In this document: positions 1 to 64,000 of the stretch, in pieces
How the letters are laid out: each line of letters starts with the position of its first letter
Position numbering within the stretch: position 1 is the first letter of the stretch
Source of the DNA: Waddlia chondrophila WSU 86-1044
GTDB taxonomy: Bacteria > Chlamydiota > Chlamydiia > Chlamydiales > CAMCWV01
Direction of reading: 5' to 3'
Length of the DNA stretch: 64,000 nt
Assembly: GCA_945882915.1 (NCBI GenBank)
Contig: CAMCWV010000009.1
Coordinates: 4,735 to 68,734, forward strand
Translations under genes and position numbers: made by a program
Notes under the pieces: generated by a model
Told to the model about the DNA's origin: nothing
Seen by the model: the letters and a program-made list of their open reading frames with translations, nothing else
The model's database searches: none

Positions 1-202
1 TAGCAAATCATCGTCCTCCCTCCCGCCCTTACTAAAAGTCGTCGATGATATTAACGGTATCTGTTTTAAAGCTTTGAATGGATTTGAAGTAAGCGGCTGT
101 TGCGCTCTTTGAGGACTGTACGAAACTGTAGCTTGCTAAGGTTGAATGGACTCGACATGTCGAGCCCTAACAAAGCTAGGACAAGTCCCAGCACTCCAAA
201 GA

Positions 203-402
203 GCTTCGCTAACGCTACGCTCCTACTGCTTCGCTAACGCTTAGCTCCTACTGCTTCGCTAACGCTACGCTCCTACTGCTTCGCTAACGCTACGCTCCTA
301 CTGCTTCGCTAACGCTACGCTCCTACTGCTTCGCTAACGCTTAGCTCCTACTGCTTCGCTAACGCTTAGCTCCTACTGCTTCGCTAACGCTTAGCTCCTA
401 CT
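203..402. repeat. Tandem array of 8 x 25-bp units GCTTCGCTAACGC(TAC/TTA)GCTCCTACT
   Basis: Units read directly at 203, 228, 253, 278, 303, 328, 353 and 378; only a 3-nt segment varies; no spacers. Confidence 0.95.
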
Positions 403-464
403 GCTTTGCTGCCGCTCGCTTCCTTCGGCTTTTTTGTTTTTGCTGGTCGTGGTAGGATGGGGGA

Positions 465-1679
465 ATGGATGTTTATAAAGCGGCAAAAGCAATTGTTGAG
501 AAGCTGGTCTCGAAGGGGCACATTGCCTACTTTGCTGGGGGATGGGTGCGCGACTATCTTTTGGGAAAGCCTTCAAGCGATATTGACATCGCAACGAGCG
601 CGACCCCTGAGCAGGTGATGGCCCTCTTCCCACGAACAGTTCCTGTAGGGATCTCTTTTGGAGTGGTGCTGGTCGTTATTGGCGAGCATCCCTTTGAGGT
701 CGCCACCTTCCGCCTTGATGGGGGTTATGTTGATGGGCGCCGTCCAGAAAGCATCGAGCTCTCGACACCAGAAGAAGACGCAATCCGCCGCGACTTCACC
801 ATTAACGGAATGTTTTACGACCCCCGTACTGAACATGTTTACGACTATGTAAAGGGGCGTCAGGACCTTCAAAACAAGATTATCCGAGCGATCGGAAATC
901 CACACGAGCGTTTCCGTGAGGACAGGCTCCGGATGGTGCGCGCTGTCCGTTTTGCTGCCCGTCTTGACTTCGCGCTAGACCCAGACACCGAGCAGGCAAT
1001 TGTTGAGCACGCCCCTACGCTTTTCCCGGCTGTTGCTATGGAGAGGATCTGGCAAGAGCTTGTAAAGATCGTTGAGAACGGAAGGGCTGCCTGGGCATTC
1101 GTAAAAATGCACGAGCTTGGCCTTCTCCAAGAGATCTTTCCAGAGCTCAAAGTAGTCTCTAATGCAGAGATCAAAAAAATGGTGGCAGCTTACGCGCGCT
1201 TTCCAAAAGAGGCTCCAGAAATTGCGTGGGTGGTGGCGCTGTTTCCCGAGGTCTCTTTGGAAGGGCAGCTTGCGCTTTGTGAGAGGCTGAAAATCTCTAC
1301 GGCAGACAGCAGGTTTGTGTTGTTCCTGTGGGAGACGCGTGAGAGGGTTTTAAGAAACGAAGTTGGCGATGTCGAGTGGGTGTATTTCTATGCGGATGCC
1401 AGAGCGAAACTATCTTTAGAGGTGATTGCAGCGCGAATGGAGACAAGTGTCTCTGAGGCGTTTTTAAAGACACATTTCGACAGGCAGTCACGTTTGCAGG
1501 CCCACATTAAACGTTTGCAGTCCAAACATCCTGTCGTGACATCACAGATGCTCCGCGCTCGCGGAGTAACCCCCGGCAAGCTCATGGGCGACCTTCTTCG
1601 CGAGGCCGAAAAGCTCGCCATCACGCGTAACCTCGACTCCCCAGAAGCCATCCTCGCCCTCCTGCTGCCTCATCCATAG
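465..1679 (+). CDS. cca: CCA tRNA nucleotidyltransferase (class II)
   Basis: GGWVRD, DIDIAT, RRDFTINGM and EDRLRMVRAVRF motifs; flexible loop YVDGRRP. Confidence 0.85.
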   Translation: MDVYKAAKAIVEKLVSKGHIAYFAGGWVRDYLLGKPSSDIDIATSATPEQVMALFPRTVPVGISFGVVLVVIGEHPFEVATFRLDGGYVDGRRPESIELSTPEEDAIRRDFTINGMFYDPRTEHVYDYVKGRQDLQNKIIRAIGNPHERFREDRLRMVRAVRFAARLDFALDPDTEQAIVEHAPTLFPAVAMERIWQELVKIVENGRAAWAFVKMHELGLLQEIFPELKVVSNAEIKKMVAAYARFPKEAPEIAWVVALFPEVSLEGQLALCERLKISTADSRFVLFLWETRERVLRNEVGDVEWVYFYADARAKLSLEVIAARMETSVSEAFLKTHFDRQSRLQAHIKRLQSKHPVVTSQMLRARGVTPGKLMGDLLREAEKLAITRNLDSPEAILALLLPHP

Positions 1680-1691
1680 CGGTAACTAAGC

Positions 1692-1739
1692 GGCGGAGCC
1701 GTGACAGATGCTAGTACAGCGTAAAGCAATTTCATTTAA
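1692..1739. repeat. Fragment of palindromic family C
   Basis: GGCGGAGCCGTGACAGATGCTAG resembles the arm at 14362; the rest matches 50901-50930 in reverse. Confidence 0.65.
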
Positions 1740-2009
1740 GCTTTGCCCGCATAATCCCTATTGCAGCCTTACAGGCTGCGTAGGCTATATTCGCTTATAC
1801 CCAGGGCGTTTCCCTGGGCTGTTTGCAATTTCAGCCTTTCAGGCTGAGATTTTATGCAAAAGAGCTTAGTTGCTATAAAATCGTCCCAGCTTCTCTAGTT
1901 CAGCCTGAAAGGCTGAAAATGCAAACAGCGTAAGGGCGGCGCCCTGGGTATAAGCGAATACAGCCTATTGCAGCCTGTAAGGCTGCAATAGGGATTATGC
2001 GGGAGGCGC
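1740..2009. mobile_element. Family B MITE, long form with internal REP-like hairpins
   Basis: Arms TTGCCCGCATAAT..GCAGCCTTACAGGCTGC; internal CAGCCTGAAAGGCTG and GGGCGGCGCCC hairpins; inverted near-copy at 14466-14747. Confidence 0.85.
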
Positions 2010-2026
2010 CTTTAGCGGAAGTGTTA

Positions 2027-3988
2027 TCAAGCTCTGCGCTTGAGGACGAGGATGGAGATGTCGTCGTGCTGGGGGGCGCCGGTGGCAAAGGTGAGCACCG
2101 CCTCGAGAATCGATTGACTGATCTCTTCAGCTGTTCTAGCGCTTTCAGCCTGGAGTAGCATCTCTAGGCGGTTTGATTTAAAGAGCTGGCCTTCTTTACT
2201 ATGCGCTTCTGTCACGCCATCAGTATAGAAAAGCACGCATTCGCCAGGGCCCAAATGGACGCTCTTTGGATCAACGTGCGTGAGCTCGACAACACCCATG
2301 GCAATCCCTGGCGTTGTGAGGTGCTCGACTCTCCCATCTTTGCGGCAGAGAAATGCTGGCGGATGGCCGCAAGAGGCGTAGGTAAGCATATGCGATTCTG
2401 TGTCGTACAGAGCCATAAAGTTTGTGACAAACACTCCCAGGTCAGAGGTGTCTTTGCACATCAAGTTGTTTGCGTTAACAATCACTGCTCCAAGGTCATT
2501 ACTTTTGTTTACATAGCTTCTTAGCATACTTCTGAGTGATATCGAATAGAGACAGGCAGAAATCCCCTTGTCAGAAGCATCGGCCATTGTCAGCACAATT
2601 ATGCTAGATCCAGGCTTGCCCTCTTCTGGTTTGCTTCCCTCTTTAACAAAGACATCGTAGAAGTCTCCGCCAACCTCCTTTGCAGGGAGGCACTTGCCGG
2701 CAAGTTCAATCCCCTCAATTCTCGGCATCTCTTTTGGGATGAGGCTCATTTGGATCTCGTGGCCGATCATCAACTCTTTTGAGAGAGTTTCCTTTTGCAC
2801 GCGCTCAACCTCGGCAACATGCATTTGCGAAAGGAGCGAGGAGATCATCTGATTAAAGATCCCGCCAACGGTGTTGATTTCAAAGCCTAACCTCTCTGGC
2901 ATAAAGCGCGCAGCAAGATCTCCGCCTCCCACCGCTTCCATTACCTTGCAGAGACTGCGGAAGGGTTTGGCAAGCCTTATGGTGAGCCAATAGGTCAGCC
3001 AGCCGCCAATAGCAAAGATAAGGGCAATCACACTCATTGCCTTCCAGAGTGCTTTTAAGAAGGGGTCGAATATTGCATCCTTGTCGGCATCGGCCATGAG
3101 GCGTAGCCCCAGGGGTTCTATGGGCGCAATAACAGCAAAGCTTATGGGGCTATCTGCCACCATGGAGTAGGCATTGTAGTCTGGAATCGGATTGAGGAAG
3201 ACGGTGCCGTGTTTAAGGGGAAGCCCTGAGTACTGGGGGCTGTTTCTAAGAGCTGTAAATGCCTCTGGAGAGATATCGCCGATGAACTGGAGTACAAGGG
3301 CGGGGTCGCTGCTCGAGAGGATGACGTTATCGCTCGTGATGAGTGAGAAGTTAACGGGGTATCCCACGTCGGCTATTTTTAAGAGGTTGTTAATCTCGTT
3401 TTGAATCGACTCAGTAATGATGACAATGCCCGATCCTTCTTTTTTCTGGGTGACCGGGTCTATCGTCTCGACTGTCCGGGCGACGTAGGCTCTTGCAATT
3501 TCGGACTTCCTGTCGATGAGGATGTAGGAGGTAGCGCCATTTTCGAGGGTATTAATGACGACAGGATCGGCGGTTAAGTCTTTGCCGATAAGTGCCGGGT
3601 CTGATGAAGCGACGCAGATCTGCCTGTCGTTTGCAGATTTAGCAAGGATGAATATGGCGTCAATAGACTTGGTTTTAGCGATTTGCGTTAGTAGCGAATT
3701 GACTTTTGGGTGAAGTTCAGGGTCGATGGCATCTGCTGAGTCGATGACCACCGTTTTTGCGATATCAGCTAGGTTTGTTACCGTCTGAAGTGTCTGAAGC
3801 AGCTCCTCGTGGATCTTAGAAAGGCTCTCTGCCTGGTTTTTGCTTAGATCCTCCAGCGCTTCAATGCCTAATGCGAGTTCTTTTTTGTATTGGGTGACCG
3901 TATTGACCACCGAGTAGATCACAAGCGGCAGCACAAAAAAGAGGAAGGCGAGAAGGAAAATTCGGAGGGCCAAGGATCGTTTTAACAT
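2027..3988 (-). CDS. rsbU: RsbU-type PP2C/SpoIIE phosphatase with extracytoplasmic sensor and HAMP domain
   Basis: Two TM segments; EVGGDFYD, ADASDKG, YTDGVTEA and QHDDIS motifs. Confidence 0.88.
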   Translation of the reverse strand: MLKRSLALRIFLLAFLFFVLPLVIYSVVNTVTQYKKELALGIEALEDLSKNQAESLSKIHEELLQTLQTVTNLADIAKTVVIDSADAIDPELHPKVNSLLTQIAKTKSIDAIFILAKSANDRQICVASSDPALIGKDLTADPVVINTLENGATSYILIDRKSEIARAYVARTVETIDPVTQKKEGSGIVIITESIQNEINNLLKIADVGYPVNFSLITSDNVILSSSDPALVLQFIGDISPEAFTALRNSPQYSGLPLKHGTVFLNPIPDYNAYSMVADSPISFAVIAPIEPLGLRLMADADKDAIFDPFLKALWKAMSVIALIFAIGGWLTYWLTIRLAKPFRSLCKVMEAVGGGDLAARFMPERLGFEINTVGGIFNQMISSLLSQMHVAEVERVQKETLSKELMIGHEIQMSLIPKEMPRIEGIELAGKCLPAKEVGGDFYDVFVKEGSKPEEGKPGSSIIVLTMADASDKGISACLYSISLRSMLRSYVNKSNDLGAVIVNANNLMCKDTSDLGVFVTNFMALYDTESHMLTYASCGHPPAFLCRKDGRVEHLTTPGIAMGVVELTHVDPKSVHLGPGECVLFYTDGVTEAHSKEGQLFKSNRLEMLLQAESARTAEEISQSILEAVLTFATGAPQHDDISILVLKRRA

Positions 3989-4023
3989 CTTAATTGGGGT
4001 CCTATGTATCCTATTATGTTGAC

Positions 4024-4187
4024 TATACTCCGCTTAGCTGAAAATGGGAACTTGGACGGCACCAAAGCCCCGGGGCTGAACGATCGCAAGTACCCTTTGT
4101 ATTTCTAATACTAAGGCACTTGCGATCGTTCAGCCGCGGGAGCTTTCGCACCAGTCCACATTCCCATTTTCAGCTGCGAGGAGTATA
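4024..4187. mobile_element. Family A MITE with internal palindromic cargo type 1
   Basis: TIR TATACTCCGCTTAGCTGAAAATGGGAA; inner IR GGCTGAACGATCGCAAGT; inverted copy at 35249-35413. Confidence 0.9.
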
Positions 4188-4239
4188 TATCGACCGATTA
4201 ATGATTTTTTGCAAATAAAGCGAGTCTTATAGTGGATTT

Positions 4240-4983
4240 ATGAAGCGAATTACAAGTGCGCAGCACCTCCTAGTCAAACACCTCGTCAAGGTGCGCGAAG
4301 AGCGAAGCTACCGCCATCAAAATAAGAGCGTCGTCGTTGTGGGCAACAAGCTCGTTGAGGAGATGTGCGAGCGCTTCCCTGCGTCTGCCATTAAATGCCT
4401 TCTTGTTATAGAAGGGTACGCACCACCAAACATCGCCTGCGAAGAGATCATTGAGGTGCCCGAAGCCATCATGAAGAAAATTGCGGGCGTTGTGGCTCCA
4501 GAGCCTCTTCTTGCAGAGGTGGCCATGCCAGCCCCTGCTGATCTTAGCGGCAAGAAGTTTATTCTCGTGATGGACGGGATTGCCGATCCAGGGAACATGG
4601 GGACTTTGCTGCGAACAGCACTTGCCTTGGGCTGGCAAGGGGCGTGGATCATGAACAACTGTGTTGACCCCTATAATGACAAGGTTTTGCGCGCAGCGCG
4701 CGGGGCAACGTTCCGGCTCCCTTTCCGTATGGGAGAGTGGGAAGATCTTATAGAATTTACGGCAAAAAATAAGCTTCAGCTTTTGGCGGCAGATCTGGAA
4801 GGGGCATCTCCTGCTGCAATCGGCGCAGGAGGACCTAAGGCGCTTGTCTTAAGCAACGAGGCGCAGGGGCTTTCGGTAGAGGCGCGCGCCTACTGCAAGC
4901 AGGTCACCGTGCCGATGAAGGGGGATGTCGAATCGCTAAACGTCGCCATCGCCGGCGGCATCCTCATGTACTGCCTCATTTAA
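4240..4983 (+). CDS. TrmH/SpoU family RNA methyltransferase
   Basis: DPGNMGTLLRTA and ESLNVAIAGGI motifs. Confidence 0.9.
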   Translation: MKRITSAQHLLVKHLVKVREERSYRHQNKSVVVVGNKLVEEMCERFPASAIKCLLVIEGYAPPNIACEEIIEVPEAIMKKIAGVVAPEPLLAEVAMPAPADLSGKKFILVMDGIADPGNMGTLLRTALALGWQGAWIMNNCVDPYNDKVLRAARGATFRLPFRMGEWEDLIEFTAKNKLQLLAADLEGASPAAIGAGGPKALVLSNEAQGLSVEARAYCKQVTVPMKGDVESLNVAIAGGILMYCLI

Positions 4984-4987
4984 AGCA

Positions 4988-5052
4988 GGCGTTGCCCGCA
5001 TAATTGCAATTGCAGCCTTACAGGCTGCAATTGCAATTATGCGGGCAATGCC
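4988..5052. mobile_element. Family B MITE, short near-perfect palindrome
   Basis: GGCGTTGCCCGCATAATTGCAATTGCAGCCT-TAC-AGGCTGCAATTGCAATTATGCGGGCAATGCC. Confidence 0.9.
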
Positions 5053-5099
5053 TGTGTTCTCTGTGTTTTAGAAGAATTAATCAGTGAGGAAGGTGTGGC

Positions 5100-6248
5100 A
5101 TGACGCGTCATCGTCAACATGAAGAAGAAGAGTGGGAGCACTTGACTCCAGACGTTGGGAAAGAAGCCAAGCGCGGCCGGAAGATCGCCTCTGCAACCGA
5201 CCGTTCAAAGTACAAGAAGACCGATCAGGTAAAGCTCAAGAAGCAGCAGCAAGAGCAAGGGTTAGCCAAGATCGCCGGCAAGACCTTGCGAAGAGGGCGG
5301 ATCCTTTCGATCTCCCCTCAGGCGGTGACTGTCGACAGCGAAGGTGTCGAATTCTCGTGCTCCATGCGAGGAGCCCTTAAGCAAGAGATAACCCGCATGA
5401 AAAACCTCATCACCGTTGGGGATTTTGTCTCTTTTGAAGCCGGCGTAGGGCAGGAAGGGGCGATTGCGCACGTCGAAGAGCGAAGATCAATGCTTGCCCG
5501 AATGGATCACTTTTCAAAGCGCAAGCAGCAGCTCATTGCCGCAAACATCGACCAGGTGCTCATCACCCTTTCTGTGCTCTCTCCAGCTCTTAAACCCTTT
5601 CTTGCCGATCGATACATCATCGCCGCCCTAAAAGGGAACATGACCCCCATTCTGGTTATCAACAAAATTGACTTTCTTAAATCGCCGCCTGGAGGGATTG
5701 ACAAAGAGACCCTCTATCAAGAGCGCCTTCTTTACGAAGAGTTTTGTGAAACTTATGCTGCACTGGACATTCCTCTCTTTCCTGTCAGCTGCCGCACAGG
5801 CCAGGGGCTCGATGAGCTTAAAGAGGTAATGCAGGGGAAGGCTTCTGTCTTCTCGGGGCAATCAGGCGTCGGAAAGTCTTCGTTAATTAATGTTGTTACG
5901 GGTTTAGATTTGCGCACCGGTGACATTCGAGAAAATGTCCATAAAGGGGCTCACACAACCTCTTCAGCGCAGCTTATTCCCCTTTCTTTTGGCGGGTGGT
6001 GCATCGATACCCCGGGGATACGGAGCTTTGGGATGTGGGATATGCAGCCAGAAGAAGTTGTAAAGTATTTCCCGGAAATAGATGCGTTAGGGCATGAGTG
6101 TCATTTCCCAAACTGCACGCACACGCACGAACCTGAATGTGCTGTGCTCAAGGCTTTGGAGAAAGAAGAAATCGGCAAGCTGCGCTACCTTTCTTACCAA
6201 AAGCTCCTTGAAGACCTTGAAGGGCAACGGAAACTCATTTTCGATTAA
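5100..6248 (+). CDS. rsgA: Ribosome small subunit-dependent GTPase A
   Basis: NKID, GQSGVGKSS, DTPG and the zinc motif CHFPNCTHTHEPEC. Confidence 0.95.
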   Translation: MTRHRQHEEEEWEHLTPDVGKEAKRGRKIASATDRSKYKKTDQVKLKKQQQEQGLAKIAGKTLRRGRILSISPQAVTVDSEGVEFSCSMRGALKQEITRMKNLITVGDFVSFEAGVGQEGAIAHVEERRSMLARMDHFSKRKQQLIAANIDQVLITLSVLSPALKPFLADRYIIAALKGNMTPILVINKIDFLKSPPGGIDKETLYQERLLYEEFCETYAALDIPLFPVSCRTGQGLDELKEVMQGKASVFSGQSGVGKSSLINVVTGLDLRTGDIRENVHKGAHTTSSAQLIPLSFGGWCIDTPGIRSFGMWDMQPEEVVKYFPEIDALGHECHFPNCTHTHEPECAVLKALEKEEIGKLRYLSYQKLLEDLEGQRKLIFD

Positions 6249-7574
<1,326 letters not shown>

Positions 7575-7590
7575 CGCGAAGCGAGGTTGT

Positions 7591-7607
7591 TTGGCACGAG
7601 AGTTGCT
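7591..7607 (+). promoter_or_regulatory. Sigma-54 -24/-12 promoter
   Basis: TTGGCACGAGAGTTGCT matches TGGCAC-N5-TTGC, 35 nt before the ATG at 7642. Confidence 0.75.
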
Positions 7608-7641
7608 ACTCCTTAGGAAACCTAAGGAAGGGGGCGCTTAG

Positions 7642-8043
7642 ATGCAGTACACAGTTGCTCTGTTTGGAGAAGCTGGAAAAGGGGAATTTCGTCAGGCCTA
7701 TTTCTGCCGGTCTCTCCCACAGCTCTTTGAAGCTTTTGGAAACCCTCCTTCAGATAGCCAAGGACTCCGCTGCGCCATTCAGGCTCTTTTTTACGAAAGA
7801 GAGATCCTCTTTTTTCGTGTAAAGGAAGAGGGGTTTAGCTTGCCCGATTACCTCGCAGGGCTACATGCCCTAGAAAACAAAAAGATCTTTTCTTCTTTAA
7901 CAGCCCTTTGTTTGCCAGGTGTGGGCGATCCCGAGATCATCCAAGCTGCAGCCTCTATTTGCTTGCTTCACAAGAGCTTGCTTGTCACAACAGAGAGAGA
8001 TCTTTACGACTATCTAACCGCCAGATCCCTCGCTCATTGTTAA
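7642..8043 (+). CDS. Conserved chlamydial-type hypothetical protein
   Basis: 133-aa ORF with a G-rich RBS; N-terminal VALFGEAGKG. Confidence 0.75.
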   Translation: MQYTVALFGEAGKGEFRQAYFCRSLPQLFEAFGNPPSDSQGLRCAIQALFYEREILFFRVKEEGFSLPDYLAGLHALENKKIFSSLTALCLPGVGDPEIIQAAASICLLHKSLLVTTERDLYDYLTARSLAHC

Positions 8044-8173
8044 AAAGAGTATCTTTTGGCTGTCTTTGCAGTCTCCCGTCTGCCGCCTACCTCTATAGGT
8101 AGGTCAGCAGAGGGGAGATTGTAAATCCAATCCAAAATCCGCTCTTTTTTGAAAAGGTGGGAAAAATTTGTCG

Positions 8174-8818
8174 TTAGTCGCTGTTTCCAAATCTTTTTTG
8201 AGCATCCTGTAGCCAATGTTCGGCGCCAATTGTCGTTGGGTCTCCATGTCCAGGGTAAACCTTTGTGATAGCGGGGAGGTGAGAGAGCTTGATAAGTGAC
8301 TTCCACATTGCATCAGGCTCGCCTGTCGGAATGGAGAGCCTTCCCATGGTTCCGCAAAAAAGAGTGTCTCCGGAGATAAGAGCGCCATGCTCTTTGATAT
8401 AAAAACATACGCCGCCAGGTGTGTGCCCTGGAGTTTCTAGTGCCTCAAGTTTTAAGTTCCCTACAGAAATGATGTCCCCTTCCCCAAAAAAGCCACCGGG
8501 CTCTACAGGTTCTATCGAGATGAAAAGAGGGATGCCGTCGCTTCCTGGCTCTTCGAGATTTTTGGCATCTTTAGGATGAACTAAAACGGGGACTTGATAG
8601 GTGGCCTTCATGTCGGCGGCGTCGGCGATATGGTCCCAATGAGAATGTGTTAAGAGGATTTTCTGAACATGCAACCCCTGTTTTTCTATAAAGGGGATGA
8701 TCGTGAGAGTGCTTTGAGGGGCTGGATCGATGATGGCTGTTTTTTTTGTGTCGGAACAGGCGATGACGTAAGCGTTGGTTTTGAAGGGTCCTGAAGGAAA
8801 TACCTGAATGATCATCAT
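8174..8818 (-). CDS. MBL-fold metallo-hydrolase (glyoxalase II-like)
   Basis: THSHWDH, TPGHTPG, SGDTLF and PGHG motifs; start moved to ATG 8818 because the longer ORF runs into a MITE. Confidence 0.9.
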   Translation of the reverse strand: MMIIQVFPSGPFKTNAYVIACSDTKKTAIIDPAPQSTLTIIPFIEKQGLHVQKILLTHSHWDHIADAADMKATYQVPVLVHPKDAKNLEEPGSDGIPLFISIEPVEPGGFFGEGDIISVGNLKLEALETPGHTPGGVCFYIKEHGALISGDTLFCGTMGRLSIPTGEPDAMWKSLIKLSHLPAITKVYPGHGDPTTIGAEHWLQDAQKRFGNSD

Positions 8819-8866
8819 GGCGTTCCTGTTAATGCTTGTGGTTAGTACTTGTAACTTAAGAGGAGT

Positions 8867-9028
8867 ATATACTCCTCTTAGCTGAAAACGGGAATTTGGG
8901 CTAGCGCGAAAGAAAAAAAGAGAAGAAGCCCTTAGCAATTAAAGGGTTACCTTCTGGAGAGGGCAAACGCTAAAGCAGCGGGAACTTTGGAGCCGTCCAA
9001 ATTCCCATTTTCAGCTAAGCGGAGTATA
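8867..9028. mobile_element. Family A MITE with cargo type 2
   Basis: TIRs TATACTCCTCTTAGCTGAAAACGGGAATTTGG; cargo shared with 53980-54126 (inverted). Confidence 0.9.
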
Positions 9029-9038
9029 TTAGAGGGTT

Positions 9039-9112
9039 TGCACCGGAGAGGATTCGAACCTCTGACCTTTCGGTTCGTAGCCGAATGCTCTATCCAGCTG
9101 AGCTACCGGTGC
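9039..9112 (-). tRNA. tRNA-Arg (ACG), CCA not encoded
   Basis: GCACCGG acceptor, TAGCTCAGCTGGATAGAGC D arm, anticodon loop CTACGAA, GGTTCGAATCC T arm. Confidence 0.96.
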
Positions 9113-9159
9113 GAAAGCGAGAATGTTAGCAGAAACCCCGTTTCTCATTCTACCTTTTT

Positions 9160-12100
9160 TTATTTTTCTTCTCTGTCGCCTAGGTTTCCATAGCGGTGGT
9201 AGTCAACACTTAAGCTAAGTTCGCGCAGGAAATGGAGGAGCTCGAGACGCCCAGCAGCCAAAACCGGCCGCGTAAGAAGTGTGGTTCCCGTTTCAGCAGC
9301 TGCTTTTAAAAGCTCTGGCGATGGAGGCGTAAGAAGGCGCAGCCGCTTGATTTGAGCCTCTTGCACGCGCGCAACAAACTGCTCTTCGGTCTCTTCAATG
9401 ACGCTTAAACCTTGCAAATCCGTCCAGCGGCGCAGATAGGCGTGCTTATGGGGAGCTGTGCTGATTTTTAATGGGGTGCCGCATGTAAGTGCTGCAGCGC
9501 AGGTCCTTCCAACGTTAAGGAGCGACTCTTCGCCCAAAAGGCGCAGATCCATTTGCTTGTGGGGGATGTGGTAAAAGAAATTGTCTTGGCCGCGGAGCTG
9601 ACTTAAATCAGAAGGGTTCTTTAGTAGCGCCCACCAGTAAGCGTAAGAGTGGAGCGTCGCTTCCCAAGAAGAGAGCTCTCCGAGAAGAGAGAGCTGCTCC
9701 TCAAGGAACGCTGATAACTCTAGGACTTTAGGAGAGAGGCTCCCTTCTTGATGGGGGTTTTGTTTTTTAGAGGCATGCATGAATTCAATGAGGTAATTAG
9801 GCCCGCCCGCTTTAGCCCCAGGGCCAAAGCTGCTCGCCTTTGTTCCTCCAAAAGGTTGCCTGCGGACAATGGCTCCAGTGATCCCTCTGTTGATGTAGAG
9901 ATTTCCCGCTTCGATCGAGTTAATCCACGGTTTGTAATCGCGTTCATTGAGACTATGGAGCCCTGCAGTTAAGCCGTAAGGGGTCCCATTTGCAAGTCGA
10001 ATAGCGTGATCAAGATTCTCTGCGCGCATGAGGCTAAGAACGGGGCCAAAAAATTCTGTTTGATGGCACCAGCTGCCCTCTTTTACTCCAAGTCGTATTC
10101 CTGGGCTCCATAGATTGGGGTTTTGGGGGTCTTGCCCGGGTTTGAGCAGCCAGCTTTCTCCGGGATCAAGCTCTGTTAAAGCGCGAAGAAGATCTTTGCC
10201 AGGAGGGTGAATAAGGGGTGTCACCCTGCTTTTAGGATCCCATGCAGACCCCACAGGGAGGCTTGCAGCGGCATCGCGTAGCTGGTCAAGGAAGTCGGGG
10301 TCGTCATACACTTCACCCTCGCAAATGGCAAGGCTTGCAGCGCTACATTTTTGACCCGAATGGCCAAATGCTGACTGGATAAGATCTTTAATCGCCAAGT
10401 CCCTATCACAAAGGCTCGAAAGGATAATGCCGTTTTTCCCTCCCGTTTCAGCAAGAAGATCAAGTCCTGGACGAATTTTCGCAAAATGTCTTGCCGTCTC
10501 TGTTGAGCCAGTTAAAACAACTGCAGCAACTCGTGAATCAGAAACGAGCTTATTGCCAACAGGGACGCCAGGGCAAGGGAGGAATTGGAGAACCTCTTTA
10601 GAGATGCCCGCCCTCCAAAACGCCCCAGCAAGTACCCAAGCTACAAGAACAGTATCTCGAGAGGGCTTGAAGATAACGCAGTTCCCTGTCGCAAGGGCGG
10701 CTAGTATGCCTCCAGCAGGAATTGCGCAAGGGAAATTCCATGGAGTGGAAACCAAAATTGTCCCTTTTGGCTCCCACGAAATCTCTTCAAGAATATCAAG
10801 CTCTTCTGCGCTACGTCTGTAATATTCCGCAAAATCAATCGCCTCAGAAATCTCAGTATCGGCCTCTGGAATCGTTTTGCCTCCATCGCCAATCATGACC
10901 CCTATCAGCTCTTGGCGACTTTTGCGCAGCTCCTGTGCCACAGTAGCAAGCAGGTGAGAGCGCTCCTTTACTGAAATTGCCGCCCACGAGGCTTGTGCTT
11001 TCTCTGCCGTTTGCAGGGCAAGCTCTGCAAGGGCGCTATCTGCCATAGAGAATGTGTAAAATGGCTGAGATGTACTGGATGGACTTCTGGATGGATCTTT
11101 GCCAATTCCAACTTGCTGCGTATAAATTTCTTTGCCGCCAATGACAACAGGAATGGGAGAGTGGCTTCTGTCTTTCCATGTAAGGAGGAGCTCTGCTGCC
11201 CACTGACGATTGTTTGCAAGTGACCAGTCGGTATCGGGTTCGTTTTGAAAAGGGGCGTCAAGCAAGGGCGCGCGGGGAGTGTCAAGGCGGTTTTGTGTTC
11301 TGCGAGGCAGTGTGGAGACTCTGTTCATGTCTAAGCAGGCTCTCTCAAAGAGCTCTACCTGCTGCTTCCACTGTTCATTGTTGCTGGTAAGCTCAAAAGA
11401 ATGCCGAAGAAAATTTTCTGGCCCTGTGTTTTCATCAAGCCGCCTAATAAGGTAGGCCATTGCGTTTTGGAACTCTTCTTGCTTTGCAGCCGGGCAATAA
11501 AGGAGAAGGTCTCCGGTTAAGCTTTTCACCACGCGGCTGATATGCGTAGCCATCCCTTCTAACATCTCGAAGCAAACTTCTTCTTGCACGCCATTTTCTT
11601 CACGGAGGAGCATCGCATAGGCAATATCAAAGAGATTGTGGCTCCCAATGCCCAAGTGGGCTGCTTTGGCGTGCTCTGGAATGCAGCCGTAGGTTACCAT
11701 TCTCTTGAAATTGGCATCGACCTCTCCTTTTGAGGTATAAGGAGCTTGTGGCCATCCTTTAAGGGAGCTTTCGACTTTCTCCATCGCAAGGTTGGCCCCC
11801 TTTACAATGCGTATCTTGATAGGGGCGCGCCCTTGTGCTTTCCGTTCTACCGCCCATTTTGTAAGCGTCTGCTGGATCATATGAGAATCAGGCAAATAGG
11901 CCTGCAAGACGATCCCTGCACTGTAATTATAAAATTCAGGCTCATCAAGAATCTTGCAGAAGAGATCAGCCGTGAAGTGAAGGTCTCGATACTCTTCCAT
12001 ATCGAGGTTCACAAACTTTTGTTTTTTTGAGCCATCTAGACATATATAGGGGTGCGTTATGGCCATTCTATAAAGCTCTCTTAGCCTGTCAGAGAGGACC

Positions 12101-12753
12101 TCTAAAGTCCCTGCCCAGTCGAGAAGATTGATCTGACTGAAGATCGTAGAGATCTTCACGCTCACGTACTCTACTTCTGGCTTAGAAAGTGTGTGGAGGT
12201 AGATGTTCAGGCGCTTTTTGGCTTCCGCCTCTCCTAAAACGGCCTCTCCGAGGTGGTTTAGGTTAATCCGGACCCCTTGTCTGCGCCGCTCTTCCATGTG
12301 GCTTCCAAGAGACTTCTCTTCGCCAGGAAGAATTACAGTTGACATGTCTTTGCGAAGAGTGAACCTCATCAACGGGATTAATAGGGAGGGGAGCGAGGTG
12401 TTAAAAAGCTTAAAAATCGAAAGTTTTAGCCGGTCAATGAGTGAAAGGTAGCGTGGAATGCCATGCTTTCCGAGTAAGAAGTCGACCTGGTTTGCGACTT
12501 TTGAAACAGAATGGCTCCGAAAGGCTTGATCTGTAAGAGCTGTAGTAAAGACCTTACCTTGAGGGTCGTTCATCAGGCGGGCAAGTCTTGCATGGAGTTT
12601 TTTTTCTTTAGAGGTTTCGGTTTTGTGCGCTTCATGAAGCATAAGAGAGGCAAGCTTGACGGCAAGGGAGCTGCGCTCATCTGCAGAGACTTTTTTTTCT
12701 CGTATTTTTGCCAAAGTTTCTTGTGCTTTGATCATTTCTGGTGACTCGCGCAT
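9160..12753 (-). CDS. putA: Bifunctional proline dehydrogenase / P5C dehydrogenase
   Basis: NLDMEEY, RIVKGANL, RRLDENT; ALDH motifs PWNFP, ETGGKN, GQKCSA and EFFGPVL. Confidence 0.95.
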   Translation of the reverse strand: MRESPEMIKAQETLAKIREKKVSADERSSLAVKLASLMLHEAHKTETSKEKKLHARLARLMNDPQGKVFTTALTDQAFRSHSVSKVANQVDFLLGKHGIPRYLSLIDRLKLSIFKLFNTSLPSLLIPLMRFTLRKDMSTVILPGEEKSLGSHMEERRRQGVRINLNHLGEAVLGEAEAKKRLNIYLHTLSKPEVEYVSVKISTIFSQINLLDWAGTLEVLSDRLRELYRMAITHPYICLDGSKKQKFVNLDMEEYRDLHFTADLFCKILDEPEFYNYSAGIVLQAYLPDSHMIQQTLTKWAVERKAQGRAPIKIRIVKGANLAMEKVESSLKGWPQAPYTSKGEVDANFKRMVTYGCIPEHAKAAHLGIGSHNLFDIAYAMLLREENGVQEEVCFEMLEGMATHISRVVKSLTGDLLLYCPAAKQEEFQNAMAYLIRRLDENTGPENFLRHSFELTSNNEQWKQQVELFERACLDMNRVSTLPRRTQNRLDTPRAPLLDAPFQNEPDTDWSLANNRQWAAELLLTWKDRSHSPIPVVIGGKEIYTQQVGIGKDPSRSPSSTSQPFYTFSMADSALAELALQTAEKAQASWAAISVKERSHLLATVAQELRKSRQELIGVMIGDGGKTIPEADTEISEAIDFAEYYRRSAEELDILEEISWEPKGTILVSTPWNFPCAIPAGGILAALATGNCVIFKPSRDTVLVAWVLAGAFWRAGISKEVLQFLPCPGVPVGNKLVSDSRVAAVVLTGSTETARHFAKIRPGLDLLAETGGKNGIILSSLCDRDLAIKDLIQSAFGHSGQKCSAASLAICEGEVYDDPDFLDQLRDAAASLPVGSAWDPKSRVTPLIHPPGKDLLRALTELDPGESWLLKPGQDPQNPNLWSPGIRLGVKEGSWCHQTEFFGPVLSLMRAENLDHAIRLANGTPYGLTAGLHSLNERDYKPWINSIEAGNLYINRGITGAIVRRQPFGGTKASSFGPGAKAGGPNYLIEFMHASKKQNPHQEGSLSPKVLELSAFLEEQLSLLGELSSWEATLHSYAYWWALLKNPSDLSQLRGQDNFFYHIPHKQMDLRLLGEESLLNVGRTCAAALTCGTPLKISTAPHKHAYLRRWTDLQGLSVIEETEEQFVARVQEAQIKRLRLLTPPSPELLKAAAETGTTLLTRPVLAAGRLELLHFLRELSLSVDYHRYGNLGDREEK

Positions 12754-12774
12754 TTAAGCGCCCTCCTAAATAAA

Positions 12775-12831
12775 GTAATTGCAGCCTGTAAGGCTTCTAC
12801 TCTTAAGGAGCTGTGATTACGCCACAACGCC
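12775..12831. repeat. Family B MITE, degenerate
   Basis: GTAATTGCAGCCTGTAAGGCTTCTACTCTTAAGG matches the copy at 32748-32821. Confidence 0.75.
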
Positions 12832-12879
12832 TCTTGAGGTGAAATGTTTATTTTATCGTATCCTCTGGTATACGAGAAA

Positions 12880-12951
12880 TATACTCCTCATTAGCTGAAA
12901 ACGGGGCGTTCGCGCTAGCCCAAATTCCCGTTTTTAGCTAAGAGGAGTATA
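12880..12951. mobile_element. Family A MITE, short form
   Basis: TATACTCCTC...GAGGAGTATA inverted termini. Confidence 0.9.
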
Positions 12952-12975
12952 TAATCTAAGGTAGGAATAAGAATT

Positions 12976-14301
12976 GTGTCATCAATTTTCAGAGCTGTTT
13001 TGTTACTTTGTTTGTGGATGCTATTGGTAGGGGCCGAATCTGTTGAGCCTTCTGCTGCACCGTCGGCTGCGCCTGCCCAAAAGCCCCTAGCGCAGCCGCG
13101 TCCAAAAGCTGTTAAAGCCCCAAAAGTGAAGGTGGGCATCTCAGTATTCTTCGATAAGGGACATGCCAAAAAGATGTTAGCCGGCAAGAGAGTCGGGCTG
13201 ATCACAAACCACACTGCCATCAACGAAAAGATGGAATCTGCCATCGACTTGGTAAAGGCAAATGCTAAAGACTACAAGTTGGTTGCTTTCTTTGCTCCAG
13301 AGCACGGCATTAATGGGCTCGGGTATGCTGCAGAGAAAATTGCTAACGCGCGGGATAAAGATGGGCAGCCCATATACAGCCTTCATGGCGAGACTCGCCG
13401 GCCAACAGAGACAATGTTGAAAGGGATCGATATTTTGCTCTACGACATTCAAGACGTTGGCTCTAGATCCTACACGTATATATCGACCCTTTTTTATGTG
13501 ATGGAAGAGGCGGCTAAAAGGAAGATACCCGTAGTTGTCATGGACCGTCCAAATCCAATTAATGGAACCGTTGTTGATGGCCTTTTGCTTGAGCCTCAGT
13601 GGCGCTCGTTTGTTGGGTATGTAAACGTCACCTATTGCCATGGAATGACAGTCGGAGAGCTTGCTCAGTTCTTTAACACAGAATACCAAGTTGGTTGTGA
13701 CTTGAGAGTCATTCCGATGGAAGGGTGGAAGCGGACGATGACCTTTAAAGATACAGGCTTAAGCTGGGTACCAACAAGCCCGCAGATTCCCGATGCCGAC
13801 ACCCCTTTGTACTATCCTATGACGGGACTTTTGGGGGAGCTGCAGATTGTGAGTATCGGTGTTGGCTATACGCTGCCGTTTAAAATTGTAGGCGCTCCCT
13901 GGATGAGTGCAGAGTCACTTGCTAAGCGGCTGAACGACCAGAAGTACCCTGGGGTGTACTTTCAGCCCTATCACTTCTGTCCTTTCTTTGGGAGGTACAA
14001 GGGAGAGCCCTGTCAAGGGGTCCGAATTGTTGTGACCGACTCCTCTTTGTATTTACCCGTCTCTACGCAGTATCTCATTTTGGGTGTGCTAAAACTCATG
14101 TACCCCCAGCAGTTCATAAAGGCGCTGGATGGAGTTAAAGAGCGCCAACCAATGTTTGCCAAAGTTAATGGGACAGATAACGTCTATCAGATGATGTTAA
14201 ACGAACCCTACATCTCGTGGAAGCTCCGAAGCATGTGTGACAAAGCGCGCGCTCTCTTTAACCCCGTCCGCGCCAAGTACCTCAACCCCGCCTATAAGTA
14301 G
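12976..14301 (+). CDS. DUF1343 / NamZ-type exo-beta-N-acetylmuramidase with signal peptide
   Basis: GLITNHT, FAPEHG, YDIQDVGSRSYTY, DRPNP and HGMTVGELA motifs. Confidence 0.88.
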   Translation: MSSIFRAVLLLCLWMLLVGAESVEPSAAPSAAPAQKPLAQPRPKAVKAPKVKVGISVFFDKGHAKKMLAGKRVGLITNHTAINEKMESAIDLVKANAKDYKLVAFFAPEHGINGLGYAAEKIANARDKDGQPIYSLHGETRRPTETMLKGIDILLYDIQDVGSRSYTYISTLFYVMEEAAKRKIPVVVMDRPNPINGTVVDGLLLEPQWRSFVGYVNVTYCHGMTVGELAQFFNTEYQVGCDLRVIPMEGWKRTMTFKDTGLSWVPTSPQIPDADTPLYYPMTGLLGELQIVSIGVGYTLPFKIVGAPWMSAESLAKRLNDQKYPGVYFQPYHFCPFFGRYKGEPCQGVRIVVTDSSLYLPVSTQYLILGVLKLMYPQQFIKALDGVKERQPMFAKVNGTDNVYQMMLNEPYISWKLRSMCDKARALFNPVRAKYLNPAYK

Positions 14302-14361
14302 CATATTTAACAAATGAGATTATTAGTATGCTTGGAACTATGCGTTAGTGGTTATTTAAAC

Positions 14362-14850
14362 GGCGAAGCCGTGGCAGGTGCTAGCCATAAGAGACCGAAG
14401 GGGACCTGCAGAATATTAGAATTATAATGTCAAGCCACGGTCAGTGGCGACAGCTCTTTCAGAAAGGCATTGCCCGCATAATTACAGCCCGTTAAGAGTA
14501 GCAGCCTTACAGGCTGCGTGGGACGTATTCGTTTACACCCAGGGCGCTGCCCTTATGTTGTTTGCAATTACAGCCCTTCAGGCTGAACCTGAGAAACTGA
14601 AGTGGTTTTATAGTAGTTAAAGCTTTTTGCATAAAAGCTCAGCCTGAAGGGCTGAAAATGCAAACAGCCCAGGGCGGCGCCCTGGGTATAAGAGAATATA
14701 TCCCATGCAGCCTGTAAGGCTGCAATGACAATTATGCGAGCAAAGCCTTTCAGGAAAGTATCGCCACTGATCGTGGCTCCGAATTTCTTATTTGGATAAG
14801 TCGTAGGTTTCCTTCGGTCACCTACAGCTAGCACCTGCCACGGCTTCGCC
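14362..14850. mobile_element. Family C palindromic element with a nested family B element
   Basis: 24-bp perfect outer IR GGCGAAGCCGTGGCAGGTGCTAGC, plus inner IR pairs at 14433-14450/14761-14778. Confidence 0.88.
14466..14747. mobile_element. Family B MITE, long form, nested in family C
   Basis: GGCATTGCCCGCATAAT...ATTATGCGAGCAAAGCC; flanks TTTCAGAAA/TTTCAGGAA (8/9 direct repeat). Confidence 0.88.
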
Positions 14851-14906
14851 TTTTAATTACAGCGTTCGCGGTCCTTTTAACTGTTAGAGGGTCTTGCTAA
14901 CAGGGC

Positions 14907-15941
14907 CTAGCTAATTAGGGATTGGAGTTCGTTGTAGACTTCGTCTACTTCGATGCGGGTCATGCAGCGGAAGTCGATAGGGCATTTTCTGAGGTAGCAA
15001 GGAGAGCAGTCGACATGTTTGTGGATCACCTTCCCTCCACTGTAAGGCCCTGTGGAGACATCGTTCGTGGAGCCAAACAGCGCCAAGAGCTTTGTTCCCA
15101 CGGCAGAGGCAATGTGCATAGGGCCGCTATCGTTTGTTAGCAAGATGTCGCATGTTTTAATTAATGCGATAAGCTCGCGCAAAGAGGTGGCCCCTGCAAG
15201 GTTAATGACCCGCAAAGGCATGCCCGAGCAAATTTGATTAACCAGAGGAGTTCCTGTAGAATCTCCAAAATACACAACGGTAATCAGAGGGTTTGCTAAG
15301 AGACGATGGGTGACCTCTTGAAATCTTTCTGGCAGCCAACACTTAGCCGAGCCGTAAGCTGCGCCTGGGTTGATTCCTATGATGATCCCATTTTCAGGCG
15401 TTCCGTGTTTTTTCAGAATCTGCCGAGCGTTTTGAAGCTCTTGCGCTGTGACATGCAGACGAGGCGGGGTGTCAGAAAGGGCGATCCCCAATGGTGGCAA
15501 TAACTCTTTATAAGTGACAACTAAGTGTTGCCGTTCTTTTTCTCTGGGCCAGGGAAGCGCTTTATTCAAGAATAGAGAGCGCAAGTTTTCTGAGTAGCCC
15601 ACTCTATTTCTGACGTTTCCACGCCAAAACCGCCAAGCAGAAGAAAAGGAATTTGTGAGCAAGATCCCAAGGTCATACTTGCCACGTCTCAAGAATTCGA
15701 TCAGCCTTCGCTCTTCTTGACGCCTAAGCCATCCGCTTGGGCGGGAAAAGCTAAAGACCTCGTCAATATCGCTATCTTCTTTGAGGAGCGCTGCGACGTT
15801 TGATTGGCACATTACGGTGATTTTAGACTCTGGCCAGCGCCTACGAACGTCGCTTAAAATCGGGGTTGCCATGACGAGATCCCCAAGCCAGTTGGGCATC
15901 CGGATAATAATATTTTTAGGAGACTCTACCTGCAATGTCAT
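14907..15941 (-). CDS. waaF: Lipopolysaccharide heptosyltransferase II (GT9)
   Basis: PNWLGDLVM, NPGAAYGSAKCW and NDSGPMHIA motifs. Confidence 0.88.
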   Translation of the reverse strand: MTLQVESPKNIIIRMPNWLGDLVMATPILSDVRRRWPESKITVMCQSNVAALLKEDSDIDEVFSFSRPSGWLRRQEERRLIEFLRRGKYDLGILLTNSFSSAWRFWRGNVRNRVGYSENLRSLFLNKALPWPREKERQHLVVTYKELLPPLGIALSDTPPRLHVTAQELQNARQILKKHGTPENGIIIGINPGAAYGSAKCWLPERFQEVTHRLLANPLITVVYFGDSTGTPLVNQICSGMPLRVINLAGATSLRELIALIKTCDILLTNDSGPMHIASAVGTKLLALFGSTNDVSTGPYSGGKVIHKHVDCSPCYLRKCPIDFRCMTRIEVDEVYNELQSLIS

Positions 15942-16043
15942 ACAAACGATTCCTGGTGAAGACTCTAAAGTATACCTAGTCCTTCCTTTTTTCCACAGAT
16001 TCTGCTATCAACAGCCCATTATTTTTGGGTCTTTTGCGCTGGT

Positions 16044-18275
16044 ATGAAGATATTTCTATCTATTTTAGCATTGCTTTGCTCTCTCCTGTTTGCTAGTGCT
16101 TATGGAGAGGTGGATGGTATGGGAGATTTCTCTCTCACCATTTTTGACGAGCGTCCCGCCATGTCCCCATCTCCAGCTCCTCATGTTCCTAAGGTACCAC
16201 TTCCTAGAGATGTTCTTGATGATATGAATCTTCTTCTAAACTGGACACATAGAGAGAGCTCTATCCCTCCACCGATAGCTCTCAATAACTTTCTAATGCC
16301 CGGCTATTTGAATATGCCCTCAGCGCGGATGCTAGGCGCTGGTTTTATTGGGGCAGGAGCCTCTGACACACCTCCATACACGAACATCAACGTTCTCCTG
16401 CAGCCCTTTTCTAGACTCCAGGTATCGGGAAGCTTTCGCATTTTTCGTGGCGTTCTCGACAGAAATCTTTCTCCTGTAGGTTATGGCGATTATGCCGACC
16501 GGGGAATGAATGCTAAATTTGCGCTGCTACTTCCAGAAGATAGCGGCAATAGTCTTCCTGGAATTTCCATTGGTGGAGAAGATCTGATTGGAACGGGGCT
16601 TTTTCATAGTAAGTATGTTATCGCCACCCAGGTCATCCCTGCTGTTAATATGGAGTTTTCTCTTGGATATGGAGCGGGAAGGATTAAGGGGCTCTTTGGC
16701 GGGGTGGCCTGGTCTCCGTTTGCTCACAAGAAGCGCTGGCCGATAAAAAATCTTACATTTACTGCCGAATACGATGCGATTGATTATGAAAGCTCGGACG
16801 CAGAACCGCATCCATCAGCGCGCACGTTTGATAATCGGGTAAATATTGGAGTCCAGTATCGCTTTTTTAACATGTTCTCTGTCGGTGTGGGGTACATCAA
16901 AGGGCAAGACGTTTCCATGATGGCCGGAGCCACCTACAACTTTGGAGAAACAGAGGGTCTAATTCCTAAAATCGAAGATCCACTCCCCTACAACGCCCCT
17001 AAGATCACAGAGTCTCTTGGGGTTGTGCGGACCGAGACCATGTTTTCCCATGACATCGCTCACGCGCTAAAGCAGCAAGGTTTCAATCTCTTGAGTGTTG
17101 TGATCACAGATTCTACAAAAGAAGGGGTCTCTCTTGTCATCACAATAGACAACCAGACCTACCGCTATGAAAGAATCGCTAGAATGCGTGTGGAGCACAT
17201 TTTAGCCAATCTACTGCCGCAAAATGTGATTAGCATTATTGTTGTTTTTGAATCTGAAGGGATTGCTTGTCAACAGTATGCTTACAGAGGAAAAGAAATA
17301 CACCGTTATGGATCTAAAGAGCTTGGCACCTATGAGCTGCAAACGCTCTCGCCAATGCAGGAGATCACCTTTCCTGACAAAGCAAGGTCCAAAGAAGTCT
17401 ACAAAAGCGACAAGTCCCCTTGGAGCTTTAATTTTCAGCCGCGTGTTCACACCTACTTTAACAGCCCTCAAGGGAAGCTCCAGTATGCCATGGGAGTTGC
17501 TTTAGGCGTTCAAGGGTACTTTGGAAATAATATCTTCTACGAGGTTGAGGGGGTTTATTCCTTTTACACCACTTTCTCGTCAAAGGCAGACTCTCCTGGT
17601 ATAATTGGAAAGAATCTTTTAAGAGTTTATAGTGACTATGACATTTACTTGAGAAACCGCGCTCTTAACCTCGACATTGCCTACTTGCAAAAGGGATGGG
17701 CGCTGGGGAATGGGTTTTCTTTCCGGGTGGCAAGCGGATACTTTGGTCCAGTGTTTGGAGGGGGCGCTGTTGAGGCGTTGTTCTATCCTGTAAACTCGTT
17801 AATTGGAGTGGGCGTTAATGCTGCAGTTTTATGGAAGAGGGACTATTATGGATTTGGTTTCCAAAGAGAGCTCCATTATTCAAACGGCCAAGAGCTTTTT
17901 CTGCAGAGGTATTCCTATCTGAAGCAGTACTTTGTCGATTTCTACTACGACATCGAACCCATTAGCATAAAAACTAAAGTGAGTGTGGGAAGGTTTTTGG
18001 CTGGTGACTACGGCGCGCGTGTGGATGTTACTCGGTACTTTCCTAGCGGACTTGAGATCTCTTTATGGTACACGATGACAAACGCAAAAGAAACCATTAA
18101 CGGCAGCCTTTACTACGACAATGGCGTAGCTTTTAGAGTTCCTCTCGATCTTCTGTATGAGTTTAGCGCTCGCTCTCATGTGGGCTTTGCGATATCTGCC
18201 TGGACAAGGGACACCGGGCGGCGAAGCGAAACGGGCAAATCCCTCTACGACATTCTATCCGCCGAACGGCGCTAG
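16044..18275 (+). CDS. YjbH/GfcD-family outer-membrane protein
   Basis: Signal peptide; GYLNMPSARM, DLIGTGLF, EYDA and GRFLAGDYGAR motifs. Confidence 0.75.
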   Translation: MKIFLSILALLCSLLFASAYGEVDGMGDFSLTIFDERPAMSPSPAPHVPKVPLPRDVLDDMNLLLNWTHRESSIPPPIALNNFLMPGYLNMPSARMLGAGFIGAGASDTPPYTNINVLLQPFSRLQVSGSFRIFRGVLDRNLSPVGYGDYADRGMNAKFALLLPEDSGNSLPGISIGGEDLIGTGLFHSKYVIATQVIPAVNMEFSLGYGAGRIKGLFGGVAWSPFAHKKRWPIKNLTFTAEYDAIDYESSDAEPHPSARTFDNRVNIGVQYRFFNMFSVGVGYIKGQDVSMMAGATYNFGETEGLIPKIEDPLPYNAPKITESLGVVRTETMFSHDIAHALKQQGFNLLSVVITDSTKEGVSLVITIDNQTYRYERIARMRVEHILANLLPQNVISIIVVFESEGIACQQYAYRGKEIHRYGSKELGTYELQTLSPMQEITFPDKARSKEVYKSDKSPWSFNFQPRVHTYFNSPQGKLQYAMGVALGVQGYFGNNIFYEVEGVYSFYTTFSSKADSPGIIGKNLLRVYSDYDIYLRNRALNLDIAYLQKGWALGNGFSFRVASGYFGPVFGGGAVEALFYPVNSLIGVGVNAAVLWKRDYYGFGFQRELHYSNGQELFLQRYSYLKQYFVDFYYDIEPISIKTKVSVGRFLAGDYGARVDVTRYFPSGLEISLWYTMTNAKETINGSLYYDNGVAFRVPLDLLYEFSARSHVGFAISAWTRDTGRRSETGKSLYDILSAERR

Positions 18276-18314
18276 TGGTCTGTCAATATTAAAATTACGG
18301 GTGGTTTTCCAAAA

Positions 18315-18384
18315 TATACTCCTCTTAGTTGAAAACGGGGCTTTGGCGCCGTCCAAAGTCCCATTCTTAACTAAGAGGAGTATA
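18315..18384. mobile_element. Family A MITE, 70-bp form, between convergent genes
   Basis: TATACTCCTCTTAGTT...AACTAAGAGGAGTATA. Confidence 0.9.
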
Positions 18385-18390
18385 TAACGC

Positions 18391-19368
18391 TTATTCCTCA
18401 AGGAGCCACTCAGCAGCCTGCCTTGCAGCATAGGTGAGGATGACATCTGCCCCCGCACGCTTGATTCCTATTAAACATTCGAGCATTGCCTTTTTCGGGT
18501 CGAGCCACTTGTTTTGGGCAGCAGCCATGATCATCGCATACTCACCGCTCACGTGGTAAGCAGCTACCGGGAGTGTTGTGTGGGCGCGCAATTTAGAAAT
18601 GATATCCAAGTAAGGAAGTGCCGGCTTTACCATCAAAAAGTCAGCACCCTCTTCTTCATCAAGAGTTGCTTCTCGGATTGCCTCGGTCGCATTTGCCGGG
18701 TTTATCTGATAGGTTTTTTTGTCTCCAAAAGCAAGCTTAACATTAAGCGCATCTCTAAAAGGTCCATAAAACGACGAAGCATACTTCGCTGTGTAGGCCA
18801 TGATACTGACGTGTTCACAATTAAATTTATCAAGCGATTGACGAATGTGCCTGATGCGACCATCCATCATGTCACTTGGCGCTACAATGTCTACACCTGC
18901 TCCTGCTTGAACAATCGCCATCTTTCCGAGAACTTCTACCGTCTCATCGTTAAGAATCTCACCTTTGTCGTTTACAAGCCCATCGTGCCCATGGCTCGTA
19001 TAAGGATCCAGCGCGATATCGGCAATCACACACATTTCCGGAAATTCTTTTTTTAAGGCGCGAATAGCGCGCTGCAACAAGCCCTCAGGATTAAGGGCTT
19101 GTGTTCCAGTAATGTCTTTTTGCTCCTGGGGGATTACGGGAAAAAGTGCCATTGCCGGAATGCCTAACTTGAGCAAGGCTTCAGCTTCTTTAAGCAGCAG
19201 GTCAATCGAAAGGCGACTTACTCCAGGCAAACTCAGAATGGGTTCTTTTTGCCCCGTTCCCTCTTTTACAAAATAAGGGGCGATAAAATCGGAAGGATGA
19301 AGGCGCGTTTCTTGCACCATTTCACGAATGGCGTGACATTTGCGGTTGCGACGAGGTCTTTTTAACAT
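18391..19368 (-). CDS. hemB: Porphobilinogen synthase
   Basis: ALDPYTSHGHDG, SDMMDGR, FYGPFRDA and MVKPALPYLD motifs; ATG 19368 follows a GGGGG RBS. Confidence 0.96.
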   Translation of the reverse strand: MLKRPRRNRKCHAIREMVQETRLHPSDFIAPYFVKEGTGQKEPILSLPGVSRLSIDLLLKEAEALLKLGIPAMALFPVIPQEQKDITGTQALNPEGLLQRAIRALKKEFPEMCVIADIALDPYTSHGHDGLVNDKGEILNDETVEVLGKMAIVQAGAGVDIVAPSDMMDGRIRHIRQSLDKFNCEHVSIMAYTAKYASSFYGPFRDALNVKLAFGDKKTYQINPANATEAIREATLDEEEGADFLMVKPALPYLDIISKLRAHTTLPVAAYHVSGEYAMIMAAAQNKWLDPKKAMLECLIGIKRAGADVILTYAARQAAEWLLEE

Positions 19369-19781
19369 GTGATAGCCCCCAGATTTAGGCATAAAAATAG
19401 GAAAGGGATCATAGGAATCATTGACATAATCCACAACGTCTTAGGAAGAGGATAAAGAGAAGTTATTAAATACTCTTCTTCTTCAGAGGGTGTGGGAATG
19501 TTCATGGTTATCAACGACGCCCCTTCTGGAAAAAATGTTAATATATTGTTAGTGAACAGATCGTAAAGTGCCGCTTATGAACTTTTTCCTTGCGATGAAC
19601 AAAAGCGTGTTCATAGATCTTCTGGTTTTGGGGCGGGTTGTGAACATCTTTTCCACAAGTTTGGCTTGGTCAACTCTTCAACAGGTTTTTTGTTTTTCGC
19701 TTGATCGGCGGGGGAGGATATGGCAACCTCAATGTCTTCGCATTTTTCGGCAGAGGTTTTTCAACGCCCCGGAGTATTAAT
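19369..19781. other. Probable chromosomal replication origin (oriC)
   Basis: DnaA-box matches TTTTCCACA 19649-19657, TAATCCACA 19427-19435, TTTTCCAGA (minus) 19525-19533 and TTATCAACG 19508-19516; AT-rich tract near 19530-19550; hemB/thyX context. Confidence 0.7.
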
Positions 19782-21413
19782 ATGCAATCGTACGAAGAGT
19801 TCAGCGAGACACAGGCCAAAATTCTTGAGCGTTATGTCTCTAACACGGCTGGGGATGCTAACGTTTTTGTATTACATAACCTCCCAGAGGTAATCAAGGG
19901 GGCTCTTTTCTCCCGCTATTCCCGCTCTAGCCTTGGTCTTCGCACCCTCCTTTTAAAGGAGTTTATTTTAAATGAAGAGACCGCCTTTGACTCTATTGTA
20001 GCCCAGCAGACCCACTCTTCAGAGAGTCAGATGGTCGCAATTAAAAAGGCCCAAAATTTTTATGACCGTATTCTTGATGGATATGGAGATGATTCGATCG
20101 GAGAGCTTGGTGGCGCCCATTTAGCCATCGAAAACGTTTCGATGATTGCTGCCAAAGCTATCGAAGATCAACGCATTGGGGGCTCCCCTCTAGAAAAGTC
20201 TACGCGCTATATTTATTTCGATCAGAAGGTGAAAGGAGAGTACCTTTTTTGCAGAGAGCCCGTGCTTTGCACGTCGGGCTACAAAGAAATCTATGTTAAC
20301 ACCTGTAACATGCTTTTTGAGACATATAGCCGCCTTATTCCCCCGATGACAGCTTTAATGGAAGAGCGCAGCCCAATTAAGTCTTTCCCCGACGGCACTA
20401 CGAAGCAGGCTTATGGGGCATCCTTAAGGGCTAAAGTTCTTGATTGCCTCCGCGGCCTTTTGCCTGCAAGTACTCTTACGAATATGGGCGTCTATGGAAA
20501 TGGGCGCTTCTTTGAGCATCTTGTTCAGAAGCTCCACAGCAGCGGCCTTAAGGAACTTGAGGACATTGGAAAGTATTCTTACGACGAACTCGTCAAAACG
20601 GTGCCTTCTTTTATTCGTAGAGCCGAAGTAAATCACAAGCACTATAAAACATTTGCTTGCTTCCGAGAGGCAATTCAAGGGCAGATTAGCCATGTTGCCA
20701 AAAAGCACCGCGCAAATGTGGAAAGGTCCCAGAAGCCTGGAGTTCGCTTGATTCAGTCGGGCTCAGATATTGTTACAAAAGTCGCTGGCGCTTTGCTGTT
20801 TGGCACTTCTAATGCAGGACTCTATGAGTGGCAAGAGTATTGCCGGGGTCTTTCTGAAGAGGATATTGCAAGTATTTTCGATGCGGCGAGCAATGCAAGA
20901 GAAAATCGACGCCACAAGTCTCCACGCGGCCTTGAGCATGCAGAATTTACTTTCGAAATCATTGCCGACTTTGGGATTTACCGCGATTTGCACCGTCACA
21001 GACTGCTCACACAAGAGCGCCAGCTCCTTTCGTGTGATTATGGATATGCTGTCCCTACAGAGATTCTAGGTACTCCTATGGAAAAAGAATATCGCGATGC
21101 TATGGAGGAGGCAGCAGAGGCTTACAAGACTATTGCTGAAGAACTCCCTGAAGAGGCTCAGTATGTTGTTCCGATGGCGTACAACATCCGTTGGTACATG
21201 CACGCTAACTTACGCGCTTTACAGTGGATTTGCGAGCTACGCTCCTCGCCAGCAGGCCATCCCCACTACCGCTATGTGGCTCAAGAAATTGCGCGGCAGA
21301 TCACTCAGAAGTACCCTGCATTTGGTTGTTTCTTCAAGTTTGTAGACCGCGAAGGGTATGAGCTAGGTCGCCTTGGACAAGAGCAGCGCACCACCGACAA
21401 ACAACGTAAGTAA
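19782..21413 (+). CDS. thyX: FAD-dependent thymidylate synthase, chlamydial double-domain type
   Basis: LEKSTRY and RDLHRHR..QERQ motifs; RGLLP; GGAG RBS before ATG 19782. Confidence 0.9.
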   Translation: MQSYEEFSETQAKILERYVSNTAGDANVFVLHNLPEVIKGALFSRYSRSSLGLRTLLLKEFILNEETAFDSIVAQQTHSSESQMVAIKKAQNFYDRILDGYGDDSIGELGGAHLAIENVSMIAAKAIEDQRIGGSPLEKSTRYIYFDQKVKGEYLFCREPVLCTSGYKEIYVNTCNMLFETYSRLIPPMTALMEERSPIKSFPDGTTKQAYGASLRAKVLDCLRGLLPASTLTNMGVYGNGRFFEHLVQKLHSSGLKELEDIGKYSYDELVKTVPSFIRRAEVNHKHYKTFACFREAIQGQISHVAKKHRANVERSQKPGVRLIQSGSDIVTKVAGALLFGTSNAGLYEWQEYCRGLSEEDIASIFDAASNARENRRHKSPRGLEHAEFTFEIIADFGIYRDLHRHRLLTQERQLLSCDYGYAVPTEILGTPMEKEYRDAMEEAAEAYKTIAEELPEEAQYVVPMAYNIRWYMHANLRALQWICELRSSPAGHPHYRYVAQEIARQITQKYPAFGCFFKFVDREGYELGRLGQEQRTTDKQRK

Positions 21414-21422
21414 CAAAGAATG

Positions 21423-21522
21423 CAGAACGGGATAACTGGATATTTAAGATGAAATTAAGGAGCAACGCTTACGCTCGCTCCTTAATTTTATCTTAAATAC
21501 CCAACCTTCCTATCCTGTTCTG
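21423..21522. repeat. 100-bp imperfect palindrome after thyX (possible terminator or MITE)
   Basis: TATTTAAGATGAAATTAAGGAGC / GCTCCTTAATTTTATCTTAAATA arms; outer CAGAACGGGATA / TATCCTGTTCTG. Confidence 0.8.
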
Positions 21523-21534
21523 AATAGTTTGTGC

Positions 21535-21564
21535 TTGGCAAGAAACGGGCGATTCGGCGATAAT
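21535..21564 (+). promoter_or_regulatory. Candidate sigma-66/70 promoter of the tyrP operon leader
   Basis: TTGGCA-18 nt-GATAAT, ending 7 nt before ATG 21572. Confidence 0.45.
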
Positions 21565-21571
21565 TACAGGC

Positions 21572-21643
21572 ATGTCAAAGAACTCCTTTTTCGTTACATC
21601 TTTTTTTTCCTTCTTTTGGTGGCTAACCCCTAGCCACTCATAA
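21572..21643 (+). CDS. Putative Phe/Trp-rich attenuator leader peptide MSKNSFFVTSFFSFFWWLTPSHS
   Basis: 23 codons with 6 Phe and tandem Trp-Trp; hairpin GTGGCTA-ACCCC-TAGCCAC overlaps the Trp codons; lies upstream of aromatic amino acid permeases and trpS. Confidence 0.72.
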   Translation: MSKNSFFVTSFFSFFWWLTPSHS

Positions 21644-21751
21644 TACTTCCAACTCACGTTTTTTTGTTTTTTAGCCTCTAATTTTCCACAGGAATTCAAG
21701 TAATTCTTTGGAAGTGGCGGCGAACATTTTTTTATATTTTCAGGGGGAGCC

Positions 21752-23059
21752 ATGTCTCGGTCTCTTGCCCGTAAGGCTCACAAAGGAAGTCTTACAGGAG
21801 CCATCTTACTTATCGCCGGTAGCTGTATTGGCGCGGGAATGCTTGCGCTACCCATTGTCACGGGTATCGCTGGTTTCTATCCATCTGCACTGATGTTTGT
21901 TCTCTGCTGGCTCTTCATGACCTCCACAGGTCTACTCCTGCTCGAAGTTAATCTATGGTATGGAATAAGCATTAATATTGTTTCCCTTTCTCAGCGGACA
22001 CTCGGCTCGATTGGTAAAGTGCTGAGCTGGGGACTCTTTTTGTTTCTTTTCTACAGTATTAACGTCGCTTACGTTTCTGCAACAAGCGCCCTTTTTGCCG
22101 ATTTTTTCCGTGGGACATTCGGAATAGAGCTGCCACGTACAATGGGAAGCACCCTTTGCATCTTAATCTTTGGGGGGATTGTCTATTTAGGCACCCACGC
22201 CGTTGATAAATGCAATCGGCTCCTTATGGCCGGACTTATTGCAGCTTACGCGCTGTTGATCTCGCTTGGGAGCTCTCACGTCCAAAGCTCCTATTTGGTT
22301 TATACTGACTGGAAATATTCTCTCCTCGGAATTCCTGTAATGATCATCAGCTTTGGTTTTCATAACATGATTCCGAGCATTACCTCCTATTTGAATGGAG
22401 ATGCTAAGCGGCTGCGCATTGCATTTATCGCCGGCAGCGCCATTCCTTTGGTGGTTTATGTCCTCTGGCAGTTCGTGATCCTCGGGATCGTCCCTGTTCA
22501 GGGGGGCAATGGCTTTATTCAAGCTCTTCATGACGATTCATTTGCAACAGAGACGCTGCAAATGGTTGTTGGAAGCGCGTGGGTGGGAAATGTCGCGCAG
22601 TATTTCGCATTCTTTGCTATTACCACATCATTTTTGGGGCAGTCATTGAGTCTTGTCGACTTTATTGCCGATGGTTTGAAAGGGAAGCTGAAAAAAGAGA
22701 GTCCTTTAGGGCGTTTGGCCCTTTGTGGCTTTGCTCTTTTGCCCTCTTTGGCAATCACCCTCTCTTACCCCCACATCTTCTTGATTGCTTTGGGGTATGC
22801 GGGAGCCTTCGGTGCTGTTATTCTCTTTGGTTTGATGCCGGCACTTATGGTGTGGAAGGGGCGTTATAAGATGGGCTTTACCCATCAGCAGATTATGCCA
22901 GGGGGGAGGCTTACCCTTTCTCTTGTGATGTGCTTTGCAATTGTAGTTATTCTATTACAATTAGGCAAGACAACTGGAATGAGCTATTTCCAGCCACCTA
23001 CTCCAAAAGTCATTTCTAACCTCGTTTTCAATGGCGTTGAAGGGGTCGAAAAGTGGTAA
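21752..23059 (+). CDS. tyrP: Aromatic amino acid permease (TyrP/Mtr, HAAAP family), copy 1
   Basis: IAGSCIGAGMLALP, SFGFHNMIPS and TSFLG motifs. Confidence 0.88.
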   Translation: MSRSLARKAHKGSLTGAILLIAGSCIGAGMLALPIVTGIAGFYPSALMFVLCWLFMTSTGLLLLEVNLWYGISINIVSLSQRTLGSIGKVLSWGLFLFLFYSINVAYVSATSALFADFFRGTFGIELPRTMGSTLCILIFGGIVYLGTHAVDKCNRLLMAGLIAAYALLISLGSSHVQSSYLVYTDWKYSLLGIPVMIISFGFHNMIPSITSYLNGDAKRLRIAFIAGSAIPLVVYVLWQFVILGIVPVQGGNGFIQALHDDSFATETLQMVVGSAWVGNVAQYFAFFAITTSFLGQSLSLVDFIADGLKGKLKKESPLGRLALCGFALLPSLAITLSYPHIFLIALGYAGAFGAVILFGLMPALMVWKGRYKMGFTHQQIMPGGRLTLSLVMCFAIVVILLQLGKTTGMSYFQPPTPKVISNLVFNGVEGVEKW

Positions 23060-24246
23060 AGAAAAGTAAGGTTTTAGGGGGGGTCCTCCTCGTTGCGGGG
23101 ACGACCATTGGAGCTGGCATGCTCGCTATGCCAGTATCTACAGGAGGCGGAGGATTCTTGCCCTCCTGTGTGTTGCTGCTGATTGTGTGGCTATGCATGC
23201 TGTTCACGGCGTTTCTCATGCTCGAGGTCAATCTTTGGATGAGCGGAGATTCGAACATCATTACGATGGCTAAGCATACTCTTGGAAAGGTGGGCCAGGC
23301 TATCACTTGGATTGTTTACCTGTTGCTGCTCTATTCATTAACAGCTGCCTATATTGTTGGGTGCGCGCCTCTAATCCTTCATGCGACTTCGTCGTTAACA
23401 GGGCACGAAATGCCCTTCTGGGTTGGGACAATCCCCTTGCTGGTAGTCTTCGGATCGTTCGTCTATTTGGGGACAAAGGCAGTAGATTGGATCAACCGTT
23501 TGTTGATGACAGGCCTTGTCTTGAGCTATACTCTTATGCTTAGCCTGATCTTACCCCATGTCGATCCAGAACTTCTTATGTATGAGAACTGGAAAGTGGT
23601 TTGGCCCGCAACGACGGTTGTCGTAACTTCATTCGGTTATCACATCATCATTCCAAGCCTAACGACTTATTTGGAACGGGATGTGAAGAAGTTGAGAGTA
23701 ACCGTTCTTATTGGAAGCACCGTTCCCCTGGCGGTTTACTTCCTCTGGCAGGCGGCGATCCTTGGAGCGATCCCTGCCTATGGCGAAGGGGGGTTGTTGC
23801 ATATTTTGGAGCTTAATCAGCCAACAGCGCACCTGACGCATGCACTTGATAGGATATTGAATAGTCAGTGGGTGACGACAGCTTCTCGGTTCTTTGCCTT
23901 CTTTGCTGTTGTGACATCCTTTTTAGGTGTTTCCTTAAGCCTTTCAGACTTTTTAGCGGATGGCTTAAAGATTAAAAAAACTGAAAAAGGCAAGATAATT
24001 ACTTGCGCACTAACGTTTGCGCCGCCTCTTATCTTTGCTTTGGCATATCCTCAGGGGTTTATTATAGCCTTGAAGTACGCCGGCGTGCTCGTGGCGGTAC
24101 TTTTGATCCTGCTGCCGGTTGCAATGGTGTGGATCGGGCGTTACCGGAAGGGGTATGTAGGGCCTTTTCGCACTTGGGGGGGCAAGCCTGCTATGGCGCT
24201 TGCTTCGATCATAGCTCTTGTGGTGATCGCCATTGAACTCATTTAA
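23053..24246 (+). CDS. tyrP: Aromatic amino acid permease (TyrP/Mtr, HAAAP family), copy 2
   Basis: VAGTTIGAGMLAMP, SFGYHIIIPSL and TSFLGVSLSL motifs. Confidence 0.88.
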   Translation: MVKKSKVLGGVLLVAGTTIGAGMLAMPVSTGGGGFLPSCVLLLIVWLCMLFTAFLMLEVNLWMSGDSNIITMAKHTLGKVGQAITWIVYLLLLYSLTAAYIVGCAPLILHATSSLTGHEMPFWVGTIPLLVVFGSFVYLGTKAVDWINRLLMTGLVLSYTLMLSLILPHVDPELLMYENWKVVWPATTVVVTSFGYHIIIPSLTTYLERDVKKLRVTVLIGSTVPLAVYFLWQAAILGAIPAYGEGGLLHILELNQPTAHLTHALDRILNSQWVTTASRFFAFFAVVTSFLGVSLSLSDFLADGLKIKKTEKGKIITCALTFAPPLIFALAYPQGFIIALKYAGVLVAVLLILLPVAMVWIGRYRKGYVGPFRTWGGKPAMALASIIALVVIAIELI

Positions 24247-24254
24247 GAGGGGTA

Positions 24255-24352
24255 TATACTCCTCTGAGCTGAAAATGGGACTTTGGACGGCGCCAAGGCC
24301 CCGGGAGCTTTCGCGCTAGCCCAAAGTCCCATTTTCAACTAAGAGGAGTATA
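24255..24352. mobile_element. Family A MITE whose last base is the A of the trpS ATG
   Basis: Ends in AACTAAGAGGAGTATA, followed by TG. Confidence 0.92.
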
Positions 24353-25416
24353 TGACAACAAAAAAAAGAATTCTTACCGGAGATAGGCCCACAGGGTCTA
24401 TGCACATAGGCCATTACGTGGGGTCATTAAAAAACCGTGTAGCACTGCAGGATAAGTTTGAGTGCTATTTTATTATTGCCGACCTTCACACGCTCACCAC
24501 AAAGCCAGAGAAGGAGCATATCCTGGCCATACGTGAAAATGTTCACGAGATGGTTTTGGATTATTTGGGATGTGGGATAGACCCTTCAAAGACAACGATT
24601 TATCTGCAGTCGGCAGTCCCTGCCGTGTTTGAGCTGAACCTGATTTTTGAGATGATGGTCTCGCTGAACAGGCTGACAGGGCTCCCTAGCATCAAGGAGA
24701 TGGCCCGTAACGCCCATATGTCTGAAGATAGCATCCCTTTTGGGCTTATTGGATATCCTGTTTTGCAATCTGCGGATATTTTGATGCCCAGAGCGCATGC
24801 CGTGCCTGTCGGAAAAGACAATGAAGCTCACATAGAGCTTTGCAGAGATATTGCACGCAGGTTTAATCAGCACTACGGAGAGGTGTTCCCGCTTCCAGAG
24901 GCCATTTTAGGAGAGGTTCCTACACTTGTGGGGACAGATGGTAATGGGAAGATGAGCAAGTCACTTGGAAATTGCATATACCTTTCAGATGATGCAAAGA
25001 CCGTCGATAAGAAGGTGCGTGGCATGTACACAGATCCTAAAAGGATCCGCGCTGATGTGCCGGGAACTGTCGAGGGAAATCCTGTGTTTTCCTACCACGA
25101 CATCTTTAACCCTGACAAGGCAGAGGTTGAGGATCTTAAGAAACGGTACCGTGAAGGGGCTGTTGGAGATGTTGAAGTAAAAGAGAAGCTTGCAAGGTCT
25201 ATCAATGAGTTTTTAGATCCCATACGAGAAAAGCGTCAGTACTATGCTCAGGATAAAGGATTTGTCGAGCAGGTTGTCTATGAAGGGACTCTGAAGATGA
25301 GAGAGTGCGCGGAAGAGACGATGAAAGAGGTGCGTTCTGCTATGGGGCTTCTTGGGTCGTGGAACAAGATCTCCCGCATAGCCAGAGACCGCATGGAACG
25401 CATAAAAGGACAGTAA
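24352..25416 (+). CDS. trpS: Tryptophanyl-tRNA synthetase
   Basis: [21 protein letters not shown] and KMSKS motifs. Confidence 0.97.
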
Positions 25417-25420
25417 AGGC

Positions 25421-27469
25421 GTGGTGTGCATGAAGAAGTTTAGGTTGCAGACATCTTTTGAGCCATGTGGCGACCAGCCTCAAGCAATTAAAAAGCTTGT
25501 GGATGCAACAAACAGAGGCAAAAAGTCACAGGTGCTTTTGGGGATTACGGGGTCTGGAAAGACCTTTACGATGGCCAATGTGATCTCTCAGGTTCAGCGC
25601 CCGGCTCTTATCATCGCGCACAACAAAACTCTGGCCTCACAGCTCTATCACGAGTTCAAGACGTTCTTTCCAGATAATGCTGTTGAGTATTTTGTTTCTT
25701 ATTACGACTACTATCAGCCAGAAGCCTACCTTCCTCGTAGCGACACCTATATCGAAAAGGATATGTCGATCAATGAAGAGATCGACAAGATGCGCCTTAG
25801 CGCAACGCGCTCGTTAATCGAAAGGGAGGATGTGATTATTGTCGCCTCTGTTTCTTGTATTTACGGCCTGGGGATGCCTGAGTACTATGCTAAAATGAAC
25901 CTCCTTATTGAATCTGGCGAGAGCTACCGGCGAGATGAGCTCTTAGTGCATCTTCTTCAGATGCACTACACCAGAAATGATTTTGACTTCTCGCGCAAAA
26001 ACTTCCGCGTTCGTGGGGATGTTCTAGAGATCTTCCCTGCTTACGAAGATGACCTCGCTATTCGAGTAGAGTTTTTTGATGATGAGGTGGAGAGGATCAG
26101 CGAGATTGACCCGCTAACGGGAAAAGTTCTTCGTAGACTCGACAGAGTAACGATCTATCCCGGTTCCCACCACGTAACACCTGAATCTGTCCGCTTGCTG
26201 GCTATGGAGACGATTAAAGAGGAGCTCAATGCGCGCGTTAATGTCTATGAAAACGACAATAGAATTACAGAGAAAGAGCGCATTTGGCAGCGGACTATGT
26301 ACGATCTTGAGATGATTCGAGAGGTCGGATTTTGTAAAGGGATCGAGAACTATTCGCGTCACTTTGGGAGCAGATCTCCTGGCTCTGCGCCTTCGTGTCT
26401 TATCGATTACTTTCCCAAAAACTTTTTGCTCTTTGTAGATGAGTCTCACCAGACGCTCCCGCAAATTCATGCGATGTACAATGGGGACCATGCCCGCAAA
26501 CAAGCGCTTGTTGATTATGGGTTTCGTCTCCCTTCTGCCTTTGATAACCGCCCTTTGAAGTTTGATGAGGTGTTTGACCGGATAGGGCAGGTGATCTATG
26601 TCTCGGCCACACCTGGGAAGTGGGAGGTTGAAGAGGCGGGCGGTGAGGTTGTCGATCAGATTATTCGCCCTACAGGGCTTCTCGATCCTCAAATTGAAGT
26701 GCGTCCTGCCTCTGGAGAGGTGGGGCAGGTGGATGATTGCCTTGAAGAGATAAAGCTTCACACCGAAAAAGGTGGGCGCGTGCTAGTAACGACCTTAACG
26801 AAGAGGCTTGCCGAGGAGCTTAGCAAGTATCTTCAAGAGCTGAACATCAAGTCCAAATACCTTCACTCCGATGTTGATACGCTAGAACGGGTACAGATCA
26901 TTCGCGATTTAAGATCTGGCGTGTGCGATGTGCTTGTTGGAATTAACCTTTTAAGAGAAGGTTTGGATATTCCAGAGGTCTCGTTAGTGGCTATTTTGGA
27001 TGCTGATAAAGAAGGATTTTTGCGCAGTCAAACGGCATTGATTCAAACATGTGGCCGCGCATCACGTAATTCTGAAGGGCGAGTCATCATGTATGCTGAC
27101 CGCCAGACCGAATCAATTCGCGCAACACTGGAAATTACCGCTTCTCGCAGAGCAGTCCAGCAAGCCTACAATGAAAAGCACGGGATCACCCCAACGACGA
27201 CAAAGCGAGAGCTGGGGCCTGATTTAACACAAGATGTCGCGGCGCATACCCTTTCATTCAATAAGGGGTCAAAAACTAAGACGAAGAAGGCAGAGCTTCC
27301 CTCTCCAGAGAAACAGCATCACTACCTGACAGGCGCAGAAATCAATGGGAAGATCAAAGAGTGCGAAGCTGACATGAAGCTTGCCGCTAAAGAGCATCGC
27401 TTTGAAGATGCTGCCCGCCTTCGTGATGCCATGCACCACTTCCAAGAAATGGCCCTCACCCTGCTGTAG
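25421..27469 (+). CDS. uvrB: Excinuclease ABC subunit B (start GTG 25421 or ATG 25430)
   Basis: [22 protein letters not shown] and a C-terminal UVR domain. Confidence 0.97.
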
Positions 27470-27512
27470 CAAGATTGAAAGGGCCGTTTATTTTGGACTA
27501 ATAAACTAAGCA

Positions 27513-27685
27513 GTAACAGTTCACATACCCCCCCCTTTCGTCGGTGCATGTGAACTGTTATAAACTTTTTTGTATTTTCTCTCACACCTCTGTGTTTCAA
27601 AAAAAAAGATATTAAGATTTTTGAAACACAGAGGCGTGAGAGAACGTGAGAGAAAGAAAAGGCCTAAAAATGTGGGTAATGACAA
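27513..27685 (+). repeat. Family F two-hairpin element
   Basis: GTAACAGTTCACATAC..GTGAACTGTTA hairpin plus CTCTGTGTTTCAAAAA..TTTTTGAAACACAGAG hairpin; copies at 44471 and 50715. Confidence 0.88.
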
Positions 27686-27692
27686 GGGCTTA

Positions 27693-27732
27693 GGCGCCGT
27701 CCAAATTCCCGTTTTCAGCTAAGCGGAGTATA
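27693..27732. repeat. Family A solo right arm
   Basis: GGCGCCGTCCAAATTCCCGTTTTCAGCTAAGCGGAGTATA. Confidence 0.85.
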
Positions 27733-27741
27733 TAATACAAA

Positions 27742-27833
27742 CAGACCCACGCCTACAGCAAACGTTTGCTTGGTGACAGGTTAGATCCCAGACCTTAGGC
27801 GGCCTACGTTACCTTCTGGAGAGGGCAAACGCT
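27742..27833. repeat. Family D arm
   Basis: Matches 63883-63972; its end GTTACCTTCTGGAGAGGGCAAACGCT also occurs inside family A cargo type 2. Confidence 0.85.
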
Positions 27834-27838
27834 TAGGC

Positions 27839-30487
27839 TTAGTCTGCTTTGCCCATGAAGTGAGGGGTGATGAGTTTAGCGACGTGGAACATCGAGACTG
27901 GCTCGGTTGTTCCAAAGATTTTAGCAAGAGGCCCATCAGGCAAGATCATCCGCTTGTCAGTAGGTGACTGGCAATTGTTTGCTTTAATGTACACCCACAG
28001 ATTCTTCACAACATCTGGGCGGCTCATGGCCCCCACACCCACAAAGGCTGCAAGGGTCGGAGAGAGCTGAATGGGGGCTTGAGCTCTGGGCTTTTTCGGT
28101 GCGTTGCTAGCTGCTGCTTTTTTCGGTGCTTTTGCTTTGCTAGCTCCTGTCTTTGTTTTAGCTCCTGTCTTTGTTTTAGCTGCCGGTTTTTCTTGCCCCT
28201 TCTTTACTTTCTTTATGTAAGGGGCTTTGGCGTGGCTCTCGCCATATTTTGAGTGTATCTGCTCGACGCTGTTTCCAATGATATCGCAGTGGGGATAGGT
28301 CGTGCATGAATAGAAAGTGCTCTTCTTTCCGTAGCGGAAGGATGTCTTGGCGCTCAGCCTTCCATCACATCCAATAGCAACGCAGTGAGGGAGGTCCTCA
28401 AAAGGAATTATTACCTCTCCTTTTGCAGGGATCTTGACGAGCCCCTTGCAGTTAGGATAGGTCTCGCAGCCCATAAAGGCGCCGTAGGGTCCATGACGAA
28501 CGGACATCTTCTGTCCGCAAAGAGGGCAGGGCTGCTCCCAGTTAAACCCTTCGCCGTAATCTCCTTTGTCGAACGTTGCATGTTCTAATGAAGAGGAGTG
28601 ATCGCAATCAGGGTAGCGTGAGCAGGAGTAGAAGTATTTGGCGCTAGAAATCGCCCATGTCTTTTGAAGCTTGCTCCCATGTTCTGCGCCGCACTTTGGG
28701 CAATCGATATCTGTAGGGATTTTTGGGACGATCGCACTCTTTATGGCCTCTTCTACAGAAGGGGAGAATTTTGCCCAAAAGTCTATGATGACAGCCTTCC
28801 AATCCTTCTGATTTTCAGCGACCTGTTCCAGGTCATCTTCCATTTGCTTTGTGAAATCGATATTCATGACAAGCTGGAAGCTTGTCTCAAGCATTTCAGC
28901 TACAACACGGCCAAGGCCAGTGGGTTTAAGGCGGCCTTGCTCTTTTACGGTATAATCCCTGCTCTGAATTTTATTCATGATCGCTGCATACGTAGAAGGT
29001 CTGCCGATCCCGCGCTTTTCTAGCTCTTTGACAAGAGAGGCTTCAGAGTAGCGTGGAGGTGGGCGTGTGAAGGATTGCTCGTGAGTGAGCTTCTTCAAAT
29101 CCAGAGGGTTTCCTTCAGCAAGAGATGCGGGGATTTTTGATTCTTCTTCTTTTTCTTTGTCATCTTCTTGCTCTTCATAGACAGCCAGGAATCCTTTGAA
29201 CTTTATGGTCGAGCCGGTAGCGCGAAGCATGATGCTCTGGTCTGTGGCGATGTCAGCAGAGACTGTGTCGTAAACAGCTGGAGCCATTTGTGAGGCAACA
29301 AAACGCCTCCAGATTAGTCCGTAAAGCATATTTTGTTCGCGGTTTAGGAATGGTTCAACGACCTCTGGAGGGTGTTTGAGGTTTGTTGGGCGGATCGCTT
29401 CGTGGGCGTCTTGAGCATTTTTGGTTTTAAAGACGTTGGCCTCTGCTGGAAGGAATGGCGCTCCGTATTGCTTTGCAATAAGAGTGCGAGCTTCGCTAAT
29501 TGCTTCCGGCGCTGAGCGTACAGAGTCAGTACGCATATAAGTAATAAGGCCTTCTGTCCCCTCATTGCCCATGTCAATTCCCTCATAGAGGCCTTGGGCG
29601 ATTCTCATGGTGTTTGAAACCGAGAATCCACACTGACGGCTGGCTTCTTGTTGTAGCGTAGATGTAATGAAGGGGGGTTTAGAGTATCTTCTTTCTTCTT
29701 TTTTATCGACTCTACCGACTTTGTACTTGGCCTTTTTTAGCCTCGCAACAATAGACTCTGCCGTCTTTTGATCGGGGATCGTTGTGAGAGTATCTTTCCC
29801 GTCCTGGAGTTCTTTTTCGACGCGCTTGCCATCAACTGTATGGACGGTCGCTTTAAAGACCGGCTCTTTTTCTTTGCCTGTTTCTAGTAAGGCGGCGATG
29901 TTCCAGTATTCGATGGACTTGAATGCTTCGATCTCTTTTTCTCTGTCGACAACAAGTTTAAGGGCAATCGATTGCACCCGTCCTGCAGAGATAGACCCCT
30001 CTGAACTGCTTCGTCTGATTCTTCTAGCAAGGATTGGAGAGATTGTATAGCCAACAAGTCTATCGAGGAGTCTACGCGCTTGCTGCGCATTAACAAGGGC
30101 AAGGTCAATGTTACGTGGGTTGCTTAACGCTTTAACTACGGCATCTTTAGTGATCGAATGGAAACTCGCCCGCTTGATGGTCGTTTTTTCTGGGAAGATA
30201 CTTGCAAGGTGCCAAGCAATCGCCTCTCCTTCCCTATCAGGATCGGGACAGAGGTAGACGGTATCGCACTGTTTGGCTGCTTTGATAAGATTTGAGACCA
30301 CCTGCTGCTTGTCTTCAAGGATTTCGTACTGGGGCTCGAAGTTATGCTCCATATCGATCCCCATTCCTTTTTTGGGCAAGTCGCGGATATGCCCATAGGA
30401 AGACTCGAATCTATAATCGGGCCCAAGAAACTTTTGCAGCGATTTGATTTTTGCCGGAGACTCGACGATAACTAATGACTTACCCAT
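27839..30487 (-). CDS. topA: DNA topoisomerase I with zinc ribbons and a C-terminal SWIB domain
   Basis: IVESPAK, DPDREGE, GRVQS and ITYMRTDS motifs; SWIB-like LWVYIKANNCQ after a K/A-rich linker. Confidence 0.96.
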   Translation of the reverse strand: MGKSLVIVESPAKIKSLQKFLGPDYRFESSYGHIRDLPKKGMGIDMEHNFEPQYEILEDKQQVVSNLIKAAKQCDTVYLCPDPDREGEAIAWHLASIFPEKTTIKRASFHSITKDAVVKALSNPRNIDLALVNAQQARRLLDRLVGYTISPILARRIRRSSSEGSISAGRVQSIALKLVVDREKEIEAFKSIEYWNIAALLETGKEKEPVFKATVHTVDGKRVEKELQDGKDTLTTIPDQKTAESIVARLKKAKYKVGRVDKKEERRYSKPPFITSTLQQEASRQCGFSVSNTMRIAQGLYEGIDMGNEGTEGLITYMRTDSVRSAPEAISEARTLIAKQYGAPFLPAEANVFKTKNAQDAHEAIRPTNLKHPPEVVEPFLNREQNMLYGLIWRRFVASQMAPAVYDTVSADIATDQSIMLRATGSTIKFKGFLAVYEEQEDDKEKEEESKIPASLAEGNPLDLKKLTHEQSFTRPPPRYSEASLVKELEKRGIGRPSTYAAIMNKIQSRDYTVKEQGRLKPTGLGRVVAEMLETSFQLVMNIDFTKQMEDDLEQVAENQKDWKAVIIDFWAKFSPSVEEAIKSAIVPKIPTDIDCPKCGAEHGSKLQKTWAISSAKYFYSCSRYPDCDHSSSLEHATFDKGDYGEGFNWEQPCPLCGQKMSVRHGPYGAFMGCETYPNCKGLVKIPAKGEVIIPFEDLPHCVAIGCDGRLSAKTSFRYGKKSTFYSCTTYPHCDIIGNSVEQIHSKYGESHAKAPYIKKVKKGQEKPAAKTKTGAKTKTGASKAKAPKKAAASNAPKKPRAQAPIQLSPTLAAFVGVGAMSRPDVVKNLWVYIKANNCQSPTDKRMILPDGPLAKIFGTTEPVSMFHVAKLITPHFMGKAD

Positions 30488-30509
30488 TTAGGGAGACTCC
30501 ATTTGTGAC

Positions 30510-31622
30510 CTAGTATTTCTTATAAATTTTGCCAGGGTATTCTTTAACCATTTTCTTAATAACTAGACTCATTAACAAAACATTCAATTTTCCAACAGGA
30601 ATCTGTACGCTTTCTACAAGTTCGTCGATTGTTCGCTCTTCGCTAGGCATCGCTTTTAGAAGGCTGACTTCTTCGGGTTCTAGCGATTGAGCGAGTGGCG
30701 GCGCTGACTTTTGTCCGCTAAAAAGAATATTCCCAAAGAGACCATTAAAATGGGAAGAGACATCTTCGGCTCCCTCAACAAGAGAGGCGAGCCCCCGCTT
30801 AATCAACGAGTGATTCCCTTTAAAGCTCTCGACATCGGCTCTTCCAGGAAGGGCAAACAGAGGCCTTCCCTGACTTTTCCCCTTTTCCATTGTGATCATA
30901 GCTCCGCTTTTTAACGGAGCTTCTATGAGCACCGCCCCCAAAGTCATTCCGCTTACAATCCGGTTCCGTTGAGGAAAGGTTGTTCTGTCAGGCGCCATCT
31001 TCATAGGAAATTCGCTTATAACTGCTCCGTTTTCTTCTATTTGACTTGCGAGCCTTTTATTTTCTGCGGGATAGAGATTGGCTATGCCAGATCCAAGAAC
31101 AGCGACTGTTCTTCCTCCACGAAGAGCCCCTTTATGGGCGTAAGTATCAATCCCGCGTGCTAGACCGCTTACAATAGTAAAGCCTATTCTTGCAAGCTCT
31201 TCACCCATCTTCTCGGCCATAGCGCCGCCGTAGATGCTGTGTATCCTGGTGCCGACGATTGCTAGGCTCCGTTCATCAGAAGCAATAAGACTTCCGGCTA
31301 CATAGAGAAGCGCTGGGAAATCTCGGAGCTCTAACAGCCCTTGCGGATAGCTAGGATCGTCGTAGGGAACAAGCGTAATGGCGTGCTTGTCAATAAGCTC
31401 TTCATTTTCGCGCCAGGCCTTACTTACCTTCCATTGAGAGAGCTCATGAATGTGTCTTTCATTAAAGCCAGGCAGGTGCGCCGAAAGATTTTTTAGTTCT
31501 TCGTGGCTTGCTTCTAATATAGCTTCTGCCGACCCAAAATGGTTGATCAGCAGGCGGATCTTCATCGATCCTAATAGAGGAATGGTCGTCAGGATTGCTA
31601 GAGCTTTTCTATTTATTGTCAT
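30510..31622 (-). CDS. dprA: DNA-processing protein DprA/Smf
   Basis: AIVGTR, VSGLARGID and FPQRNRIVSG motifs. Confidence 0.94.
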   Translation of the reverse strand: MTINRKALAILTTIPLLGSMKIRLLINHFGSAEAILEASHEELKNLSAHLPGFNERHIHELSQWKVSKAWRENEELIDKHAITLVPYDDPSYPQGLLELRDFPALLYVAGSLIASDERSLAIVGTRIHSIYGGAMAEKMGEELARIGFTIVSGLARGIDTYAHKGALRGGRTVAVLGSGIANLYPAENKRLASQIEENGAVISEFPMKMAPDRTTFPQRNRIVSGMTLGAVLIEAPLKSGAMITMEKGKSQGRPLFALPGRADVESFKGNHSLIKRGLASLVEGAEDVSSHFNGLFGNILFSGQKSAPPLAQSLEPEEVSLLKAMPSEERTIDELVESVQIPVGKLNVLLMSLVIKKMVKEYPGKIYKKY

Positions 31623-32685
31623 AAACTCTTTTGTTTGCGATCGCTTTAACAACTAACTCTTTGTCGACGCCTCTCCTTACTTCGGCCTGTCCAATAGAAG
31701 AGCAAAGGACAAAGGTAAGGGAGTCGCTGCTTGCCTTTTTGTCTTTATGCATGAAGGTCAAAAGCTCATCAGTAGAGACATCGGGGAGCTTTGTGGGGAG
31801 GCCTGCAGATTTACAAAGGGCGTCTTGTCTTTCGATAAAACCAGGTGAAGCTAGCCCTAGAAGGGTGCTTAAATGGGCAGCGCAGCTCATCCCGATAGAA
31901 ACGGCCTCTCCGTGGAGAAACCTGCTATGCCCTGTTGCAGATTCAATGGCGTGCCCAAAGGTGTGCCCATAGTTTAGCAGGGCTCTGATGTCTTTAGTGT
32001 CTCTTTCGTCAGCCTTCACAACTTCTAGTTTGATTGCGCAGGTGTCCTGAATCACCCTCTCAATCTTTTCTTGATCCAATGCCCGGATAGTTTGCATGTG
32101 CTCTTCTAAAAATGCAAATAGTAAGGAGTTTTTGATCGTGGCTGATTTGATAACTTCGGCAAGGCCGGCGGTGATTTCTCTGGCCGGTAGGGTGTTTAAA
32201 AATAGAGGGTCGATGAGGATGAGGCGCGGTTGCCAGAAGCTGCCGATAATGTTTTTTCCTGATTGGAGGTTGATGCCGTTTTTTCCACCTAACCCGCTGT
32301 CAATCATTGAGAGGAGCGTTGTTGGAATCATAATAAGATCAAGCCCACGCATGTAGGTGGAGGCTACAAAGCCTGCGAGATCACCTACGGTGCCGCCGCC
32401 AAGGGCGATGACGACAGAGTGTCTGTCGATCCCATAGGTGTGCATAGATTCCCAACAATATTTCGCATTCTCAAGGCTTTTGGCTGTTTCTCCGGCAGGG
32501 ACAATAATGGGATGAATGCCTATCTGACATTTTTTTAACTGCAGAGTGATTTGCTCGCCAAAGCTGGCGAAGACTGTCTCTGTAGAAATGATTACAGCTT
32601 TGGAATAAGAGCGTTTTAGCGAGTGAATATATTCACTTAAAGAATCTAGCGAATGTCTTTTGACGATAGGAGCTTGTATTTGCAT
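31609..32685 (-). CDS. aroB: 3-dehydroquinate synthase
   Basis: GGGTVGDLAGF, PTTLL, GGKNG and NYGHTFGHAIE motifs. Confidence 0.95.
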   Translation of the reverse strand: MQIQAPIVKRHSLDSLSEYIHSLKRSYSKAVIISTETVFASFGEQITLQLKKCQIGIHPIIVPAGETAKSLENAKYCWESMHTYGIDRHSVVIALGGGTVGDLAGFVASTYMRGLDLIMIPTTLLSMIDSGLGGKNGINLQSGKNIIGSFWQPRLILIDPLFLNTLPAREITAGLAEVIKSATIKNSLLFAFLEEHMQTIRALDQEKIERVIQDTCAIKLEVVKADERDTKDIRALLNYGHTFGHAIESATGHSRFLHGEAVSIGMSCAAHLSTLLGLASPGFIERQDALCKSAGLPTKLPDVSTDELLTFMHKDKKASSDSLTFVLCSSIGQAEVRRGVDKELVVKAIANKRVYDNK

Positions 32686-32747
32686 GGAAGTAACCTATCC
32701 AAAAAAGCTGGAATACTGCAAGAATCAAAAAATAAAGACATGTACAA

Positions 32748-32821
32748 GGTTTTATTGCATAATTGTAATTGCAGCCTGTAAGGCTGCTACTCTTAAGGGG
32801 CTGTAATTATGCAACAATGCC
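32748..32821. mobile_element. Family B MITE with a perfect 9-bp target duplication
   Basis: CATGTACAA at 32739-32747 and at 32822-32830 flanks GGTTTTATTGCATAAT...ATTATGCAACAATGCC. Confidence 0.9.
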
Positions 32822-32839
32822 CATGTACAACGGCTTGAC

Positions 32840-33736
32840 ATGACAGACATTTCTGATGATCAATTACTTGAGTTTAACCGGCAAGGGTTTGTCCCCGGTC
32901 CGGGTGAAGCGGATGCTTCTTTTTTAGACAGAGTTCGGCGCTGCCTCCATTTTTCTAATAACCTTTCAGAATACCTCAAGCGGGAGTCGTTTGACTTTCC
33001 TTTTAAAGAAGCAGACATCGTCCCTATTGAAGCGCGTCACAAGGCCATTTCTAAGGCGGCCCAGGCATTTGATGTCGATCCGCAATGGGTTCCTGCCTTT
33101 TACAGCAATAAGGGGCTGGCTCCCTGGCATGGAGGAGGCGCTTGGATTTTTTCAGATGATGAGGGACCGCTTGCTCTTTTTCAGCTCCGAGAATCTTTTC
33201 GTTATTCGCCGCGCTACTTAGGACTTTATGATGTAGACGAGATCTTTGCTCATGAGGCTGTGCATGTCGGCAGAATGGCTTTCGAAGAGCCTCGCTACGA
33301 GGAGATCTTTGCCTATAAGACGGCTAAATCAAAGGTGCGGCAGTGGCTAGGGCCTCTTGTGCAGTCTTCAACAGAAGCTCTTGTTTTTGTTTGCGTAATT
33401 CTTGTTTTAACAATGCTCGATGTGTGGCTGCTCTTTTCAGATTCGTTAAGTATTTTGAGCTTTGCTTTGTGGCTAAAGCTTGTTCCGGTGGGAATGATCT
33501 GTTTTGCCCTGCTGCGCCTTGCTTTTTTAAAGAGGGCTCTTGCCCGCAGCTTAAAGCGTTTGCGCGAAATTGTGATAAAGCCTTCGGCAGTTTTGCCTGT
33601 TGCTTACCGGCTCACGGACAAGGAGATTGGCTCTTTTTCTAGTATGTCTGCTAAAGAAATTAGTGCGTATGCCTTGCGAGAAAAGGGGCGTTCTCTTCGG
33701 TGGCGCCTCCTCTGCCTTGCCTATCTTAAACCTTGA
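32840..33736 (+). CDS. Conserved hypothetical membrane protein with HExxH motif
   Basis: 298-aa ORF; HEAVH motif; two C-terminal TM helices. Confidence 0.75.
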   Translation: MTDISDDQLLEFNRQGFVPGPGEADASFLDRVRRCLHFSNNLSEYLKRESFDFPFKEADIVPIEARHKAISKAAQAFDVDPQWVPAFYSNKGLAPWHGGGAWIFSDDEGPLALFQLRESFRYSPRYLGLYDVDEIFAHEAVHVGRMAFEEPRYEEIFAYKTAKSKVRQWLGPLVQSSTEALVFVCVILVLTMLDVWLLFSDSLSILSFALWLKLVPVGMICFALLRLAFLKRALARSLKRLREIVIKPSAVLPVAYRLTDKEIGSFSSMSAKEISAYALREKGRSLRWRLLCLAYLKP

Positions 33737-33755
33737 TATACTCCTCTTAGGTGAA
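33737..33755. repeat. Family A terminus remnant overlapping the rpoN stop codon
   Basis: TATACTCCTCTTAGGTGAA compared with consensus TATACTCCTCTTAGCTGAA. Confidence 0.7.
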
Positions 33756-35243
33756 GTGTTTGCGCTGAGAGGAGCTGCCGATATTAAGCTCTTGCCGGTA
33801 CTTAGAGACCGTTCTGCGTGCGCAGTGGACCCCTTTCTCTTCTATTTTATGAGAGAGAGCCTCGTCAGAAAGGGGATGTTTTTTATCCTCTGCTTTAACA
33901 ATTTCTAAGAGGATGTCTTTGACCGTGCGAGAGGAGATGTCTGCCCCTTCTTGGCTGGCATAAGCGTTTGTGAAAAAGGATCGAAGTGGGACGAGCCCTC
34001 GTGGGCAGGAGAGGTATTTGCTTGCGACAGCGCGTGCGATGGTCGACTCATGAAGCCCCAAAACACCTGCCACCGATTTCATCGTCATAGGAATAAGCTT
34101 TCCCTGAGGGCCAAGAAGGTGCTCCCTTTGTCTTTCAATCAGATGATTGGCGATTTTTAAAAGAGTTTCGCTTCGCTGGTGGAGGTTGCGCAAGAACCAC
34201 TTTCCAGAAATAACCTTCTGCTTAATGTACTCTTTGGTCTCAGGACTTAACGAATCATCTTCAAGCATCCGCAGGTATTTGCCATTAAAACGAAGAGAAG
34301 GGAGGCTTTCGTTATTGGCCTCGGCAATCAGATGGGCGCCATCTTGCCTGATAAGGACGTCTGCCGTAATTGACTGCACGGTTTGTTTTGAGTGCCAAGC
34401 GCCCGGACGAATGTCGAGCTTAGAGATATCTTCGTTAACAGCGTCTTGTATTTCTTGAGGTGTTGAGTGGAGGCCGTGAACAATTGCTGGGATCCGATGG
34501 TGGAGGAGGTCTTCGTAATGCTTATCAATAATTGCATAAGCAAGAGTATCTCCTTTTCCTAAGCAGGTAAGTTGTATAAGAAGCGCTTCGCGAAGATCGT
34601 GCGCTCCCACTCCAAAAGGTTCAAACGTTTGGATCTGCTTAAGGATTTCCTGAAGTTTCTTTTCATTTGTATGATGGAGGACGATGATCTCTTCAAAAGG
34701 AGTGGTGAAGTGGCCGCGTTCGTCAAGATTGCCGATAATTGCTTCAGCCAGGGCGTGTTCTTCTTTAGTTTCAAAGACCTCGCGGGCTTGTCTCATGAGG
34801 TGATCAAAAAGAGAAGGAACGTCTTCGAGGTTCCCTTCAAGGAAGGCTTTTTGTTTTTCTTCATCGGCTGTTCGTTTCGAGTAGTAGTTATCGCTTTCTG
34901 CAAAGTGATCGCGGAACTCATTGTCTAACTGACGCATAACTTCAAAGTCATGATCATCAAAATTGACTTCTTTTTCATGGGAAGGCTCAGATTCTTCTGC
35001 AAATTCTTTGGTGTCTTCAAGAATAGCCTCTTCGTTCTGGTTTGAGGGGGTATCATCTTCTTGAGCTTGTTCTAGAACGGGGTTTTGTTGAAGTTCCGCC
35101 TCTACTAAAGTAGAGAGTTCCATGATGGGAACTTGCAACAAATGGATCGCTTGTTGCATTTGAGGGGACATGATGAGGCGCTGTGTCTGTTTAAGGCTCT
35201 GTGTCTGCTTTTGTTTGAGCTGTAATGAGAGGGGGTGGGCCAT
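33747..35243 (-). CDS. rpoN: RNA polymerase sigma-54 factor
   Basis: Q-rich N-terminus, HESTIARAV and the RpoN box ARRTVSKYR. Confidence 0.96.
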   Translation of the reverse strand: MAHPLSLQLKQKQTQSLKQTQRLIMSPQMQQAIHLLQVPIMELSTLVEAELQQNPVLEQAQEDDTPSNQNEEAILEDTKEFAEESEPSHEKEVNFDDHDFEVMRQLDNEFRDHFAESDNYYSKRTADEEKQKAFLEGNLEDVPSLFDHLMRQAREVFETKEEHALAEAIIGNLDERGHFTTPFEEIIVLHHTNEKKLQEILKQIQTFEPFGVGAHDLREALLIQLTCLGKGDTLAYAIIDKHYEDLLHHRIPAIVHGLHSTPQEIQDAVNEDISKLDIRPGAWHSKQTVQSITADVLIRQDGAHLIAEANNESLPSLRFNGKYLRMLEDDSLSPETKEYIKQKVISGKWFLRNLHQRSETLLKIANHLIERQREHLLGPQGKLIPMTMKSVAGVLGLHESTIARAVASKYLSCPRGLVPLRSFFTNAYASQEGADISSRTVKDILLEIVKAEDKKHPLSDEALSHKIEEKGVHCARRTVSKYRQELNIGSSSQRKHFT

Positions 35244-35248
35244 TTGGG

Positions 35249-35413
35249 TATACTCCTCGTAGTTGAAAATGGGAATTTGGACTAGCGCGAAAGCTCCCGC
35301 GGCTGAACGATCGTAAGTGCCTTAGTATTAGAAATACAACGGGCACTTGCGATCGTTCAGCCGCGGGAGCTTTCGCGTCGTCCAAGTTCCCATTTTCAGC
35401 TACGAGGAGTATA
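35249..35413. mobile_element. Family A MITE with cargo type 1, directly upstream of rpoN
   Basis: Long IR arms; on the minus strand it reads GAGGAGTATACCCAAATG into rpoN. Confidence 0.92.
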
Positions 35414-35550
35414 CCTCCTACTCCCTCGTTATATTCCCCCTCTCTTACATAGTAAACTTAATATTTTATTTTTATCTGACTCCCCACTTCCTTTTTCATT
35501 CTTTATCGGGTATCCTTCACCCTTTATTTCGTTTAGAGCACTTCCGGGTC

Positions 35551-35583
35551 AGCCCGAATTCTCATTTTCAGCCAAGAGGAATA
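35551..35583. repeat. Eroded family A right arm forming the mutL RBS
   Basis: AGCCCGAATTCTCATTTTCAGCCAAGAGGAATA, followed by TG. Confidence 0.75.
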
Positions 35584-37469
35584 TGGCGACTAAAATACGT
35601 GTTCTTCCAGATCAGGCAATCAATCAGATCGCCGCCGGAGAGGTGGTCGAAAATTCTGCATCGGTAGTCAAGGAGCTTGTCGAAAATGCATTAGATGCAG
35701 GCGCCACCGACATCCATGTCGAAGTGAAAGCGGGCGGGCGCCATCTTATCCGTGTTGTCGATAATGGATGCGGAATGGTTCCTGACGATGCCCTTCTTTG
35801 TCTTGAAAGGCATGCAACATCAAAGATCCGAAGTGCTGATGATCTCAATCAGCTCAGTACCATGGGTTTCCGTGGTGAGGCTCTCCCTTCAATTGCTGCG
35901 GTTTCTAAGTTTACCCTTCTTACAGCGCCTGCTAAAGGAGAGGCTACAATCGTCGTTATTGAAGGTGGCCGCATCATGCACAGCGGAGCCAGTAGCCGCT
36001 CACAAGGAACGACAATCGAGGTGAAGAGCCTCTTCTTTAACGTCCCTGTAAGGAAGAAGTTTCTCCGCTCTGTTGCTTACGACACTGCTGAAGTTGATAA
36101 GATGATGAGCCAGTTAGCGCTAGCTAATCCTAAAGTTAAGTTTCAGCTTGTCAGCGACCAGAAGATTCTTTTGAATGCGACGTCAGCGGCTGCCTTCTCA
36201 GATGAAGAGGGGCTCGCTGTCCGGATTGCTGATGTTCTAGGTTCTGATTTTTTTTCCTCTTTGGCCCCTGTTTCTTTTTCTCAAGAGCCTTTCCAAATTT
36301 CTGGATTTATTGGCTCCCCCACATGCACCCGCTCTAATCGGACGGGGCAATCTATTTTTATCAATCGACGCCCAGTGATCTGTCCTCTTGTCTCTGTTGC
36401 TGTAAACGATGGGTATGGATCCTGTTTGCAGTCACAGCGGTTTCCTGTTTTTGTATTGCACATTACCATTCCTGGAGACTGGGTGGATGTGAATGTTCAT
36501 CCTCAGAAGCGTGAAGTGCGCCTGCGTGAAGAGCTGCTATTTAAGCAGCTAGTTGCCAGAGCTGTTGAAAAGGCTTTGCAGCGAAGTGGAGCCCACAGCT
36601 TGATTTCTAGCAGTAGCGCAGATGAGGCAGAGCAAGATCTTCCTATTGAAGAGACCTCCTCAGTAAGAGCCCCTTTTGTTATACCTGAGGCATTTGCTCA
36701 TTTAGTCATGGAGCCTGCAGAAAAAGTTCCGTATATGCGTGGGCGCGACTTTTCGTTTTCGGCCAGGTCTGAATCGCGCGCTGAACAAAGAGAATTCTCC
36801 AAGTTGCCTGAGGCCGACCTTTTTTCTGCCTCTAGTAAAAATGCTTGCTTGCCGCGCGTTCTTGGGGTTTCTGGTGTTCATATTATCGCAGAGGCTTCTG
36901 GTTTAGAGACAAGTGGAGGCGTTTCTGGTTTTCAAAAAGGACGAGAGGGGTGGGTGTTTATTGATGTTCGGGCCGCCGGCGCGCGCGTCCTCTTTGAGCA
37001 GCTCATTCGGCAGAGCAAGGCTTTGACTTTAGAAACTGAAACAATGCAAACACTTCTTCTTCCGATTACTTTAGAGTTTTCGACTGCAGAAACGTTGCTT
37101 GTGATGAGTTCTCTTGAAGAGCTAAACCGAATGGGACTCGGGATTCGCTCGCTTGGGAAAAGTAGTTTTATTGTGGACGCTTTGACGCCGCTGCTCGATG
37201 GTGTCGATGTAGCTAGTTTAATCAGAGAGATCATTCAAGAGCTGCGCCATGCAAAAGGAGGGCAGCTGATAACAAAAGAAAAAGAGCGTTTAATTGCTGT
37301 TCAGGCCTGTAGGCAAGCCGTTTTGAGAGGGGATAAGTATTCGCGTGAAAGAGCTCAAGCTCTTGTGGAAGCTCTCTTAGAGTGCCAGTCTCCTTTTCAG
37401 TGCCCCCAGGGAATGCCCACAATGATTTTTGTTTCTCAGTCCGAAATTTTTAAGCGCTTCGAATCCTAG
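35583..37469 (+). CDS. mutL: DNA mismatch repair protein MutL
   Basis: IAAGEVVE, KELVENALDAG, GFRGEAL and DVNVHPQK motifs. Confidence 0.95.
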   Translation: MATKIRVLPDQAINQIAAGEVVENSASVVKELVENALDAGATDIHVEVKAGGRHLIRVVDNGCGMVPDDALLCLERHATSKIRSADDLNQLSTMGFRGEALPSIAAVSKFTLLTAPAKGEATIVVIEGGRIMHSGASSRSQGTTIEVKSLFFNVPVRKKFLRSVAYDTAEVDKMMSQLALANPKVKFQLVSDQKILLNATSAAAFSDEEGLAVRIADVLGSDFFSSLAPVSFSQEPFQISGFIGSPTCTRSNRTGQSIFINRRPVICPLVSVAVNDGYGSCLQSQRFPVFVLHITIPGDWVDVNVHPQKREVRLREELLFKQLVARAVEKALQRSGAHSLISSSSADEAEQDLPIEETSSVRAPFVIPEAFAHLVMEPAEKVPYMRGRDFSFSARSESRAEQREFSKLPEADLFSASSKNACLPRVLGVSGVHIIAEASGLETSGGVSGFQKGREGWVFIDVRAAGARVLFEQLIRQSKALTLETETMQTLLLPITLEFSTAETLLVMSSLEELNRMGLGIRSLGKSSFIVDALTPLLDGVDVASLIREIIQELRHAKGGQLITKEKERLIAVQACRQAVLRGDKYSRERAQALVEALLECQSPFQCPQGMPTMIFVSQSEIFKRFES

Positions 37470-37501
37470 AGTTTCAAACTTATTTAAAAAAATGTAGGCT
37501 T

Positions 37502-38611
37502 ATGCCATTTTTAAAGCGATTAGAGGGTCTTCAGGCCCTCTTGAAAGCAAGTCATGTAGACGCTTGCGTTGTAGAGGCCTCTACAGACTTGTTTTATTTG
37601 ACGGGCATATTAATAAGCACCGGACGTTTGATTGTCCATGCTAATGGCGCGCGTCTTTTTGTCGATGGGCGTTATATCGAAGTTTGCAATCAACGCTCTC
37701 CATTTCCTGTTTCACTTGTTCCTAAAGAGAGCATTGCAGAGTTTCTTGCTCAAATGGGGATAACGGGCCCCTGTTTCTTAGCATTTGATAGTCAGCAGAC
37801 AACTTATGCAGCTTATCTTGATTTATGCAGCCTCCTCGAAAAAGCAGGCTCTTTTTCTTCAGGCGCTTCTCGTTGGACGGCCGGTCCACTTGATAATTTC
37901 ATGAGAAAATTACGAGGGATTAAAGACGACGGAGAGATTTCTTTACTTCGTCATGCGGCAGCTCTTTCTATGGAAGGGTTTCACTATGCGAGCTCTTTGC
38001 TGAAAGAAGGGATTTCTGAGCGGGAGATTGCTAGAGAATTAGAGGTTTTTTGGCTTTTGCGCGGCGGAGAGAAGGTGAGCTTCGAGCTCAACATTTCATT
38101 TGGTCCCCATAGCGCAATGCCTCATCACAGAGCTGGAGATTCTCGTTTAACTAAAGGGCAGATTGTTCTTATGGACATTGGAGTGGTACTCAATCGTTAT
38201 CATTCCGATATGACGCGCGTTTTGTTTTTTGGAGAGTCAGAAGGGTCGCCTCCAGACCAGACTTTGAAGGAAATTTATAAAATCGTAGAACACGCCAAGC
38301 AAGCCTCACTTGCCCTTTGCCGTCCTGGCGTTTTTATTGGAGAGGTTGACGCTGCCGCGCGCAAGTCTATTGTAGAAGCAGGTTACGGGGAGTTTTTTAC
38401 GCACGGATTGGGACATGGGATTGGGTTAGAGACTCACGAGTGGCCAGGTGTTAATCCGAGATCCCCTTACAAAGAGACCCCGCTTGCTCCGGGGATGGTC
38501 ATTACAATTGAGCCAGGAATTTATTTGCCTGGGCTTGGCGGCGTCCGCCTCGAAGACACAATAGCCATCACCTCCACCGGCTACGAAAACCTGACAACGC
38601 AAGAATCATGA
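37502..38611 (+). CDS. pepP: Xaa-Pro aminopeptidase (M24)
   Basis: SDMTR, HGLGHGIG, TIEPGIY and GVRLED motifs. Confidence 0.9.
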   Translation: MPFLKRLEGLQALLKASHVDACVVEASTDLFYLTGILISTGRLIVHANGARLFVDGRYIEVCNQRSPFPVSLVPKESIAEFLAQMGITGPCFLAFDSQQTTYAAYLDLCSLLEKAGSFSSGASRWTAGPLDNFMRKLRGIKDDGEISLLRHAAALSMEGFHYASSLLKEGISEREIARELEVFWLLRGGEKVSFELNISFGPHSAMPHHRAGDSRLTKGQIVLMDIGVVLNRYHSDMTRVLFFGESEGSPPDQTLKEIYKIVEHAKQASLALCRPGVFIGEVDAAARKSIVEAGYGEFFTHGLGHGIGLETHEWPGVNPRSPYKETPLAPGMVITIEPGIYLPGLGGVRLEDTIAITSTGYENLTTQES

Positions 38612-38635
38612 TTTTTCACCTGGAAGCTTCAAAAT

Positions 38636-38680
38636 AAGCAATTTGTCTTTAGTGAAATCCCAGACCGTTCCGGTCTGGTT
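38636..38680. repeat. Family E hairpin element
   Basis: AAGCAATTTGTCTTTAGTG followed by CCAGACCGTTCCGGTCTGG; second copy at 47558. Confidence 0.75.
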
Positions 38681-38681
38681 A

Positions 38682-38751
38682 TATACTCCTCGTAGCTGAA
38701 AACGGGAATTTGGGCTAGCCCAAATTCCCGTTTTCAGCTACGAGGAGTATA
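38682..38751. mobile_element. Family A MITE, perfect 70-bp palindrome
   Basis: 35-bp arms with no loop and no mismatch. Confidence 0.95.
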
Positions 38752-38836
38752 TTCTTGGAAATTTGATTTGATTGAAAAATTTGGTACATGTTGCTAGGTT
38801 GCGGTTCATACCTAAGTTTTTAAGAGCCTGGCAAGA

Positions 38837-39862
38837 ATGAATTCAACTCATCCACAGCTGAGAGACTATCACGGCAGTACGAGTCAGATTAATACGATCG
38901 CTTTGATTCTCATCGCTATCTTTTTAATTGGGCTGGTCATTTCCTATTTCCTTTGGCTTTATTACGGATGGCTTAAATTTAACCAAATCTGTACCTCTTC
39001 AAAGTTAAGCGGAGAAGAGGTCGGGGCTCTTCGTAGCTGGGTTAGACTATTTAAGGTTAAACGGCCCATCGATTTATTTACCCACCTCCCAAAGTTTGAC
39101 GAATTTGTCAGCAAAATTGCTCATGAATGTGAATTTCGTTCCATGAGCGAAGAAGAGGGGCGGTCCCTTTCGACTGTTTTTAGCAGCATTCGGGGCAAAC
39201 TGAACTTTGGACACGCCTTCCAAGCCGGCAAGGTGCTCTCTTCCAGGGCCCTTCCTGTAGATTACAAGGTAAACATCTCTTTTAAGGATCAAAGCGGCGT
39301 GGCGGTCTCATTTGCATCGCAAGTAGTGGCGAGTGAAGAGCTGTTTCTTACCATTGCGCCTCCCCCAAGTCGTGATATTGAAAAGCAGATTCTTTCGATA
39401 AAGAAAGCTGCAATAGAAATTAATTTTACCAGAAACAAAGATGCGGAATACAACTTTCTTTCCAATATGATTTACATAGAAGAAAAAACACGGTACTGGC
39501 GGGTGCGCCATTCCGATAGACTTATGTCAAACCCCCTTCCTCCTACAGTTCACATCCCCGGGACTATCTTGTATACCGTGGATGAAGGGAGCGATAAAAC
39601 CCTTGAAGAGAGAGTGACCATCAAACTTCTCTACAATCAAGGGTGTACGTTTTTGGCCCAACTTGTCCCTCATCCCCTTCCGGATGATTCGCAGGTGGTT
39701 ATTAACTTCAAGGTAGAAGGGAGGCTCCTTTCTTGCCAGGGAATGATTACGCATAGCAAGAGCTGGAAAGGAAGTCTTGTTTACACGATGGTATTTGAGC
39801 ATGTGCCTGAAGAGACAAAAGCTTTACTGCTTAAATCTTTAATAAGGACTTCTCCCCAGTAA
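38837..39862 (+). CDS. Membrane-anchored YcgR/PilZ-like protein with degenerate c-di-GMP motifs
   Basis: N-terminal TM; FTRNKDAEYNF and HSDRL segments resemble TM-YcgR-PilZ proteins; lacks RxxxR and DxSxxG. Confidence 0.5.
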   Translation: MNSTHPQLRDYHGSTSQINTIALILIAIFLIGLVISYFLWLYYGWLKFNQICTSSKLSGEEVGALRSWVRLFKVKRPIDLFTHLPKFDEFVSKIAHECEFRSMSEEEGRSLSTVFSSIRGKLNFGHAFQAGKVLSSRALPVDYKVNISFKDQSGVAVSFASQVVASEELFLTIAPPPSRDIEKQILSIKKAAIEINFTRNKDAEYNFLSNMIYIEEKTRYWRVRHSDRLMSNPLPPTVHIPGTILYTVDEGSDKTLEERVTIKLLYNQGCTFLAQLVPHPLPDDSQVVINFKVEGRLLSCQGMITHSKSWKGSLVYTMVFEHVPEETKALLLKSLIRTSPQ

Positions 39863-40094
39863 AATAATCCCTTCCTAAAGGAAGAAGCTTTATGTTTCAC
39901 AACCCCTTACGGGCAGAACATTTCGGGCCTATTTACTGAGGCCCCACCTGGCAGATTTAAGCCTTCTGGGTTAAATTGCGAGTCCAAAGACTCTAACCGT
40001 TTCTCGACTAAGCGAATGTCTTGGCTGAGAACAAGACATAGGAGCGGTATTTCCTCCCAGAGCTAAAGCACTGGGTTCACATGCCGAAGATAGG

Positions 40095-42677
40095 ATGAAA
40101 TTACGTACGCAGTTGTTTCTCTACATCGGGGCTGTCTTCTTGCTGGTGTCCGTTGTCTCCTTTATCATTCCAAACTACTTTGTGGCGCGCGATCTCGAGA
40201 TTGCAGGGCAAGCAATGCGCAAAAGTATTCTTTATGACGAGGAAGAGCAGCAGGAAAATATTGCTCAGGCGATAAAAGAGGAGGTGGCAAGTAAAGAGTC
40301 CTCTCTTGATACAGCGCTCTATAAAATCGATACGGTTCTTAATCAGTTTTATAACTTGGTTCCTAAAAAGCCTCTGAGAGGGATCTGGCATACGGCTTCA
40401 AAAATCCTATTAAACAGTTCAGATATTGATTGCATCCAGGCAACTTATGGAGGAGATCTTGCCGCCCTCATCGTTGTAAGCAAGGCTGTGCTTTATCCGG
40501 TAGTGGTAGAGCCGCTTGTTGGAGATATCAGTTTAGTTGTCCTGAAGGCTCCTCCTGGGGTTTCTGCATCAGGCGCTCTGCAGACCTATATGGGAGTCCG
40601 CTCGATAGCAGGGGCTGAAAGGGCGGTAGAGTCTTCAGGCGCTTCCGCGCCAAGTGCTTTGATAGATCCTGTCGAAGCGTTATCTCCTCCGATCTATTTA
40701 TTTTCTTGGGACAAGGCATTACAGCTTCCTTCAGAGTATGAGCAGCTCCTTCAAGGGGCTAAAGGAGGTTCTCTTTCTCCTGATGAGCGCGCGTTAATTA
40801 AAGAGGTTGCCGCTGCTAAAGAGAAGTTGAAGGAGCTTGTTGGCTTTGTAACTGGAGGAGACACTTCCCAGGTCAAGCAGTATTTAGCTGACATCATCCA
40901 GCATGATACAACGGTCTTTAAAGACCCGGTTATTCTTGCTAGACTTAACTCTCTTACAGGAGCCGGTGAAGGGGCCTCTCCCTACAGGCAGTTTTTTCAG
41001 CCTCTTGGAAGTTCTGTCAATGGGAGTGATGGGGGGCTTTCTTCTAGCGAGCTTCAGGGCGGAACTCAGAAAGACTTTGCCGTTCAATTTTTGGAAAGCT
41101 CTCAAAGAGTCAACGTTGTTAATCTTGTTCACGAGCTGACGCGAGTGGCGAATTCTGACCTCCCTGAATTTGAACCTTTTGGAGAGCTCGCTCCTGTTGG
41201 CGTTGCAAGAGTAGTGACAGATAGGTTTTCTGGAATTGCAATCCTTGCTAAGGATGTGTTTTATCCTCATGCATTTATGAATTTTAATGATGCCAGTTAC
41301 TATCAGCAGCATCCTCCAATTAATCCCGTCCTCCCCATCGCCTCATCACTTGCTGTTATTTCTTCTCCACAGACCGAGCAGGTGTTTCTTGCAAACACAA
41401 TGCAGGTTAGCTCTAGGGTCTCCTCAAAAGATGGAGAGGGCGAAACGGTAGGTTATATTACCGTCGGAGATCTGATGAATAGCTTTTTAAAGCGGCTTGC
41501 AATGCAGTCTAACAGGACAGTTTTATTTGTTTCAGGAAGTGAGATTAAGTCTGCGTGTAACGAAAAAGGGGAGTTTTTGCCTTCGGAGATGTTTCAGGGA
41601 TCGATTGAGGAGATGGTTAAATTAGGTGGTGGATCTGTTTTAATTGGGGCTGAAGGGAGTAAAGAGAACTATCTTTTTTATAGAGTTCCGGTGCTTGGTA
41701 AGTCAGATGTTCATTTGTTTATTATGCAGCCAGAAACTAAGGCGTATGGCCTTCTGCAGGCACTTCAGGTAATGATGGCTGATACTACGCGTAAGATTTC
41801 TGCTCAGCTTTTAATCGTACTTGTGGGGCTGTTTTTTGTTTCTTTAGGCGCTATTGGAAAGATCTCTAAAAACATTTCAGAGCCCATTTCTTTGCTTGCA
41901 AAGGCAACAATGCTTGTCGCTGAAGGGAGTTATGACGCGATTAGGCTTCCCCCGTCTCACAAGGTGAGCGCAGATGTTTCAACTCTTATGAAGTCTTTCG
42001 ACAGCATGGTCACGGGCCTTCGTGATCGTGAAAAGGTGCGCGATGTCCTTAATAAGGTTGTCTCTAAGGATATTGCAGCAGAGATTTTGAGGGGAGATAT
42101 CCATCTTGGTGGTGAAGAGAAGATGGTGACAATGCTCTTTTCTGATATTCGCGGGTTCACTAGGTCGTCAGAAAAGCTTTCTCCCCAGGTAGTTATTACT
42201 CGCTTAAATCGTTACATGACGAGGATGACGGCAGTTATTAATAACTACAACGGAGTGATTGACAAGTATGTGGGAGATGAGATCATGGCTCTCTACGGCG
42301 CTCCGGTAGCTCTTGCTCAGGGGGGGCTCAAGGCTGTTCAGTCGGGAATTGATATGATGCGCGCTCTTAAGAAGTTGAATGAAGAGTCTCTCTCTAAAGG
42401 AGAGCCGGCTATTCACATGGGGATAGGAATTCATACAGGTGTTGTGGTTGCAGGAAGTATGGGGGCTGAAGATCGCCTTAACTACACTGTGCTAGGCGCA
42501 AACGTTAATCTGGCTGCTAGATTGTGTAATGGAGCTGCCCCTGGAGAGATTCTAATTAGCAAACACACGCTTAATGAGCCCGAAGTGCATCAAAATATTC
42601 AGATTATTAGTTCCCGGCAAATGGAGTTCAAAGGGTTCACCGATCCTATGACTGTCTACTCAGTCCGGTATGACTAA
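40095..42677 (+). CDS. Membrane-bound class III adenylate cyclase with HAMP domain
   Basis: FSDIRGFT, DKYVGDEIMA, GIGIHTG and YTVLGANVNLAARL motifs; two TM segments flank a large sensor region. Confidence 0.9.
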   Translation: MKLRTQLFLYIGAVFLLVSVVSFIIPNYFVARDLEIAGQAMRKSILYDEEEQQENIAQAIKEEVASKESSLDTALYKIDTVLNQFYNLVPKKPLRGIWHTASKILLNSSDIDCIQATYGGDLAALIVVSKAVLYPVVVEPLVGDISLVVLKAPPGVSASGALQTYMGVRSIAGAERAVESSGASAPSALIDPVEALSPPIYLFSWDKALQLPSEYEQLLQGAKGGSLSPDERALIKEVAAAKEKLKELVGFVTGGDTSQVKQYLADIIQHDTTVFKDPVILARLNSLTGAGEGASPYRQFFQPLGSSVNGSDGGLSSSELQGGTQKDFAVQFLESSQRVNVVNLVHELTRVANSDLPEFEPFGELAPVGVARVVTDRFSGIAILAKDVFYPHAFMNFNDASYYQQHPPINPVLPIASSLAVISSPQTEQVFLANTMQVSSRVSSKDGEGETVGYITVGDLMNSFLKRLAMQSNRTVLFVSGSEIKSACNEKGEFLPSEMFQGSIEEMVKLGGGSVLIGAEGSKENYLFYRVPVLGKSDVHLFIMQPETKAYGLLQALQVMMADTTRKISAQLLIVLVGLFFVSLGAIGKISKNISEPISLLAKATMLVAEGSYDAIRLPPSHKVSADVSTLMKSFDSMVTGLRDREKVRDVLNKVVSKDIAAEILRGDIHLGGEEKMVTMLFSDIRGFTRSSEKLSPQVVITRLNRYMTRMTAVINNYNGVIDKYVGDEIMALYGAPVALAQGGLKAVQSGIDMMRALKKLNEESLSKGEPAIHMGIGIHTGVVVAGSMGAEDRLNYTVLGANVNLAARLCNGAAPGEILISKHTLNEPEVHQNIQIISSRQMEFKGFTDPMTVYSVRYD

Positions 42678-42690
42678 ACAACCGCGCAAA

Positions 42691-42730
42691 GGTAATGTGA
42701 AGGTCACGGGTTCGATTCTTGCTTTAGGCA
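42691..42730 (+). pseudogene. Degenerate 3' half of a tRNA (Thr-GGT-like), possible att remnant
   Basis: GGTAA-TGTGA-AGGTC-ACGGG-TTCGATT-CTTGC-TTTAGGC-A has tRNA 3'-half spacing; no 5' half. Confidence 0.55.
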
Positions 42731-42824
42731 ACGCTTTCTCCTCGTAAATCACCCTAAAACGCCACTTTCAGCTTTCGCCATTTATCGTCATTTTCTGTGA
42801 ACTTTTGTGTTGGCCCATTCAACA

Positions 42825-43040
42825 ATGAAGTGCGACAAAGGTTATGAAGCTGCTTGGGAAGAGGAAGAGGCTCCGTCTAAATGGGCTAGCAAGAAAGAGA
42901 AGGAAGGCTATGCGCAGGGCGCAGATGATGCTTGGATGTATGATGAGGGATATTGCGATGGCGTGAACAAGAAAAGGCCAAAATACTCTCAAGACCCCTT
43001 TTACATGGACGGGTTCAAAGACGGAAAGGGCGATAGGTAG
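42825..43040 (+). CDS. Small acidic hypothetical protein with repeated GYxxG motifs
   Basis: EGYAQG, EGYCDG and DGFKDG; possibly N-terminally truncated. Confidence 0.5.
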   Translation: MKCDKGYEAAWEEEEAPSKWASKKEKEGYAQGADDAWMYDEGYCDGVNKKRPKYSQDPFYMDGFKDGKGDR

Positions 43041-43072
43041 GCTCCTAGGAGGGGTAGCCTGGACCTGCCTGA

Positions 43073-43924
43073 TTATTCCTCATCAGAGGGGTGCTCTATT
43101 TTTTTTTGCTTCGTGGGCTGCAAGTAGTTTTCAGCAGAGACTACTTTTTTATGTGTTTTGTTCTCTAGTTCCAGGCGCGCTCTTTTTGCAATGCCCCCGC
43201 CCGTTTTCGCAGCAATTGTATTTTCGGGCATGCCGGTAGCATCGGTGCTTTCAGCTATTTGTCGGGTGGACAGTTCGGCCAAGGCGGTAAAAATCAACTC
43301 AGCTTCGCTCATATGGTCGCGTAAATTTTGAGTCTTTAGGCCCTTGATGTCTTTGTGTGCTTTTACTGATAGGCCTGTCCATTCCTGATGAATAATGTTA
43401 GTGAGAGTGGCGAACTTTTGGCCTTCTTTGATGTCGTGGTCTTTCCAGAAATCAGTGAGTTTATTACGGGTTTCTTGTCCCATCATGCGCTGTTGAATCC
43501 ACTTGTCGCTGCGGCCATGCTTCTGCCAGGTTTCGCGCGCGCGGTCCAATGACCTTTCAGGGTCGGTCATTTCTTGTAGTCGTTCATGCCCCACTTTCGC
43601 AAGCCAGAGTTTTATAGGCTCGGCTTTAGGGCTTGGTACAGACTGAATCAGTCGTAAGATTGTCTCAACATCAGCAGCGTCTGTTAAGTATTTTTTCCCA
43701 TCAGCAGCTTCTAATTTCAGTCGGTGACAATTTGTCACCGACTGACTACCTTCTTTTTTCAGTCGTTCTTTGAGCTTGTTCCAATACTTCCTAGCTGATT
43801 GAAAATCAGCCTGTTGGGTCAGAACTTGGATAATGTCCACCACAGAAAAATACCAAGTCTCTGTTGTCTCGTCATATATGCGACGTATTTTGTGGTCTTC
43901 AAAAGGGACTAGGTCGGTCTTCAT
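43073..43924 (-). CDS. BRO-N domain protein (phage antirepressor-like)
   Basis: WYFSVVDII, LRLIQSVPSPKAEPIKLWLA and NLRDHMS motifs; ATG 43924 follows an AGGA RBS. Confidence 0.85.
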   Translation of the reverse strand: MKTDLVPFEDHKIRRIYDETTETWYFSVVDIIQVLTQQADFQSARKYWNKLKERLKKEGSQSVTNCHRLKLEAADGKKYLTDAADVETILRLIQSVPSPKAEPIKLWLAKVGHERLQEMTDPERSLDRARETWQKHGRSDKWIQQRMMGQETRNKLTDFWKDHDIKEGQKFATLTNIIHQEWTGLSVKAHKDIKGLKTQNLRDHMSEAELIFTALAELSTRQIAESTDATGMPENTIAAKTGGGIAKRARLELENKTHKKVVSAENYLQPTKQKKIEHPSDEE

Positions 43925-44012
43925 AGCGAACTTCCTATAGCAGAGCTGATGGAACGATGCATGCAAAGCCCACCAACAGGGCAATCGATGCATACACAAT
44001 TCATGGCGAGAT

Positions 44013-44076
44013 AAAAAAAGAACCACGAGCGGGAGCCCGTGGCTTTCGCATGGCTAGGCCATGCGGGATGATGACG
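44013..44076 (-). terminator. Double hairpin plus U-tract upstream of the BRO gene
   Basis: Minus strand CGCATGGC-CTA-GCCATGCG, then CCACGGGC-TCCC-GCTCGTGG-TTCTTTTTTT. Confidence 0.65.
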
Positions 44077-44226
44077 TTCACTGTAGCAGTTTTATGGTTT
44101 TTCCATCAAAGCGAGTTGTTGTGAGCTGTTGTCTATCTTCGTTGATTGTGTGTAAAGGCGTTGCATGTGATATCGCTAGCTAATCTGCATGCTATTGCAT
44201 GGCATTCGTAAGTCCTCGCCTTTTCA

Positions 44227-44456
44227 ACTTCGAACCCAGATTGAGCAATTCGCGTTGAGACTATGCTGTCAACAGGCTGGAGCAGGTTCAAGATCTAAGC
44301 GATAGATTTTTTTCACAGCAGCAATGGCGCTTAAATGGTCTAACCACTCTACTTGTGCATGCATACCCATTCTGACTCTCCCTATTGCAGAATTCATGGA
44401 GGGTCACTGTAAATCAGAATTTTATTTCTGCAAACTGCTCAATCTGGGTTCGAAGT
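44227..44456. mobile_element. Family G MITE-like element with perfect 21-bp TIRs
   Basis: ACTTCGAACCCAGATTGAGCA at 44227 and its reverse complement at 44436. Confidence 0.8.
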
Positions 44457-44470
44457 GCGACAAAAGAGGC

Positions 44471-44640
44471 TTTTATTACCTGCATTTTTAGGCTTTTTTC
44501 TTTCTCTCACGTTCTCTCACACCTCTGTGTTTCAAAAATCTTAATGCCAGTTTTTTGAAACACAGAGGCATGAGAGAAAATACAAAAAAGTTTGTAACAG
44601 GTCACATGCACCGACGAAGGAGGGGTATGTGACCTGTTAC
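44471..44640 (-). repeat. Family F element, inverted; abuts a family A end remnant (44641-44659)
   Basis: Reverse-complement match to 27513-27685. Confidence 0.88.
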
Positions 44641-44699
44641 GTTTTCAGCTAAGAGGAGTCTATCATCAAGGCGGGAATAAGGCTCTTCTGCTAGGCCCA

Positions 44700-45626
44700 C
44701 TAGAAGGAGACGACGATACTGCCTTCGATGACGAGAATTTCGTCCTCAGAGGAGGATCTGTCGCGGATGAAGGTGTTTCCTTTTAAGAAATACCCTGAGG
44801 TGAGGAGCATATTAACGCCCGGACTATGTTGATAGGCGAGTTTGATATCAACTTCTTGGCCATAGCCGCGTGTTTTAATAGCCGTATAGTTTTGAGTGCA
44901 GTGGTACCGGTTAGACGCGTACTCCCCTTCTTTCTTTTTGAGGTATCTATAAGAAAGGGTCAAAGAGAGGTCGTCTCTGGGCTGAAATTCGCAGCGCGTT
45001 CCAAGTACCTCAACGTTGGAAGAGGGGGTGTGAAATAGCATGCTGCGGTATTCCATCCCCTGGTTAAGAGGGTGGAGCCCGCCTACTTCTTCTGGGCGGT
45101 AAGGGAATTGTGCTGGATTTTCGCTGGCCTGTGAGCGCAGATAAGAGAGTGTTAAAACAGGTTCCCAGGTGCCGTAGCTCATTTTTTTAACGGTTTCTAC
45201 GCAAAGAAGCCCTTGGCTTTCCTTGATAGAGTTTAGAGCTGCTCCGTGTGGGGTCTCTCGCCCAATGCCTGTTGATATATAAACGTTTCCAATGCGGCGG
45301 AGGACATCAAAAACAAGCCCTTCAGGAGTGTTGGCTAGGGAGCCTCTTTGGTAGGTATGGTGCTGTAGATTCTTTTTGTCGCTAGCTGCAGAGGTAAGGG
45401 TTGTATTCTTGGTTTTTGTTGCTGCGTACCAGTCGGTAAGAGAGTGTGCCTTATTGACATAGGCCAAAGCGTACTTTGTTTTAAGAACAGGGGTTTTGAA
45501 AGTAGTTGACTGAGAAGAGTTAAAGGAATTCTGGCTGTTTTCAGCGGCAAGCAAACTTCCACTTGCTCCAAATAGAAAAGTGAGCACTATTAAACACGTC
45601 GACTTTAGCCTATTCGCGTATGACAT
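44700..45626 (-). CDS. Hypothetical exported protein, possible beta-barrel
   Basis: Signal peptide; GYGQEVD and amphipathic strands; C-terminal Phe. Confidence 0.6.
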   Translation of the reverse strand: MSYANRLKSTCLIVLTFLFGASGSLLAAENSQNSFNSSQSTTFKTPVLKTKYALAYVNKAHSLTDWYAATKTKNTTLTSAASDKKNLQHHTYQRGSLANTPEGLVFDVLRRIGNVYISTGIGRETPHGAALNSIKESQGLLCVETVKKMSYGTWEPVLTLSYLRSQASENPAQFPYRPEEVGGLHPLNQGMEYRSMLFHTPSSNVEVLGTRCEFQPRDDLSLTLSYRYLKKKEGEYASNRYHCTQNYTAIKTRGYGQEVDIKLAYQHSPGVNMLLTSGYFLKGNTFIRDRSSSEDEILVIEGSIVVSF

Positions 45627-45762
45627 TAAGGGGTCCTTTTACTAGCCCTCTTCCAAAATCCCGTTAGAATTCGATGGTAAATTTTGAAAAAGCTCTATTA
45701 TTAATCTTAATTATTATGTGTATCAAGTTTGAGAAAATTAGTACAAACTTTTTTGCTTTTAT

Positions 45763-46551
45763 TCAGCGCAGCGTTCTCTCAATGTAATTCAATAAGGTGA
45801 CGTTGCCGCTATCAAATAGCTCTGTAAGATTTGACAAATTTGCATTTCCTTGAATATAGCCTCTAAGTTCTTTCCAGGCAGCCTGCTCCTCTTCTGCAGT
45901 TCCTGCCAGCGGGGCTAGCATTGCAAGTCTCAAGAGGTTGTTGGCGTAAAGGAGCGGGCCAAAAGCTTTTTGAGCAGGCTCTGCAAAGAGTTGTTCTTGT
46001 AGGCTTGTTTTGAGTTTCAGCGCTTTTGCATTTGCTTCCGCATACTTTCCTGCGCTGATAAGAAGTGTTGTCTCTGCATAGTCAACATAGGGAGAGGCGT
46101 GTGTTTCTGATTTTGCAAAGGTCAAGGCACCGTCTGCGTATTCAGTTGCAAGCTCAGGATTTTCTTTTTCGAGGAGCGTTTGCGCGATGAGGGCGTCATA
46201 TTTAGCGCGAAGAGAGGGGTGTTTATTAAGTCCCTGCTTTAAAGAGGCCATCGCTTGCTGTAGAGATTCAGGCGTCGTGCTGTTTTTGAGTTGAATGTAT
46301 TGATTTTCGACTTCTAAGTAGCTTAAAGTGTCGGTGCTTTCGTAGCGCGTGCTAAAGAAAAAAAGAAAGAGGTAGGCGCCAAGTAGAACAGCGAGCAATC
46401 CTAAAATAAGCCATCCAAAGCGCGAGATGAAGTCAATGACAGCAAGCGGAAGCTGGGATGGGTTCTTTTTAGTAGGCTCTTGAGGAGCTAAGTGAGAGTT
46501 TTTTTCATGAGACATCTTTTCTGCTGTGTTTTTTGGTGTAAGAGTTGGCAT
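45763..46551 (-). CDS. Hypothetical membrane-anchored helical (TPR-like) protein
   Basis: One TM helix followed by a helical-repeat-like composition. Confidence 0.7.
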   Translation of the reverse strand: MPTLTPKNTAEKMSHEKNSHLAPQEPTKKNPSQLPLAVIDFISRFGWLILGLLAVLLGAYLFLFFFSTRYESTDTLSYLEVENQYIQLKNSTTPESLQQAMASLKQGLNKHPSLRAKYDALIAQTLLEKENPELATEYADGALTFAKSETHASPYVDYAETTLLISAGKYAEANAKALKLKTSLQEQLFAEPAQKAFGPLLYANNLLRLAMLAPLAGTAEEEQAAWKELRGYIQGNANLSNLTELFDSGNVTLLNYIERTLR

Positions 46552-46560
46552 AAAGAATTA

Positions 46561-46630
46561 TATACTCCTCATAGCTGAAAACGGGGCTTTGGCGTGGTCC
46601 AAGTTCCTGTTTTCAGTTACGAGGAGTATA
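46561..46630. mobile_element. Family A MITE, 70-bp form
   Basis: TATACTCCTC...GAGGAGTATA. Confidence 0.9.
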
Positions 46631-46718
46631 TAAAGATTTCCACATTTTCATTGGATAATCATAGTCTGTTTTTCTTAAATGTAAAGGCAAAAGTTGTAAC
46701 CAAAAGGGGAGCGTTGTT

Positions 46719-47525
46719 GTGGAAGAATTGTGTGAAGTAGATATTGAAAAGATTGTGGTTAACCCATTGCAGCCTCGCAGGGAGTTTGCTTTAGAAGGCC
46801 TTACCGAGCTTTCGGCATCGATTCTTGCAGTTGGATTAATCCATCCTCCGGTTGTTCGTAGAATACGGGAGTCAAATACTTTAGAGCTCGTTGCTGGGGA
46901 AAGGCGCCTGCGCGCAGTTCAGATGCTTGGATGGAAAAAGATGTCAGTTTGCATCCGAGATGGCGACCGAAAGAACTCTGGTGAACTTGCCCTTATTGAA
47001 AACGTCCAGAGAGTAGACCTTAATCCTATTGAGGTGGCTCAGGCCCTGCGCGGTTTAATCGACCAGTTTCATTACATCCAAGAAGAGCTTGCCGATAAGA
47101 TCGGAAAGAAACGCTCAACTGTTGCCAATTACCTCCGGCTACTTTCGCTTCCTCTTGCAATGCAACAAAGTGTTCTTAAGGGAAACCTTACTATGGGACA
47201 TGCCAAAGTTGTGCTCTCCCTTGAAGGTGAAGAGGCGCAGCAGCTTCTTCATGATATGATTGTAAAAGAGCAGCTCACTGTTCGGCAAGCAGAAGAGCAG
47301 GCATTAAAGCTGTCGACTAAACCAAAGAAAGCCCAATCAGCGGCACCTGCGCAGCAAGATATCCATTTAGAGAGGGTCGAGGAGCAGCTCAGAGAAAGGC
47401 TCGGAACGAAGGTTGCCATTCAGTCTCAGGGAAAGAAGGGGGGCAGGGTGAGCATCGATTACTACAGTCTCGATGATCTCCAGCGTCTTCTAGACCTCCT
47501 GGGCATATCCTGCGAGGCTGTCTAG
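46719..47525 (+). CDS. parB: Chromosome partitioning protein ParB/Spo0J
   Basis: NPLQPR, AGERRLRA, ENVQRVDLNPIE and RSTVANYLRLL motifs. Confidence 0.95.
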   Translation: MEELCEVDIEKIVVNPLQPRREFALEGLTELSASILAVGLIHPPVVRRIRESNTLELVAGERRLRAVQMLGWKKMSVCIRDGDRKNSGELALIENVQRVDLNPIEVAQALRGLIDQFHYIQEELADKIGKKRSTVANYLRLLSLPLAMQQSVLKGNLTMGHAKVVLSLEGEEAQQLLHDMIVKEQLTVRQAEEQALKLSTKPKKAQSAAPAQQDIHLERVEEQLRERLGTKVAIQSQGKKGGRVSIDYYSLDDLQRLLDLLGISCEAV

Positions 47526-47557
47526 CCGCAGTGTTTCTATAAAAATCATAAGTAGAC

Positions 47558-47613
47558 AAGCAAATTGTCTTTAGTGGGTAACCAGACCGTCCCGGTCTGG
47601 GATTGAGACTAAG
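47558..47613. repeat. Family E hairpin element
   Basis: AAGCAAATTGTCTTTAGTG followed by CCAGACCGTCCCGGTCTGG. Confidence 0.75.
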
Positions 47614-47680
47614 TCGTCAACACATGCTTGCTTCTAACAAGGGCGCTAGTCAGTCGGATTGCAACATAAGGGTTTGTTCT

Positions 47681-50086
47681 ATGGAAGAGCAGAAGGGTCT
47701 TCAGGAGATAGCTTTTCCCCTAACAGGGCTCAAGGGAGCCTGGGATGCTGCTCGTTTAGAGGTCTCGTTAGGCTCTCTTCTTGGCGTTAAAGCCCACGTT
47801 GACGTGCCAACACAGTCGGCTAAATTCATTTTTGACCCTTCCCAAACAGGCATAAAAGAAATTGTTGCTGCTTTAGAAAAGCAAGGGGTGACGGTCCCTA
47901 AGCAGCACGTGGAGCTGGCTCTTGAGGGGATGACGTGTGGCTCGTGTGTTTTAGGCATTGAAAAGGCATTGAATAAGGCTTCTGGAGTCCTTTCTGCAAC
48001 GGTTAACTTTTCATCTAGTAGAGCAAGTGTTGATTATAGCCCTGAACAGATTCAGGTCCCGCAGCTCCTTGCAGCTGTCCGCAAGATCGGTTATGACGCC
48101 GAAGAGGTTAAGGAGGGCTCTCACTTTGAAATCGAAAGAAAGCGAAAGAAAGAGCTTCACCTCATCTCTAGAGCCTCTCTTGTTTCTGCTCTTTTAGCCA
48201 TTCCTTTAGTCCTGCACATGCTTTTTGAGTGGATTGGAATCCACCTTCCAATACCTATGTGGGTGCAATTTTTGCTTGCAACGGCGTCTCAATTCTGGCC
48301 AGGTCTCCGTTTTTATAGAGGGGCTTTCCTTGCGCTGCGTTCAGGAAGAGCCGATATGGACGTTCTGATTGCTTTGGGGACCTCTGCTGGTTGGGGATAT
48401 AGTTCAGCGGTCTTTCTTTTAGGGATTCCATCTCACCTCTATTTTGAGAGTGGTTCTGTCATTATTGCTTTGGTTTTGCTTGGGCGTCTTATTGAGGCAG
48501 GGACAAAAAGAAAAGCGTCAGATGCTGTTCAAAAGCTTTTGCGTCTTCAGCCAAAAATGGCGCGCATAGAAATTCAGGGAAGGCTTTTTGATGCACCTGT
48601 AGATCAACTCACTCCTGGGGTGAGTGTCGTTGTACGTCCAGGAGAAAGCATTCCTATTGATGGGGTTGTTGTTGAGGGGGCTTCTTATGTAAATGAGGCA
48701 ATGCTTACAGGAGAAAGCGTTCCCGTTTACAAAGGAGTGGGGGTTTCTGTTTTCGCTGCGACAGTTAATCAAGGTGGCCTTTTGAAAATACGAACCACAG
48801 GTGTGGGCGAATCTACTGCCCTGGCTGCTATTGTTCGAATGGTTGAGAGGGCTCAAGGCTCAAAAGCTCCTTTACAGAAGTTAGCAGATATCGTCAGTGC
48901 TTATTTTGTGCCGGGTGTTGTGGTAGTAGCCCTTGCTACTTTTGGGATTTGGTGGGGCCTGAATGGAGATCTGGGAGCTGCGATTATCAATGCTGTAGCT
49001 GTTTTAATTATTGCGTGCCCATGCGCTTTAGGGCTTGCAATTCCAACTGTGATGATGGTTGCAAGTGGTAGAGCCGCTCAAGTGGGTGTCTTAATAAAAG
49101 ATGCCGAGGCTTTGGCGGCTGCAGGAAAAATTAAAACATTAATCATGGATAAGACAGGAACCCTTACAGAAGGAAGGCCTAGCGTTATTGAGGTGATCAC
49201 TTCAAGGGAGGTTCCTCTTGCTAAAGTCCTTTCTATTGCAATGAGCTTGGCAGAAGGTTCAACACACCCGCTGTCCGTGGCTATGGCCTCTTATTGCCGG
49301 CTACAGAATGTAAAAGTTCTTGCAGCCACTTCTGCACGCGCTCTCCCAGGAAAGGGGGTGGAGGCAAGTGTTGACGGAATCCCTTCTACAATGGGGTCAT
49401 TACGCTTTCTTAGGGAGGCTGAAGGGTTTGTAAATCTTCCCAGCAGCGATTCCCATATTGAAGGCCTTGAAGAGAGTGGACACACCGTCGTGGGGGTGTC
49501 TCAAAATGGGGTATTGCTAGCTGTTTTTGCTTTTTCTGATGAGCTTAGGTCGGGTTCTAAGTTAGCTGTAGAGCTTCTTAAGGGGATGGGAGTTGCCTCT
49601 TATATGGTTACGGGCGACCATCCTAAAACGGCAGAGGCAATTGCTAAGCTTTCTGGGATTGAGAAGTTTCAAGCAGGAGTAATGCCTCAGGGGAAAGTTG
49701 AAGAGGTGGAACGGCTGCAGAGAGGCGGAGAGAAAGTGGGGATGGTCGGAGATGGGATAAATGATGCTCCTGCACTTGCAAAAGCTGATGTTGGATTTGC
49801 CTTTGCTGCAGGGAGCGATGTGGCTATTGAATCGGCTGGGATTACTTTAATGCGCAATGATCTGCTCAGTATTGTTGATGCTGTTTCTCTGGCACGTGCG
49901 ACAAGCTTTAAGATGAAGCAGAACTTGTTTTTTGCTTTCCTATACAACGTGGTAGGGATTCCTTTGGCTGCGTGTGGATTGTTGAATCCAGTTGTAGCTG
50001 GTTCTGCAATGGCTTTAAGCTCAATTTGTGTTGTAACAAATGCACTGCTTCTTAAGCGCTGGAAAAGAAGGAAAGGCAGTTTTTAA
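47681..50086 (+). CDS. copA: Cu(I)-translocating P1B-1 ATPase
   Basis: GMTCGSC HMA, TGES, CPC, DKTGT, GDGIND, YN and MALSS motifs. Confidence 0.92.
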
Positions 50087-50144
50087 GCAGATGGATGTGG
50101 GGCAAAAGGCTAGCCAGCCCTCATCGTGGACGTTAAATCGACTA

Positions 50145-50214
50145 TATACTCCGCTTAGCTGAAAATGAGAATTTGGACGGCGCCAAAGCCCCATTTTCAG
50201 CTAAGAAGAGTATA
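50145..50214. mobile_element. Family A MITE, 70-bp form
   Basis: TATACTCCGCTTAGCTGAAAATG...CATTTTCAGCTAAGAAGAGTATA. Confidence 0.9.
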
Positions 50215-50333
50215 GCGTCCAACGAGAGGTTAGTTACTCTTTTTTTCCTGTTGCATCTGCTTAACGACTACGGGGGAGTGGTTGAAAATGACTCTGGACT
50301 TTAACCTGGACTTTAACAAGGTGCGTTTGTTGA

Positions 50334-50753
50334 TCCGGTGCGCGGCAAACTCTTTTTGAGCTTTTGAGAGAGGCTCCTTCAAATGTCCATCTTATTTGTG
50401 TGGGGATGGGGGGCTTAGAAGCTGCGCCTATTCCGGGAGCTTTTGAAAAAGAAAAGCAGGTGATGTCTAAGCCGGATCTTCTTTTCCTTAAGAAGCTCAG
50501 TAGTTCTGGCCGTGGAAAGTTTTTTGCTGCAGAAGAGTTTTCTTCTTTCAGCATCGCTTCAAAAATTGTGGAAACGTTTGCTTTTGGGGAGGCTTCTTCT
50601 CAAGAGGGCGTTTCTTCAGGAGAAATTTCAGGGCTCGACTACAGCTGGACCCCTCTTTTGGTTGCTATTATTTGCCTTGCCAGCCATCTCGCCTGGAGCA
50701 AAACTCGGAAAATCGTAACAGTTCACATACCCTTCCTTCGTCGGCGTATGTGA
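50334..50753 (+). pseudogene. C-terminal fragment of a BatB-like VWA protein
   Basis: LICVGMGGLEAAPIP..VMSKPDLLFLKKLS..GKFF plus a TM helix; no N-terminal MIDAS half; stop codon lies within a family F repeat. Confidence 0.6.
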
Positions 50754-50860
50754 ACTGTTACAAACTTTTTTGTATTTTCTCTGTGTTCTCTGCGCCTCTG
50801 TGGTTAAAAAAAACTGGTATTAATATTTTTGAAACACAGAGAACACAGAGAAAATAGAGA
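50715..50860 (+). repeat. Family F element, followed by family B/C fragments (50870-50950)
   Basis: Match to 27513-27650; GCGGGCAATGCC and TAGGTGACCGAAGG pieces downstream. Confidence 0.85.
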
Positions 50861-51010
50861 GGGAGGAGGGCGGGCAATGCCACTTCAATCGTAAGGCTGC
50901 CTAAACGAAATTACTTTACGCTGTACTAGCCGTAGGTGACCGAAGGGGCCATGCTCTCTTCTTAAATTAAATTGTATTTATGGTATGCCTTATTAAGATG
51001 AGGTAAGACC

Positions 51011-51772
51011 GTGATGTTTTCAAGACGTTCCATTTTTTTCTTCCTGGCTTTTTTGTTTTGTGGAAGAGCCCCTTCACTTATGGCGATGAGCGCTATCGAT
51101 ACCTCCCAGTTTGCCGAGGCCATAGGGAAAGAAGGAAATATGGTTCTTGCTCAGCAATACTACGAAAAGGCGTTAGAAGGGAATTTGACCTCCACTCAAA
51201 AGGCTGTTGTTTCGTTTAATTTGGGGAGCGTTTTATCGGCGCAGGATAAGTGGGAAGAGGCGCTTAAGCATGTGCGTTCGATTGGCGTTAACCCAGAGAC
51301 TTCCCCGCGGATGGCTTCTCATGTGTATGGATTAAAGGCTGCTATCTGTTTTAGAGCCGCCAGAGTGCGCATTAATCAACTCCCCTCTAGCCATAATGTT
51401 GATGACGATTGGGAAAGTGCCGTTTTGCTTTTGAAAGAGTCTCTAGAGGCGGTTTCTGCGGTGAAGCTCGCTCAAGAGTATCTAGTTAAGCTGGGGGGAG
51501 CTAAGAAAGAGAGCGCTCCCGATGAAGAGTACTTAAATACGATGCAGGTGGAAGCTGAAGCGCGCGCCCTTTTAAAGAGAGCTCTTCTCAATCCACAAGG
51601 GAAAAAGACGCAGCGCTATGTTATAAAGTCGATGGAGGACCTGCGAACCCAATGTGGTTGGGGAGCATACCAGCTTCAGATTGCAGCAATTGCTTTAGTG
51701 CAGAGCGCGAAAGTTTCAGGCCCCGCAGAGAATAATAAAACAGGCCAAGAAGAGTCTTTTTTAACTCCCTAG
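51011..51772 (+). CDS. BatC-like TPR protein, possibly truncated by a premature TAG
   Basis: Signal peptide and TPR (YYEKAL..FNLGSVL); frame continues 29 codons beyond the TAG. Confidence 0.6.
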   Translation: MMFSRRSIFFFLAFLFCGRAPSLMAMSAIDTSQFAEAIGKEGNMVLAQQYYEKALEGNLTSTQKAVVSFNLGSVLSAQDKWEEALKHVRSIGVNPETSPRMASHVYGLKAAICFRAARVRINQLPSSHNVDDDWESAVLLLKESLEAVSAVKLAQEYLVKLGGAKKESAPDEEYLNTMQVEAEARALLKRALLNPQGKKTQRYVIKSMEDLRTQCGWGAYQLQIAAIALVQSAKVSGPAENNKTGQEESFLTP

Positions 51773-51879
51773 TTTGAGCTTCTCGAGCAGATGGTAAAAG
51801 CAGATGAACAGGTGCGCTCTTCGCGCATAATGCCTGTAAAACAGAGTGTAGGCCCCTATTAGTTATTGAGGTAAGAGTT

Positions 51880-53265
51880 ATGATGATAATGAAAGGTGTG
51901 AGTAGTAGGTATTTGAGAGCCCTCTGCCTCACGTGCGCTTTCTGTTTGGTATTTACACTGGATGCTGAGGAGATTCAACTTTCAGCCTCTGTTAATAGCT
52001 ACATAGCTACAGATGACCGTCCGATAGAAGGGCTTGTAACAGTGGTTCATCCAGAAGAGGTCACAATTGATCCTTCAGTATTTTCTGTTGATGGGAAGGC
52101 TCTTCCTGTAGTTTTTGTTGAGGATGGGAGTCAGTCGGTCTTCTCTTCTCAAGATGGCCACATTAAGGAAATAAGAGTGCTTAGCTCTGTTTATAAATTT
52201 CAGATAGAAGCGCAGGGGCCTGGTGGTCACGTTCTCCCTCCAATCACCTTGACTTTAGGAGGTAAAAACCACTTTAGTCAGGCGGTCTCTTACAAGATCC
52301 ACGAGGCGGCTATAAGCCCTCATTTCCGTTTAGAGGCCATTGTGGATGGCTCTACGCAGCTCTATCCGGGTCAGCGGACGGAGCTTGTTTACCGGATTTA
52401 TTACGATGTTTCTGTAGACCCTACTTATCAGCAGCTCCCATTGCTTGATGCCCAGGGATTTCGTAGGATTGGAGAGGTTATCTCACAAAACAGCAAGCAA
52501 GACGCCTTTGATGTTCATGAACTTCGGCAGTCAGTTGAAGCTGTGAAGCCGGGAGAATTTGTTTTTGGCCCTTCTCGTATTGATGGCATTGTTGCGGCTG
52601 CAGATGAGGAAAGTGCTTTGCCTACGGGATTTAGCTCTTACTTGCGCGCTCAGACTGCTTCTGTCACGCTCCACGTGAAGGATTTTCCGCAGGCGGGCAA
52701 GCCAAAGAGTTTTAAAGGGGCTGTAGGGAGCTTTTCGTTTCACGTAAAGCCTGTAACGCCGACGGAGATCTCTTTTGGTGACAAAATTGAGTTAGAAGTG
52801 GCTATAAGGGGCATTGGAGATATTAACTCAATAGCCCTTTCTGACATTATCGAAGATCCAGGATTCGGCCGGCTTTTTAAGGTAAATGAGGGAGCTGTTA
52901 TTAGCGAATCGACACCTACAAAAAAGGTTTTTCGGGTGAAGGTTGTTCCTCTTCTGGCTGCATTAAAGGAAATTCCTAGCCTTGAGTTTACCTCTTTCAA
53001 CCCTAAAACAGAAGAGTATGAAGTGCATAAGAGCTCTCCTTTTTCTTTAAAGGTGAGTAGTGTAGAGGGGTCTAAAGAAATGATTGTTGATGAGAAGGAG
53101 GCGCTGCATCACGGAGAGGCCGGAAAGCTTCATCATGAAGAGGTTTCTATAGGCGACCTGAAGCATGAAAAGCTCGGCTGGCGCGTTTTATGGTTAGTTC
53201 CTGCAGGCGGAATGCTCTTGGCCTTCCAGGCTGTCCTGCGCCGTTTTAACCGTAGAAAGCCATAA
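51880..53265 (+). CDS. batD: BatD-family protein
   Basis: Signal peptide; PKSFKGAVGSFSF and FNPKTEEYE motifs; C-terminal TM. Confidence 0.7.
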   Translation: MMIMKGVSSRYLRALCLTCAFCLVFTLDAEEIQLSASVNSYIATDDRPIEGLVTVVHPEEVTIDPSVFSVDGKALPVVFVEDGSQSVFSSQDGHIKEIRVLSSVYKFQIEAQGPGGHVLPPITLTLGGKNHFSQAVSYKIHEAAISPHFRLEAIVDGSTQLYPGQRTELVYRIYYDVSVDPTYQQLPLLDAQGFRRIGEVISQNSKQDAFDVHELRQSVEAVKPGEFVFGPSRIDGIVAAADEESALPTGFSSYLRAQTASVTLHVKDFPQAGKPKSFKGAVGSFSFHVKPVTPTEISFGDKIELEVAIRGIGDINSIALSDIIEDPGFGRLFKVNEGAVISESTPTKKVFRVKVVPLLAALKEIPSLEFTSFNPKTEEYEVHKSSPFSLKVSSVEGSKEMIVDEKEALHHGEAGKLHHEEVSIGDLKHEKLGWRVLWLVPAGGMLLAFQAVLRRFNRRKP

Positions 53266-53269
53266 GCCT

Positions 53270-53959
53270 ATGCTAAAGTGGTCAATATTAGACGGGTTAA
53301 AGCTTGCCTTCATCTTGAACGTTCTTTTTTTAGCGCTGCTTCCAAGTGCTGTCAGTGCAGGCGCTTCTTCTGCGGCGCCTTTGCATAAGGCCTATCTTTT
53401 GTATCTCAAAGGGCGGGCGGCAGAAGATCCTTTCGAAAAGGCTCAGGCGTTTAATCAAGCCCTTGCTCTTTATTCTGCTGCTGAAAAAGAAGGATCTCAC
53501 CCTAAATTGCTTAAAGCTATTGGAAATTGCTATGCGCAGCTTGGTGAGGCAGGGTGGGCGAGTTTCTATTTTCAGCGGGCGGCTAAGAGCTCTGCCGACC
53601 AAAAATGGTTTGCGGGGATCTGTTTGTTAATAGGGTTTCTTTTCTGTTTAGCCTCTTTGTGGCTTTGGTTTGGCGCTGCTATTTGGCGACGTCCTACGCT
53701 TGTTGCTGCTGCCACTTTTGTTGTTGTTTTAGGGATTGTCTCTTTTTGGGATTTTTACGCTCCGGCAAAAGGGGTTGTGGTGAGTCAAGCGGCTTTACAT
53801 CAGCAGATGGATAGCTCTGTTAAGGCTTTGGGTGAGGTGTTGGTTCCTGCCGGAGTGAAGGTTCAAGTGGTTGAGGCTTCTCAGGATGCGTGGCTTCGCA
53901 TAAGGACCCCAGGGGGAGATACGGGCTATGTACAGAATAGGTGTGTTAGGATAATCTAA
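53270..53959 (+). CDS. BatE-like TPR/TM/SH3 protein
   Basis: GNCYAQLGE TPR, two TM segments, C-terminal SH3-like WLRIRTPGGDTGYV. Confidence 0.7.
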   Translation: MLKWSILDGLKLAFILNVLFLALLPSAVSAGASSAAPLHKAYLLYLKGRAAEDPFEKAQAFNQALALYSAAEKEGSHPKLLKAIGNCYAQLGEAGWASFYFQRAAKSSADQKWFAGICLLIGFLFCLASLWLWFGAAIWRRPTLVAAATFVVVLGIVSFWDFYAPAKGVVVSQAALHQQMDSSVKALGEVLVPAGVKVQVVEASQDAWLRIRTPGGDTGYVQNRCVRII

Positions 53960-53979
53960 TCATTTTATTGAACAGGATA

Positions 53980-54126
53980 CATACTCCTCGTAGCTGAAAA
54001 TGGGAAAAATTATCCTAAACAAGCGCTTGCTCTCTCCAGAAGGTAACCCTTTAATTGCTACGGGCTTCTTCTCTTTTTTTCTTTTGTGCGCCGTCCAAGT
54101 TCCCATTTTCAGCTAAGAGGAGTATA
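53980..54126. mobile_element. Family A MITE with cargo type 2; last base is the A of the next ATG
   Basis: Ends in CAGCTAAGAGGAGTATA, followed by TG. Confidence 0.9.
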
Positions 54127-54323
54127 TGATGCAGACAGAGCAAGGTCCATTGCCATCTAATCAAGCGTTGCAGATGCAGGAGAGAATCGATATCGATCGT
54201 CGCCTGCGGACTGTTGAGGCTATTTACGCGTCAGCTTATGCAAGGGTGCGCTCTCTTGAAGAGAAGCTAGGCCAGGAAAAACCAGGCCAGGAAAAAGCTA
54301 ACAAAGAAAAACAAGGCTATTGA
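54126..54323 (+). CDS. Small coiled-coil hypothetical protein
   Basis: 65-aa ORF with RBS, 12 nt upstream of the next gene. Confidence 0.55.
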   Translation: MMQTEQGPLPSNQALQMQERIDIDRRLRTVEAIYASAYARVRSLEEKLGQEKPGQEKANKEKQGY

Positions 54324-54335
54324 AGGTATACAAGC

Positions 54336-55340
54336 ATGGCGACCGAACCGCAGCTCAAGACACTATACAATCTGTTGCGTATCAATTACGATCAAGACTC
54401 TCGGATTGAAGGCATCGAGCCCTGGATGGTTGCTGATTACCGTTTAATGGACCTTGAGAAGTTATTTGCAGATTTAAAAGGGCTAGGGCTTCCTCTTGAT
54501 AGAGCAGCTTTTCTCACCTACGCAGAAGCAGAAGAGTCTCCAGAAGGTCTAACAGAGATTTTGGCAGGAGATATTGGAGACGTGCACATTCATGACCACT
54601 CCTATCTCATCCTGTTTGAGCTTTGGCGCCGCCTTGTTCCAGAAAAACAGTCGCTCTCCATCTTCTGCGATGAGCTTGATGCGCTCATCCTTCTTTACGA
54701 TAAGGGAGAGCTTCAGAATAGCGAACCTCTACAGAATGCTCTTGCAGATTTACAAGGCATTTTAGAAGAGAACAATCAAGGGAAAGTTGACAGTGCTCAA
54801 CTTTTTGAATCCATTGCTAATGGATGTGCTAACCATCTCGAAAGCTTTCTTTATGACTTCATAGCCGACCAGCTCGATGCGGGAAATGAGTCTTATGGGT
54901 CAGATCTTCTCTATGATTTTTATGAATACATGAACGAATCGAAATGGTTTGATTTCCTGCGTGCACGGCTAACTGCCCAAACAGATGTTAAAGCGGCTAA
55001 TGGGATCATTCGTCGATTAGTGGCTGAGTCTAAAGAATCTCCTGATTTAGAGTTCTACCTCGAGATCTTGAATTTCCTTTCACAGACGGGTGATAAAGAT
55101 CTGTTTGTTTCTTTTGGAAAGGAGACAATCGATCTTCTTGAAAGCGAAGAAGATTTTCAGGAGCTTCTCACAATCTGCTATGAGTACTACCAGTGCCTTG
55201 ATTGTGATCGACAGAGTGAGGCTATTCAAAAGCTTTTAGAAAAGCGTTTGAACATCGCTATGGAAGAGGAGATCGCCTCTCAAGATCCCGATGTTCAGGC
55301 CCTCCTCAAAATCATCCAAGAGCCTCACAGGTCGAACTGA
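54336..55340 (+). CDS. Conserved chlamydial-type acidic hypothetical protein
   Basis: 334-aa ORF; LYNLLR..EPW..DYR and FELWRRL motifs. Confidence 0.8.
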   Translation: MATEPQLKTLYNLLRINYDQDSRIEGIEPWMVADYRLMDLEKLFADLKGLGLPLDRAAFLTYAEAEESPEGLTEILAGDIGDVHIHDHSYLILFELWRRLVPEKQSLSIFCDELDALILLYDKGELQNSEPLQNALADLQGILEENNQGKVDSAQLFESIANGCANHLESFLYDFIADQLDAGNESYGSDLLYDFYEYMNESKWFDFLRARLTAQTDVKAANGIIRRLVAESKESPDLEFYLEILNFLSQTGDKDLFVSFGKETIDLLESEEDFQELLTICYEYYQCLDCDRQSEAIQKLLEKRLNIAMEEEIASQDPDVQALLKIIQEPHRSN

Positions 55341-55418
55341 TGGGTCTTCTGAAACAGAAGAGGCGTGAGAGAAAAAGATTAAAATCCATTACATCCTGTT
55401 TCTTTTGGATGCAGACCA

Positions 55419-56186
55419 CTAGAGGATGCCTAGGGGGGTGAAGTTGAGATAGTCGCAAGAGGCGAGGACGTAGCGGATACCATCGTTACTTATGCCAAAA
55501 GGCATACTTCCAACCTTAATCCCGTGGAGATGCCCAAATACACAGATGTCTATCTTATACTTCTTTAAGAGCTCAGATGTTCGGGAGGGCTTGAGGTCTG
55601 CGCCAAGCGGAGGGTAGTGTGTAAGGGCAATGCGTGTTTTAGCGTGCGGGTCGAGCGCTTTTAAGCTTAACTCTAGTCTTTGTAGCTCTCTCAAAAAAAT
55701 CTTCTCTCTCTCTTCTTCTCTAAGGGCATCTTCAGCAGCTTGATCTGCTGGAATTCCTTCTTCTTCACCAGCAGCCACTCCCCCAAATGAGAATTCATTG
55801 CTGTCCCAAAGACGAGATCCCCCAATTGAAATTCTTTGCCCCTCACCGTCCCAATTGAACACGTTATTTTGAATAAGGTGGATAGAGCTAGGGATGAATG
55901 GGGCCATCTTTTTTAGAGAGCCCCACCAGTAATCGTGGTTGCCACGAAGGACGACTTTTGTGCCAGGAAGTGAGTGGAGCCACTCCAGATCGGGCAATGC
56001 ATCTTCTAGACGCATTGCCCAGGAAATGTCTCCAGAGACAAGGACGAGGTCATTTGGGCTGACGAGCTTATTCCAGTGGGCTGCGATCTTGTCAGGATGC
56101 CCTTCCCAGTTCTCCCCAAATTTATCCATTTTCTTATTCGCAATACCAAGCGAAAGGTGTGGATCTGACAATGCCCAAACTGTCAC
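55419..56186 (-). CDS. Calcineurin-like metallophosphoesterase
   Basis: SDPH, GDISW, GNHD and FGHLH motifs. Confidence 0.9.
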   Translation of the reverse strand: MTVWALSDPHLSLGIANKKMDKFGENWEGHPDKIAAHWNKLVSPNDLVLVSGDISWAMRLEDALPDLEWLHSLPGTKVVLRGNHDYWWGSLKKMAPFIPSSIHLIQNNVFNWDGEGQRISIGGSRLWDSNEFSFGGVAAGEEEGIPADQAAEDALREEEREKIFLRELQRLELSLKALDPHAKTRIALTHYPPLGADLKPSRTSELLKKYKIDICVFGHLHGIKVGSMPFGISNDGIRYVLASCDYLNFTPLGIL

Positions 56187-56203
56187 TTGATCACCTTTTT
56201 GGG

Positions 56204-57490
56204 TTATAGAGTAAAGCCGTCAGGAAGCGATGCACCGCGTGTGACGATGATGATACCATCTCGAATATAGACAGGGTCTTGATCGTAGGTGATGAGCTTC
56301 TTTTCATTGGTCAATTTAACGCCATTGCCTATGTAGACATTTTTGTCGATGATCGCTTTTTTGATCACGCAATTTTCGCCTATGCAGAGCTGATTGGGGA
56401 GCCGGATGCTGTTTTTAATGGGAGGTTTGTAGAAGTTATTTCCCATGACATAAGAATCGCGAATGACCGTTCCTTTTTTTATAATAGAACGTGGCCCAAG
56501 GATGCTGTGAGAGATCTCTTTGGCTTCTATGATAGAGCCTTCGCAAAGAATGGAATTTGTGATTTTAGCTTTTGTGATTTTTGGCCCGGGAAGATTGTAG
56601 TCGCCTGTGTAGATGAGATTAGACTCGTCGTAGCAGTTAAAATCTGGATCTGGTGAGGTGAGCGCGAGGTTGGCTTTGTAAAACGTTTCGACAGTCCCAA
56701 CATCTTCCCAGTAACCATCATAGAGAAATGCCGATACTTTCCCCTTTTTCACTTGAGTGGGGATGAGGTGTTTGCCAAAATCGTCTCTTTGATCCTCTTG
56801 GAGAAGATCTAGAAGGGCTTGTCTTTTAAATACGTAGATCCCCATTGAGGCTAGATAGTTGCGCCCTTTTTCGGTTTTGACCCCGATTTTGCGCAGAAAA
56901 GCGGTGTCGGTGTGGAGCGATTCTAGTTCTTTTTTAGTTGAGGGCTTCTCGCAGAAGTCTTGAATTTCAGACTCTTTGTTAACCTTAAGAATCCCCATGC
57001 GGCTAGCGTCTACTTCGGTTACAGGAATAGAGCAAATGGTAAGGTCAGAGTCTTTCTCTTGTGCGAAATTGAGGATCGCTTGGAAGTCAATATTGTAGAG
57101 CTGATCTCCAGAGAGGATAAGGAAGTAATCGACAGGAGTCTCGATGAAGTACTCGACGTTTTGTCTTACAGCATCAGCAGTCCCCTGAAACCACCCTTGC
57201 CTCATTGGCTTTTGTTCTGCAGCAAGAAGTTCAATGAAGCCAGAAGAAAAGGCATCAAAGCGGTAGGTGCGCAAAAGGTGCCTGTGGAGTGTTGTCGAAA
57301 GGAATTGTGTGATGATGAAGATTTTGTGGATGCTCGAATTGATCGAGTTAGAAACAGGGACATCAATGAGGCGATAACGACCAGCAAAAGAAATTGCCGG
57401 TTTACAGCGAAGGGCAGTTAATGGGTAGAGCCGAGTCCCTTGCCCTCCTCCTAAAATAATGCTGGCTACGCGTTGCATGTTGAGCGCCAT
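56204..57490 (-). CDS. glgC: Glucose-1-phosphate adenylyltransferase
   Basis: GGGQGTRL, GTADAV, LSGDQLY, DFGK and YWEDVG motifs; AAGGA RBS before ATG 57490. Confidence 0.96.
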   Translation of the reverse strand: MALNMQRVASIILGGGQGTRLYPLTALRCKPAISFAGRYRLIDVPVSNSINSSIHKIFIITQFLSTTLHRHLLRTYRFDAFSSGFIELLAAEQKPMRQGWFQGTADAVRQNVEYFIETPVDYFLILSGDQLYNIDFQAILNFAQEKDSDLTICSIPVTEVDASRMGILKVNKESEIQDFCEKPSTKKELESLHTDTAFLRKIGVKTEKGRNYLASMGIYVFKRQALLDLLQEDQRDDFGKHLIPTQVKKGKVSAFLYDGYWEDVGTVETFYKANLALTSPDPDFNCYDESNLIYTGDYNLPGPKITKAKITNSILCEGSIIEAKEISHSILGPRSIIKKGTVIRDSYVMGNNFYKPPIKNSIRLPNQLCIGENCVIKKAIIDKNVYIGNGVKLTNEKKLITYDQDPVYIRDGIIIVTRGASLPDGFTL

Positions 57491-57566
57491 GAATAATCCT
57501 TTGCTTGGCACGAGCAGATTAAAATTTGCGGGAGAGAGTACTTTATAGCCATTTGGAAAGCAATGG

Positions 57567-59135
57567 CTAGAAGAACAAGTCTTGTTCTCTTTCTCTTTTT
57601 TTGTCTGCTATGTGCTTGATAATGATGCCTCCAAGCAAGAGAATCGAGAGGTAACCGGTAATAAAAGGAAGAGAAAGGGAGGTGACCCTCCAAGAGGAGT
57701 CTAGGCTTGCAGGAGCATTTTGAGGATAGGAGAGGATGAAGTCTGTGTAGCTGCTATTTGCGAGGTGGAGCAGACGGCCAAGAGGCGGGAGTAGCGCAGT
57801 GAGCCCGGCAGCCAGCAGGAGCAGTCCCATGGAAAGACTAACTAGAAAGGGAAAAAAGAGATTGTAGAGAAGGCTGAGCCAAGGGAACTTATGAAATTGG
57901 TAAAGAGTCAGCGGGACAACCGCTATGTGAACGGCTAGAGTAATTGCCACGGCCTGGCGAAAGCAAGATAAGAGAACGTAACCATGCTGACTAACCCCGC
58001 TCATATCAGCCATCAGGTCAAGAGGTCTTTTTTTTAAGAGTTTTTGCAAGAGGGTGTCTGCTTCAGAATAAAAGAACAAAATAGCGGCCGTTGCTAGAAA
58101 GCTGAATTGAAAGCCAATGCTTTCACACGAGAGGGGGCTTGAGAGCATGACAAGGATCATAGCGATTGCTAAGCAGTTTAGGGGGAGGGCTGTTTTTTCT
58201 AAGAGCTTTCCGCAAAAGTAGATCATGATGGTAATCCATGCCCGTTGAATAGAGGGGCCCCATCCCAAAAATAGGTAGTAGGAGGAGAGGAGCAGAATCA
58301 CTACCATCGCTGTTTGCTTCTCAGGGAGAAAGCATCGAAGCAAGAAGCTGAGGAAAAGGGCGACAATTGAGAAGTGGAAGCCAGAAATTGCTAAGATGTG
58401 CTGCAGTCCTAACCGTCCAAAATCAAAGAGCATTTGCTGATCATCAAATTCTCCGGTAGCAATTGCTATAAGGAAATTGGCACTTGAAAAAGAGGGGGTG
58501 TGGCGGTGGATGTAAGAGCTGACCTTTTTTTTTGCAAGCCATCGGTACTCTGCAAGGCTCCAGGTGCCAGGGACTGGGGCCCAGGGGTTTTGAAGAGAGA
58601 CCTTTAAGGCATAGCGATGGGGGGCGAGTTCTTTGAGAGTCCCTTTAACAATGTAGTCTTGATTTGCAAGTGGACGTTTGCATTCCTTAGGGATAGAGAG
58701 GGTACAAGGAATTCCGTGGGCAATGCTTTCTTTTCCTTCATTAGAAACAAAATTATGGAGCGTGCATTTATAGAGCCAGCCTTGCCCAAAGTGGCTGCTT
58801 GTGGAGCTGACAGAATTTATTTCTATGTGACCTGTGCCAGAGGTCCCTTCTTTAGGTAGCTCGGGGAAGTGGAAGTGGGTGGCGGTGTAACAGATGGCAA
58901 TAAGAGGGAGGGTTACTGTTAGTAGCAGGTGACTTCTGAAGCCTCGTGATGAAGGAAAGAGCAATGGCCCCCAAATTAGGAAGCAAGGGATGGAGAGTGT
59001 CCAGTCCCAGGCTAAAGCCATCCGGAATCCAAGAAACAGAGAAAGGGCATAGAGCGCTGCAGGATGTTGCTTCCAAAACGCGCAGAGGATTTCAATTGCA
59101 AGGTGCAAAGGCTTGAGTGACAGGAGTTTTGGCAT
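57567..59135 (-). CDS. comEC: ComEC/Rec2 competence membrane protein (no MBL domain)
   Basis: GLQHILAISGFH, PSIQRA and GFQFSF motifs; start uncertain. Confidence 0.88.
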   Translation of the reverse strand: MPKLLSLKPLHLAIEILCAFWKQHPAALYALSLFLGFRMALAWDWTLSIPCFLIWGPLLFPSSRGFRSHLLLTVTLPLIAICYTATHFHFPELPKEGTSGTGHIEINSVSSTSSHFGQGWLYKCTLHNFVSNEGKESIAHGIPCTLSIPKECKRPLANQDYIVKGTLKELAPHRYALKVSLQNPWAPVPGTWSLAEYRWLAKKKVSSYIHRHTPSFSSANFLIAIATGEFDDQQMLFDFGRLGLQHILAISGFHFSIVALFLSFLLRCFLPEKQTAMVVILLLSSYYLFLGWGPSIQRAWITIMIYFCGKLLEKTALPLNCLAIAMILVMLSSPLSCESIGFQFSFLATAAILFFYSEADTLLQKLLKKRPLDLMADMSGVSQHGYVLLSCFRQAVAITLAVHIAVVPLTLYQFHKFPWLSLLYNLFFPFLVSLSMGLLLLAAGLTALLPPLGRLLHLANSSYTDFILSYPQNAPASLDSSWRVTSLSLPFITGYLSILLLGGIIIKHIADKKREREQDLFF

Positions 59136-59302
59136 TAGTTTTTTAACAAGATAACCAGGATAGTCAGGATAAGCAACAGGATGAAAAAAAGATAAGCCTA
59201 AAAACTGCAGGCCTGAAAGGCCAGCAGTTCCCACTAAATATTTTTTCGCGCAGATCGAGCGTGATTTTGGGCATGGAGAAAAACGGCTTCATACCGTTCT
59301 TG

Positions 59303-59355
59303 CCCCGGGGCTTTCGCGCTAGCCCAAATTCCCGTTTTCAGCTAAGAGGAGTATA
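59303..59355. repeat. Family A solo right arm
   Basis: GCTTTCGCGCTAGCCCAAATTCCCGTTTTCAGCTAAGAGGAGTATA. Confidence 0.88.
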
Positions 59356-59406
59356 TAAGGCGTAGTAGCTTCACAAATTAAGTATTCTAATAAGAGAGCC
59401 CTCCCT

Positions 59407-60219
59407 ACGAATGAAGCCATTTCCAGCTACTTTCAAGAATCTCCTGGTGGCGCGTCTTCTAGAAGCGCCCACTTTCATAAAGTAACCCAGTTACAAAGGG
59501 CCTCTGATATTAGTTGGGAGGTTATCCATGAGAAGGTTCCTGTCCTTCCAAAAGGGTGGTTTGAGCTCGCACACCTATCCAGCAGCGATAAAATAGAGTT
59601 TGTTCGGGAACACTGGTTTGCAAAGTTACCGCACCTTCCTCATGGTCATGATTTTCTGATTACGTTCTTTGCAGGGCTAGAAGATATTGGCATTTTTATC
59701 ACGCAAACAATAAAGGACGCCCCCTTTCAGGCGAGGCTTGTCTATGCGTTAAAGGGAGGCGCTGGCTTTTATCACGGCTTTCCTGGGGCCTCTCCAGAGC
59801 GGATTGTCCTGCTGCAAGAGGAGTTTCCCAAGTTCTCACTTCCCGCCGATTACCTCGCTTTTCTTGGAATCCATAACGGATTTAGCAAGTCTACTGATAC
59901 TGGGGTGAGCCCTGCAGAGGGGTTAAGAGCTCAGTATTCCAATTTTCAACGTTTTGTTTCAGACAAGAATCTGCCTCTTCTAGGCAACGGGGAGCCCATA
60001 GACATTCGTTCTTTGATTCCATATTACGAATCTTTTGGTTTACGTTGTTACCATTGTTTTTTTGCAGACTGGTACCCAGAACAAGAAATGGGAAATATTT
60101 ATTATTCAGGGATTGAGCATACGATTTCTGATTTCAAGGACCCCGCTATGTGGGTGGAGAATCTTGCATTTTCCACATTCCTTGACTGGCTCGCTTTTTA
60201 TTTAGAAGGTATGGAGTGA
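59407..60219 (+). CDS. SMI1/KNR4-like conserved chlamydial protein, probable ACG start
   Basis: Frame open from 59359 with no ATG/GTG/TTG until 59905; encodes LPKGWFEL and LPADYLAFLGIHNGF. Confidence 0.7.
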   Translation, partial: TNEAISSYFQESPGGASSRSAHFHKVTQLQRASDISWEVIHEKVPVLPKGWFELAHLSSSDKIEFVREHWFAKLPHLPHGHDFLITFFAGLEDIGIFITQTIKDAPFQARLVYALKGGAGFYHGFPGASPERIVLLQEEFPKFSLPADYLAFLGIHNGFSKSTDTGVSPAEGLRAQYSNFQRFVSDKNLPLLGNGEPIDIRSLIPYYESFGLRCYHCFFADWYPEQEMGNIYYSGIEHTISDFKDPAMWVENLAFSTFLDWLAFYLEGME

Positions 60220-60234
60220 CTTTTGCTATGATTA

Positions 60235-60304
60235 TATACTCCTCTTAGTTGAAAACAGGACTTTGGCGCCGTCCAAGTTCCTATTTTCAGCTACGAGGAG
60301 TATA
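60235..60304. mobile_element. Family A MITE, 70-bp form
   Basis: TATACTCCTCTTAGTTGAAAA...TTTTCAGCTACGAGGAGTATA. Confidence 0.9.
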
Positions 60305-60339
60305 GAAGCAAATCGAATTTTTGAGGGTAATTCACCAAC

Positions 60340-61275
60340 ATGTACTCAGTTGAGGACCTCTATAAGCAACACGGAGAGACTCTCGGGCTAGAACTTATTG
60401 CCGGCAAACATGGAATGAAGCGGCAGATAAAAGTTCCCGAAGCTCATCGCCCAGGCTTGAGTTTAGCTGGCTATCTAAAGAGTCATGCGCATAAACGCAT
60501 TCTGGTTTTTGGTAAGGTTGAGATCGAATATCTACGCGATTTAGATTCAGGAACGCGCGTTGAGCGGTTGAATTCTATTTTGTCGGCATATACTCCTGCC
60601 GTGATTGTCGCCCGGCGCTACCGACCCCCACGAGAGCTTTTAGTTTTGTGCGAGCAGGAACAAATTCCTTTGTTCAGGGCGAGCATGACCACTATGAATC
60701 TGCTTAGCAAGCTGACGCTGCGGCTTACGGAGGAGTTTTCTCCGAGTCTTAGTTGTCACGGAACGCTTGTCGAAGTTTTTGGGGTAGGGGTTCTTATTCA
60801 AGGAGAGTCTTCTGTAGGAAAGAGTGAAGCCGCTTTAGGACTTATTGAGCGTGGCCACCGTTTAATTTCTGATGACATTGTTAAGGTAAAAAAGGTAGAG
60901 AATTCTTTAGAGGGGTATGGTGCTGAACTTACCCGTCACCATATGGAAATTCGTGGGATTGGCATTATTAACGTAGCTAACCTTTATGGAGCAGTTTGTG
61001 TCCGGGATAACAAGCGGCTCGATATTGTCGTGAAGCTTGAGGTTTGGGATGATCATAGCTTTTATGATCGCGTTGGGTTAGATGAAAAGTCGATAGATAT
61101 TCTTGGAATAAAAGTTCCGTTCCACGTTCTCCCGGTGAAGCCAGGGCGCGATGTTGTTCTTCTTCTGGAAACGATAGCCCTGAATCACCGATTAAAAAGA
61201 ATGGGATATAATTCCGCTAAAGAATTTAATGCTAAACTTTTAGACACACTCGCCCGCAAGCAAAGCAGGCGTTAA
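60340..61275 (+). CDS. hprK: HPr kinase/phosphorylase
   Basis: HGTLVEVFG, GESSVGKSE, LISDD and EIRGIGIINV motifs. Confidence 0.96.
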   Translation: MYSVEDLYKQHGETLGLELIAGKHGMKRQIKVPEAHRPGLSLAGYLKSHAHKRILVFGKVEIEYLRDLDSGTRVERLNSILSAYTPAVIVARRYRPPRELLVLCEQEQIPLFRASMTTMNLLSKLTLRLTEEFSPSLSCHGTLVEVFGVGVLIQGESSVGKSEAALGLIERGHRLISDDIVKVKKVENSLEGYGAELTRHHMEIRGIGIINVANLYGAVCVRDNKRLDIVVKLEVWDDHSFYDRVGLDEKSIDILGIKVPFHVLPVKPGRDVVLLLETIALNHRLKRMGYNSAKEFNAKLLDTLARKQSRR

Positions 61276-61295
61276 GTATTCGGAGTGGCTGAACC

Positions 61296-61562
61296 TTGAA
61301 AATTATCCAAAAAGTAAAAGTCAAAAATGCTTTAGGATTGCACACGCGTCCAGCCACCGTGATCGTTAAGCTTCTTCAAGACTCGAAGAGCAGCGTGCAG
61401 ATGACCTATAAACGAGATACTATTAATGCCAAAAGCATCATGAGTATTCTCATGCTTGCCGTACATAAAAATGGAAACATCACAATTACAGTAGATGGTG
61501 AGGACGCTGACGATACTATGGGTAGATTGGTCACTGCTTTTGAATCGCGCTTTGGGGAGTAG
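61296..61562 (+). CDS. ptsH: Phosphocarrier protein HPr
   Basis: GLHTRPA (His15) and NAKSIM (Ser46). Confidence 0.95.
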   Translation: MKIIQKVKVKNALGLHTRPATVIVKLLQDSKSSVQMTYKRDTINAKSIMSILMLAVHKNGNITITVDGEDADDTMGRLVTAFESRFGE

Positions 61563-61570
61563 ATTAGAGT

Positions 61571-63412
61571 ATGTCTATTGAGACTAAGCATCGAGAAAGT
61601 CGACTCCACGGGACTCCTATTTGTGCAGGCATCGCGATTGGGCGTCCGTTTTTCTTTGTTTTTTCAAAAGACGTCGTTCCTGAGTTTTCTATTGCAGCAG
61701 CCGAGATCGAAGATGAGGTTTTGCGTTATCAGAATGCTCTAAAGCGAAGCAAGCAGGATGTTTTAAGATTGCAGACGCAACTTGAGGCAGAAGGGGCTGT
61801 CGATGCCTTTATGGTGATCGATACCCATCTGCAAATCATGCAAGATCCCCTCATTACAACCGCTATTGAAGAGCAAATCCGGTTGACCCGTAAAAATGCA
61901 GAGCACGTCTTTCATAAGGCTATTGATGAGTTTGAAGAGAAGTTTAACCGGATCACCAACCCTTTCTTCAAAGAGCGCTTTAAAGACATTCAAGACATCG
62001 CTCGCCGTGTCACCAGTCATTTGCGTCATACGGTGCGGATTTCACTTGCCGACATCCCTGAGCAGTCAGTAGTTTTTGCTCATGAATTATTCCCTTCAGA
62101 TACTGCCGAAGCTAAAAGTTCTTGTGTTTGTGCTTTTGTAACAGAAGCTGGCGGCGAGACCTCTCATGCAGCCATTGTCGCCAAAGCTAAGGGGATTCCT
62201 TACGTTGCTAATGTTGACTTCCGGAGCATTGAGAGTCTCGATGGTAGCCAGGTCATTGTGGACGGACGAACAGGTGAGGTTATTCTCAATCCGTCTAAAA
62301 AAACGCTCACCAAATACCGTTCTTTACACAAGCAGTTGAGGGTTCAGGAGAAGCTCCTTGAAGAGACAAGCTCTCTTGAGGCTGAAACAATTGATGGGTA
62401 CAGGGTTCGCCTTTCTGCCAATATTGAGATGGCAGATGAGTTTGACCTCATCCATAGACATGGAGGAAGGGGGGTTGGGCTTTTTCGCTCAGAGTTTCTT
62501 TTCTTGACCCATGAAGACTTCCCTGATGAAGAGAAGCAATTTCATCTTTATTCCAAAATTGTAACGAGTATGAAGGGGCTGCCTGTCGTCATTCGTACGT
62601 TTGATGTTGGCGGTGATAAGTTTGGCAGGCTTTATCAAACACGTGGAGAGAGCAACCCCTTTCTTGGTTGTAGAGCCATACGTTTCTTGCTGAAAGAAAG
62701 AGAGGTCTTTAAGACTCAGCTGCGCGCTATTTTACGCGCTTCTGGATGTGGTTCAGGGGAAGTTAGCATCATGTTCCCCATGATCTCAGGGCTTCCTGAG
62801 CTGTTGGAGTCTAAAAAGCTTGTTCAAGAAGCAAAAGAAGAGCTAACTGCGCGCGGCGAAAAATTTGCAGCACACGTAAGAATCGGCTGCATGATCGAGG
62901 TTCCTTCGGCGGCTTTAACATGTGATGCGCTGGCTAAGGAATGTGATTTCCTTTCTATTGGAACAAACGATCTCGTTCAGTACTCCATGGCTGTTGACCG
63001 AGGCAACCAGGCGATGAGTTACCTCTATAACCCAACGCACCCTAGTATTATTCGTCTTATTAAAATGGTGGTATCAGAAGGGATTCGCCACGGAATTCCT
63101 GTTTCTGTGTGCGGTGAGATTGCTGCAGATCCACGTTTTACCGTTCTGCTTTTGGGGCTAGGGGTTCAAGAGCTTTCGATGTCTTCTCGGCACATTCCTT
63201 TGGTCAAGAATGTTATTCGACATCTTAGTATTGTCTCTGCCACACAGTTTGCTGAGGATGTACTCAGCATGTCTACAGCTAAAGAGATTCATGAGACGCT
63301 TTTAGATCAATACCGCAAAAATGACCCTTACGACTACCTCTACAATAAGTCTGAAGGGATCCCTCTGCCCGCGGTAGAATCAGCAGCTCCCACTAAAAGT
63401 TTATTTTTTTAA
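61571..63412 (+). CDS. ptsI: PTS enzyme I
   Basis: SHAAI, GLFRSEF, MIEVP, SIGTNDL and CGE motifs. Confidence 0.96.
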   Translation: MSIETKHRESRLHGTPICAGIAIGRPFFFVFSKDVVPEFSIAAAEIEDEVLRYQNALKRSKQDVLRLQTQLEAEGAVDAFMVIDTHLQIMQDPLITTAIEEQIRLTRKNAEHVFHKAIDEFEEKFNRITNPFFKERFKDIQDIARRVTSHLRHTVRISLADIPEQSVVFAHELFPSDTAEAKSSCVCAFVTEAGGETSHAAIVAKAKGIPYVANVDFRSIESLDGSQVIVDGRTGEVILNPSKKTLTKYRSLHKQLRVQEKLLEETSSLEAETIDGYRVRLSANIEMADEFDLIHRHGGRGVGLFRSEFLFLTHEDFPDEEKQFHLYSKIVTSMKGLPVVIRTFDVGGDKFGRLYQTRGESNPFLGCRAIRFLLKEREVFKTQLRAILRASGCGSGEVSIMFPMISGLPELLESKKLVQEAKEELTARGEKFAAHVRIGCMIEVPSAALTCDALAKECDFLSIGTNDLVQYSMAVDRGNQAMSYLYNPTHPSIIRLIKMVVSEGIRHGIPVSVCGEIAADPRFTVLLLGLGVQELSMSSRHIPLVKNVIRHLSIVSATQFAEDVLSMSTAKEIHETLLDQYRKNDPYDYLYNKSEGIPLPAVESAAPTKSLFF

Positions 63413-63536
63413 CTCCTGAGAGACAGAGCGATTTTATCAAGAAAGCTTTGACGCTCACAGAGGGGTGTCTTGGCGGGGCAATCGCATAAAGAAATTTTTA
63501 AGCAGTCTGAACACTTTTGCGCACTACATTTTAAAT

Positions 63537-63765
63537 TGTGTCCCAGAGGGACACTTGGACTTAGCCAGGCGGTGGAATGCGAGGGCGTTAGCCCGAAGAC
63601 ATGCAACCCCTGGTCAATATAAATAAATTAGAAGCCCCAGAGGGGAAGGCACAAATTAAGTCCTGTAGATCCGTCCGGAGCTTGGATGTGTATTTACATT
63701 TACCAGGGGTTCTCGTGCTTCGCACTTCACCACCTGGCTAAGTCCAAATGTCCCTCTGGGACATC
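63537..63765. mobile_element. Family H palindromic REP-like element flanked by a 10-bp direct repeat
   Basis: TGTCCCAGAGGGGACACTTGGACTTAGCCAGG / CCTGGCTAAGTCCAAATGTCCCTCTGGGACA; CATTTTAAAT on both sides. Confidence 0.8.
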
Positions 63766-63774
63766 CATTTTAAA

Positions 63775-63972
63775 TATACTCCGCTTAGCTGAAAATGGGA
63801 ATTTGGACGGCGCCAAAGCTCCAGCGGCCTTAGCGTTTGCCCTCTCCAGAAGGTAACGTGGGCCGCCTAAGGTCTGGGATTTCAGACCCAAGCCTACCAC
63901 AAACGTTTGCTTGGTGGCAGGTTAGATCCCAGGCCTTAGGCGGCCCACGTTAGCTTCTCGAGAGGGCACACG
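63775..63972. mobile_element. Family A left arm followed by a complete family D palindrome
   Basis: TATACTCCGCTTAGCTGAAAATGGG; IR GCCCTCTCCAGAAGGTAACGTGGGCCGCCTAAGG / CCTTAGGCGGCCCACGTTAGCTTCTCGAGAGGGC. Confidence 0.85.
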
Positions 63973-64000
63973 TCTCTCTCTCTTATCTTGCCTTCTATCC

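Follow-up and report, generated by a model that had tools for sequence, protein, structure and literature searches.

A recurrent Trp-codon leader ORF upstream of tyrP-tyrP-trpS in chlamydiae, a candidate ribosome-mediated attenuator

A 23-codon leader ORF, located upstream of two tandem aromatic amino acid permease genes and of the tryptophan–tRNA ligase gene trpS, is very probably a functional cis-regulatory upstream ORF (uORF). We lean towards its being a ribosome-mediated attenuator, in which stalling at Trp codons would relieve the sequestration of the tyrP ribosome-binding site (RBS) by the uORF tract. The sequence architecture of this leader and its recurrence, with 16 distinct leaders found in different chlamydial lineages, are established. 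A search of openly accessible articles, without their supplementary tables (e.g., those of genome-wide attenuator predictions), gave no mention of a leader peptide for tyrP in Chlamydiae; the attenuator would represent a type not yet described in this phylum, and a variant of the known ribosome-mediated kind. Tryptophan starvation is the central host-imposed stress in chlamydial biology, and there is still debate as to how these bacteria, which lack the usual global regulators, detect a shortage of amino acids. The leader would be a simple sensor placed ahead of genes for the uptake of aromatic amino acids and the charging of tRNA-Trp.

The tyrP locus

The window, i.e. the whole stretch of 64,000 nucleotides that was analysed, belongs to the genome under study, designated G000; L-numbers refer to related tyrP loci, and C-numbers to contigs of G000. 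All positions are those of the window, and the features described are on the + strand unless otherwise mentioned. The first permease gene, tyrP1 (21752–23059, 435 aa), and its tandem paralogue tyrP2 (23053–24246, 397 aa) overlap by 7 nt and both code for Trp_Tyr_perm permeases (PF03222, with E values of 2.9e-97 and 1.6e-112, respectively). With regard to TIGR00837, tyrP2 exceeds the 350-bit cut-off (360.1 bits) and tyrP1 falls under it (305.9 bits). Next come trpS (24352–25416; TIGR00233, 315.7 bits for a cut-off of 176.75) and, 4 nt further, uvrB (25421–27469), identified by a profile match and by synteny in L042, and probably the last gene of the unit.

On the other side, a long inverted repeat after thyX (21440–21499, no strand assigned), with a core stem (21452–21463/21477–21488) followed by a T run, is a putative terminator that probably isolates the tyrP unit from thyX; Rfam gave only spurious hairpin-type matches in this repeat, all far below the gathering scores. 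An antisense ORF (21493–21753, 86 aa) matches no Pfam family at a score above threshold, and no tRNA was found in a search of positions 21000–22000. Neither trpB nor a prephenate dehydratase gene is detectable in G000, whose completeness is estimated at 94%, and import is therefore probably the sole source of Trp and Phe. Strain-level DNA from four runs covers the region through contigs X5 (20900–21688 and 21895–22600) and X8 (21517–21667), the cover being patchy elsewhere. In the variant-strain contig X5, 6 differences were noticed over 20900–21688, all inside thyX and 0 in 21414–21688, which constitutes weak evidence.

The leader ORF and its promoter

The leader ORF (21572–21643) starts with an ATG at 21572, ends with a TAA at 21641–21643, and codes for the peptide MSKNSFFVTSFFSFFWWLTPSHS; it is recognised from its sequence and from related leaders of the same style. 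Its 23 codons include six Phe codons and two adjacent Trp codons, W16 and W17 (TGG TGG, 21617–21622), which are the proposed sensor codons and whose position recurs among leaders. Among the 18,151 ATG ORFs of 8–60 codons in G000, 115 contain WW and 10 contain WW with at least four Phe; with its 6 Phe, the leader ORF is the shortest of these ten.

A sigma-70-like promoter (TTGGCA-18-GATAAT, 21535–21564, 10/12 matches), the sole promoter-like match across 21000–22200, has its -10 box ending 7 nt before the uORF ATG. The predicted transcription start site (TSS) is the A of this ATG or the nucleotide before it, and no usable Shine–Dalgarno (SD) sequence was found ahead of the leader ATG. A distance of 108 nt separates the leader stop from the tyrP1 ATG (21752), whose SD, AGGGGGAG, assigned from sequence and folding, is located at 21742–21749. 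The DNA that runs from the first base of the uORF to the last one before tyrP (21572–21751) contains 41% T and 16% G, for a genome GC content of 47%, and includes a U7 run (21727–21733).

A sequence-only reading of the window had already pointed out the leader ORF, the 108-nt gap, a hairpin over the Trp codons, several complementary segments, the promoter 7 nt ahead of an ATG devoid of SD, and a G-poor spacer with a U-tract, all of which were recovered at the same positions. It had also proposed that the uORF is leaderless, which is probably so, judging from the -10/-35 pair present 6–7 nt ahead of the ATG in 7 of 12 leaders.

Recurrence of the leader in other chlamydiae

The comparison of tyrP-upstream regions, suggested by the same reading as a way to look for a Trp/Phe-rich uORF in relatives, revealed that such a uORF does recur, in the form of 16 leaders tied to tyrP(-tyrP)-trpS. 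The same design is encountered where tyrP has its own upstream spacer rather than abutting thyX, and consists of a U/C-rich body, a Trp codon opening a GC hairpin, a G-poor spacer, an RBS, tyrP and then trpS. Judging from the sequences, the in-frame Trp codon at the foot of the hairpin is the most constant feature; it is found in 16/16 leaders, although Trp is part of the selection rule, and at codon 14–17 in 12 of the 16. The stop codon follows at 1–9 codons and falls inside the hairpin loop in 10/16. A -10-like box is present 6–8 nt ahead of the ATG in 11/16 leaders, which implies a leaderless mRNA. The -10/-35 pair ends 6–7 nt before the ATG in 7/12, each of the other offsets from 0 to 30 occurring at most once. 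In 10 of 12 leaders, no 30-nt window is more stable than that of the UGG hairpin and, also in 10/12, at most 10 of 200 shuffles are equally stable. Its stem varies by lineage (GGUGGCU/AGCCAC, UGGCG/CGCCA, GGCGC/GCGCC, GGUGC/GCACC or GGCC/GGCC). As MAFFT alignments did not place hairpins of different register in columns, per-sequence energies and shuffles were used instead.

A strict motif was defined as an ATG ORF of 10–45 codons containing 'FW', with at least three Phe among the nine residues before W. On the forward strand, 9 of 40 tyrP-upstream spacers contain it, vs. 0/40 on the reverse strand; in 300 dinucleotide shuffles, the count averaged 0.11 and never exceeded 1. The motif was defined after the first six leaders were seen. 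With a relaxed motif, these values become 12/40 forward and 0 reverse, with a shuffle mean of 0.62 and a maximum of 3; at least three of these 40 'spacers', which come from truncated contigs, actually code for thyX. When 80 genome loci were scanned independently, matches were obtained in 9 forward and 2 reverse regions, the forward ones comprising four new leaders with the full architecture, four known contigs, and one putative thyX coding sequence, according to its peptide and position.

The reading frame was assessed at sites set by RNA features alone, where the GG of a TGG had to start a hairpin with an energy of -7 kcal/mol or better. For 19 of the 25 forward sites, an open in-frame ATG is available 8–25 codons upstream, vs. 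3 and 10 in the shifted frames, and the 17 reverse-strand sites gave 0, 1 and 0 open ATG frames.

The genes upstream of tyrP vary (thyX, dus, def, an OMP gene or a DUF4116 gene), and leaders are present in 0 of 65 loci where thyX ends at most 80 nt from tyrP vs. 12 of 40 uncoupled loci, no such leader having been found in the 28 other uncoupled loci. As far as these loci indicate, the leader travels with tyrP and not with the neighbouring gene. In 35 thyX-coupled loci, no leader was found ahead of thyX, except for one doubtful case (L051). All four leader loci reaching far enough (L042, L072, L060 and L035) have trpS directly after the permease gene(s). Leaders are scattered on the TyrP tree, where 10 changes are needed. 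No close relative of G000 was found among 40 order-level genomes, 80 metagenome loci and 80 genome loci, the best tyrP identity being 56–57%.

The survey of 80 further tyrP paralogue upstream regions revealed the same plan in a few of them, not included in the counts (L112, ending in SSWR-stop; L121, in SSWRWR-stop; L187, in LLLWWA-stop), and nothing convincing in most. In G000 itself, the third tyrP paralogue, on contig C6, is preceded by a similar leader, which would have Tyr codons at the hairpin foot. The strict motif is found in 17 ORFs of G000, 13 of which lie inside ORFs of at least 150 aa. Three others were attributed to chance: the one on C3 precedes, and overlaps the start of, a reverse-transcriptase-like gene, and those on C1 and C7 have no same-strand gene downstream.

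RNA structures in the G000 leader

Folding predicts a first hairpin (hairpin 1, 21618–21638), formed by GGUGGCUA and UAGCCACU around an ACCCC loop, with a 5' arm that starts within the Trp codons. Its core pairs GTGGCTA (21619–25) with TAGCCAC (21631–37), the stem extending to 8 bp, and its stability reaches -11.3 kcal/mol in a 30-nt window, a value equalled by 1 of 200 dinucleotide shuffles. As a whole, the G000 leader folds no better than shuffles (z = -1.28).

Hairpin 2, a long and imperfect structure (21665–21726) immediately followed by U7 (21727–21733; whole element 21665–21733), was obtained in minimum free energy (MFE) and constrained folds; AU-rich, it was missed by the consensus scan. 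According to the folding model, it may be either terminator-like or an arm of a three-way junction closed by an anti-SD:SD helix. The sequence-only reading had stated that no classical GC terminator is present; this stands in that hairpin 2 is neither short nor GC-rich, but a terminator-like hairpin with its U7 does exist. By eye, L059 has a similar second hairpin and U run, whereas short-spacer leaders do not have one. In a cmscan of positions 19000–26000 against Rfam (E up to 10), the 13 matches comprised 0 leader families and all scored less than half of the gathering scores.

The other complementary segments are AGTGGC (21713–18), TTAGCC (21671–76), ACTTCCAA (21645–52) and TTGGAAGT (21708–15). 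The alternative pairings of the hairpin arms once proposed from them are real as complementarities, but they are not favoured on folding with a ribosome on W16/W17 and were rejected as the dominant structure. More generally, no alternative antiterminator was found when a ribosome was masked on W16, W17, F11/12 or F6, hairpin 2 still being the MFE structure; only a ribosome masked at the stop codon perturbs the base of hairpin 2 in constrained folds.

Which amino acid is sensed

From the position and frame of its Trp codons, the leader is likely to be Trp-responsive. For Phe, sensing is no more than plausible, since U-richness explains most of the Phe codons: in the same tracts, 50 Phe codons are counted in the real frame vs. 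32 and 35 in the other two, and the set was picked for Phe. Of the dual Phe and Trp sensing initially put forward, the Trp part is well supported and the Phe part mostly compositional. An origin of the Phe codons in T-richness alone had been named in advance as an argument against the leader; it accounts for most of the Phe enrichment, but the leader itself recurs beyond shuffles.

Proposed mechanism and alternative explanations

We infer that initiation is leaderless and that ribosomes stall, as well as the direction in which the system responds and its output step, and propose the following sequence of events. Transcription would begin at the A of the ATG (21572) or 1 nt earlier, and the 23-codon leader would be translated without 5' UTR. 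At the end of its U/C-rich body come the two Trp codons, which would provide the first bases of the GC hairpin. When Trp-tRNA is plentiful, ribosomes would pass, and the tract 21607–21614 would pair with the tyrP1 RBS (21742–21749); hairpins 1 and 2 would be arms of the resulting junction, and the expression of tyrP1-tyrP2-trpS(-uvrB) would be kept low. When charged tRNA-Trp is short, a ribosome would park on the tract, leaving the RBS free, and the permeases and TrpRS would be made. A shortage of tRNA-Phe would probably act likewise, since the Phe codons cover the same tract, and untranslated tyrP might also be exposed to Rho.

The candidate anti-SD is the pyrimidine tract UUCCUUCU (21607–21614, codons F12–F15), whose MFE helix with the tyrP1 RBS closes the leader and has a duplex energy with the SD region of -8.4 kcal/mol. 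When the RNA is folded without a ribosome, 5 of 12 leaders, including G000 (0.82), show a probability of 0.79 or more that the SD is paired to the part of the uORF located 5' of the Trp codon. The mean tract:SD energy is -6.74 for own pairs vs. -5.42 for crossed pairs, the own-pair mean being equalled or undercut in 61 of 20,000 permutations, and lineage-specific complements are present in L003 (GCUCUCCUU:AAGGAGAGC) and L072 (ACCGUUUU:AAAACGGU). The pairing is not general, the own SD ranking 12th or worse of 16 in six leaders. In the model, one ribosome masked at W frees the SD modestly in G000 (0.06 to 0.25) and leaves it unchanged in L003. That the output proceeds mainly through RBS sequestration is thus a tentative proposal, which falls somewhat short of probable, and which nevertheless appears to fit the comparative data better than the termination output proposed earlier. 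Of note, any purine-rich SD will pair with a pyrimidine tract. It can also be remarked that, in the sequestration model, neither hairpin 1 nor the stop codon within its loop is strictly needed.

Transcription attenuation, in which a ribosome stalled at the Trp/Phe codons would prevent premature termination before tyrP, is a less likely explanation of the leader, although a serious rival. Termination could be intrinsic, relying on hairpin 1 with a U run in some lineages and on hairpin 2 with U7 in G000. The Trp hairpin of L003 has the form of a canonical terminator (CUUUUGGCG-UUAGC-CGCCAAAAG, then U7), U-rich tails past the hairpin are visible by eye in about 5–6 of 16 leaders (L003, L036, L042, L060, L212 and partly L195), and G000 and L059 possess a second long hairpin with a U run. 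However, most leaders lack a U run directly past the hairpin and, where the hairpin is a terminator, it would be blocked by a ribosome sitting on the stop codon in the loop just as by a stalled one; furthermore, the mutually exclusive antiterminator expected from such a mechanism was not found, hairpin 2 persisting with a ribosome on W16, W17 or Phe codons. Alternatively, as with tnaC or speFL, the G-poor, C/U-rich RNA close to the end of the uORF could serve as a loading site for Rho. The spacers are all poor in G and rich in pyrimidines, the rho gene is present in G000, and the Trp codon precedes the stop by 1–7 codons, a distance that would suit a parked ribosome having to cover the RNA adjoining the stop; yet the spacers are U-rich rather than C-rich and just 36–118 nt long, and Rho dependence is not readable from sequence.

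Very unlikely, in our opinion, is a translation-independent RNA or DNA element with an incidental ORF, such as a polymerase pause, nucleotide sensing, a protein or sRNA site, or a stabilising 5' structure. It would account for the nucleotide string YUUUUGG and the hairpin being better conserved than the peptide, as well as for Phe codons that follow from U-richness, but not for the frame bias of TGG (19 vs. 3 and 10), the constant ATG 13–16 codons upstream and 6–8 nt past the -10 box, or the absence of open frames on the reverse strand and in shuffles. The stems, moreover, differ by lineage, and hence no fixed protein operator is conserved.

Still more improbable is a TnaC-like nascent-peptide sensor, in which F-W-(R/P/W/C)-stop would arrest the ribosome when Trp is abundant and thereby induce the operon. 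An ending in W plus R, P, C or A before the stop in 8/16 leaders and the membership of TnaB in the same permease family are compatible with it. However, no fixed residue is found beyond F-W, the N-terminal halves are unrelated, and W-to-stop distances range from 1 to 9 codons, so that conserved residues at a fixed spacing from the stop, typical of TnaC, are not seen among the 16 leaders; R and P codons are accounted for by the hairpin stems (CGN/GCG, CCN/GGN), and induction by plentiful Trp makes little sense for an importer and TrpRS in an apparent auxotroph. Least probable of all is a functionless chance ORF in a T-rich spacer, for which the 41% T of the leader and the whole-leader z of only -1.28 could be invoked, but against which stands a composite architecture shared by 16 lineages and much more frequent than in the shuffle and reverse-strand controls, in leaders that are not misassembled copies of one sequence since their stems and peptides differ.

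Wider significance

Environmental chlamydiae are not known to possess a classical stringent response. A speculative and rather doubtful extension of the Trp-stall reading is that these bacteria use a family of leaderless sensory uORFs as a direct read-out of tRNA charging, paralogue-specific codons making it an amino-acid-specific 'ribulon'. If true, this would represent a new architecture, in which the sensor codon opens a hairpin with the stop in its loop and the stall site doubles as anti-SD, with a codon flavour for each tyrP paralogue (Trp/Phe before tyrP1-tyrP2-trpS, Tyr before the third, on C6), and would amount to a 'ribulon' for nutrient import in obligate intracellular bacteria. Leaderless sensory uORFs would be extended from actinobacteria to a distant phylum. 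The leader recurs across many uncultured lineages and is transferable to reporter systems, and the survey indicates that unannotated ORFs of 12–28 codons in MAGs are recognisable through comparative architecture alone.

Comparison with known systems

The enterobacterial trp and pheA operons are controlled by leader-peptide transcription attenuators, and Rfam holds Trp and Phe leader families. The chlamydial leader resembles them in being a short ORF with cognate codons near its end and a stop a few codons further, and its Trp codons form part of a hairpin's 5' arm, as in segment 1 of the trp leader. It differs from them by the lack of an SD, of an antiterminator/terminator pair in our folds, of a terminator in most chlamydial lineages, and of any match to the Rfam leader families. 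In the tna operon of E. coli, which combines a Trp-containing leader with Rho, TnaC senses free Trp via a fixed peptide motif and induces catabolism. Like tnaC-tnaA-tnaB, the chlamydial locus has a Trp-containing leader ahead of a HAAAP/Trp_Tyr_perm permease gene and G-poor RNA by the stop; unlike TnaC, its peptide is variable, and the logic expected of an auxotroph would be de-repression in starvation.

The closest known controls with regard to phylum and nutrient are those of Chlamydiaceae, namely the predicted trpL leaders between trpR and trpB (PMC3937554) and the Trp-codon-dependent attenuation of YtgR (PMC7755916), as presented in the available parts of these papers. The trpL candidate of C. 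felis closely resembles the G000 leader in that WW comes after a Phe-rich stretch at its end (FPFFFSLWW); however, as described there, Chlamydiaceae trpL belongs to the trp salvage operon of pathogens, is 40–59 aa long and is not leaderless (PMC3937554). The available text of that study describes tandem tyrP genes near uvrB and reports no tyrP leader. Leaderless mRNAs number three in C. trachomatis (PMC2817459) and five in C. pneumoniae (PMC3333780), according to the available portions of these reports; for tyrP1 of C. pneumoniae, a leader exceeding 400 nt has been reported (PMC3333780). In Acholeplasma, the uORFC-13-1 motif ahead of aroF similarly associates a candidate uORF, a Phe-encoding U run and a nearby terminator stem with an aromatic amino acid gene; it occurs in another phylum with another target and, in the accessible description, has an RBS and neither a Trp codon nor a sensor-codon hairpin (PMC8632094).

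The nearest parallel in design is the mycobacterial 'Cys ribulon', as outlined in the available part of the preprint of Canestrari et al. (bioRxiv 10.1101/834739), where ribosomes stalled on leaderless poly-Cys sORFs block a duplex sequestering the RBS of the next gene. In both cases, a leaderless short ORF forms the first cistron (here as a prediction) and has an excess of codons for the amino acid that the operon supplies, and a stalled ribosome is proposed to block an RBS-hiding duplex; several loci per genome may own leaders, as illustrated by the third tyrP paralogue of G000. The chlamydial leaders, known here from sequence alone, differ by their phylum and by their amino acid, Trp and perhaps Phe instead of Cys. 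They contain only one or two sensor codons, and their conserved hairpin starts at the sensor codon, often with the stop in its loop. Their targets are importers and an aminoacyl-tRNA synthetase rather than biosynthesis.

Organisation of the tyrP Locus

The genome under study (38 contigs, 1.76 Mb, estimated completeness of 94%), whose contig C9 includes the window, carries chlamydial hallmarks, among them the TopA-SWIB fusion encoded at 27839-30487 on the minus strand. In the window, thyX (19701-21413) is followed, after a spacer of 338 nt, by tyrP1 (21752-23059), tyrP2 (23053-24246), trpS (24352-25416) and uvrB (25421-27469). The spacer opens with a strong inverted repeat trailed by a T run (21440-21499; each arm about 24 nt, core stem of 12 bp), which is probably the thyX terminator and looks like a bidirectional one. 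Together with the length of the spacer, this palindrome is what parts tyrP from thyX in this lineage, unlike most relatives, where the two genes are coupled. The tyrP2-trpS spacer harbours a perfect 16-bp inverted repeat (24271-24286/24321-24336) with a GC-rich loop of 34 nt and no U run 3' of the repeat; it may serve for processing or stabilisation, or act as a partial terminator, so that full co-regulation of trpS is not assured in this genome. The string TAAGAGG(A/G)GTATAT, found at several gene starts and ends (24245-24262 and 24339-24356 in the window, and on contigs C1, C3 and C7), may be either a short repeat or a context favoured for strong ribosome binding.

The sequence-only reading had described, in the thyX-tyrP1 spacer, a 23-codon Phe/Trp-rich ORF (21572-21643), a promoter-like site TTGGCA-18-GATAAT ending 7 nt 5' of its ATG, and a hairpin at the two Trp codons with three further complementarities, all of which were recovered on inspection. 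Its remark that no classical GC terminator is present has to be qualified, since a terminator-like element, though not a short GC-rich one, had been overlooked, namely a long imperfect hairpin (21665-21726) directly followed by a U7 tract (21727-21733). The leader ORF is extreme among the small ORFs of the genome: out of 18,151 ATG ORFs of 8-60 codons, 115 contain WW and 10 combine it with at least four Phe, the leader, with six Phe, being the shortest of the 10.

Recurrence of the Leader in Relatives

No close relative of this genome was found in the genome and metagenome collections, the top TyrP identity being 54-57%. The thyX-tyrP-tyrP synteny is kept throughout the order, and thyX abuts or overlaps tyrP in 65 of the 110 classified loci. 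The leader is absent from all 65 thyX-coupled tyrP loci, and none was found 5' of thyX in 35 thyX-coupled loci, bar one doubtful case. When tyrP stands apart from thyX, a small ORF of the same type is repeatedly present, whatever the preceding gene (thyX, dus, def, an outer-membrane-protein gene or others), as exemplified by MKQAFFSFNFFRSPFFWR, MNKHFSIPFFGFFFWRLRAV, MPQYVVSSYFFFSFWCLQHR, MNLRICLFSLFSFWP, MDNKYITTSTSHFFFWWR, MNTAINVSLPSFFRFWWLASHFTH, MQSRCPYSEPFFFRFWRF, MRSHLFFFFSYCRFFWC and MQCNPFFFFWPF.

A strict motif, defined once the first six leaders were known (ATG ORF of 10-45 codons, FW, at least three Phe in the nine residues before W), was matched in 9 of 40 tyrP spacers on the forward strand and 0 of 40 on the reverse, whereas 300 dinucleotide shuffles averaged 0.11 matches and never exceeded 1; at least three of these 40 "spacers" are thyX coding sequence on truncated contigs. 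The relaxed motif gave 12 of 40 forward and none in reverse (shuffle mean 0.62, maximum 3). A later scan of 80 genome loci with the relaxed motif returned two reverse and nine forward regions, the latter comprising four known contigs, four new ones, and one putative thyX coding sequence, as judged by peptide and position; all four new leaders carry the full architecture. The proposed comparison of tyrP upstream regions across environmental chlamydiae thereby reveals a recurrent Trp/Phe-rich uORF, above shuffle and reverse-strand controls, and this recurrence is the decisive evidence against chance.

In a FastTree phylogeny of 94 TyrP sequences (16 of 110 being dropped for stops or short matches, L042 and L036 included), none of the 10 leader-bearing rows falls into the well-supported clade of 55 rows with thyX-coupled genes; they are scattered over the other 39 rows, with 10 changes needed. 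The leader is often missing in close relatives of leader-bearing loci; either it is evolutionarily labile, or the detection rule overlooks variants.

Several other features were noticed around these genes. A metagenome locus (L060:1699-1767) has an extra uORF, MTIILEISINIIFIILFVRTWR, about 100 nt 5' of the main leader, also with a W-R-stop ending and a hairpin at TGG, which suggests leaders in tandem. The third tyrP paralogue of the genome under study (contig C6, about 76330-76470, minus strand) is preceded by its own leaderless-type uORF, MNSPKSFFHPPSVARYCRYP, with a promoter-like site (TTGCGG-18-TAAACT) ending 7 nt 5' of the ATG, and a small hairpin whose loop holds the UAG stop and whose 5' arm includes a Tyr codon, then a U6-G-A-U7 tract resembling 21658-21670 of the window; it may be a Tyr-flavoured form of the tyrP1 leader. 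Other tyrP paralogues in three relatives have uORFs ending in SSWR (L112), SSWRWR (L121) and LLLWWA (L187), each with a small hairpin at the Trp codon, and the device may reach further paralogue groups with fewer Phe codons. With regard to thyX, the encoded protein is 435-574 aa long, in the window and order-wide, with the Thy1 domain confined to its C-terminal part and a long N-terminal part without Pfam match. In many of the 65 loci where thyX ends at most 80 nt away, it overlaps tyrP by a few nt, an arrangement suggesting that thymidylate synthesis and aromatic amino acid import are translationally coupled. A conserved ORF of 41-45 aa (MNKSS..FKMSEWLRDVGAK...) 5' of thyX in three metagenome loci (L080, L091, L101) probably encodes a small protein missed by annotation. 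On contig C3 (15301-16659, minus strand), a 450-aa ORF bears the YGDD motif typical of reverse transcriptases; the F/W-rich small ORF overlapping its start was judged to be due to chance.

Shared Architecture

Sixteen distinct leaders were compared, some tests being restricted to the first 12. A -10-like hexamer lies 6-8 nt 5' of the ATG in 11 of 16, and a -10/-35 pair occurs at a 6-7-nt gap in seven of the first 12, against at most one at each other gap from 0 to 30; this spacing argues for a leaderless transcript. The transcript maps of PMC2817459 and PMC3333780 list three leaderless mRNAs in C. trachomatis and five in C. pneumoniae, and a leader exceeding 400 nt for C. pneumoniae tyrP1. The leader body is U/C-rich, with an in-frame Trp codon at codon 14-17 in 12 of 16, and the 5' arm of a GC hairpin begins within the Trp UGG. 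In 10 of 12 leaders, this hairpin forms the 30-nt window with the lowest folding energy; its stability was equalled by no more than 10 of 200 shuffles, again in 10 of 12. Since the stems differ between lineages (GGUGGCU/AGCCAC, UGGCG/CGCCA, GGCGC/GCGCC, GGUGC/GCACC, GGCC/GGCC), it is the pairing that is kept and not the sequence. In 10 of 16 leaders the stop codon is enclosed by the hairpin loop; in the others, including the window's leader, it comes a few codons further on. A pyrimidine-rich, G-poor spacer of 36-118 nt leads to the tyrP ribosome-binding site; tyrP is usually followed by a second tyrP, and trpS comes directly next in all four leader loci reaching far enough downstream.

The reading frame is supported by a test blind to ORFs, based on all TGG triplets whose GG forms the start of a hairpin with an energy of -7 kcal/mol or lower. 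An open in-frame ATG was present 8-25 codons upstream in 19 of 25 forward sites, versus 3 and 10 for the two shifted frames (WW pairs count twice, and three sites are within thyX coding sequence), while the 17 reverse sites gave 0, 1 and 0.

Proposed Mechanisms: Sequestration or Termination

A recurring predicted feature is the pairing of the purine-rich tyrP ribosome-binding site with the pyrimidine tract that immediately precedes the Trp codon. In the minimum-energy fold of the window's leader, helix 21607-21614:21742-21749 closes a junction whose arms are the Trp-codon hairpin (21618-21638) and the imperfect hairpin 21665-21726. The Shine-Dalgarno (SD) sequence is predicted to pair with the uORF region with a probability of 0.82 here, and five of 12 leaders reach 0.79 or more. 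Overall, the tracts match the SD region of their own leader better than those of other lineages, own pairs averaging -6.74 and cross pairs -5.42 (61 of 20,000 permutations as low), with lineage-specific complements such as GCUCUCCUU:AAGGAGAGC, AUUUCUUCUUC:GGAGAAGAAAU and ACCGUUUU:AAAACGGU. Without a stalled ribosome, the tract would thus hide the tyrP ribosome-binding site, which a ribosome stalled on the tract would free; we infer from sequence features where transcription starts, that the uORF is translated and ribosomes stall on it, and in which direction and how strongly expression responds. The same mechanism has been put forward for mycobacterial leaderless poly-Cys sORFs (bioRxiv 10.1101/834739). 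Against sequestration, 6 of 16 leaders have no specific complement, one masked ribosome is predicted to free the site only in part, and the model needs neither the Trp-codon hairpin nor a stop codon in its loop.

These weak points keep in play a serious rival, premature termination before tyrP, which would be intrinsic in leaders like that of L003 and may depend on Rho in others (rho is present in the genome); a terminator is, however, missing from most of the 16 leaders. The classical attenuation model moreover requires an antiterminator. In folds of 21572-21737 that left 29 nt unavailable for pairing, as the footprint of a ribosome on W16, W17, F11/12, F6 or the stop codon, hairpin 21665-21726 was the minimum-energy structure under all masks but the last, where only its base was disturbed. 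The alternative pairings proposed from the sequence, although genuine complementarities, were uncompetitive in these folds. Sequestration and termination may also act together.

The Amino Acid Probably Sensed

Dual sensing of Phe and Trp had been proposed. The Trp part is well supported, the Trp codon being the constant feature of the leaders and trpS lying in the operon; no trpB was detectable in this genome (about 94% complete). The Phe part appears mostly compositional: leader tracts contain 50 Phe codons in the true frame versus 32 and 35 in the alternative frames, in a set itself selected for Phe, so that U-richness accounts for most of the enrichment. In-phase TTC runs occur in two relatives' loci (L042, L007), and no prephenate dehydratase was detectable in the same, about 94% complete, genome. 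As the Phe codons lie on the proposed functional RNA tract, stalling at them would have the same effect. Dual Trp/Phe sensing is plausible but not required by the comparison.

Comparison with Known Systems

No Rfam leader family matched the leader region (19000-26000), and the open-access article texts searched yielded no account of a chlamydial tyrP leader. Tandem tyrP genes near uvrB are described, without a leader, in PMC3937554, which also presents a C. felis trpL candidate whose FPFFFSLWW ending closely resembles the window's leader. The tyrP leader would represent a novel form of leader-peptide attenuation, predicted to be leaderless and without antiterminator, in which the sensor codon opens a hairpin, often enclosing the stop, and the targets are importers and TrpRS.

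Follow-up and report, generated by a model that had tools for sequence, protein, structure and literature searches.

The closest described systems are the Correia elements of Neisseria (CREE/NEMIS), small palindromic MITEs flanked by TA that have TATA-like ends, abound in intergenic DNA and near gene starts, and are co-transcribed as hairpins that RNase III cleaves. MITEs of the IS630/Tc1-mariner type also combine TA flanks with inverted ends, TA being the target of that superfamily. A third kind of small repeat, the MIRUs of mycobacteria, occurs in tandem.

According to the excerpts of one review on which we rely (Delihas 2011, PMC3184786), Correia elements carry IHF sites and functional promoters, while REP2 of Neisseria and IR-A/IR-B of Borrelia plasmids lie immediately upstream of genes and bring a ribosome-binding site along with an initiation codon. 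In the same excerpts REP2 is without terminal inverted repeats and has its own promoter, a whole ATG and about 26 copies, and MIRUs are small repeats within polycistronic units, 40–100 bp long, with small reading frames of their own and ends that overlap adjacent genes (Delihas 2011, PMC3184786). For Correia elements, these excerpts do not mention a last base shared with a start codon (Delihas 2011, PMC3184786).

Here we describe family A, a small mobile hairpin repeat of an uncultured lake chlamydia that ends in a ribosome-binding-like motif, starting from a stretch of 64,000 nt on one contig (the window). Family A has in common with Correia elements a TA target and a transcript that is predicted to form a hairpin; this likeness is one of architecture only, the sequences presumably being unrelated, and the hosts belong to different phyla. 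Correia ends are described as promoter parts and not as ribosome-binding sites, whereas we found no promoter signal in family A. Compared with REP2, family A has long inverted ends, no detectable promoter, only the A of ATG, and hundreds of copies that mostly lie away from starts; at 23 genes its end supplies the A of ATG and a GAGGAG resembling an SD, which may act as initiation signals. MIRUs differ in not being long perfect TA-flanked hairpins, and the TA flanks and 34-nt arms of family A are unlike REP/REPIN sequences, which are short, GC-rich, headed by a conserved tetranucleotide and mobilised by RAYT. The small palindromic MITE is a known kind; what is new in family A is its relation to start codons, and searches of one open-access library found no paper with MITE termini as Shine-Dalgarno (SD) sequences or with MITEs in chlamydiae.

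A TA-flanked hairpin repeat and its spread

With a genome-wide arm model we found 752 family A arms in 1.76 Mb (38 contigs), which form 291 paired copies and 170 unpaired arms and make up 1.9% of the genome. Paired copies are 67–403 bp long, have no ORF of their own and fall into size classes of 70, 98, 147 and 164 bp with common inverted ends of about 34 nt. Family A is thus built like a MITE, with terminal inverted repeats around a short non-coding core and numerous dispersed copies. In the window (Table 1), the terminus TAAGAGGAGTATA occurs 30 times with up to two mismatches against 1.22 expected, a count reached in 0 of 100 shuffles. Read outward, the end is (TAA)GAGGAG-TAT-A.

TA stands on both sides of nearly all copies, and 677 of the 752 arms end in TATA; these flanks suggest that insertion duplicates TA. 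Directly behind the terminal TATA, 78% of 681 arms have a T, and the position that follows is A in 50%. As an insertion target, TA is strongly favoured where A precedes and T follows it, and a start codon preceded by T (T-ATG) is such a site. An inverted full neighbour shares the TA of 79 arms.

Table 1. Family A copies in the window and the genes at their ends (window coordinates)
Feature	Position	Strand	Remark
trpS copy, 98-bp palindromic MITE	24255–24352		final base doubles as A of trpS ATG
GAGGAG in right arm of trpS copy	24343–24348	+	only SD-like motif upstream of trpS
trpS	24352–25416	+	single copy in assembly; TIGR00233, protein 4–333 on profile 2–328
Left flank of trpS copy, TAAGAGGGGTATA	24244–24256	+	12/13 identical to element end; adjacent arm-like match 13 nt
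Membrane-protein gene upstream of trpS	23053–24246	+	synteny with trpS in related chlamydiae
147-bp copy	53980–54126		final A doubles as A of the start ATG in the 65-aa ORF 54126–54323
165-bp copy	35249–35413		left end 5 nt from rpoN start
rpoN	33747–35243	-	TIGR02395
Eroded unpaired arm	35552–35585	+	2 bases short of consensus; ends on mutL ATG
mutL	35583–37469		TIGR00585, protein 5–555 on profile 1–554
70-bp copy	46561–46630		left end 9 nt from start of ORF 45763–46551 (minus strand)
161-bp copy (8868–9028) with preceding arm-end fragment (8857–8869)	8857–9028		TA common to both
Additional copy, 164 bp	4024–4187
Additional copy, 72 bp	12880–12951
Additional copy, 70 bp	18315–18384
Additional copy, 70 bp	38682–38751
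Additional copy, 70 bp	50145–50214
Additional copy, 70 bp	60235–60304

Where does the family come from? A search of the 94%-complete assembly for two transposase families, DDE_3 and DDE_Tnp_1, yielded no autonomous partner, and eight widely spaced arm pairs (more than 420 bp apart) enclose ordinary genes and no transposase. The repeat is absent from 40 genomes of the same order, among which the host is alone in its family, and in 160 related loci (0.8 Mb) the arm model had a single match, at E 0.86, and did not find family A. Any role of family A would therefore be recent. TrpS reaches 76% identity with its best relatives, in genome contigs and metagenome contigs alike, and no empty site was recovered in the 40 relatives, the 160 related loci or four metagenome runs. 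When four DNA runs from three studies were compared with 18201–38200, no joint skipping the trpS copy appeared; the copy is present in the runs of a second study, where contigs end inside the palindrome.

Arm ends at start codons

A first-pass annotation of the window had proposed that the terminal A of a copy is also the A of ATG at trpS (24352) and at ORF 54126, and that an eroded arm does the same at mutL (35583). We confirmed the two copies and found the mutL arm to be solitary and two bases short of the consensus; ORF 54126 has no family match. The further readings of that annotation agree with ours: counted from its last G, GAGGAG is 9 nt upstream of the ATG at rpoN and 13 nt upstream at ORF 46551, TAAGAGGAGTA comes before the copy at 8868, and the left flank of the trpS copy has the sequence and position listed in Table 1. 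A tRNA gene (9039–9112) lies after the 8868–9028 copy.

Genome-wide distances were based on ORF-based gene calls (1320 genes, 83% coding; start taken as the first ATG/GTG/TTG after a stop). The terminal A of 23 arms is the A of a called start codon, and a further 18 arms end 0–8 nt upstream of a called start; genes at family A ends include trpS, carA, dxr, murG, dnaE, rpoN and mutL. Among 386 start-facing arms, the ATG-sharing position thus holds 23, against about 3 per nt at other distances. The end variant that bears TAA, in frame with ATG, is found in 15 of the 23 ATG-sharing arms versus 207 of 654 others (p 0.0013). About 10 of the 23 ATG-sharing copies have a co-directional gene less than about 30 nt upstream and split tight gene pairs, which makes read-through likely there.

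At trpS, GAGG lies 5 nt upstream of the ATG and GGAG 3 nt. Every residue of the TrpS N-terminus is conserved, and because relatives begin at the same 15 residues, the start codon is ancestral. The TAA that opens the left flank (24244–24246) is the stop codon of the membrane-protein gene upstream, which in relatives overlaps trpS or lies up to about 15 nt from it. Since the junction is native up to TAA and equally tight in relatives, the flank may be native and not a relic. In the predicted fold of 24235–24385 (-66.7 kcal/mol, z -8.6), both the SD motif and the AUG lie inside the stem.

Could the association arise from the gene calls themselves, the longest ORF being chosen where the terminal A plus TG is not a true start? 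The calling rule takes the first possible start after a stop, and the TAA variant places a stop directly before ATG; moreover, TG follows 89 arms, of which 66 open short ORFs only, the alaS start is probably further downstream, and several of the proteins encoded by the 44 genes for which an arm end lies at -3 to 8 nt have no family match. Most N-termini of these 44 genes nevertheless align with the first positions of their NCBIfam profiles, with profile positions 1–5 at protein residues 1–9 for TrpS, CarA, Dxr, GcvPA, UbiX, DnaE, PrmC, FliQ/SctS, an MntA-like ATPase, MurG, MutL and others, and no hidden ATG-sharing cases were lost through upstream extension. Together with the conserved N-terminus of TrpS, these alignments make a calling artefact highly improbable.

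Whether the ATG-sharing position is occupied above chance depends on the null model. Under uniform insertion at intergenic TA, 4.8 of 533 ends would be expected there, and the observed 23 are an enrichment of about 5-fold (p 1.5e-9). Weighting by the base after TA raises the expectation to 14.7 (1.6-fold, p 0.03), and when the count is limited to the 294 ends that have a gene within 100 nt, 23.4 are expected and no excess is left. A null drawn within the same emptied spacers gave 14.1–26.3 for 15 observed and is only partly usable, its block handling having kept 15 of the 23 ATG-sharing cases; very short spacers offer almost no alternative sites. The position is thus not depleted and shows little or no excess. 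The first-pass annotation had held that family A targets, or is tolerated at, SD-TA sites, to be judged by a genome-wide count against random TA. That count is enriched against uniform TA, but with the preference for T after TA the excess shrinks to 1.6-fold or vanishes; targeting is therefore not supported.

Probable tolerance at starts

What allows copies to persist so close to start codons? Counting ends up to 100 nt away, 41 of 172 family A ends lie within 8 nt of a start, as against 3 of 98 for other repeat families (p 2e-6); with both measured as k-mer blocks, the counts are 13/105 and 3/98 (p 0.018). Of the 41 arms at -1 to 8 nt, 37 have an intact GAGGAG hexamer, versus 461 of 636 others (p 0.010), and the variant GCGGAG occurs in 1/41 and 90/636, respectively (p 0.03). 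A control 8-mer (33/41 near-start arms, 551/636 others) and the arm score (36.7 near starts, 36.2 elsewhere) do not differ. The better preservation of GAGGAG is modest and largely due to one subfamily variant. At the other side of genes the arms supply stops: 37 genes end inside an arm, 15 of them at TAG (nt 12–14) and 15 at TGA (nt 16–18). The lack of depletion, the kept GAGGAG and the stop supply support tolerance of family A at SD-TA sites.

The most likely explanation, and one that we consider probable as a whole, is that family A is a non-autonomous, palindromic, TA-flanked miniature transposon whose SD-like ending lets insertions at starts survive, rather than an element that seeks starts. 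Family A would insert at TA, for which T-ATG is a suitable site, and a copy landing on a start codon, or a few bases ahead of one, would swap the upstream region of the gene for an SD motif at workable spacing, given that the outward end reads (TAA)GAGGAG-TAT-A. Such insertions would escape purging, and repeats without an SD-like ending would be purged. Read inward, the end would close genes at entered 3' ends by its TAG and TGA in two frames. The GAGGAG of the element end would recruit ribosomes, and the long hairpin that may bury it in read-through mRNA would be opened or cut in the cell, for example by RNase III.

The predicted stem counts against a usable SD motif, because a stable stem over SD and AUG in read-through RNA should block initiation, and so does the unusual 3-nt spacing of GGAG. 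Native genes commonly have GAGG at spacing 5 (28 genes) and rarely GGAG at spacing 3 (4 of 225 occurrences). Only 37% of the genes without an element have a 4-mer SD, and an SD may be unnecessary in this host altogether. A search of the assembly with two short motifs located no 16S 3' end; the anti-SD is therefore assumed.

Hairpins, flanks and other readings

Predicted mean minimum free energies are -43 kcal/mol in the 70 class, -69 kcal/mol in the 98 class and -112 kcal/mol in the 164 class. We looked for promoters within the element or directed outward, where the only hits paired the terminal TATACT as -10 with a chance -35 in the flank, and a -35-like hexamer was not enriched in the far flank (11% versus 11%).

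The first-pass annotation had suggested a mobile translational-control layer on the strength of the hairpin. The cell might use the predicted hairpin that hides SD and AUG, so that about 40 genes would depend on RNase III, a helicase or ribosomes arriving from upstream to open or cleave the stem; such dependence would bring them under shared post-transcriptional control and uncouple formerly coupled gene pairs. Very stable predicted stems do enclose SD and AUG, the genome encodes RNase III (240 bits, cut-off 166), and the ATG-sharing copies that split tight co-directional pairs, the overlapping or nearly overlapping gene pair at trpS in relatives and the enrichment of the TAA variant at the ATG-sharing position all fit such a layer. 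Orientation, however, shows no bias in the asymmetric classes (164 class, 18 vs 31, p 0.09; 98 class, 18 vs 11, p 0.26), the affected genes lack a common functional theme, and stems near starts are neither tighter nor looser, with no compensating weak stems there (terminal stem mismatches 0.89 versus 0.92). We think regulation of this kind unlikely. We are similarly doubtful that the element end was shaped to mimic an intercistronic junction (stop TAA, SD GAGGAG, spacer TAT, A of ATG) and colonises initiation sites, including tightly coupled housekeeping operon junctions, its hairpin imposing a dependence on RNase III or ribosome unwinding and so a transposon-built, genome-wide layer in a reduced intracellular bacterium.

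The arm-like flank at trpS, which the first-pass annotation had pointed out, is real and recurs: by a strict match-length measure, distal flanks match in 5 of 19 paired ATG-sharing copies versus 26 of 658 other arms (p 0.001), and an arm-end-like GGNGTA stands beside TA in the far flank of 6 of the 19. The element or its transposase might hence recognise sequences like its own ends (stop-SD-TA junctions, TAAGAGGGGTATATG) and prefer ribosome-binding sites. The sharing of TA with inverted full neighbours would suit such recognition, as would the upstream gene at trpS, native up to its TAA and possibly flanking a native junction, and two unoccupied starts that read GAGGAGTATATG. A general preference for A-TA-T, however, already predicts the peak at ATG and also that copies often land on the TA of an end already present, and with full neighbours set aside the flank logo holds no CTCC signal beyond the second base. 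Arm-end fragments of 11–19 nt also adjoin copies far from starts, solitary ones occur elsewhere in the genome, and they fit relics of earlier copies; one flank has a private variant in common with the arm of its own copy, which suggests copying or correction and not recognition. Recognition of ribosome-binding sites therefore strikes us as an improbable cause of the pattern. Solitary end fragments were also considered as SDs of unoccupied genes, and two clear cases were too few.

Meaning for translation starts

Mobile repeats are usually excluded from the few bases between ribosome-binding site and start codon. Family A sits exactly there at about 3% of genes in a small genome, including a single-copy tRNA synthetase gene and the gene of the replicative polymerase, and its ending offers a simple reason why this position is tolerated. 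If the motif is unneeded, the finding would come down to a preference for certain target sites in a genome where a weak SD is tolerated. If the motif works, family A would clearly illustrate how translation-initiation regions are rewritten wholesale by a transposon, and, as its hairpins should hide the motif, it would provide a natural test set for how a cell translates through, or processes, very stable 5' structures.

An abundant palindromic element

By sequence comparison, the host is an uncultured chlamydia. Its assembly (1.76 Mb, 38 contigs, 46.8% GC) has no family-level relative among the genomes compared, and its closest TrpS relatives (76% identity) belong to Parachlamydiaceae and Waddliaceae MAGs. 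The repeat noticed in the first-pass annotation is real, with 30 occurrences of its 13-nt terminus in the window where 1.2 would be expected, and the six sequence statements made there were all correct. With a 34-nt arm model we found 752 arms genome-wide, 170 of them unpaired, and the paired arms form 291 copies; element copies cover 1.9% of the genome. The size classes (70–72 bp, n = 115; 95–99 bp, n = 43; 146–147 bp, n = 9; 160–165 bp, n = 90; and a few longer copies) have their outer arms in common and differ in nested inner palindromes. Eighteen unpaired arms lie less than 250 nt from a contig end; many of the assembly breaks are therefore probably due to the repeat, and the copies counted are a minimum. 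Contig ends in mid-palindrome at the trpS copy were seen in other sequencing runs too. Two short palindromes each consist solely of a pair of outward-facing arm ends lacking their arms; they have the look of a junction left behind by adjacent copies. No parent transposase was identified in searches for DDE_3 and DDE_Tnp_1 or among widely spaced arm pairs.

Coordinates of element copies, arms and neighbouring genes (C-numbers, contigs of this assembly)
Feature	Location	Remark
Membrane-protein gene upstream of trpS (23053-24246) and element up to the trpS start	window 23053-24352	syntenic across related chlamydiae (loci L002-L025)
Arms holding the stop codon of a gene	window 8868, 18315	examples in the window
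tRNA gene	window 9039-9112	10 nt from end of 161-bp copy 8868-9028
Flagellar/type III-type genes with arm at start	C13:49548; C12:24380-25684; C21:10638-11069; C2:97119-97919	family matches
Armless palindromes	C20:33909-33926; C16:42007-42024	two outward-facing arm ends

Arms at start and stop codons

Outside called genes, 386 arms face a start codon. In 23 of these the last base, an A, doubles as the first base of the ATG, neighbouring distances holding about 3 arms per nucleotide, and 18 more arms end 0–8 nt upstream of the start. In about 3% of the 1320 called genes, the place where a Shine-Dalgarno (SD) motif would lie is taken up solely by element sequence. An ORF-caller artefact was rejected as the source of this association on the strength of TrpS conservation and of NCBIfam alignments running from the called starts: TrpS, encoded by a single-copy gene, begins at the same 15 residues as its relatives, and NCBIfam profiles start no more than a few residues from the called start in trpS, carA, dxr, gcvPA, ubiX, dnaE and prmC, with further backed starts in fliQ/sctS, an mntA-like ATPase gene, murG, mutL, uvrC, kdpD and others. 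Among the 44 arm-abutted proteins, alaS is the one clear exception to profile-supported starts, and about a dozen have no family match. Flagellar/type III export families (FliQ/SctS, FliI/SctN, FliW and sigma-28) are represented among these starts.

Does the GAGGAG of the arm serve as an SD? The intact hexamer is found in 37/41 arms at SD distance versus 461/636 elsewhere (p = 0.010), and the GCGGAG variant in 1/41 versus 90/636 (p = 0.03); neither the overall arm score nor a control 8-mer distinguished SD-distance arms from the others. In native genes, GAGG is common 5 nt from the start and GGAG is rare 3 nt from it. GAGGAG is thus plausible as a working SD, though it may be dispensable, since any 4-mer SD occurs in only 37% of genes. 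The TAA end variant, in frame with the ATG, marks 15/23 ATG-sharing arms versus 207/654 others (p = 0.0013).

Genome-wide, arms read inward hold the stop codons of 37 genes, including 15 at a TAG (arm nt 12–14), 15 at a TGA (nt 16–18) and 5 further into the arm. Because the arm supplies the stop codon, C-termini are also rewritten by 4–6 codons. Stop supply at the element's other end fits the same picture as the putative SD at starts.

Target preference and the origin of arm-like flanks

Whether the ATG-sharing position is in excess of chance depends on the null. Against uniform intergenic TA sites, 23/533 ends compare with 4.8 expected, about five-fold (p = 1.5e-9). In 78% of 681 arms a T follows the terminal TATA, and a null weighted by that base gives 14.7 expected (p = 0.03), because a start preceded by T fits by definition the element's preference for TA followed by T. 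For the 294 ends less than 100 nt from a gene, 23.4 were expected, equal to the number observed. The occupancy of T|ATG starts is 1.7 times that of TA|T ends in general (p = 0.02). Placement within the same spacers once emptied, a null that retained only 15 of the 23 ATG-sharing cases and in which very short spacers offer hardly any other sites, gave no excess at starts and an excess just past stops (76 versus ~46). Thus, the annotation's own check, enrichment at start codons genome-wide, has a split outcome: enrichment holds over random TA and is accounted for by ordinary target preference. What is unusual about the element is the lack of depletion near starts, rather than enrichment. Other repeat families in the same genome comprise 555 intergenic blocks (about 48 kb); among ends less than 100 nt from a start, 41/172 element ends lie within 8 nt versus 3/98 for these families (p = 2e-6), whose boundaries are k-mer estimates that may overstate distances by a few bases. 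With both treated as k-mer blocks, the counts are 13/105 and 3/98 (p = 0.018). Several of the other repeats recur right beside element arms, the same 30-nt flank appearing 4 to 7 times.

What is the origin of the arm-like flanks? The one left of trpS is not unique: GGNGTA stands beside the far-side TA in 6/19 paired ATG-sharing copies, and by match length 5/19 such copies have an arm-like far flank versus 26/658 other arms (p = 0.001). Possibly these flanks are native stop-SD-TA junctions that were favoured targets. At trpS, synteny holds for the upstream membrane-protein gene, which is native as far as its TAA; in related chlamydiae the two genes overlap or lie no more than ~15 nt apart, and in this genome a 98-bp hairpin element separates them. 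The trpS flank would fit a native junction. Alternatively, the flanks could be relics of earlier copies, a new copy having landed in their terminal TA, which fits with 79 arms whose TA also belongs to a full inverted neighbour. Later correction of a near-palindrome is a third possibility. One flank has a private variant in common with its own copy's arm, and similar fragments occur well away from starts, observations that suit relics or copying. No empty site was recovered from 40 same-order genomes, 160 related loci and 4 metagenome runs.

A predicted hairpin and probable tolerance at starts

The three main classes have mean predicted RNA folding energies of -43, -69 and -112 kcal/mol; the trpS copy is predicted to fold at -66.7 kcal/mol (z = -8.6) with SD and AUG inside the stem. 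About 10 of the 23 ATG-sharing copies lie less than 30 nt after a co-directional gene, and read-through transcripts are therefore likely there. The genome encodes RNase III. Terminal pairing near starts was not weaker, as adaptation to the hairpin might have it, and we found no orientation bias of copies and no internal promoter-like site; nor was a -35 enriched with which the terminal TATACT might act as a promoter. The translational-control layer suggested in the first-pass annotation is possible and unsupported by these results.

By its architecture this is a bacterial MITE, Correia elements being closest. Its relation to genes recalls repeats that supply promoter, RBS and ATG (REP2 of Neisseria, IR-A of Borrelia) and MIRUs, whose ends overlap neighbouring genes, as described in Delihas 2011 (PMC3184786). 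By the definition given there it is not a REP2, having inverted ends and no promoter. The open-access literature searched yielded no account of MITE ends as SDs or of MITEs in chlamydiae.

The annotation had proposed that the element targets, or is tolerated at, SD-TA sites. Active targeting of starts is possible and found no support here, and tolerance has the better support, from the lack of depletion and the better-kept hexamer. The best-supported reading, which we hold with some reserve, is that the element is tolerated because it regenerates the RBS.
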